From IMG/VR virus record IMGVR_UViG_2049941000_000426: 33,195 nucleotides of DNA. One strand, given 5' to 3'. How positions within the stretch are numbered: position 1 is the first letter of the stretch; each line of letters starts with the position of its first letter. This DNA comes from an uncultured virus (IMG/VR IMGVR_UViG_2049941000_000426) (taxonomy: Duplodnaviria > Heunggongvirae > Uroviricota > Caudoviricetes). The notes beneath the pieces were generated by a model, which ran no database searches, was not told where the DNA came from, and was given only the letters and a program-made list of their open reading frames with translations. Position numbers and translations under genes: made by a program. This document shows positions 1-33,195 of the stretch, piece by piece.

Positions 1-61
1 AAAGCCGCCGGAGTGGTGCATGGGAAGGTGCGACGCCCACTGGTTCGAATANNNNNNNNNN

Positions 62-296
62 CGACAGGCTTGTCGCCTTGCAGGAATATTTCGACGCGTT
101 GGAAAATCGTGTCGTCGGATATATGGAACGTGCTGAGACAGCGGCTGTTAACGCCGAAGCATCGGAAGCGGCCGCCGCGAACAGCGCGACAGCAGCCGAC
201 AACAGTGCTACCGAATCGGAAAGTTATGCGCATGGGGGCACCGGTACTCGGCAGGGAGAAGATACAGATAACTCCAAATACTACATGGAAGAGGCC
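62..296 (+). CDS. Fragment of an Ala/Ser-rich phage tail-fibre-like protein (partial, between gaps)
   Basis: Open frame AETAAVNAEASEAAAANSATAADNSATESESYAHGGTGTRQGEDTDNSKYY; Ala-rich repeats as in tail fibre/virion proteins. Family recalled, not searched. Confidence 0.45.
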
Positions 297-350
297 NNNN
301 NNNNNNGCATTTCATGTTGTTTTTTTCCGTGTCCAAGCGACACCCGCCGC

Positions 351-378
351 TTGACAAGCGACCCGTCCCTCATATTCT
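351..378 (+). promoter_or_regulatory. Putative sigma70 promoter
   Basis: TTGACA (351-356), 16-nt spacer, TATTCT (373-378), upstream of the ORF at 429. Confidence 0.5.
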
Positions 379-428
379 ATAAGCCATGCTCATTTACAAT
401 AGCTTTTGACGAACGGAATAGATAGGAC

Positions 429-605
429 ATGGCTGACGACAAGAATGAAGAGAAGATGCGGCGGTGCATGAAGTGCGGGCGGGAGTTCCTTTCCTCGTGG
501 ATAGGGAACCGGATCTGTCCGAAATGCAAGTCGAGCCCCGTGTTCAGGGAACGGGGGCTCGACGTGATCTCCAACCAGTCCCTCAAGCACCGCCGCGAGG
601 ATTAG
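429..605 (+). CDS. Small zinc-ribbon protein (58 aa; not in ORF track)
   Basis: MADDKNEEKMRRCMKCGREFLSSWIGNRICPKCK...RED*; two CxxC pairs; convergent with the minus-strand operon. Confidence 0.7.
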   Translation: MADDKNEEKMRRCMKCGREFLSSWIGNRICPKCKSSPVFRERGLDVISNQSLKHRRED

Positions 606-1312
606 AAGGGGTTGACAACAGCGTCGTTGTCGTTGTCCTCTTCCTCGGGTGGCTCGAAGCCAATCTCGTTGTCCAGGACTTTCCCGAACAGCTTCGCGTC
701 CATTTCGAGGTTGCGCCCCATGATCGGAAGGCCGGAACGGTCATCCCATTCCAGCCTGTAGACTTTCATGGCGTCCTGTCGCTTCATCTTCCGAAGCGGG
801 ACGCCCGTGTTCAGCCAGTCAACAAGGCCTCTTGACGTGTTGACCGTGTTCGGTAGAAGCGCATGAAGGCTTCTCGACAAGGCCCGGGGTATTTCGATGA
901 TCTGGCAGTTCCTGTCCAAAGCCATAAGGGACTTCTTCAGGATGTTGCTCGCATACGCCACCAGCGGGTTGGTTATCAGATTGTCGAACAAGAAGTTCTC
1001 CTCGATCTTCGTGACGATGTTCGCCTCGTACAGGTCCTTCGTCATGCCCGTGTAGGCCGCCGTGGACTCCCAGTCCCTTCCGGGGAAGGTGATGATCCGG
1101 ACATTGTCATCCGCCACTGTCCGCCATGCGAACCCGATGACATGCTCGGGCTGTTCGACGACAAGGGCCGTCGTCAGCGGCATGACCACCCCGAACCCGT
1201 CCGGGTCTCCGCCATAGTTGAACGAACCACCTGCGAAGCTATGGAAGGCGTCCCGGATGCTCATGACGGGTGGGCCCGCCGTGATGATGTGTTTGACAGG
1301 ATTGTTTTCCAT
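602..1312 (-). CDS. Hypothetical protein
   Basis: Long ORF; start MENNPVK with GGAGG RBS, TGATG-coupled to the upstream ORF; acidic C-terminus. Confidence 0.7.
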   Translation of the reverse strand: MENNPVKHIITAGPPVMSIRDAFHSFAGGSFNYGGDPDGFGVVMPLTTALVVEQPEHVIGFAWRTVADDNVRIITFPGRDWESTAAYTGMTKDLYEANIVTKIEENFLFDNLITNPLVAYASNILKKSLMALDRNCQIIEIPRALSRSLHALLPNTVNTSRGLVDWLNTGVPLRKMKRQDAMKVYRLEWDDRSGLPIMGRNLEMDAKLFGKVLDNEIGFEPPEEEDNDNDAVVNPF

Positions 1313-1461
1313 CAGCCCTCCTTGTACGCCACCGGGCGCTTCGGGCACTTCTGCTCATGCTTCACCATGTCGGCCTTGTACTTGGACGACTTGCCGCATC
1401 CCCATGGGCATTTGTACTGTTTTTCAGCTTCCTTTTTCTGTTCCTTCTTTTCCGTTGCCAT
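1312..1461 (-). CDS. Small C2HC zinc-finger protein (49 aa; not in ORF track)
   Basis: MATEKKEQKKEAEKQYKCPWGCGKSSKYKADMVKHEQKCPKRPVAYKEG*; CxxxC...HxxxC. Confidence 0.65.
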   Translation of the reverse strand: MATEKKEQKKEAEKQYKCPWGCGKSSKYKADMVKHEQKCPKRPVAYKEG

Positions 1462-2162
1462 TGTCTATATCCTCTTCCTTTTCGTACATCCCCGGAACGA
1501 ACTCCCCGAAACCGGGGGCGTTGTCCGTTATATGTTTTTTCACTTGGTCCGCAAGGGGCGAGTCCAACTTGGACAGGATGGCGTCCTTTATCANNNNNNN
1601 NNNCGAGGTTCGCCAGGAACAGCTTTCCGCCCCTTGTGGAGGCCAGCTTGTCCCAGACACGTCTTGCGATCACGTAGGACTCGACGTCCTCCGTGTAGAT
1701 GGCTGTCCGATAGTCCTTCAAGGTGTCTATCGTATGCCGAAGTTCCTTCACAAGAGCCTCGTCGTCCAGATCCGACATCTGAATTTCCGTCAANNNNNNN
1801 NNNGGCTTCTCAACGGAGCGTCGTGACGCGTCGATATACATCGTCATGACATTCATCGCGAGATTTCCCAGGAACAGCCGTCCGCCCCTTGTGGAGGCCA
1901 GCTTGTCCCAGACACGTCTCGCGATGACGTAGGACTCGACGTCCTCCGTGTAGATGGCCGTCCGATAATCCTTCAAGGTGTCTATCGTATGCCGGAGCTC
2001 CTTCACAAGAGCCTCGTCGTCCAGATCCGACATCTGAATTTCCGTCAATCGGAAGGCCGCCTTGCATGCCCCGAGGAACCACACGATGAGATCCCTTTCC
2101 GGGGAAAGCATTGGCTGGCCCTGTTTCAGCCTTACTTCGAAACGATGGTCTCCTTTGCTCAT
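1424..2162 (-). CDS. Hypothetical protein (gapped, internal allelic duplicate)
   Basis: Start MSKGDHRFEV; 1604-1792 duplicates ~1860-2048; C-terminal piece ends at 1424. Confidence 0.55.
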
Positions 2163-2902
2163 TTCGTCACTTCCTTTCTAATGGAGTAAGGGGAGTTCGG
2201 GCATTCCGAGCGATCCCTGCGGCACCGTTCGCACGGCCCCTTCGGGCAACCTTCCCGCTCCTTCCTTATCTCCGAGTTCCATTTTCTTCCGGATCCCCAC
2301 TTGACGTCGATCCGCTTGAAATCCTCCCCCTCCATGAAGACACGCAGTCTCATCAGGGAAAGGTCGACGGGGGCGACGGTCTTCGACCATTTCGCCCCCG
2401 ATACGTCGCGGACAATCCCGCATAGATACGCGTCCGTCGCCTTCAGCATGACATCCCTTCCAGCGAGAGGCCCCCACAGATGGAGGCCCCACACGCTCCA
2501 GAGATGACGGCCACTTCTCGTGTATCCGGACGACAGGACGTCCGTCACCTGGATGACCGCCCAGTGGGGCTTGTTCGATTCCTCCGAGGCGACCTTCGAC
2601 AAGTCCCCGCATTCCGCGATGACCTGACGGTTTGACAGAACCATCAGGGCCACCCGGAACAGGACCTTGCCGTCGACGCCCCCTTCCAGCACGGGGACGA
2701 GGGCCTTCGCCAAGGGCCCCGTGGCCGATGCGGGGAAGTTCTCGATCCTGACGATCGCCGAGGCGAGATGGATGGACACGACGGGTGTGGCCCCTTCCGT
2801 GCACTCGCACTCGAGCTTCCTCGCAAGGAGGATGGCCTGCTTTATCAAGGCGGTGATTTCCGTCTTCGGCGGGTCCGGTATTTGTCCGTTACTTCGGTAC
2901 AT
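2159..2902 (-). CDS. Hypothetical protein with C-terminal Cys cluster
   Basis: ORF ending CPKGPCERCRRDRSEC; start uncertain (2902 or 2929). Confidence 0.6.
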   Translation of the reverse strand: MYRSNGQIPDPPKTEITALIKQAILLARKLECECTEGATPVVSIHLASAIVRIENFPASATGPLAKALVPVLEGGVDGKVLFRVALMVLSNRQVIAECGDLSKVASEESNKPHWAVIQVTDVLSSGYTRSGRHLWSVWGLHLWGPLAGRDVMLKATDAYLCGIVRDVSGAKWSKTVAPVDLSLMRLRVFMEGEDFKRIDVKWGSGRKWNSEIRKEREGCPKGPCERCRRDRSECPNSPYSIRKEVTK

Positions 2903-3774
2903 TGATGTCCGCCGGTTTGGTTGTGTCACCGGGCAGCGCCTTCTGGAGCTTGAACCCGTTGTTCAGCATGTCGCCGATCTGCTTGCGCAGACTGGACAGG
3001 ATTCCGACAACGGATTCCTTCTTTTCGTCCGACAGGGACGCGTAGAGGTCACCCTTCATGACGTTGGTCAAGGACTTCATGGCGCCTTCGGTATCGTCGA
3101 TCTTCCATGACAGGTTGTCGACGTCGGTTCGAAGGTTCGCGAGGAACTTGTCGGCCGGGTCGACGGGGGCTTTCTCGTCGTCCTCGTCATCCTCGTATTC
3201 CTCGTCCTCCGAGTCCTCGTCCTTTCCCGGTCGCCAGCCTTCCTTGCACTTGTCGATGTAGGCACGCATCCCGGCCGGGTCCTCCGGCATGACGACGCCG
3301 TCGTTGGCGTTGTTGACGACCGTCCGGAACGTCTCGTCGTCCATCCGAACCTGACTCATCGCGTCCTCGATGAGCTCCCGGTTCTCGGGCGACACCTTCA
3401 CCAGAAGGTTGACGCGGCGAAGCGGAATGTCCTCGTCGCGCATCCGCTGGATGTCCGGAAGGGTGAATGTCATGTAGAGCTTGATGGCCTGGTAGACTGT
3501 CGACGGGCTCCGTCCGAGATCCCTCGCGAAGCTGTCGATGTCGTGGTNNNNNNNNNNCGTAGCCCGATTTCTCCTTGATGATGTAGGCCTGGCGGCCGAT
3601 CGCCCAGTTGACCTCGAGCAGCTTGTGCTCGACGTCGGCCGACTGCGCGTTCAGGTCGTCGACCGCCTCGTCGTAGCTGTCGTAGTTCCTGGCGCCTTCG
3701 TCGACGCCGAACTCCCGTGGTACCATCTGTCCGTCCTTGTTTATCACAAGGATTTCTTCTTCTTTTTCCGCCAT
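2889..3774 (-). CDS. Putative HTH DNA-binding protein (DUF1016/YhcG-N-like N-terminus); gap at 3548-3557
   Basis: LLEVNWAIGRQAYIIKEKSGY...DIDSFARDLGRSPSTVYQAIKLY resembles an HTH; followed by an acidic linker and helical C-terminus. Confidence 0.5.
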
Positions 3775-4301
3775 TATAAAACTCCTGCTTTTCTTGTTGC
3801 TATGAACTGTTTAAGACTTTCCGCGAAGATGTCGCGGTCCGTATGGGTGTTCGCGTAGATGATGATGTAGGACCTTCCACCAAGTGTCCCCAGCGGATGT
3901 CCGAGCGTATGGATGATCCAGTCGCCGTGGTTGTACAGGGGGAAGACGATTCCGCCCCCGTCGGAGAACGGATCATGAAGATCGAATTCGCAAAGGGCTT
4001 TGAACGCGGGGTTGTCCAAAGGCTTGTCGAGGAGCTGTCCGAGTGTGACCTCCGCCTTCCGGGCGACGATCCACTCAAGCTCCCCGACGCCTTCCACCGC
4101 TTCCCGGAAGGCCTTCTCAGGATCCTTTTCGTCATCGCTGAAAGCGTTCAGCAGACTCCGGTCAAGGCCGTAGGCGTCTATCAGGGATTTGTAGACGCCC
4201 CGTTTCCATGTGAAGACCTCGCGGGTGCGGCGCCCCTTTCCAAGCTGATTCAGGAAGATGTCGTTGGCATCCCCCGGCGTGAAAGGGGTCCGTGGACTCA
4301 T
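3774..4301 (-). CDS. Hypothetical protein
   Basis: Start MSPRTPFTPG, ATGA-overlapping the recA-like stop. Confidence 0.65.
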   Translation of the reverse strand: MSPRTPFTPGDANDIFLNQLGKGRRTREVFTWKRGVYKSLIDAYGLDRSLLNAFSDDEKDPEKAFREAVEGVGELEWIVARKAEVTLGQLLDKPLDNPAFKALCEFDLHDPFSDGGGIVFPLYNHGDWIIHTLGHPLGTLGGRSYIIIYANTHTDRDIFAESLKQFIATRKAGVL

Positions 4302-5622
4302 TGACCGCCTCCTTCGAGGGAGGCGGCCTCTTCCGCGGTCACGTTCAGGTCTGGGTCGGCCAGGTCGATTTCGGCCTTTATCGTGTCGATGATCGGCTTG
4401 CCGTCCCAGACCTTCCATGTCTTGATCCCCATAAGNNNNNNNNNNNNNNNNNNNNNNNNTTCCATGTCTTGATCCCCATAAGCGGTCTCAGCTGGGCCAC
4501 GATTTCGGGGTCGTTCTCGATGGCCTCCCCGACTTCCGCCGGAGAGGCGTCGACAAGCCCAAGCTCCTTGCAGCTGACCTTCGCCTCGGAGGGACGCTCC
4601 AGGGTGATGACCTGCTTCAGGACGGACTTCGGTATTCTCGGTTCGATCTTGCCCGGCGGGACAAGGAAGTTCGTCAAGGTGGAGTGCCAGTCGAACCATG
4701 TCGTCTGGTAGTCCTTCCCTGTCTCCTCGTCCACGTCGATCTTCCAGCACATCGGAAGACCGATGACATGGCCGCCTTCACCGAATGAGTTCTTCACGAC
4801 TTCGATCTTGATGGTCTGCGTCGTGATGCCCCCTGCTATCTGCTTGGGCTGAGTCGACTTCTCGAAGAACAGCCGGAGACCGCAGAAGAAGCCCGGGCGG
4901 TGTCCGCCTTGACTTGACCGCGGCCCCTTCACGGTGAATGGCCCTTTCTGCTCCGTTATACGTTCTTGCTCATGGTTAGTGAAAACGATAACCATGGGAA
5001 GGTCCCTCAAACGAACTGGGATCTGCGGGAAGAACTTGCTGTTCTTAAGGGCCTCGATCGGGAAGGAACGTCCTACAGCCTTGTCTTTGTCGGTTGTAGC
5101 CATGGCGTCCTCGGAAGGGGCGCCGCCAAGGGAGTCCAGCCCGACGAGGAAGGGCTTCAGAAGGTCGCCTTTGCTCTTCTTGTACTGTGTAAGGCTCATG
5201 TCGTAGGCGGTCCGGTAAAGCTTCATGGAATTCAGAAGCTCGCCCATCCACTCCTCCTGCGACATGGGGCCCTGCGTAAGGAGCACCCGTTTGGAATACT
5301 CCTGCAATATCGATGTCACCAATGTCCACGACATCTTCCCTTCGGTCTCGAGCATCTGGGCGTTCATGCCCTGCTCCGCGAAAATCCGCATGAGCCATTG
5401 CAGGAACGTCGATTTGCATGAACCCGGCATTCCCGCGAGCTCTATCAGCGAAGGCATCGGGATGACGTTCAGGCCGAACAGATACTCAGCCATCAGATGG
5501 GGCAGCTTGACGCCCCACTGGTACTGTTCGAACTGGTCGGCCATGAACGCGCCCGTCGCCCCTCTGCGGTTCTGGATGTTCTCCTTCATGCTGGAGAGGA
5601 AGTCGGCGGGCTGTGCTTTCAT
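4298..5622 (-). CDS. RecA/UvsX-like recombinase (gap 4436-4459)
   Basis: Walker A GMPGSCKS, catalytic ETE, Walker B LVGLDSL, VIVFTNH, and a VVKN motif. Confidence 0.8.
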
Positions 5623-6842
5623 CTACGGGGCCTCCTTGGCGTGAACGTCACGTTCGCCGGATGCGGCGGGTTCTGGTCAAAAGGGAGGTCGGGAACGTCA
5701 TCGTCCCCTTCGTTCGCCAAACCGGCTGGCGGGTTGTACGGCGGAGGGGCCGAGGGCTGCGGAGCTTGGTATGGCTGCGGCGGGTACGGCTGGGCGGCCT
5801 GCTGGACCGTCGGCTGGGCCTGCTGCAAGGGCGCTTGGTAGGGTTGCGGCTGCGGCGGATAGGCCGTGTAGGGCTGGGCATATCCCGTATACCCTGTCTG
5901 GACACGGTTCACGGCGGCCTCCTTCTCGCGTTCAGCGATCGTCCGGATGCTGTCCGTGATGCACTGCACATAGGTCGGGTGGTTCTCGAAGACCTTCACG
6001 ACCGACGTGGCGTCGAACGCCTTCACCAGACGCGCCCCGACTTCCGGCAGGGACGGGTTCCAGTCGATGACCTCGTCCCACGGCTTCCACACCGCCATGA
6101 TGTCGTCCATTGTCAGCGGGATCACCTGCTGGCCGAGGTCGGCGTGATACCATGTCTGGATATTGTTGTTATGGTTGTGCTGATAGGGCGTGAACACGAG
6201 AATGCGGCCATTCTGCGGATCCACGAAATCACCCATCGCGTTGTTCTGGCTGGACCACGGGGCATTCGGGTCGGCCGGTTTGGAAAGCTTCTCGCAAAGC
6301 TCGTTCGTCGCGCTGCGGCTGATCTGCAGGACGACAGGATAGCGCGGGCTGGGCCGCCCTTCCTTGTCCATCTGGATCTCGCCCTTCTGCTTGTAGAGAT
6401 ACCCCTGGACCATCATCACATTGGACGGTCGGGACATCACGTCCTTGCGGTTCGGGCCCATGCCGCACCATGACAGCCAGCTGTCGTCACAGCCCTTGGG
6501 GTCGTTCTTGACTGCGGTCTGGATCGTGTTGATGAACGTCTGGACAGGCCCCACGTTCTCGCCTTCCACCGTCGGGCAGACCATGCTGACCATGTTCGGC
6601 CCAAGGAATGTCACGACGTCGAAGAACGCGATCGCGTTCGTCATCTGCTGGTACTGGTCATCGCCGCGGTTGATGTCTATCAACGGCTCGACTTGCCCGT
6701 TCTCGTCAATCGCGGGAACGACCCGGATCTCTGTCGCCCCTTCCTTCCTGAGGGAATAGCGCCAGTGCTTGGCGCCCGGCTTCACGATGAAGTCGCTGTC
6801 GTTCTTCTGGCTCGTATTGCCAGATCCTCTGAAAAATGCCAT
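5619..6842 (-). CDS. Putative single-stranded DNA-binding protein
   Basis: N-terminal EIRVVP (gp32-like), Q/P-rich linker, acidic DDDVPDLPF motif near the C-terminus; directly upstream of the recombinase. Confidence 0.55.
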   Translation of the reverse strand: MAFFRGSGNTSQKNDSDFIVKPGAKHWRYSLRKEGATEIRVVPAIDENGQVEPLIDINRGDDQYQQMTNAIAFFDVVTFLGPNMVSMVCPTVEGENVGPVQTFINTIQTAVKNDPKGCDDSWLSWCGMGPNRKDVMSRPSNVMMVQGYLYKQKGEIQMDKEGRPSPRYPVVLQISRSATNELCEKLSKPADPNAPWSSQNNAMGDFVDPQNGRILVFTPYQHNHNNNIQTWYHADLGQQVIPLTMDDIMAVWKPWDEVIDWNPSLPEVGARLVKAFDATSVVKVFENHPTYVQCITDSIRTIAEREKEAAVNRVQTGYTGYAQPYTAYPPQPQPYQAPLQQAQPTVQQAAQPYPPQPYQAPQPSAPPPYNPPAGLANEGDDDVPDLPFDQNPPHPANVTFTPRRPRR

Positions 6843-6913
6843 TGTCGTTTCCTCTTTTGTTTCAGTGTTGTTCTCTTCGCCCTATTGGACCAGCCCGGTC
6901 CGGCGGGCGCATT

Positions 6914-6942
6914 ACTCTAGTCTTGTGACTTCAATTTTCCAA
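6914..6942 (-). promoter_or_regulatory. Putative promoter of ssb-recA; its -35 overlaps the 20-bp palindrome
   Basis: Minus strand TTGGAA-17 nt-TAGAGT. Confidence 0.4.
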
Positions 6943-6950
6943 CGCGTCGT

Positions 6951-6986
6951 AAAAATGAAAACGGGCGTTCCGACACCGGAACGCCC
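6951..6986 (-). terminator. Rho-independent terminator
   Basis: Perfect 10-bp stem GGGCGTTCCG/CGGAACGCCC (6963-6986), followed on the minus strand by GTTTTCATTTTT. Confidence 0.7.
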
Positions 6987-7002
6987 TACAAGGCATCTTT
7001 TC

Positions 7003-7230
7003 TCAACTCCCTGAATTCGTAGTGTTCATCCTGTTCTTTCGAAGCGCCGTCAGCGCCTCCTCCATTGTGTTCCACCCGCCGGAGGATCTTCCGTCGGGCT
7101 TTCCTTTCTTCATCCGGAACGCCCTCCACAGGCCGTCCTCATAGACGACGCGGGTTCCATTCCCGTTGTCGTCGAGATCGTCCAATACGGAGTGCGTCAT
7201 GCGGAACCGGTCAAGCGACTGTTCGTCCAT
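7003..7230 (-). CDS. Small hypothetical protein
   Basis: MDEQSLDRFRMTHS... with GGAGG upstream; overlaps the polA stop. Confidence 0.55.
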   Translation of the reverse strand: MDEQSLDRFRMTHSVLDDLDDNGNGTRVVYEDGLWRAFRMKKGKPDGRSSGGWNTMEEALTALRKNRMNTTNSGS

Positions 7231-10200
7231 TTCTCGCCGCCTCCGCCTTGTCATAGAGAATGTCCAGCTGGTCCATGAACCAGCGCTGCCGTTCGGATGG
7301 GAGGTCCTCCCATGGGGTCGGGACAAGGTTGCCCTTGTCGAGATGCTTGGGGACGATCTCCCACGGTAGGAGAGTATCTCCCGCGAAATACGGTTCGGCC
7401 GACTTCGCCCANNNNNNNNNNGTGGATGAAATTTTCGATACGATAGCCTGCTTTGAACATACTCCACATGGCCGCTTTACTACAGTCCGAGCTGATCCCC
7501 TGAAATTGGCTATTACATGCCTGTGTATATGTGCATCTTGCTCGTTTTCTACCAGTGAGAGTAACGGATTTATACCGGTACATCTCTTTGATATATTTCT
7601 CCTTTTCCGTATCTGTCGGAAGAACCGACGGGGCGGTCTCGTCCAGTTCCGGTCCAGGATTCTCAAGATACTCATACGTCTCAGGGAATGTGTCCTTCCA
7701 TAGTTTCACAAGTGGATAAGCCTCGTCTATTGTGATCGTCACACCATAGTTTTTCGCATATACTATAAATGTGCGGGCACCCAACCCGCCTGGTAAACCG
7801 AACAGTATCAACTACTTACGACTATTTCATCTACTCATTCCTGAGCAGGAGCGCTTCGAGATGTTCACTACAGGTGAACACCCCTACTCCCTTCCGGGAT
7901 AGTCTGTGAACCTTCCTCTGGCGGGCGGTCTGTCCATCCATAGGCTTGGCTGCAGATAGGCATTCGATGCCGTCCCTGCAATTCNNNNNNNNNNTCCATG
8001 AAGGGACCTCGGCCGATCCAAAGCTTTGGCGAGTTGGCGAAGTTTCTTGAACCCCTTGGGGTCCTCTGATTTGAATCCTTTGATGATCTTCCTGTATTGG
8101 TCAACGATCTCCGGGTTGGTGACATCGAATGTCGGGAGCCCTTGGAACAGTCCCTTGATGGTCGTCCCCATGAAGCCGTGGATATCGATGTCGTTGTTGA
8201 TTAGGTCTCTCATCAGGGAGTGACCGAATCTCGTATAGGTTATCTGGGCCAGGGATATAAGCTCCTGCTGATTGTAGTCACAGGAGCACATCACATAACC
8301 GGGGTCGGCGATGTAGATGTTCCTCAGCCTNNNNNNNNNNTGCTGCTTACCATCAGGTATTCGATATGCTTGGCTCTTGCCGTCGTGAATCTGTCGAATG
8401 GCAGCAAGGTGATGGTTTCATCATGGATCATATTTACCATTCGATATCCTGATTTGAATAGATTCCACATGGCCAACTTAGTACAATCGCTAGATAGGCC
8501 CTGGAATTGGCTATTGCATGCCTGCGTGTAAGTACAACAGGCACGCTTTCGTTGAGTAAGAGTCACACACTTATACCGGTGCATCTCTTTCTTTGTTTTG
8601 ATGTCCTCGGAGTCCGTCGGAAGAACAGGCGGTGCGCATTCATCCAGTTCCGGTCCGGGGTCTTCAAGGTATTCGTAGGTTTCCGGGAAGGTGTCCTTCC
8701 ACAGTCTGCAAAGCGGTGTTGCCTCGTCGACGGTGATCTCGACACCATAGTTAGTAGCGTAGATAACAAAGGTCTTTGCTCCAAGACCTCCTGGTAAACC
8801 GAAATCGAGGGCTTTCGCTAACTGACGTAATTTCTTGAACCCCTTGGGGTCCTCTGATTTGAACCCTTTGATGATCTTCCTGTATTGGTCGACAATCTCC
8901 GGGTTGGTGACATCGAATGTCGGGAGCCCCTGGAACAGTCCCTTGATGGTTGTTCCCATGAAGCCATGGATATCAATGTCGTTGTTGATAAGGTCTCTCA
9001 TCAGGGAGTGCCCGAATCGAGTATAGGTTATCTGGGCAAGCGCTATGAGTTCTTGCTGAGAATAATCACAGGAGCACATCACATATCCCGGATTTGATAT
9101 GTACACCTGTCTCAATCTATCATCGCGGGGCAGATTTTGGGTGTTTGGGCCACGGGATGACGTGCGGCCTGTGCTTTTGATCGGGGTATATCTACTATGA
9201 CATCTACCATCATGTCTAACTATCTTTTCGTCTAGATAAGTAGATATCATTTTCTCAGCATGCTTGTACGTCTTGAGTTCCTTCAGGAACTTCAGTCTTT
9301 CCAAGTCCACCTCCGGAATCTGTTCCAACGCCTTGTCATCAAGGGCGTACTTGCCTGTCTCGGTCCTGGGGAACGGCTGTGAGCAGTATTGCTCGGCCTC
9401 CCCCATCAGACGTTGCAGTTGCGTGGCCAGCCCTTCCTGCTTGTATCCGGCGGGCCAGCCTTCGTGCTCGTCCCACCACTCCTGCATTCCCGCGGCGGTG
9501 GATATTCCTTCCTCCGCGTTCATGGCGGCTTTCCAGAGCATGTTGATAAGGGCCTTCGCGGATGCGTTCGCCGGGATGTTGAACGGATGGTCCAGCTCCC
9601 ATACCGACTGGCACTTCTTGATGTACAGCTCGTCTGTCGGCCAGGGGGCGTCCAGGGGATACCCGAACTCCTTCCGGTTGACAGCCGCCAACGACATCCT
9701 CAGATCCTTGATGTTCGGCTTCTCGGGGAAGTTCGTGAAAAGGTTCTTCCGGACATAAGGGATGATCTCCTTTGTCTCGAGCTCCTTCTCGACGTTTATC
9801 CCGAGATCCTTCAGCTTCAGCTTCGCCTCGTCCTTTTCCTTGAGGAAGACATTTCTCAGGTCGGACATCCATTTCCGGTCAACGAGCATCCCGTTCCTCG
9901 AGATGTCGTCGAGGCACAGGAAGCCCTTGACCTGAATGTCCATTGTCGGTGGCATTCTGAAGTCGGGAGCCATCGCGACGGCCGCCAGCCAGGTGGCCAC
10001 AGCGTCGCCGCAGGCGTATTCGGCGTGCACGTCATCGAGGACCATCCCTCGCTCGAACGTGCACCGGATTGCGTTGTCCTTTTCCAAGTCCTGGTTCAGG
10101 ACGTCTTTGACAACACGGGCCAGCTTGGGGTATTCGTCGGCCTCGTCGGACAAGCCGACGGTGCCCATCTTGAACAACACCCACTGGAGACCCGTGTCGA

Positions 10201-10531
10201 TGACTCTTCCCCGGTCGATAATCGGGATCCATTTGTCCAGGCCAAGGACCCGCATGTCGAAGGGGGCGTTGTGGAACACGAAGCACGTGTCCTTCTTGAG
10301 GAGCTCGTCGAGATAGGCCGGAACGTCGTTCCATGTGACCAGATGGACGAAATTGCCACCGTCGTACACGGTCATGACGACAAGGTCCGGCACCTCTCTC
10401 GGCTTGTCCTCGTCGATCAGCAGGGTTTCGGTGTCGATGGCGGTCCAATGACCGGCAAGGACGCCCATGTCCCTTTCCCAGAGGATTCCGGTAAGGGACT
10501 CGCCCGCCTTGTTCACTTCAAAGGTTCTCAT
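7211..10531 (-). CDS. polA: Family A DNA polymerase (3'-5' exonuclease + polymerase); assembled with two alleles of the motif A-C region
   Basis: ExoI IDTET, ExoII FHNAPFD, ExoIII YACGD, STGRTSSRGPNTQN, motif A DYSQQEL, motif B RQLAKALDFGLPGG, motif C IHDE. Intron-less allele 8341-10531; second allele 7422-8330; probable C-terminus 7211-7411. Confidence 0.92.
7803..8015 (-). ncRNA. Group I self-splicing intron (subgroup IA-like) in polA motif B, between D and F codons
   Basis: 5' exon ends GGAU; P1 GGAUC/GGUCC has U.G at the splice site. P4 UGCAGG/UCUGCA; P5 GGCAU/AUGCC. R GGUUCACAGACUA (7900-7912) and S AUGAAAUAGUCG (7819-7830) form P7. P7.1, P7.2 and P8 hairpins present; terminal G at 7803; P10 GCCGAG/UUCGGU. 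Excision restores KALD-FGLPGG. Confidence 0.88.
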
Positions 10532-10992
10532 TTCTGGCCCGTGCTCCCCCATCCGTTCGGACCACGTGTCCCGGATGGCAGTTCGTCGACTTCGATCATT
10601 TCGATGTCGCGGGGGTCGATCGTACCGGGCAGGACGAGCTGAAGGAAGCGTTCGCCCTTCTCGTATTTCCTTGACCGGCCGTCGATGCACAGGAACGCCG
10701 CGTTGATTGATCCACGGTATCCGACATCGATCGAGCCGACGCCGTTCGTGAGAACCATGAAACGCTCCCATACGCTGCTTCGTGCGCGGACGTCGATGCC
10801 GAACACCGGCGGTGAGTCCACGCATACGGCGATGTTGCTCTTGAAGACCGCAACGTACGGGTAGTATGGGAATTCGGGGACCACCACTTCGTCGACGAAG
10901 AGGTCGAGCCCCATGTCATCAGGATGCTTCCGCACCGGAAGCATTGCAGTTGGTGTCAGCCGCTTCACCAGCAGCTTCACTTTCTGGTTCAT
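10528..10992 (-). CDS. dut: Trimeric dUTPase
   Basis: Motifs GLDL, RARSS, GSIDVGYRG, RFLQLV, RGPNGWGSTG. Confidence 0.9.
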   Translation of the reverse strand: MNQKVKLLVKRLTPTAMLPVRKHPDDMGLDLFVDEVVVPEFPYYPYVAVFKSNIAVCVDSPPVFGIDVRARSSVWERFMVLTNGVGSIDVGYRGSINAAFLCIDGRSRKYEKGERFLQLVLPGTIDPRDIEMIEVDELPSGTRGPNGWGSTGQK

Positions 10993-11061
10993 GTTCTTGT
11001 TCCTAGATTGGGTGGAAAAGGCCACGGGCGTCATTTCCCGTGGCCGGCTGGGGATGCGCAC

Positions 11062-11619
11062 TTATTTGCGCTTTCTTGATGGTTTGTTGGTGGCGTCCTT
11101 CTTTTCAGCGTCGTCGATGATCTTCGTCCACTTCGCGACGAACTCTTCAAGGGACTTCGCCGCTTCGGTGGCGTCGCCGAGGTTGATCCGGTCGCGTAGG
11201 GCGCTGACTTCCTTGTTCAGGTCGTCATATGCCTGCTGTTCCTCCTTCTCGAGACTCCGTTCCAGTTCACCGGACCGTTTGTTCCATTCCTCGACGAAAC
11301 CGTCGATCTCGAACGTCGCACGCGGGTCGTTTATGGAGACGTTGAGATCGTCGTTCAGCTTGATGATCCCGTAACGGTCGTAACTGCCGTAGTCGTTCCA
11401 TTCCCGGCAGCAGTTCTCGAACACCGGTAAGAAGCGTTCGATAATGTCCTCCTTGTCGAGCTTCCTGAGCTTCTCCCTGTACATCCGCTGGAAGGCCTCG
11501 ACCAGCCCGTTGAGATTGTTCTTCTTCAATTCCTTGTACTTTTTCGTAAGAGCCGAATAAAGCCGGTTCTTCTCTTCCTGGATCCGGTTGTCCAGATATC
11601 TGACTTGTCGTTGGTTCAT
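11062..11619 (-). CDS. Hypothetical coiled-coil protein
   Basis: 185-aa ORF with GGAG RBS; charged, helical composition. Confidence 0.65.
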   Translation of the reverse strand: MNQRQVRYLDNRIQEEKNRLYSALTKKYKELKKNNLNGLVEAFQRMYREKLRKLDKEDIIERFLPVFENCCREWNDYGSYDRYGIIKLNDDLNVSINDPRATFEIDGFVEEWNKRSGELERSLEKEEQQAYDDLNKEVSALRDRINLGDATEAAKSLEEFVAKWTKIIDDAEKKDATNKPSRKRK

Positions 11620-11622
11620 GTT

Positions 11623-12219
11623 TTACTCCGTCAATGCCTGTACTCTTGAGAATAGTTTCATCGCGTATCGCCCCGTGTCCGTTATCTCGTCGCTCCACTC
11701 CATCAGATGCTCGTATATCCTCATCTTGGCGGAATCGACGCTTTCCTCCGTTCCATCCGCCTCGTACCGCATCTGACCGTTGGACAACACGACCGACCAC
11801 TCGGTCTTGCCGTCCGCCCGTCCGGTTACAGTGGAATCGACTTCCAGTGGCCCAAGGAAGAACGCCAGCCTGAGCTTTCCGTCCTCTTCTGTCCACTTAT
11901 CAAGAAACGATGTCTTCACCTTCTCCTCGGCGATGACCTGGAGAAGCTCGCGGGTCGTCTGTCTCGCGACCGATATCTTCATCCGGTCGTTGTGCATCCC
12001 GGCGTTCATCCGGGTGATGATGACGTTCACCAGATGGACGAAATCACGGTCGGACGTTCTGTTCCATTTGAACACGGATTTCGACGCATCCCACGTCAGG
12101 GTGACTCCCCTAGGGGATGTGACGGAGTCGCATCCATCGGGGTCGCCCGACCGTGTCCATCCGAGGGACAGACAGCGGGCGAACCAGTGTTCATGTTCAT
12201 GATTGTCTTCCTTGTTCAT
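11623..12219 (-). CDS. Hypothetical protein
   Basis: Start MNKEDNHEH, ATGA-coupled to the upstream fragment. Confidence 0.6.
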   Translation of the reverse strand: MNKEDNHEHEHWFARCLSLGWTRSGDPDGCDSVTSPRGVTLTWDASKSVFKWNRTSDRDFVHLVNVIITRMNAGMHNDRMKISVARQTTRELLQVIAEEKVKTSFLDKWTEEDGKLRLAFFLGPLEVDSTVTGRADGKTEWSVVLSNGQMRYEADGTEESVDSAKMRIYEHLMEWSDEITDTGRYAMKLFSRVQALTE

Positions 12220-12388
12220 TTTGTGTTTGTTCCTGACACTTCCATGTCTTTCAACGCCGCCATGAACTGCGCATGGCATCGACGAACAAGGCCGATGGTC
12301 TTCGCGGCTGTCTCGCCGTGAACGACCACCGGCCTGTCCGTTCCCGAGAACAGCAGGCGTCCCGTCCACAGGGAGTAGNNNNNNNNNN

Positions 12389-13099
12389 CACAGAAGTTGT
12401 TACCGATGGTACTACACAGCATGTCACAGGCGGTGTTGACATGATTGTTGACCTTACCATGCTGTATAACGGTGTGTCAAGTCTTATCACACCTATTACA
12501 ACTTGGAATGCTCTTGTCGCTGATACAGGGATGTATGGGAGCTACACTGCTTATAATGCTGGTGAGGTTGTCAGTAGTGATAACATAATCATACAGGTGC
12601 AAGGTGATAATGGCTACAACGGCGGAACCGCTACCGCAGGACTGCTGAAGGGAGTCCCTGGCTCCGTCTACGACCAGCTCGATGCGGTCACGGGCAACGT
12701 CACTACGAGGATCGGGAGCTACACGTTCACGGGGAACGAGGACTGGGTTATTGTTTCAGCCTATTCCAATACATTCTCGTTTAAGCCGTCAAGCCGCCGN
12801 NNNNNNNNNATACAGGTATCTATCCTTACTTTATGTCCGGATATAACGCTGTATACGCAATATCCAATAGTGTAGCTGACCTGTCCTTTGTCATCAATTC
12901 ATCATCACACGGTAGCCCGAATATGCTGGTTAAGGACACATCCTGCTCTACCACAGCAGAGATAGCCGCCAAGCTAGCTGGAAAGACGGTCTATTACCGT
13001 CTAGCTACCTACACCAAGTCCACCACCACCCCGCAGCCACTCACACAGCCAACAGGTAATCTTACAGTCCTCCAGACGGCTGGTACACTTCCTGTCTCT
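12389..13099 (+). CDS. Fragments of a Thr/Gly-rich virion (tail/baseplate-like) protein, likely misplaced contigs
   Basis: Lower GC and opposite strand to neighbours; YDQLDAVTGNVTTRIGSYTFTGNEDW and VYYRLATY; gaps on both sides. Confidence 0.4.
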
Positions 13100-13172
13100 N
13101 NNNNNNNNNAACCGCCACGGAAACAGGGGCGCCAGTTGCCGGACAGGAGGGTCTTCAGTTCATCTTCCCAGG

Positions 13173-14410
13173 TCATTTGAGTTCCCATCCTGTCTGGCTC
13201 CTGACGAGTTCAACGATGGCCTCATGGGTCAGCGACCCGGGGTCGCTTCCCTCAGGAAGCCTTACCACTTTGGCGCCCTTCTTGAAGAGCGACCGTGCGN
13301 NNNNNNNNNCGATCACGCCCATCGCGCCGTCCATCTTCCCCAGTATGTACTGGGGCAGGTTCGTCCTTGCCTTGTCGTTCCCAAGCCACATGACCTGGCT
13401 TTCCTTGTCGCGGTTGCCGATGACGTAGCAGTGGGACAGCATCATCGCGAACGACTTGATGTTCCACGCNNNNNNNNNNCCTTGATCGCGCCAGGCAACG
13501 CGGCCGGGTCGTTCATGTCGGGCAGTACGACCACCCCCTGATCGCCCCAGGCGCTCACCAGCATCCGAAGCTGGGCCGTGCTGGTCGTCTTGCCGAAACG
13601 GCAGACCCCCTGCACGCCAACCCGGAAGCAGTCGAAGACGCCCTCGACGAGGACGCCGAACGGAAACCAGCGGGCCCTGTCCAGATTGAAGAGCCAGTTC
13701 GCCTTGCTTCCGCTAGTCCAGTATTTCGGAACGGCTTTCGAGCAGTCCTTGGGCAGAGCCCTTCCCTGCCATCCGACAAGCACCTTGTTCCGATATACCG
13801 GAAACACGATCCTGCCGATCCCGTTTCCCGTGGGGTCGGGACACCAGCAGGCCGCGCATTCCCGTTCCAATTGAACGGGGTCGACATCGCGCTCCCTTAG
13901 ATACGCCGTCACTTCCGGCGGAACTGACGGACTAGAAATTCCGCAGCCTTGAGGAAACACGACACGAGGTCCGACATCGCCTTCGCCAGATTCACCGCCG
14001 CCGAGATCAAACATTCCCGCGCCGTTCTCTGGAAAGGCCTGTTCTTTTTTGACATGGAAAAACTCCCCGTTGGCATGAAGACGGGACCAGACTTTGTCCC
14101 GCTCCTCTTTCCTTGACATTCCCTGGCAGTAGTAGCAGATCATGAGGCCTTCCGGAAACCAGACCGGGGCCTCCCCTTTCGACTCCACCACTGTTCCCGC
14201 CAGATACGAGAACCACAGCTTGTGCATGTTGCACAGCGGGCAGGTGACCTCATAATGCTCACCGCCCTTCACGTCCGCCGCCCAGTCCTTCCCGCCCCTG
14301 TCGAGGGCGGTATGGCGCTTGACGACATAGCTGGCGACTTCGCCCTTGGAATACACGGTGACTCTTCCGAATACGCGGCGAAGCGCCTCGTAGAGTTGAT
14401 TGTTCAGCAT
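13173..14410 (-). CDS. DNA primase (Zn finger + TOPRIM), gapped
   Basis: CPLC...CYYC, GRIVFPVY...GWQGR, LVEGVFDC, VVLPD; C-terminal piece LPEGSDPG at 13173-13299. Confidence 0.85.
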
Positions 14411-15986
14411 CTACATGTACCGGGAGGACGGATCCGGACTGTCGCTCTCGACCGGGGTGTCGCCCGTCCCCTTCGGGACGAACCTGCCCCGTGACAGCTC
14501 ATAGCCGTCCGTCTTCTCGATCACGCCCATCGCGCCGTCCATCTTCCCGAGAATGTACTGGGGAAGGTTCGTCCTTGCCTTGTCGTTCCCAAGCCACATG
14601 ACCTGACTTTCCTTGTCACGGTTGCCAATGACGTAGCAGTGGGACAGCATCATCGCGAACGACTTGATGTTCCACGCGTCGGCGCAGCTTGGCTGGGTCT
14701 GGGCGGACGCCCTGGTATGGGCGGTGTCGAGCTGATGGAAGAGGAAGGTCACCGTATTCCTCTTTTTCGTGATCTGCTTGAGTTCCATGATGTACTGGAA
14801 AGCCGCCTCGAGCCGGTTGCTGAAGCGCTTCGTGACGTTCCCGTAAGTGAACCACCTGTCCACCGCTGGCCAGAGCCAGTCCACGAGGAGGAACTCGACA
14901 TGCTTCCCCTGTCTCTCCAAGGCCTCGAGCGTCAGGTCGATGTCCTTCACGCCCTGCATGCCTTGCGGCTTCGGGTCCGTCAGGTTGATCTCGGATGAGA
15001 AATCGACCACGTGCAGATACCGGCTGTACTTCGCCTTGAGATCCGCGTAGCGGTCCTTGACGACCTTGGGCCATGACCGGAACGGGTACTTCCGGAAGAA
15101 CGTGACATCGACCCGGGACCCTTCCAGTTCAGGGTGCAGCGGATCCTTGTAGTCCCTCAGGAGGTCGCCGTTCATGTCGTCGAGAAGTCGTGTGTAGAGA
15201 CGTGTCGAGACATCCCCTTTCACGTCCTGCTCGCATGTGACAAGGAGCGTATGGCTTTCCCGTTTGCACCGTGCGATCATCATGGAGGTGGCGGTCAACG
15301 TCTTCCCNNNNNNNNNNGTGGCTCTCCCGTTTGCACCGTGCGATCATCATGGAGGTGGCGGTCAACGTCTTCCCGCCGCCTGTCGGCCCGAGGATTCCTA
15401 CGGTCTCCCCTTCGCAGTGCCCTCCGCCCGACAGGAAGTCTATCCAGTCGATTCCCGTGGGCATCGGGTCCTGCTCCGGCATGTAGGTCTCCGGGTCTTC
15501 AAGAGGCGACTCGATTGTCGGCGTCCCCGTGTAGGTTATCTGGCTGACCTCCCGCACGGTGCTTTCCGTGAAGGTGGACAGCCCCGACAGGTCGTCGATG
15601 TCGGCCAGTTTCGAAATGAAGGCGGCTTTCTTCGCCTCCACGACAAAAGACTCCAGAATCCGTCCGGCGTAGATCGGGCTCACATCTCCCGGCTTCACCT
15701 CCGTGGACATTTCCTGAAGCAGCTGAAGAGCGTCGTCCAACGTCTCCGTTTGACTCGGCGACGTGTTGGCGCTTTTGATTTCGCATGCCAGGCTGACTGG
15801 GCTTATCCCGGAATTCTCGGAAACAGCCGCCAGCTTGGCGACCCCGTCCCATATCATCGCGTGGACGGGAAAGAGCAGGGGGTCGAACAACGGCGCCCCG
15901 CCCAGACTTCTAATGGCGGACGTACGCACGTCCGGCAGCATCATGACTGACGCCACCAGGTAGTCCGCCTCTTCCCTTGTCGCCAT
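14411..15986 (-). CDS. DnaB-like (SF4) replicative helicase; overlap duplicate at the 15308 gap
   Basis: PTGIDWID, Walker A GPTGGGKT, VTCEQ, LLVDWL, FLFHQL, KAR. Confidence 0.85.
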
Positions 15987-16504
15987 TGGTCTTCACTTCC
16001 TGTATCTTCAATGTTGATATACTCCGGTTCCGGGAGGAACTCCCGATATCTCGCCAGTACGCCGGATAGCCATGGTTTGGCCGACAGTTCGTCAACGGCC
16101 TCGTCGCGGATCCACTCGACGTCTGGCGAGTGCTCAAGGTACTTCCCTATCGTAAAATGCACAAGCGGTCCGACACCCCGGATCGGCCGGCGGAGGGCTT
16201 CACCGGGAGGAAGGACCGCGTCCTTCAAATGCAGCTTCAGTTCCTCCAGCTGGGCTGAAACCCGGGCCGGAGCGTACATCCTCTCCCCCGCTAGCCATTG
16301 GTCGAAATCGCCGTCGGTCTTCTGCGAAAGGACGATGTTGTCATAGGTGTCCGTGACGGGCCTTTCTTCAAGCCACCACCGGAACCATGTGTTGACGGGA
16401 AGGTTCCTTTCCCTGCAGACGTCCTCGATATGACGGGACGCCTTGCGGGACAGCTTCCTTCCCATTGCGTCAAACAGTTTCCTTACCAGCGGTTGATTGC
16501 TCAT
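15941..16504 (-). CDS. Hypothetical protein
   Basis: 187-aa ORF overlapping both helicase genes; GGGAG RBS. Confidence 0.6.
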   Translation of the reverse strand: MSNQPLVRKLFDAMGRKLSRKASRHIEDVCRERNLPVNTWFRWWLEERPVTDTYDNIVLSQKTDGDFDQWLAGERMYAPARVSAQLEELKLHLKDAVLPPGEALRRPIRGVGPLVHFTIGKYLEHSPDVEWIRDEAVDELSAKPWLSGVLARYREFLPEPEYINIEDTGSEDQWRQGKRRTTWWRQS

Positions 16505-17954
16505 CGAAGACTCCCATGTGGGTTATCCGCCATCCGTTCTCCCTGTACGACTTGATTCTCGCAAGGGCCTTCCGTCTGGCGGAGTCGTTGAATTCATCCA
16601 TGAAGTCGACCAGAAGCCCCGTGGACTTGTCGGGGGACAGGCGGGAAAGACGGCCGGGCACCTGTGTGGAGATGATCGGGCTTTTCGCGCCGTCCGCCCT
16701 TATCAGGACGCTCAGCTGCGGGAAGTCGACCGCCTGCTTCCACCGGTAGGTCGCGATAACCCGTTTCAGGAGCCCCCTGGAGAACCGGTCCGCAAGCTCG
16801 TTGTAGACCTCCTTGGTGTCCCCCAGGATGTTCTTCGACAGGTCCAATTTCATGCGTCTCGCCTCCTCCGCTAGATCGTGGCCGTCCCCGCAGACAAGGG
16901 CGAACCCCGGCATCATGGCCCCCAGCCGAATCAGGTGTTCGACCGTGTCGACCATGATGAGAAGCTGCTCGTCTTCAGGAACCCTGTCAGCGACCGCCCG
17001 GATGAGATTGTTCCGGATGTCGTTCCTCCAGTAGAAGCGCCGTCTGTTCTGGGTCATCGCGTTTCCGAACCGTGACTTGGACGCCTCGATTCTTCCCGGG
17101 ACGCTGTAGACCTGCACCTCGATCGGCGTGACGTTCCCGGCCTCCTTGGCGTCCTCGTACCCGAAGTCCACGAGCTTCTGCCCGAAGACCGCTTCTATCA
17201 GCCTGTCGGCCTTGTCCGAGCGGCCTTTCGGCGTCGCCGTGAACCCGAAGATACGGGAACCCCTGAGGTTGTTCAGGATGTCCTGCGTTGTCTGGTTGTT
17301 CCCGCAGGCGTGCGCTTCGTCGAAGATGAAGATGTCGGTCTTCTGGAGATCCGCCTTGAGGAACGACCTTGACGTGGAGACCACAACCCGGTGGTTAGGG
17401 TCATCCCGGCTTGCGCCGTTCAGCAGGGCGACATCCTTCTCGACTTCTATGATCCGCTTGTAGAGGTTGTTCGTCTCGGCGATGCCGGGGGCGACGATCA
17501 GGAAATTCAGCGTCGGGTACATCTGGACGAGAAGCGTCACGACATAGCTTTTCCCAAAACCGGTCGGGCAGACGATAAGCCCCGTGTCAGCCTTTACGAC
17601 GGCGTCAAGGACTTCTTTCTGCCCAGGCCTCAGATCGTGGACGACATCCCAGTTAGGCTCGGGAAAGTAACGGGAACGATCTCTGAGATCCTTCCCTTCT
17701 ATCTCGTAGCCCCGCTTCGTGAGGAATTTTACAACGCGTCGTAAAATTCCGACCGGGAAATACCCTGTCTTCTGGTCGTCCGCCAGCCAGTACAGGGAGT
17801 GCTTCTCGACCTTCGGGAAACGGTCGCCGGGCGTGAATGACTGGGTCTCGTAGACAAGGATGTCCGACAACGCCGGGATCCAGGGGTCTATCTCCACGGC
17901 GGGGCTGTCGCTGTCCCTTGTCAAGACGACGTGGAAACGATCATAAGGACTCAT
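16470..17954 (-). CDS. SF2 DNA helicase (UvsW-like)
   Basis: CPTGFGKS, DEAH, TATP, QVPGRLSR. Confidence 0.9.
   Translation of the reverse strand: MSPYDRFHVVLTRDSDSPAVEIDPWIPALSDILVYETQSFTPGDRFPKVEKHSLYWLADDQKTGYFPVGILRRVVKFLTKRGYEIEGKDLRDRSRYFPEPNWDVVHDLRPGQKEVLDAVVKADTGLIVCPTGFGKSYVVTLLVQMYPTLNFLIVAPGIAETNNLYKRIIEVEKDVALLNGASRDDPNHRVVVSTSRSFLKADLQKTDIFIFDEAHACGNNQTTQDILNNLRGSRIFGFTATPKGRSDKADRLIEAVFGQKLVDFGYEDAKEAGNVTPIEVQVYSVPGRIEASKSRFGNAMTQNRRRFYWRNDIRNNLIRAVADRVPEDEQLLIMVDTVEHLIRLGAMMPGFALVCGDGHDLAEEARRMKLDLSKNILGDTKEVYNELADRFSRGLLKRVIATYRWKQAVDFPQLSVLIRADGAKSPIISTQVPGRLSRLSPDKSTGLLVDFMDEFNDSARRKALARIKSYRENGWRITHMGVFDEQSTAGKETV
17727..17746. repeat. Dispersed 20-bp palindrome (best copy; others at 87-106, 6935-6954, 21075-21094, 30918-30937)
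   Basis: TTTTACAACGCGTCGTAAAA, extending to a 28-bp near-perfect palindrome here (17723-17750). Confidence 0.7.
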
Positions 17955-18492
17955 GGATGACTTCCTCTTTTCCGCTTATCTGGAGAATGTCGTTCAGAGC
18001 CTCGTCCTCGTCCGTCCAGGTGCATCCGCCCTTTGTCACGGTGACGTTGCCGTCGTCGTCATACTCGACATCTGGCCATTCATCCTCCGGAATGTAGCGG
18101 TCAATAACGACACCTGATCTATCGTCCCGCTTGCCGTCGAAAATGACAACACCGCGAGTGTAGGTGTATTTCCCGTAGATGTTATCATCGATCTCGCTGT
18201 AGTCGACGGTCATCATAACAAGGTGGTTGTCCGTGATGTACTTCGCGAAGGAGATGACATTAAACGCCTGTTCATGCTCGAGGGACCATTTCGTCCATCC
18301 GGTGATGTCCACTTCCGTTCCGTTGGTACTGATATCGGCGTCGGCGAGATAGCGTTTCCAGTCGCCCATGTAGGCCATGTGGCCCATCGAGTTGGCGTAG
18401 TTCCACATGCCCGTCATGACCTCGCCGTACTTGGCCGCCCACTCCTCCGAGTCGAAGGTGCAGTGGATCGTAAGAAAACAGCAGTTCGCCAT
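17941..18492 (-). CDS. Hypothetical protein
   Basis: MANCC start and GWTKWS motif, reminiscent of ferredoxin-like-fold phage proteins (recalled, unverified). Confidence 0.55.
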   Translation of the reverse strand: MANCCFLTIHCTFDSEEWAAKYGEVMTGMWNYANSMGHMAYMGDWKRYLADADISTNGTEVDITGWTKWSLEHEQAFNVISFAKYITDNHLVMMTVDYSEIDDNIYGKYTYTRGVVIFDGKRDDRSGVVIDRYIPEDEWPDVEYDDDGNVTVTKGGCTWTDEDEALNDILQISGKEEVIHESL

Positions 18493-18496
18493 GATG

Positions 18497-19054
18497 TCAC
18501 CCCATGGCCGCCTCGACCATCTTCTTGAGCTTCGCGATCTGCGCGTCCTTCTCCTCGATGATCTTGTCCCTTGCGTCGATTTCGGACTTCAGAAGCTCGA
18601 TCTCCTTCGGGTCTGCCGTCGCTTTCGCGGCCTGTTCCGTCAGAATACGAACCATGTCTTCAAAGTCCGCCTTGATGTTGTCCAAGTCCGCGTTGAGGTT
18701 CGCCTGAGCCTGTTCGACGGTCTCAGGCTTCTTCTCTGGTTCTGGGGCCGGTGCAGGGGCAGGAGCCGTCTTGGCCTTGCTTTTCTTCGGCTTCTCCGGG
18801 GGCGTGTCGGGAAGATTCTCGATCAACGTCGACGCCGGTTGGGGAGCAGGCGCAGGGGCTGGAGCAGGTGCGGGCTGCGGGGCTGGAGGTTGCGGTGCTG
18901 GAGCCGGTGCGGGCGTCTGGACGGCCTGTGCCAGTTCCCCTGCGTTCTGGAATTGTTGTGTCATACCTTGTAGATCAGTCATAAACTTTTCATCCTGGCT
19001 TGTACTGGGGTAAGGGTATCTTCCCCCAGGCATGTTCAAATCAATGTCGTTCAT
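18497..19054 (-). CDS. Pro/Ala-rich linker + coiled-coil protein
   Basis: PAPAP repeats and a C-terminal coiled coil; ATGA-coupled to sbcC. Confidence 0.65.
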   Translation of the reverse strand: MNDIDLNMPGGRYPYPSTSQDEKFMTDLQGMTQQFQNAGELAQAVQTPAPAPAPQPPAPQPAPAPAPAPAPQPASTLIENLPDTPPEKPKKSKAKTAPAPAPAPEPEKKPETVEQAQANLNADLDNIKADFEDMVRILTEQAAKATADPKEIELLKSEIDARDKIIEEKDAQIAKLKKMVEAAMG

Positions 19055-20839
19055 AGCGATATCACCTGGTCGAATGCGGGGAACAAAGCCTCCTCATGGG
19101 TCGCCACGAAGATGCTCAGCCCCCGTTGTCCGGCGTATTCCGAGAGAGCCTTGAAGGACTCCCCCATCATTTCGAGATTCTGCCGATCCACGCCGTAGGT
19201 CGGCTCATCGAGGATGGCGACCCTCACATTACCGGCAAACATCTGCATTAACGCCAGCCGGTATGCAAGGGCCGTCAGCTTCTGCTGGCCGCCGCTCAGC
19301 TTCGAGAACTCATGCTCCGTACCGGATTGGGTGTCGGTAAAGCGCAGGAGCCCGTCGTCGTTGAACGACGGCTTGTACGGCAGGTTGAACAACGCCAGAT
19401 ATCCGAGAAGCCGGTCATTTATTTGGCCGGCCCCATAGGAGCGTACCGCCTGCTGGACGGCGTCCCTGTGAAAGGCGTTTCGCACGGCTTCCAGGTCCTC
19501 TAGGACTTTCCTCGCCCGGTCCGCCTCCGCGTCGGCTTGCTTCTTTGCGGCTNNNNNNNNNNNNNNNNNNNNNNNNNNNNNNNNNNNNNNNNNNNNNNNN
19601 NNNNNNNNNNNNNNNNNNNNNNNNNNNNNNNNNNNNNNNNNNNNNNNNNNNNNNNNNNNNNNNNNNNNNNNNNNNNNNNNNNNNNATCTGGTCGTTCAGG
19701 GCCTTCACTTGTCCGGCCCACCAGCCTTCGTTCGCCTTCGCCTGGAGACGGTCTTTCTCAAGGGTCTCCCTGCGGGCGATGTCGCGACGGGCGGAATCCG
19801 CCTGTTCGCGTGTGACGGTAGCGGACGACAGCTTGTCGTAGAGGTCGGAAGCGTCCCACCAGTCCTTCGCGATGCGCCGATATTCGTTGCACCGATTCAA
19901 CTTGGCGGACAGCTCCTGACGCTCCTTGACGGCGTCCTCCTTGGCCATCGGAGGTTTCCCGTCCCGATGACCGCACATTGGACAGACGCCCGTGTCCACA
20001 TACCGAATGACGGAGTCGAGATACTGGATCCGCTGGACGACAGCATTGGGGTCCATCGAATCCAGCTCCTCGGCCTCCTTTTCCGAATACTTCTTAAGCT
20101 CCTCGTCGATCCTCTCCCGTTTAGCCAAGGCTTCGGCAAGGGATTGTTCGTCCCTTATCGTCGAATTGACGATCTTGTACAAGGCGGGAAGATCGAACTG
20201 GGCCATCTGCTGTTCAATGGCCTTCACGGAAGCCTCGCTCTCACTTCTCGAGGCCTCCGCCTTTCTGAGCTCCTCCATTGTGTCGTCTATCGAACGTCCG
20301 TCGTCCACATGGCATCTCGGGGCGATCCGTGTGACGCCTTCTTGGAGAATGTCCCTCAGCCGCTCGTACTTCTGGCAATTGAACAGCCGTCCGAACGCCT
20401 CCTTCCGCATGGCCTCCGTCCCCTTCAGCGGGGCGTCCAAGGCGTCCTGAGCAACGAACATGATCCCCTTGAACAAGTCGAAAGGGGTTCCGCTCATCTG
20501 CTGCATCTTCTCGTTGACGGGCGCGGTCCCCTTGATGACGGAACCGTCGTTCCCTTCCAACGACGTGTTGCTCCGGCCGACGGGCCGCATCAAATTGTAG
20601 ACGACCCCGTCATGCTCGAATTCCATCTCGACGCTTCCCGTCTTGGCGCCCCAAGTCACAAGGTCCTTCACCGGTTCATCGCCCAATGGAGTCCCCGTGA
20701 TGGCGTAGGCCATGCTGGACAGGAAGCTGGACTTGCCGGAGCCGTTTTGCCCGACAAGCCCGATGAGCCCCGGCCGTATGGACACCTCCAGCGACCGGTG
20801 GCGCTTGTAGTTGGTCAGTTTAAGTTTCCGAATCTTCAT
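19051..20839 (-). CDS. sbcC: Rad50/SbcC ATPase (gap 19553-19685)
   Basis: Walker A GQNGSGKS, Zn hook CPMC, signature LSGGQ, Walker B ILDEP, H-loop ATH. Confidence 0.9.
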
Positions 20840-21224
20840 CTTCCGATTCTTCGTCCTCCTCTATGAACTTTCGATAAGCCTCCTTGTCCATCAGGTCCTT
20901 CTTCCACTCCTGGTCCTCGATGTTCACCTTGTAGAGCCAGTTCTCAGGCTCCTCCGACCGTTCGTTCAGGGCTTCTCCGGAAATGTCGTTCACGGCTATG
21001 ACCTTGCAGTCGAACGGGCAGACGATGGACTCGACGGCCTTGGTGGACTCGACCGACCCCATCTCCTCGCCTCTTTTTACAACGCGTTGGGAAATTCCGA
21101 GATCGGCGTAGACAATACCCGCCATCTGGTCGGTTGCAAACTCCGACAAGCCGATGAGCGCCATCCAACCGTCGCTGGAAGGGCGTATCCACACATGTTC
21201 CTTCGAATACAGAAGACTGCTCAT
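20820..21224 (-). CDS. gcvH: Glycine cleavage H-like lipoyl-carrier protein (134 aa)
   Basis: YSKEHVWI...IGLSEFA...GSVESTKAVESIVCPFDCKVIAVN...WLYKV; lipoyl Lys retained in ESTKA. Confidence 0.85.
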   Translation of the reverse strand: MSSLLYSKEHVWIRPSSDGWMALIGLSEFATDQMAGIVYADLGISQRVVKRGEEMGSVESTKAVESIVCPFDCKVIAVNDISGEALNERSEEPENWLYKVNIEDQEWKKDLMDKEAYRKFIEEDEESEDEDSET

Positions 21225-22240
21225 AGTTTCTTCCTTTTGAGGTATTCGGAGAGCTCGGCCGAGGGGTCCTGCGTGTCGAGCAGGGCCTGCGCAAGGTCGA
21301 ACTGCTCCCTTGTGAGATTTTCCGAAAGCCATCCGTTGACGACGGAGCCTATGTCGACCGACGTGTCCCGTGTCTCCTCGATGGCGCGTATCGTCTCGCC
21401 GGAACGGGCGTTGCAGACGAAGAGAAGCCTTTCCTTCCAGAGTTCCTGAAGGGCCTCCGCCTTGGCCGTGTCCTCGTTCCGGTAGTCCAGAAGGACGACC
21501 GGACGGTTCATGTCCTTGCAGGCGGCCAGCTCCTCCAGCCTGTCGTTGTCGATCCCGTCGTCGAGACTGACGGAAAGATAACGCCGTGTCCTGACTTCCC
21601 TCCACTCGACCTTCGAAGTCTCCGGGTCGACGACGAAGAAACCATGCCCCTTGTCTACCTCGTCGGCGCGATGGAGGGCAAGGCTTCCGGGGGAATGGAT
21701 CTTCCCGACGGAGGAATGGACATGGACATGGCCCGCCATGACCATCCCGACGTGTTCGGGAATGTCTTCGGCGGACACCTGCCATGTCTCCTCGAATCCA
21801 AGAAGATGACGGAATCCCGTGTGCATGACCAGCATGTCCACGGGGTCTATCGTCGCAAGATGCTCATGGAGCGTGTTCGTGCTTCTCGTGAAGGGGATGC
21901 CTGATATCTTGAATCCGTTTTTCAGCGTCACAGGGGAAAGTTGAAGCTGGACGGCCCCGAAGATGGAGGGTCTGGGCACTTCCTCCATGTCATGATTCCC
22001 CGGGATGAAATAGCAGGGTCTTTCACCGAGCAGGTCAAGCCCCATCCGGAAGGCGGTCTCGTCGAGGCCTGTCGGATAGGGCGTGTCGAATATGTCACCG
22101 GCGAGAACCAGAACGCCGTCAGGGTCGTCCGCCACCGTGTAGCAGAGCTGCGCCCAGGCGTTGTACTGGTCGCCGTTGATGTCCGGACGGCTTTTCCATG
22201 TCTGCCGTCGTAAATGCAAATCAGCTGCAACGTAGATCAT
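21221..22240 (-). CDS. sbcD: Mre11/SbcD nuclease
   Basis: ADLH, AGDIFD, PGNHD, MH, AGHVH, SPGS; its ATG overlaps the RT stop (ATGA). Confidence 0.88.
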   Translation of the reverse strand: MIYVAADLHLRRQTWKSRPDINGDQYNAWAQLCYTVADDPDGVLVLAGDIFDTPYPTGLDETAFRMGLDLLGERPCYFIPGNHDMEEVPRPSIFGAVQLQLSPVTLKNGFKISGIPFTRSTNTLHEHLATIDPVDMLVMHTGFRHLLGFEETWQVSAEDIPEHVGMVMAGHVHVHSSVGKIHSPGSLALHRADEVDKGHGFFVVDPETSKVEWREVRTRRYLSVSLDDGIDNDRLEELAACKDMNRPVVLLDYRNEDTAKAEALQELWKERLLFVCNARSGETIRAIEETRDTSVDIGSVVNGWLSENLTREQFDLAQALLDTQDPSAELSEYLKRKKL

Positions 22241-23742
22241 CTTCCGACCACCTCCAGAAAGTCCTTTTCGCACCGGGCGTCCCAGCCTTCCTTGTCGACG
22301 CCCCTCATCCATGCCCTGACTCCGCGAAGGCGCAGTTTGTCTTCGTCCGTCAGCTTTTTCTTCCCGCTGGCGGCGTTGTGAAGCTCCGCCCTGACCTTGT
22401 CGCGGTCCTGACGGGGTATTGACAGCTTGTCGGTTATCGACACGCCGGTGATCTTCTGGGAGTGGCCGTGTTTGAACACCCCGATCTTCCTGAAATTGAC
22501 GCTGATATCCGGATAGGTCATGATGCCCCCGACAACCGTGTTCCGCGCCATTGTGATATCGTCTTTGTCTGCGACGGAGCTGAGGGTCGTCGTGCTGTCG
22601 TCGGCGTAGATGGTCGACGTGAAATGACACTTCAGACGGCTTTTCAGCCGGCTCTGGAGAATNNNNNNNNNNGGTAGGTCATGATGCCCCCGACAACCGT
22701 GTTTCGCGCCATTGTGATATCGTCTTTGTCCGCGACGGAGCTGAGGGTCGTCGTGCTGTCGTCGGCGTATATAGTCGACGTGAAATGACACTTCAGACGG
22801 CTTTTCAGCCGGCTCTGGAGAATGTTGTTGAAGCTCTTCATGAAAACGTTCGCAAGAGCGGGTGAACACGGGGAGCCCTGCGGAAGACGTTCATCCAGAC
22901 AGCAGAGTCTTAGAAGGATGTGGTCCAGCATGATCTCGGCGGAAATGATTTCCGGAAGGAATTCCGTGTTCCCGCGCCCTATTTCGTGGACTCCTTTCTC
23001 CCGCAGTTCACTAAGACGCTNNNNNNNNNNCCCCGCGCCCTATTTCGTGGACTCCTTTCTCCCGCAGTTCACTAAGACGCTCCGCCGGAATGCTCCAGTC
23101 GGAGGACGTCTCAAGGATGTTCATCAGGATGCGCGGGAATTTCCTCGGCTTCTTGCTGACGAACAGGGAATAGCCGAGGTCGTTCAGCAGGAAGTTCATG
23201 ATGGAGCTACGCGTGACGGACATGAAGAAATCGCGGATGTCCACCTTGATGAGCGTCTTGTCCTTTCCGAACACGCCGTCCTCCACATGGGCCTGCGCAT
23301 TTGTCAGGACGCCCCTTGTCGGGACGAACCCGTGGACGCATTTCGGCGGGCGGCTCTTGGCGTACCACCATCGGTTGAGGATCACCTGCTGGAACCGCTT
23401 GAGCAGTTTCTCCGGCGCTTCGATTGTCCGGAACCCGCCGTCCTTCTTTTTCAGTTTGAACGTCGTGTAGTGGTTGTGCGCGTTCTCAGGGTTGTCAAGG
23501 ATGTCGTCCGCGATGGACAGAATCCCCTCGACATCGTCCGGGTCGTCGATTGTCAGCCGTACGAAATCCCTGAGAAGCTTTCTCGCGTCATCCTCCTTCA
23601 GCTTCATCTCCTTCATCGTGAGAACAAGATTTCTCGCATGGAAGTACCCGACCGGCTTGGAGGTCGGCGTCACACCGGCCATTCTTGCCGCTACCCAGTC
23701 AGCAGGAGTGGTGGGCGGGGTGATGATGTCAAACTTGTCCAT
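22237..23742 (-). CDS. Retron-type reverse transcriptase (two gaps with overlap duplicates; ~430 aa reconstructed)
   Basis: KKKDGGFRTIEAP, HGFV, region X NAQAH, DIRDFF, LPQGSPCSPALAN, YADD, region Y QKITG; no maturase, HNH or Cas1 domain visible. Confidence 0.9.
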
Positions 23743-24574
23743 TGACGACCTCCTTTTCCAGTTTCCTCCTGGACTTCATGTATTCCTCGATGGTCACTTC
23801 CTTCGGTTTGAAATAGACTTTCACAATCTCCTCCTTTGTCTGGCCGGGCCAGTAATCCTCAAGGAAGAAGTCCAGATCGTCCCCGTAGGTCGTTTTCAGT
23901 TCCTCCGTATGCCCCGACAGCTGGATGATCTTCTTTATCTTCTTGTCGACGTCAAGATCCTTCAGTTCGTCGTTCTCAAGAATCCGGATAACCGACATGA
24001 CCCTTTCCATCATTCGCCCGTATGTCTCTGTCTTCTTCGGAACGGCATGGAACGGGCTGAACCGCATGTTGAAAGGAGCTGTCAGCGAGATGATATACTT
24101 GTCGTCCAGCGTCAGCAGATCCGTGATTTCGTCCGGCATGACAGGCAGCGTGTCGTTGTTCGGGCTTCCTCCGTACGGAACGAGCCAGCCGCAATCATAA
24201 ACGAACTCCGGCCTGCTTTCAGCGATGCTCTTGTTGTACACGTAGAACGAAAGCCGATGGACCGGCGTCCTGTCGTCGATGAAACAGCAGCAATTCGGAC
24301 AGAGATAGCAGTGACGGTTGAACAGGCAGTGCATGCACTTGCTCGTCCCGACGTCGTCCCTTCTGCAATCCCTCGAGAATTCGTCAAGAATGAGATACAG
24401 CGTATCTTTCCGCTTCAGCCCATCCACCGGCTCCGGTTTGAGCATAAGAAACGCTTGCAGGCTGTCGTACCCCGCTGTCAGCAACAATCTCTTCGCGTAT
24501 AGGTACAGGTTCACCGGGATCTGCCCCCGCGGCGGATTCTCCGGAATCGTTATCTTCCTCTTCTTCGGTGTCAT
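23729..24574 (-). CDS. Cys-rich hypothetical protein upstream of the RT
   Basis: CMHCLFNRHCYLCPNCCC cluster; stop overlaps the RT start; start codon uncertain. Confidence 0.65.
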   Translation of the reverse strand: MTPKKRKITIPENPPRGQIPVNLYLYAKRLLLTAGYDSLQAFLMLKPEPVDGLKRKDTLYLILDEFSRDCRRDDVGTSKCMHCLFNRHCYLCPNCCCFIDDRTPVHRLSFYVYNKSIAESRPEFVYDCGWLVPYGGSPNNDTLPVMPDEITDLLTLDDKYIISLTAPFNMRFSPFHAVPKKTETYGRMMERVMSVIRILENDELKDLDVDKKIKKIIQLSGHTEELKTTYGDDLDFFLEDYWPGQTKEEIVKVYFKPKEVTIEEYMKSRRKLEKEVVNGQV

Positions 24575-25538
24575 CTTCGTTTACCTCTTCCGGGAAACCC
24601 GGATTGTCTTCCTGTGGTTGTTCTTCCTNNNNNNNNNNTTCTCCGGAATCGTTATCTTCCTCTTCTTCGGTGTCATCTTCTTCCTCTTCCGGGAAACCCG
24701 GATTGTCTTCCTGTGGTTGTTCTTCCTGTGGTTGTTCTTCTTCCGAAGTTTCCTCCGGTTCGTCTGAATCCGTCTTGATGTCTTTTTCGATATTGTGGTA
24801 GTGCATGGTTACCTCCATCATCTCGCCCTTCAGCTTGGACAGGACCTCTGGCCCGTTCGGTGTCAGAAGGGTGAAAAGGATGTTCATCATCATGCTCGCC
24901 GACATGAAGTTCTCCGCGAAGGTCTGATCGCCTTCGGGGGAGTTAGCAAGCTCCTCGCAGGAGATCGTCCCGCGGTCGCCCGTGCTGTCCGTCAGAATCT
25001 CGGGGTGGCCTTCCTCGATGGGACGGCCGACCTTCACGTAAAGGTAGTCAGGATCGAGCCACCGTCCGTACAGGTCGGCGGTCGCGTATGTCCCCGCGCA
25101 TCCTCCTTGAATGACGACCACCGGGGACGAATTGCTTTCCATCAGGGATCCGACCCATCTGGACATGACAAGCCTTGCGGGGTGGTTGTCCACACAGGCC
25201 ATGATGACCAGCGGAAAACCATTCCGCAGAGGCTGGAAAATGCTGGTCACGGTCTCGTTCGTCACCCACTCCTGCTCGGCGAGGAACTTTACTCCGGAGC
25301 GGTTGTACTTGGAGGACATATAGATGTCCCGCCACGCGACCGCCTTGTTCCGTCCAAGCATCCGTCCTGCGGCTTTCTGCCGCGGGATGTTCCGCTGGGA
25401 ATACGTGTCCCTGTCGACGAAAAGAAGGTTCTTTAGCCCCCAGTCGAAGATGGTCGACCGGGTGAATGCGAACATGTTGTCCGCGATGATCCCCCCGACT
25501 CCCCCGAGGCCGACAATCGCCATGTTGAATTCCCTCAT
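24384..25538 (-). CDS. E1/ThiF-family ubiquitin-like activating enzyme with acidic tail
   Basis: VGLGGVGG, VDRD...NIPRQ...NKA, CVDNHPAR, and SCEE candidate catalytic Cys. Confidence 0.88.
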   Translation of the reverse strand: MREFNMAIVGLGGVGGIIADNMFAFTRSTIFDWGLKNLLFVDRDTYSQRNIPRQKAAGRMLGRNKAVAWRDIYMSSKYNRSGVKFLAEQEWVTNETVTSIFQPLRNGFPLVIMACVDNHPARLVMSRWVGSLMESNSSPVVVIQGGCAGTYATADLYGRWLDPDYLYVKVGRPIEEGHPEILTDSTGDRGTISCEELANSPEGDQTFAENFMSASMMMNILFTLLTPNGPEVLSKLKGEMMEVTMHYHNIEKDIKTDSDEPEETSEEEQPQEEQPQEDNPGFPEEEEDDTEEEEDNDSGEXXXXEEQPQEDNPGFPEEVNEDDTEEEEDNDSGESAAGADPGEPVPIREEIVADSGVRQPASVSYAQTGAGGWAEAERYAVSHS

Positions 25539-25540
25539 GG

Positions 25541-26353
25541 TCACCCCTCCTGACGACCGAACATGGTATTGCCTTTTGCCTCGTTGGCCGTCGGCGGATA
25601 CCAAAGTTCATTGTCGTCCTTGCTTTCCTTCTTGTCCTTCTTCTTGTTCGACTTGGCCTTCTTCGTCTCCTCGAGACTGAACAGGTCCTCCGGGATGTCA
25701 AGGGTCTTCCGTTCCCCGAAATCCACGACATCCTCCAAGGGCACGTCGATGAACACGCCGGAGAACGCCAAGCGGCTTCTGACCGCCCTTCCCCTGTCGA
25801 GCCAGCCAGCGACCAGCTGGATTCCATACTCCGTCGTCTTCTGGAAATGGTCGTCTTTTCCGCTCCATTCGGGGGCCATGACGTGGTGGGAGTGGAAACA
25901 GCCGATCCGACGGGCGTCCTCCGGCGGGGTTTGATCGGTGAAGGCGAAGTTCTTCACCCACATGCCGCCCTGGTCGGTATCCCAGTCGGTGGACGCGCCG
26001 GAGACGATCTGCTTCGGGATCAGATACCAGAAGCCGGTCGAAGGGGAATACCACAAGTGGATCCCGATCTCGGTGTGCTTCTTCAGATAGACGTCCCACA
26101 TGACATTGCAAAGGAAGTCCAGGTCGTCGGAAGGGATTTTCGGCCCATTCCATCTCATGTCCGTATGGGCGTCCTTCACAGCGCCGGGAAGCTTGTCTAT
26201 CGGAAGGATGACGTTCATGTCCTCGTTTCCGGTGACACGGAAGAAACCGTTCTTCGCTATCACGAAGCAGTCCTCCTCCGGCCAAAAGTCCATTCTGTCG
26301 TTCAGGCACAGGGGAAGCCCCGTGCAGCTTTCCGCTTCTTTCAGTTCGATCAT
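25541..26353 (-). CDS. Prokaryotic JAB/JAMM metallopeptidase
   Basis: HTE upstream Glu and HSHHVMAPEWSGKD, matching HxHx7Sx2D. Confidence 0.82.
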   Translation of the reverse strand: MIELKEAESCTGLPLCLNDRMDFWPEEDCFVIAKNGFFRVTGNEDMNVILPIDKLPGAVKDAHTDMRWNGPKIPSDDLDFLCNVMWDVYLKKHTEIGIHLWYSPSTGFWYLIPKQIVSGASTDWDTDQGGMWVKNFAFTDQTPPEDARRIGCFHSHHVMAPEWSGKDDHFQKTTEYGIQLVAGWLDRGRAVRSRLAFSGVFIDVPLEDVVDFGERKTLDIPEDLFSLEETKKAKSNKKKDKKESKDDNELWYPPTANEAKGNTMFGRQEG

Positions 26354-26643
26354 ATCAATGAGTCCTCCAAATCTTCAATTTCCGTAAACTCGTCCAGAAG
26401 GGCGAGGCTCTTCCTGCGCTCCTCACCGTCTTCCATCAAGATCGCCACTTCAGTGTCGACGCTCGCCCTTGCGCGGCGATAGTCCGCCGTCATGTACTCC
26501 CCATAAAGCCACTGGTCGACGCTTGGCGGGATCTTCCTGGTCATGGCGTCCCTTGTCTCCTCCTCGGTCAGCAAATCCGTCTCCGGGGTGTTCATGATCA
26601 TTTCGATCAGCCAGCTTGTGTCCTTATCCTCGTGCGTCGTCAT
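26350..26643 (-). CDS. Small acidic hypothetical protein within the Ubl cassette
   Basis: MTTHEDKDT start with GGGAGG RBS; ATGA-coupled to JAB. Confidence 0.6.
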   Translation of the reverse strand: MTTHEDKDTSWLIEMIMNTPETDLLTEEETRDAMTRKIPPSVDQWLYGEYMTADYRRARASVDTEVAILMEDGEERRKSLALLDEFTEIEDLEDSLI

Positions 26644-27276
26644 ACTTGCCTCCCATCGCGTTCCCGATGAAATCGCCAAGGTTGTCATGCCGGGAGCGCT
26701 TCATCCCGAAATCCTGATTCAGCGCGATCCCGGGGTTGTCCTTCGAAAGGCTCTCCCATTTCCCCAGCGTATCGACAAGCAGTCCGCCCGTGTCGATCAT
26801 GGACGGCATGGCGGGCGACAGATCATCGTTCAGGAAACTGCTGAACAGCTTGAACATGAACTTCCGGCAGACCAGGGCCGGCTTGTCCGTCTTGTCCCCT
26901 TCCTGGATGATGTTCCCAGTGCACATGAGGCACGAGGTGCCCCACTGGTTCGGGAGCGGTGCGACATAGATGTCGTCGTCGAGGGTCTCGATGTTCTTGT
27001 AGGTGGCGCACAGGAAACAGCGCCGCCAGTCGTACGTCTTCTCGTCGACCTTGTAGAACTTGCAGAAGACCCATATCCACGGCATCGACACGTCGAACAG
27101 GAAGCCCTGCCCTCTTCCGGTATACTCCGGATCCTTCCGATAGTCCCGGCTGACGCCCTGTTTCCGCTGGGCGAAATGGATCGTGCGCATAGTCGGATTG
27201 CACTGCATCAGGAACCCGATTGCCTGGTCGTTCTCGGCGAACACACGGCACGCCCCGTCGCTCCCGGGGAGAACCG
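26624..27276 (-). CDS. Prokaryotic E2-like protein (5' end in gap)
   Basis: APLPNQWGTSCLMCTG resembles the APxxN...CxG active site of prokaryotic E2-like families; lies between Ubl and JAB. Confidence 0.65.
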
Positions 27277-27294
27277 NNNNNNNNNNACGCCTGA

Positions 27295-27528
27295 TTAGCG
27301 TCCGCCCCCGCCTTTCGGGAACGAAATGGTGATGAAATCGTTGTTGAGGATTTCCGAATCATTCGCCAGTTCGACGCCCGACCGATTGAACACGCCGTTT
27401 TCCGTCGGGATCTGATAGTCCCGGCAGGCGGCCTTAAGGTCTTCCACGGTGAACTTGCCCGTCAGGTCGTCCTTTCTCAGACAGACCGTCTGGGCGTTCA
27501 CCTTCACACGAATTGAATAACTAGCCAT
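27295..27528 (-). CDS. Ubiquitin-like (beta-grasp) protein, 77 aa
   Basis: Size, TVEDLK helix pattern and C-terminal KGGGGR; first gene of the E2/JAB/E1 cassette. Confidence 0.7.
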   Translation of the reverse strand: MASYSIRVKVNAQTVCLRKDDLTGKFTVEDLKAACRDYQIPTENGVFNRSGVELANDSEILNNDFITISFPKGGGGR

Positions 27529-29546
27529 TCTGTTTCTCCGTTCGTTTGATGAATTGCCGTTGCAGGGCGAGATCGATCGCCCTGTCCAGTTCCACGGGGA
27601 TGTACCCCCAGATCTCCGCGCTCATGTCCAGCCTCGCCGGCCCGTACACCCCGGGCAGGGAGGCCGGTACGGTGCCGTGGCAGTGCGCGTGCAGATGGAC
27701 GCTTCCCTCATTCCGCTCCGGCCAGCTCATGAAGGGATAGTGGCTCATCCACACCGCGACAGTGTCCCCCCCCCCCCCGCCCGCCNNNNNNNNNNAAATC
27801 CCTGAGAAGCTTCCGTGCGGTCTCCTCCTTCAGCTTCATCTCCTTCATCGTGAGAACAAGATTTCTCGCGTAGAAGTACCCGACCGGCTTGGAGGTCGGC
27901 GNNNNNNNNNNGACCCTTCCACACCGGAAAAAGAAAAAGGGCGGAACCCCGTGGACGCCCCTTTCAGTCCTTGCCGACCGCCGCGCACGCGACGTCCAGT
28001 TGAAGGAGCAAGGCGATGCAGATCCCTACCGCCGGGGTTGTTCCGCCAATCAGCATCGGCAGCGTCACAAGCCCCAGCGACATGAGTTCCAATACAATCA
28101 CCTTGTTCAGAAGCGCCTTCCGGTCGTGGCTATTTCGACCGGACCGGTCTCTTCTCCTTCTCGACATTCACTTTCCTCTGGATCTTCAACGAGTTCACGG
28201 TTCCACCGGAATATGCGGCTTCACCGGGTTTTCTGTTGAGCGTACCCACGCCCTTCGCCATCAAGTAATCGTCCACCCTGTTCATGTCTGTTCCCTTTTC
28301 CTTGTCATGCAATCGAACATTGATTTAACCGACTTTTCGGGAGATACCATATTTCGGGTGCGAACTGAAATCAAACGAAAGGTTGAGGGGGGAAAGATTC
28401 ACGGGGTTCCGTCCAAATTGAAAAGCCTTTTACGAAGTATCTCGTCGGGTGGAGAACACCGTTCGGAACCCGACGCGAAACTGACCCGGAGACCGGGGGA
28501 CGAGGCTNNNNNNNNNNTCCGCCGGCATGGCTGAAGACAAGCATCATTCCGTCGGCGAAAGGAAACCCTCCGCAATTCCACTGGAACCGGTTTTTGTTCT
28601 TATAAAGGCTGTCTTTCGAATTCGCAGATGAACCAAATCGAGCAAGCAATTTGGTTCATCAGGGAATTTGAAGGGACAGCCGAACAGATGCGGGCCGATA
28701 TTCCCGCAGCGACGGGATAGCCCGCCGCAGTCCAACAAACACTGTGTCTTGTTTCCCAATACCGGAAATTCCGAGAGGCCTCGGAATTTCGCACAAGAAT
28801 ACGGGACGTCCAAGCTGTCCCGCGGAAGGGAAGCCCTCCCACATCGGAAAAAGAAAAAAGAAAAAAGGGCGGAACCCCGTGGACGCCCCTTTCAGTCCTT
28901 GCCGACCGCCGNNNNNNNNNNNNNNNNNNNNNNNNNNNNNNNNNNNNNNNNNNNNNNNNNNNNNNNNNNNNNNNNNNNNNNNNNNNNNNNNNNNNNNNNN
29001 NNNNNNNNNNNNNNNNNNNNNNNNNNNNNNNNNNNNNNNNNNNNNNNNNNNNNNNNNNNNNNNNNNNNNNNNNNNNNNNNNNNNNNNNNNNNNNNNNNNN
29101 NNNNNNNNNNNNNNNNNNNNNNNNNNNNNNNNNNNNNNNNNNNNNNNNNNNNNNNNNNNNNNNNNNNNNNNNNNNNNNNNNNNNNNNNNNNNNNNNNNNN
29201 NNNNNNNNNNNNNNNNNNNNNNNNNNNNNNNNNNNNNNNNNNNNNNNNNNNNNNNNNNNNNNNNNNNNNNNNNNNNNNNNNNNNNNNNCTCGGCGAACCC
29301 CGAGTCCTTCGCCATGAAGGAGTCGTGGTTCCCGAGAATGAGCGTCTTTCTTCCAGGAAGCCGTTCGGCCCAGTACGACGGGCGTTTCAAGGCGAAGTCG
29401 CCAAGGATGTACACCTCGTCGTCTTGCGATACGGCCCTTTTCCAGTTTTCCTCCAACAGGAAATTCATCTCGTCCACCGATACGAATTTCCTGTACGGAA
29501 GGATGGTGTCGTCATCGAAATGACAACAACCAATCACGAATTTCAT
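27521..29546 (-). CDS. Calcineurin-like metallophosphoesterase, split by scaffolding (N-half 29289-29546; C-half 27521-27765)
   Basis: GCCHF, ILGDF and GNHD in the N-half; SHYP and HAHCH in the C-half. Confidence 0.75.
27928..27960 (-). terminator. Putative intrinsic terminator (second assembled copy ~28848-28888)
   Basis: Minus-strand GGGCG...CGCCC stem followed by TTTTTCTTTTT, immediately after the ORF stop at 27964. Confidence 0.5.
27964..28167 (-). CDS. Small hydrophobic (possibly 2-TM) protein
   Basis: Basic N-terminus, then VIVLELMSLGLVTLPMLIG and AVGICIALLLQLDVACAAV. Confidence 0.5.
   Translation of the reverse strand: MSRRRRDRSGRNSHDRKALLNKVIVLELMSLGLVTLPMLIGGTTPAVGICIALLLQLDVACAAVGKD
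28130..28285 (-). CDS. Small basic protein (51 aa)
   Basis: AAGGAAAAGGGA upstream of ATG; MNRVDDYLMAKG...; promoter upstream. Confidence 0.5.
   Translation of the reverse strand: MNRVDDYLMAKGVGTLNRKPGEAAYSGGTVNSLKIQRKVNVEKEKRPVRSK
28346..28374 (-). promoter_or_regulatory. Putative sigma70 promoter
   Basis: Minus strand TTGATT-17 nt-TATGGT. Confidence 0.5.
28557..28840 (-). ncRNA. Highly structured non-coding RNA; candidate retron msr-msd
   Basis: Terminal pairing of 28822-28840 with 28557-28573 encloses several hairpins (e.g. perfect 11-bp stem 28765-28790) and a 75-nt hairpin (28607-28681); no credible ORF. Confidence 0.55.
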
Positions 29547-30094
29547 GCTGTTTCCTTCTTCATAAGAAGTTTGACCGAGTCGAGCTCCAGACACGCCAGG
29601 TAGTTCGCACATGCGTCGGCGTAGTGTTCCGCCTTGCCCGTCGGTTTGCCGGTCTTCTTGGAGATGATGTACTGTCCAAGTTCGGGAAACCTTTTCAGCA
29701 TGGCGGAGATGACCTCCTCCTTCGTCGCGCTCTTCTTTCCGATGGCGGCCCGTTTGGCCTCGTACACCCGTGTGAACAGCCAGGTGGCTCGTTTCGACAA
29801 AGTGGCCATGGTGTACATGGTCCCCGCGATAAGGGCGAGCTGCTTGGTGGCCGAGGCGCTCTGTGCGGCGCCTAGCGACTGTTCCGCGCATACGATGTCC
29901 GGTTTCGACTCTTCGATGATGGCCGTGATCCCCTTTACCCAATCGGCGACATCCCGCTGGTCCTTCTCCGAGGCTGTCTCCCACTTGTCCCTGTCGGGTT
30001 TCGTGGAGAGAAACCAGGCGTTTACCAGTTTTCCGTCGTCCATGAGGACGCAGGCCGTGTTCCGTAGCGTCGCGTCAATAGCGAGTATCTTCAT
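29543..30094 (-). CDS. RuvC-like Holliday junction resolvase
   Basis: ILAIDAT, CAEQ, GKKSATKEEV, HYADA. Confidence 0.8.
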   Translation of the reverse strand: MKILAIDATLRNTACVLMDDGKLVNAWFLSTKPDRDKWETASEKDQRDVADWVKGITAIIEESKPDIVCAEQSLGAAQSASATKQLALIAGTMYTMATLSKRATWLFTRVYEAKRAAIGKKSATKEEVISAMLKRFPELGQYIISKKTGKPTGKAEHYADACANYLACLELDSVKLLMKKETA

Positions 30095-30125
30095 TGATTT
30101 TCCCTTGACTCTGGCNNNNNNNNNN

Positions 30126-30497
30126 TAGGTGCTGAAGCATGATGGGAACCCCGACCGCGCTTCCGACCGGGCTTGTCGACACCTGAAGGGATGAGCTTAT
30201 CGGCCGGCCGACGAACAGCGTGGACTCGTTTCCCCCGATTTCATTCCGTTCCCCGATACGCATGACGATCCGCCCGGCACGGCTCTTTGCCATGAACTCG
30301 GCCAGATACGGAACACAGAACTTGTTGTTCCAGCAGTCGTCGCCGATAATCGGTTCACAGCTGCAGATACAGGGAGTGTCTATGCCCATGTTTATCTGGA
30401 CTCGTTTCAGCGGGATATTGGCATCCTCATCGTCGTCGAGGACAAGTCTGAGATCCTGGACGGAGATGGCCGAAGATGTGTTGAAGAATTCCCCCAT
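30126..30497 (-). CDS. Hypothetical (possibly virion) protein, truncated at gap
   Basis: MGEFFNTSS start with GGAGG upstream. Confidence 0.5.
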
Positions 30498-30498
30498 C

Positions 30499-31050
30499 CT
30501 ACGGGTGCCTCCTTAGAAGACCGACACAGAACTCACCGGCGGCTTCCGGGAAGTCGTCGGTCCCTAGACGTTCCTTCAGCTTCTCGGACGGACTCCACTT
30601 CGGAAGGGCCTTGTAGGTGATGTTCAGGATGTTGCCCGAGATATAGTCCCAAGTCAATCCCCTGACCTCCAGTTCCCCGTCGTCGAAGGGAAGGGTCGTC
30701 TTGCCGTTCACGATGTCCACCGTGATGACCTGCGTCACGCCTTCTGAGGACGTGTATGAGAACGAGAGTTCGTCGGTAATCAATTCGTCTACACCGCTGG
30801 CCGGATCGGGGACGGGCTTGTAGGTCGTCGTTCTGGAGTACCGCGTGTCGTCGTCCGATGGCGCCCTGGTGAGCACGACGTATTTCGGACGGTTGTACCA
30901 TGTGACGGGCCATGGAATATTTGAACGCGTTGTAAAAAGTCTGGTTTCAGGCGGGGTCAGCTCCTTCTTGTAGGTGTTCGCCTTGTCCAGCCTGAGAATC
31001 TCCCTTCCCCAGGAGGAGGAAAGGGCGGACCGGACAAAGGTCTCCGTCAA
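30499..31050 (-). CDS. Hypothetical protein
   Basis: 183-aa ORF with a TTG start overlapping the upstream stop. Confidence 0.5.
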   Translation of the reverse strand: MTETFVRSALSSSWGREILRLDKANTYKKELTPPETRLFTTRSNIPWPVTWYNRPKYVVLTRAPSDDDTRYSRTTTYKPVPDPASGVDELITDELSFSYTSSEGVTQVITVDIVNGKTTLPFDDGELEVRGLTWDYISGNILNITYKALPKWSPSEKLKERLGTDDFPEAAGEFCVGLLRRHP

Positions 31051-32919
31051 CCACCCGCGGATGGCGTCATCCTTCTCCGGAAGGAGANNNNNNNNNNATC
31101 AGTGTCGCCGACGCCATACTGGCCGTTCCGTGCAAGATACGCCAGGAGGTCCTCAACATCTTCGCGGCGAAAGGGGGAAAGGCCGTCGACAGTGTCCAAG
31201 GGGCGTTTACACAGGCCGTCGCCACGACGCTTGCCGGCATAACGGCGTCCAAGGGAACGTTGCTGTCCTTGCTCTCCACCCTGGGGTCGTTCGCGATGCT
31301 TTCCCTTGTCCCGACGACATACAAGTTCGTTCTGACCCCAAAGCTNNNNNNNNNNCGCCCAGAACGAACTGTCGAGCATCGCCATAGGTCAAAGATCGTA
31401 CTATGAGATAGTGACGGACATCCATCCCTTCCGGGTGGATCCGAACGGGAACGGTGTCACACCTGATCTGATGCTGTCCAACGACAATCTCAGGCAGGGG
31501 AAGATAGCGGTTTACATAAAAGACCTTTGCGCGGCCTTGGCGGACTGGTACATGAAGGACGAGCTGGATGTCAGTGTCGCCGACGCCATACTGGCCGTCC
31601 CGTGCAAGATACGCCAGGAGGTCCTCAACATCTTCGCGGCGAAGGGTGGAAAGGCCGTAGACAGTGTCCAAGGGGCGTTTACACAGGCCGTCGCCACGAC
31701 GCTTGCCGGNNNNNNNNNNCTTGCGACAGGGACCGCCATAAACAGGGGATGGATCACGGGAGTCTCGTCAAGCACGACCGTGAAACGGTATCCGATCCAT
31801 GCGGTCAGCCTGAACAAACGGCTCGGGAACAAGTACATCCCGTCCTCCACCGCCGAGTCAAAGAAGACCGGCCTCACCAGCTGGGGGACATTGTACCGCT
31901 ATCCGGAGAACGCCAAGGGGGAAGGGACCCTTCTTGTCGACCCACCGCCTATTCTGGCAAACCTCATCGACTGCACCTCCAATACGTCTTATGTCGGGGA
32001 ACCGCCGAAGACGGTCGACAAGGGCGGGGAAGGATCGGACAAGAACTCGACCGGGGCCNNNNNNNNNNNNNNNNNNNNNNNNNNNNNNNNNNNNNNNNNN
32101 NNNNNNNNNNNNNNNNNNNNNNNNNNNNNNNNNNNNNNNNNNNNNNNNNNNNNNNNNNNNNNNNNNNNNNNNNNNNNNNNNNNNNNNNNNNNNNNNNNNN
32201 NNNNNNNNNNNNNNNNNNNNNNNNNNNNNNNNNNNNNNNNNNNNNNNNNNNNNNNNNNNNNNNNNNNNNNNNNNNNNNNNNNNNNNNNNNNNNNNNNNNN
32301 NNNNNNNNNNNNNNNNNNNNNNNNNNNNNNNNNNNNNNNNNNNNNNNNNNNNNNNNNNNNNNNNNNNNNNNNNNNNNNNNNNNNNNNNNNNNNNNNNNNN
32401 NNNNNNNNNNNNNNNNNNNNNNNNNNNNNNNNNNNNNNNNNNNNNNNNNNNNNNNNNNNNNNNNNNNNNNNNNNNNNNNNNNNNNNNNNNNNNNNNNNNN
32501 NNNNNNNNNNNNNNNNNNNNNNNNNNNNNNNNNNNNNNNNNNNNNNNNNNNNNNNNNNNNNNNNNNNNNNNNNNNNNNNNNNNNNNNNNNNNNNNNNNNN
32601 NNNNNNNNNNNNNNNNNNNNNNNNNNNNNNNNNNNNNNNNNNNNNNNNNNNNNNNNNNNNNNNNNNNNNNNNNNNNNNNNNNNNNNNNNNNNNNNNNNNN
32701 NNNNNNNNNNNNNNNNNNNNNNNNNNNNNNNNNNNNNNNNNNNNNNNNNNNNNNNNNNNNNNNNNNNNNNNNNNNNNNNNNNNNNNNNNNNNNNNNNNNN
32801 NNNNNNNNNNNNNNNNNNNNNNNNNNNNNNNNNNNNNNNNNNNNNNNNNNNNNNNNNNNNNNNNNNNNNNNNNNNNNNNNNNNNNNNNNNNNNNNNNNNN
32901 NNNNNNNNNNNNNNNNNNC

Positions 32920-33195
32920 ATGGTCCAGATACCAGAGCGGCATCTGATTGAGGGCCGTCGTCTTTCCGAGGAGACTCAGCGTTTCCTGGATGAAAGAGGA
33001 TATGAGCCTTCAACCGCCGACCTGGCGGATTTCACCGGAATGAGCGTCAAGCGGATCGAGGCCATCCGCTCCCACAGGGCGAACGTCTCGGAGTCCATGG
33101 CGACCAGTCCGGAAGGCGACCCGATGGCCTCCCAGCAGGAGGACTTGCAGAAGGCGTGGTGCGACTATGTCTACAATTCCCTTCCATCCTTCGAC
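32920..33195 (+). CDS. Partial sigma70-family sigma factor (regions 3 to 4; not in ORF track)
   Basis: Frame from 32920: MVQIPERHLIEGRRLSEETQRFLDERGYEPSTADLADFTGMSVKRIEAIRS...YVYNSLPSFD, matching the RxP...GREPTxxELAxxxGMS region-3 pattern. Confidence 0.7.
   Translation, partial: MVQIPERHLIEGRRLSEETQRFLDERGYEPSTADLADFTGMSVKRIEAIRSHRANVSESMATSPEGDPMASQQEDLQKAWCDYVYNSLPSFD

Follow-up and report, generated by a model that had tools for sequence, protein, structure and literature searches.

A retron-clade reverse transcriptase as the last gene of a proposed phage ubiquitin-like conjugation cassette

The window analysed here, a stretch of 33,195 nucleotides from an uncultured phage, contains a reverse transcriptase (RT) gene that is best explained as the last member of a conserved phage cassette, rather than a stray retron or a helper of SbcCD. 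Most of the other members encode predicted components of ubiquitin-like (Ubl) conjugation. With somewhat more confidence than doubt, we take the RT to be an intact retron-clade enzyme that closes this cassette, is templated by a non-coding RNA and partners the Ubl enzymes in infection conflict. In our reading the locus represents a new kind of retron-like system, carried by phages and tied to Ubl conjugation, with a predicted function.

The reverse transcriptase gene and its class

Two features of the window carry RT sequence:
22237..23742, minus strand: retron-clade reverse transcriptase, predicted at ~427 aa after collapsing two scaffold joins (PADLOC, retron RTs in the PDB, bridging contigs)
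27796..27901, minus strand: misplaced strain-variant copy of RT codons ~25-60

Is 22237-23742 a single open reading frame, as the initial annotation had it? In the window the frame is interrupted at both of the N10 gaps that lie within it, 22663-22672 and 23021-23030. The flanks of each gap are duplicated: 22512-22662 repeats as 22673-22823 (151 nt, five mismatches) and 22970-23020 as 23031-23081 (51 nt, one mismatch). The resulting pieces, P0001 (237 aa), P0003 (115 aa) and P0002 (141 aa), are colinear in that order with the full-length relatives P0004-6 (428-446 aa), and nothing is missing. Since the pieces tile these relatives without loss, the true gene is probably ~1284 nt long and encodes ~427 aa. 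Collapse of the 23021-23030 join is backed by contigs from runs of two other studies; contig X5 omits exactly 61 nt at this join, and contig X6 has 93 nt in place of the window's 154. For the 22663-22672 join the backing consists of the 151-nt overlap and the colinear alignment. Together, contigs and alignments show a predicted gene that is intact once the joins are collapsed.

The ends of the gene are as first described. On the minus strand, 14 nt are shared between the start of the RT (ATG at 23742) and the end of the Cys-rich ORF (stop at 23729), while the ATGA at 22240-22237 is common to the RT stop and the SbcD start. These overlaps of 14 and 4 nt leave no room for an adjacent msr-msd.

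To which class does the RT belong? The reported motifs are present: LTNAQAHV in the N-terminal piece, and TIYADD and QKITGVSI in the C-terminal piece, TIYADD being found in both P0003 and P0002. Pfam RVT_1 matches two of the pieces. The text of Mestre 2020 (PMC7736814) gives NAxxH (region X) and VTG (region Y) as hallmarks of retron RTs. Among the PADLOC matches listed, all three window pieces match solely retron RT models, as do all 14 family members scanned; RT_XIII is the top model for P0001, for P0002 and for 12 of the 14. With P0004 as query at E<=1e-25, the best 25 of 26 families are all retron RT models, RT_XIII (153.5 bits) exceeding RT-TIR_XII (141.2 bits) by ~12 bits. Searched against the PDB, the RT family profile scores 147-195 bits with the retron RTs Ec86, Ec67, Kva2, Ec78 and Ec83. 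The non-retron scores are at most 81 bits for group II intron-type RTs, 70 for Cas6-RT-Cas1 and 49 for Drt2.

PADLOC retron RT models and solved retron RTs far outscore the other RT classes, which bears out the retron-type call made from motifs, and by profile scores the protein falls inside the retron RTs. Membership of the retron clade is shown by profile scores and motifs, as distinct from a tree with named outgroups. The RT is a retron-clade enzyme, predicted to be catalytically competent, from a large uncultured phage. Of the 23 family members, 22 retain YADD or FADD; for the 23rd, P0031, the motif script gave no call, its LPQG anchor not being found there. Strict NAxxH stands at the aligned position in 20 of the 23, being absent from P0012 (TCAAVH), P0029 and P0030, and [VI]TG is found in 21, with VVG in the remaining two.

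Two other kinds of element were considered and rejected. A group II intron is contradicted by the far lower scores of group II RTs, and no group II intron RNA match was found in the window at E<=1. As for a diversity-generating retroelement, the RT is retron-type and the sole repeat of RT-region sequence is the fragment 27796-27901. In contig order this fragment follows directly upon RT sequence (X3 record 7: 23161-23563, then 27796-27901), so it is a mis-scaffolded strain variant; it was accordingly discarded both as a genuine second RT copy and as a repeat of that kind.

The window phage comes from a gut metagenome. No close RT relatives with genomic context were found in IMG/VR with P0001, a three-sequence profile or SbcD as queries. 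Metagenome and genome collections gave distant RTs only (L001-L006), all without E1 or JAB, and GenBank phage RTs are at most 33% identical to the window RT.

The ubiquitin-like cassette and its recurrence beside phage RTs

The genes upstream of the RT are, in order:
27295..27528, minus strand: candidate Ubl, 77 aa, C-terminus ...KGGGGR (called from size, position and Gly-Gly tail only)
26624..27244, minus strand: candidate E2-like protein, with relatives among the Pfam Prok-E2_D proteins of loci L012, L024 and L007
26350..26688, minus strand: small ORF of 112 aa that follows the E2-like gene and precedes JAB, without a family match
25541..26353, minus strand: JAMM/JAB metallopeptidase, 270 aa, with the motif HSHHVMAPEWSGKD at residue 154
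24384..25604, minus strand: ThiF-family E1-like adenylating enzyme (Pfam ThiF 9.6e-11, 41.7 bits, cut-off 28.1)
23729..24574, minus strand: protein Y, the Cys-rich ORF of the initial annotation, 281 aa, directly upstream of the RT

These genes are co-oriented and tightly packed in the manner of an operon, with junctions that overlap or nearly do so. The E1 is homologous to the E1 proteins of L012 (E 5e-29) and L024 (E 7e-24) and matches the PADLOC E1-E2 models weakly, at 22 bits at best. Its acidic C-terminal tail is uncertain, because an N gap (24629-24638) falls there and a 99-nt repeat is collapsed in other contigs, where 24583 joins 24683. The JAMM pattern HxHx7Sx2D is satisfied by HSHHVMAPEWSGKD, and the window protein matches the JAB ORFs of L024 (E 7.5e-17) and L012 (E 4.4e-16), whose own matches to Pfam Prok-JAB are weak and sub-threshold. 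A small ORF occupies the same slot between E2-like and JAB genes in L012 and L024. The E2-like ORF has no Pfam match of its own; by phmmer it is related to its counterpart in L024, which passes the Prok-E2_D cut-off at 35.4 bits, with E 1.7e-7, and a further match gives 4.4e-6. Its N-terminus runs into the gap 27277-27286, which is 205 nt in a Logan contig. The candidate Ubl gave no family match in the PADLOC and PHROGs searches; the ORF at the equivalent position in L024 has a Pfam ThiS match (3e-6).

Protein Y has a conserved CxxC...C...C cluster together with YDCGW and PxGE..Y..R motifs. Its four homologues are 35-40% identical and the Cys/His residues are invariant; homology is weak to the ORF that directly precedes the RT in L012 and in L024 (hhalign probability 58%, E 1e-4). 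No family was found for Y in Pfam, PHROGs or PADLOC. Foldseek found no PDB match for its fold at E<=0.001, the ESM Atlas gave no usable match, and the best Z in the wide VIA-align search, 4.8, was confined to a small N-terminal helical bundle.

If these genes belong with the RT, are they found beside it elsewhere? The order E2-like, JAB, E1, Y, RT is identical in the window, L012 and L024, and in L024 the E2 is preceded by a Ubl of the Pfam ThiS type. L012 and L024 lie in complete phage genomes of 175-178 kb, with exactly one ThiF gene each, beside the RT. In L007 an E2 and a JAB lie upstream of the RT, and in L046 the RT is followed closely by E2, JAB and E1. Scanning 54 loci with iterated HMMs placed an E1 and/or a JAB near the RT in 15, all among the 48 viral loci; the other 33 viral loci are without either. 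All matches share the strand of the RT and fall no more than ~3.6 kb away from it; the rest of these loci, which span up to 20 kb, is free of them. The Pfam ThiF cut-off was passed in all seven weak cases checked, and all 14 JAB ORFs carry the JAMM motif, as does the window.

On the RT tree (135 rows) the cassette RTs fall at at least four separate places, in one of which the cassette (JAB-E1-RT) is kept in all 11 members of the clade; the RTs of this clade are without strict NAxxH/VTG. Within the window's own RT clade, genomic context comes from the window alone. We show that genes for JAB and E1, accompanied or not by E2, Ubl and Y, recur beside retron-like RTs across many phage contigs and several lineages of the RT. 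A targeted literature search found no paper linking such RTs to Ubl, E1 or JAB genes; the pairing of RT and Ubl cassette recurs in unrelated phages and is undescribed in the literature searched.

Ubl C-termini in these cassettes end in Gly-Gly followed by one to three extra residues. Could the RT's own C-terminal Gly be an E1 substrate? This idea was rejected: a Gly within the last three residues is limited to the closest subfamily (6 of 7), and other cassette RTs lack it. The C-termini of the RTs also differ from clade to clade, which gives no support to a reading in which the RT itself is conjugated through its C-terminus.

Downstream of the RT, the same tight operon continues (19051..22240, with overlapping junctions):
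21221-22240, minus strand: SbcD
20820-21224, minus strand: GcvH-like protein
19051-20839, minus strand: SbcC, with an N133 gap inside

A UvsX-like recombinase lies beyond these genes, and the RT does stand, as first noted, within a phage-like replication and recombination region. The tie then drawn from the RT to SbcCD, SSB and RecA finds no support, adjacency of RT and SbcC(D) being limited to the window and L031. Synteny with the window's replication genes is closest in L031, which also has an RT in the same place before SbcC; that RT belongs to another clade, and the complete 195 kb genome of L031 has no ThiF anywhere. From this the RT slot may be simply an accessory hot spot. The modules adjacent to the RT are SbcCD in the window and L031, RuvB in L007, L012 and L024, and SNF2/AAA_24/ThyX in the other clade. 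The recurrent operonic partner of the RT is the upstream Ubl conjugation module with Y, rather than SbcCD.

Structured RNA, a proposed mechanism and its rivals

If the RT is templated by a non-coding RNA, where is that RNA encoded? Neither Rfam nor a folding scan revealed a canonical msr-msd overlapping the upstream ORF, in line with the initial annotation. Searches of the window, L007, L012 and L024 against Rfam gave no retron family and no other relevant one, and the Y-RT junction of the window has no outstanding folding signal. In the 11-member cassette clade, the 400-700 nt directly after the RT are extremely structured in eight of nine distinct loci, and likewise in L024. Measured over 373-504 nt, the eight loci give z -4.0 to -12.3; L024 reaches -10.8. 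Long hairpins occur in these post-RT regions, with stems that reach 29-42 bp. Among RT loci without E1, post-RT folding is weaker than z -3 in nine of ten. In the window, L012 (z -1.3), L046 (-1.6), L007 (-2.9) and L053 (+1.2) the sequence after the RT is not structured in this way. Alignment of nine post-RT regions revealed no common sequence (36% column identity). A hairpin motif common to three E1-to-RT gaps was rejected as a conserved element; it is not kept elsewhere.

The most structured stretch of the scanned region of the window lies upstream of the cassette:
28518..28860, strand not assigned: candidate ncRNA, scan z -6.4

These 343 nt fold with an MFE of -149 (z -7.5) and contain several perfect hairpins, among them the window's longest inverted repeat (28615-28672, 24-nt arms). 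This is the sole element of the window comparable to the relatives' post-RT structures. It lies on mis-ordered scaffold pieces: on a 7052-nt Logan contig the element sits ~1 kb past 27774, and 27912-28504 comes after it. It matches no Rfam family, and no RNA sequencing run carrying window sequence was among the runs listed.

How might such a system operate? As a retron RT does, the enzyme would use a stretch of a structured non-coding RNA as the template for a small DNA. The template would lie directly after the RT in most other cassettes and would be displaced, or absent from that position, in the window phage. The complex of RT and nucleic acid would then act with the Ubl-conjugation enzymes, which would occupy the slot of the toxin, the third component of bacterial retrons. 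The likeliest arena would be infection conflict, against host defences or competing phages. In a more specific form, which we offer tentatively, this would be a new retron-like class with a full Ubl cascade (Ubl, E2, JAB, E1) replacing the toxin. RT, hairpin-rich ncRNA and DNA would there form a sensor or scaffold gating, or gated by, Ubl conjugation onto proteins of host defence or of rival phages, for the phage's own use in infection.

Might RT and Ubl genes instead be unrelated passengers? An orphan retron-like 'moron' RT, with or without its own ncRNA, and a separate Ubl module could both have landed by replication and recombination genes as an accessory hot spot, without joint function. 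RT cassettes always border such modules, L031 has an RT in the same slot without Ubl genes, the cassette RTs are not monophyletic, and E1/JAB are absent from 33 of 48 viral loci. Chance neighbours would not be expected, however, to be co-oriented with overlapping or near-overlapping junctions, to place the sole ThiF of two complete 175-178 kb genomes next to the RT, to keep JAB-E1-RT together in 11 of 11 members of one RT clade, or to leave the flanks free of any other E1/JAB match; we consider this alternative rather unlikely. That the RT is a replication or recombination factor, making ssDNA or primers for SbcCD, UvsX or the replication machinery as the initial annotation proposed, seems improbable to us. 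The overlap of RT stop and SbcD start, the RT directly before SbcC in L031, and the RuvB or helicases that follow the RT in other cassettes speak for it. Yet the recombination neighbour varies (SbcD, SbcC, RuvB, SNF2), whereas JAB/E1 upstream is constant, and no retron-clade RT is known to act in replication. Domestication of the RT, a decoy role and a template supplied in trans, also raised in the initial annotation, are conjectural.

It is very improbable that the phage simply carries, as cargo, a canonical bacterial defence retron of one of the known types, such as type XIII, together with the effector that normally goes with it. RT_XIII is indeed the best PADLOC model for P0001, P0002 and 12 of 14 family members, but the margin is small (for P0004, 153.5 versus 141.2 bits), an adjacent ncRNA is missing, and no SWIM/winged-helix or HEAT/ARM partner was found, Pfam being blank for every unassigned ORF of the region. 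An assembly artefact, with an RT foreign to the phage locus or a broken gene, is scarcely credible. There are 29 N runs in the window, and the pieces at 27796-28911 are mis-ordered, one being the misplaced RT fragment. Against this, the N-terminal RT piece forms one contiguous stretch with Y and E1, as does the C-terminal one with SbcD, GcvH and SbcC; the middle piece shares overlaps of 51 nt and 151 nt with the other two. The two sides are covered by Logan contigs of 5596 and 7052 nt, contigs of other studies bridge one join, and the pieces tile the relatives exactly. Our preferred reading remains an intact RT that acts with the Ubl cassette.

Significance and comparison with known systems

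Retrons are bacterial anti-phage systems in which an RT and an ncRNA are combined with a toxic effector; the Ubl conjugation operons of bacteria belong to a different branch of immunity that has been recognised only recently. If our reading is true, Ubl, E2, JAB and E1 would constitute a partner class absent from the searched text of the retron classification, phages themselves would deploy retron-type RTs, and the locus would provide the first link between reverse transcription and protein tagging. Cassettes of five to seven genes in complete 175 kb genomes would offer a tractable entry point to the relation between reverse-transcribed DNA and protein conjugation, and new compact pairs of RT and structured RNA would be of interest for retron-based DNA production tools.

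How does the locus compare with bacterial retrons? The RTs of Ec86/Eco1, Ec67, Ec78, Ec83 and Kva2, the best matches among solved structures, belong to the same RT fold family, with NAxxH, VTG and YADD. The window-family RT is ~100 residues longer, with an N-terminal extension of ~90 aa, an insert of 60-90 aa between DFFxS and LPQG and a family-specific C-terminal GWDxRCE. The window RT is without an adjacent msr-msd and is phage-encoded in a replication-region operon; its partners are predicted Ubl-conjugation enzymes where those of bacterial retrons are a toxin. Defined by RT clade and partner genes, none of the 13 described retron types fits it, the partners here being Ubl, E2, JAB, E1 and Y. 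According to the text of Mestre 2020 (PMC7736814), the partners of type XIII retrons are a WH-SWIM protein and a HEAT/ARM protein. The likeness to type XIII is that of the best PADLOC RT model; the window lacks its partners and its ncRNA.

A phage precedent is gp206 of the Staphylococcus jumbo phage MarsHill, described in the searched text of the preprint as a retron-like RT of a large virulent phage with no recognised effector, for which the authors also weigh exclusion of co-infecting phages (bioRxiv 10.1101/2020.12.14.422802). Unlike the window RT, gp206 has a 1.2 kb non-coding region upstream, and that text mentions no Ubl, E1 or JAB (bioRxiv 10.1101/2020.12.14.422802). The two RTs are ~27-30% identical.

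A further likeness, to CBASS, is one of analogy only. A polymerase of nucleic acids or nucleotides is encoded together with E1/E2-like and JAB proteins that could toggle its activity by conjugation. In CBASS, Cap2 (E1-E2) and Cap3 (JAB) regulate the nucleotidyltransferase. The window differs in having a separate Ubl, and its E1 matches E1-E2 models weakly.

The closest parallel to the upstream genes is found in the prokaryotic Ubl operons, to which the Bil/ISG15-like antiviral systems are kin. The same four components are present, the E2-like protein and the Ubl as candidates, and relatives of the window proteins match Pfam ThiF, Prok-JAB, Prok-E2_D and ThiS. Operons with Ubl, E2-like, JAB and E1-like genes were described by Iyer, Burroughs and Aravind in 2006 (PMC1779556), in a main text from which 'Reverse transcriptase' is absent, and the Bil/ISG15-like systems are treated in a preprint (bioRxiv 10.1101/2023.09.26.559546). 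What distinguishes the cassettes described here from those operons is that they lie in phage genomes and end in a retron-type RT, joined in three loci by Y.

The window and its RT gene

By its sequence matches, the gene set of the window reads as a phage-type replication and recombination region. Every recognisable gene lies on the minus strand.

Recognisable genes of the window (Pfam and PHROGs)
window, minus strand: UvsX-like recombinase
window, minus strand: family A DNA polymerase
window, minus strand: dUTPase
window, minus strand: primase
window, minus strand: DnaB/KaiC-like ATPase
window, minus strand: helicase
window, minus strand: SbcC, GcvH-like protein and SbcD
22237–23742, minus strand: RT
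window, minus strand: ThiF protein
window, minus strand: RuvC-like resolvase

The scaffold is heavily gapped (29 N runs). Its sequence is present in sequencing runs labelled bovine gut metagenome; the best-matching runs (contig sets X1–X4) share a single sample of origin, perhaps the one behind the assembly. Contigs from the runs, aligned to the window, place the scaffold pieces of 27796–28911 in a different order, the window's being wrong. An RT-like fragment at 27796–27901 is no second copy; a strain-variant RT contig runs on into it. A metallophosphoesterase gene is seemingly split by the mis-ordered pieces (27521–27785 and ~29289–29500, minus strand). On a Logan contig, positions 27774 and 28518 are separated by 988 other letters, after which come 28518–28831 and then 27912–28504. 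An identical terminator-like hairpin with a T-run occurs at 27925–27975 and 28855–28911, consistent with one locus on two scaffold pieces. Elsewhere, the family A DNA polymerase gene (7254–10915, minus strand) lies in several pieces with N gaps between them and may carry an intron, since a weak Rfam group I intron match sits inside it (7863–7984, minus strand; 28.8 bits, E 0.0011, short of the gathering score of 50). The GcvH-like lipoyl-carrier protein (20820–21224, minus strand; Pfam GCV_H, 2.5e-19), its gene overlapping SbcD on one side and SbcC on the other, is an odd member for a nuclease operon.

Is the RT gene intact? The span 22237–23742 given in the initial annotation is no single open frame: N10 gaps break it at 22663–22672 and 23021–23030. 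Each gap is flanked by near-identical copies, with 5 mismatches in 151 nt at the first and 1 in 51 nt at the second, as arise when a scaffolder butts contigs that overlap but derive from slightly different strains. Between them, the RT pieces (237, 115 and 141 aa) cover P0004–P0006, full-length relatives of 428–446 aa (~51% identity), with nothing lost; the real gene therefore has ~427 codons. The 23021–23030 join is bridged, exactly as predicted, by contigs from the runs of two further studies; here a contig of set X5 skips 61 nt, and one of set X6 has 93 nt against 154 in the window. Support for the 22663–22672 join consists of the flank overlap and the colinear alignment. We conclude that the gene is intact. 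The motifs LTNAQAHV, TIYADD and QKITGVSI are all found, as had been reported, and so are the 14-nt overlap of the RT start with the stop of the Cys-rich ORF and the ATGA common to the RT stop and the SbcD start.

To which RTs does it belong? Its assignment to the retron type holds: every one of the three pieces matches PADLOC retron RT models. Fourteen family members scanned against PADLOC (E ≤ 1e-25) hit, among the matches listed, retron RT models only, with RT_XIII the top model in 12 of the 14 by a narrow lead (153.5 versus 141.2 bits for P0004). A 23-sequence family profile scored 147–195 bits against the solved retron RTs Ec86, Ec67, Kva2, Ec78 and Ec83, at most 81 bits against group II intron-type RTs and 49 bits against Drt2. 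Mestre et al. (2020; PMC7736814) take NAXXH (region X) and VTG (region Y) as the defining marks of retron RTs, and the window RT family retains both. Of the 69 locus and family RTs, a motif search located the catalytic box in 53, and in none of these is it YxDN. An exhaustive profile search of 1.84 billion proteins gave 29 representatives at E ≤ 1e-30 and then the mass of ordinary retron RTs. In a FastTree tree of 135 rows (46 locus RTs, 23 family members and 66 background representatives, leaving out two locus RTs below 200 aa and background rows outside 250–650 aa), the relatives of the window RT form one clade with 100% local support. The partners of type XIII retrons (WH-SWIM and HEAT/ARM proteins) were not found in the window with Pfam; on sequence criteria, we therefore regard this as a retron-clade RT fitting none of the described retron types.

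Ubiquitin-like conjugation genes beside the RT

What stands upstream of the RT? We compared the window proteins with 48 retron-like RT loci from an IMG/VR profile scan, many on contigs of 135–215 kb, and ran Pfam on the loci. Two phage genomes, L012 and L024, have in common with the window the order E2 (Prok-E2_D type, putative in the window), small ORF, JAB peptidase, ThiF E1, ~290-aa protein, RT, with one or two small ORFs between E1 and the ~290-aa protein in the phage genomes and none in the window. The cassette has the structure of an operon, with gene junctions that overlap or almost do. Upstream of E2, L024 also has a tandem ThiS-type Ubl, a position taken in the window by a candidate Ubl, a 77-aa ORF with the end GGGGR. 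Both phage genomes are complete with terminal repeats, and each has one ThiF gene, beside the RT.

The ~290-aa protein directly before the RT is the Cys-rich ORF of the initial annotation. It is a real gene and has four homologues at 35–40% identity; its CxxC...C...C cluster is invariant. Its alignment with the L012 and L024 counterparts is weak (hhalign probability 58%, E 1e-4), the common columns being CxxC, Y and PxGE..R. It matched no family or fold in Pfam, PHROGs, PADLOC or fold comparisons. In E1, the C-terminal acidic repeat (24584–24682) is duplicated around the N gap 24629–24638 (minus strand). Other contigs omit 99 nt there, which leaves uncertain both the tail of E1 and the 190 nt by which it seems to overlap the Cys-rich ORF.

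The pairing of RT and Ubl-pathway genes recurs. Of the 48 viral loci, 15 (14 distinct, L051 and L052 being identical) have E1 and/or JAB adjoining the RT, always on the RT strand and within ~3.6 kb; neither was found elsewhere within the scanned loci. Locus L007 has E2 and JAB upstream of the RT, and locus L046 has E2, JAB and E1 directly downstream. In a separate, small-genome RT clade (44–58 kb contigs), JAB and E1 immediately precede the RT in 10 of 11 members; in the remaining one, L052, the contig breaks off and leaves the E1 end alone visible. All seven weak cases passed the Pfam ThiF cut-off, and the JAMM motif is present in all 14 JAB ORFs of the loci and in that of the window. In the six small-genome loci inspected, a 76–82 aa Ubl-like ORF heads the set, ending in K[AS]D[GS][GA]x in five.

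Within this clade (L025, L027, L028, L034, L039, L042, L045, L049, L051/L052, L053) the order is 460–540 aa protein, JAMM peptidase, ThiF, RT, hyper-structured region, SNF2 helicase. The three large proteins inspected have an HPHxMRxxCWG-like motif. The clade's RTs are without strict NAxxH/VTG.

Candidate template RNAs

Where might a template RNA lie? The earlier observation that the window RT leaves no space for an adjacent ncRNA stands: from the candidate Ubl gene to SbcC no intergenic stretch longer than ~50 nt is visible. Contigs from the runs put another 205 nt in the N gap between the candidate Ubl and E2-like genes. Rfam gave no relevant RNA family in the window. A folding scan of the minus strand of 19000–29000 (208 windows of 160 nt; mean z −0.97) found nothing unusual at the junction of the Cys-rich ORF and RT; its top signal was 28600–28759 (z −6.4). 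A candidate structured element at 28518–28860 (343 nt, z −7.5) contains the window's longest inverted repeat and is tied to the cassette by a 7052-nt Logan contig, ~1 kb past the cassette's Ubl-proximal end.

Folding beside RTs (L045 left out after the RT, its contig ending inside the RT)
small-genome clade, 8 of 9 distinct loci, 373–504 nt after RT: z −4.0 to −12.3 (exception L053, +1.2)
L024, 731 nt after RT: z −10.8
small-genome clade, E1-to-RT gaps upstream of RT: z −0.7 to −5.1
10 RT loci without E1, after RT: z +0.8 to −4.8, below −3 only in L031
L012, L046, L007, after RT: z −1.3, −1.6, −2.9

The structured regions after the RT, with short hairpins and stems of 29–42 bp and without common sequence, are candidate ncRNAs. 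That of L028 (10934–11361) has a tRNA-like stretch (GGTTCGAATCC T-arm) and a ~28-nt direct repeat at either end.

Interpretation and known retrons

Are the RT and Ubl modules no more than neighbours in an accessory hot spot next to replication genes? This is the main rival explanation. The phage genome L031 has the SbcC-helicase-primase-polymerase order of the window (helicase 38–58% identity) and, in the slot of the window RT, an RT of another clade; no ThiF was found in its complete 195 kb. The gene downstream of the RT varies: SbcD in the window, SbcC in L031, RuvB in L007, L012 and L024, and the SNF2 helicase in the small-genome clade. On the RT tree, the RTs with the cassette fall at no fewer than four places. 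In place of the Ubl-pathway genes of the window, L031 codes for two proteins, DUF2201 metallopeptidase/VWA and PAPS-reductase-like (8166–9524, 4867–5862), upstream of its RT.

Targeted literature searches gave no account of retron-like RTs linked with Ubl, E1 or JAB genes. The words 'ThiF' and 'ubiquitin' are absent from the main texts of Mestre 2020 and of the 2026 SPIRE retron survey, as is 'reverse transcriptase' from that of Iyer et al. 2006 (PMC1779556) on prokaryotic Ubl operons; the supplementary tables of all three could list such neighbours. The text of a preprint already notes retron-like RTs of virulent Staphylococcus jumbo phages, with a 1.2 kb non-coding region upstream and function unknown (bioRxiv 10.1101/2020.12.14.422802).

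How does the cassette compare with known retrons? The window RT family is ~100 residues longer than classical retron RTs; its N-terminus is extended, further residues are inserted between DFFxS and LPQG, and the C-terminus has a GWDxRCE motif of its own. The structured regions after the RT have the general shape of msr-msd as described in the main text of Mestre 2020. The reading we favour is of a phage cassette in which a retron-type RT, probably served by a structured template RNA, is coupled to ubiquitin-like conjugation. The RT would synthesise DNA from such an ncRNA and may be coupled, functionally or physically, to the Ubl enzymes; the simplest supposition is that the cassette acts in conflict during infection. 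If the three-part plan of retrons is taken as the analogy, the Ubl enzymes and the Cys-rich protein would occupy the effector's position.
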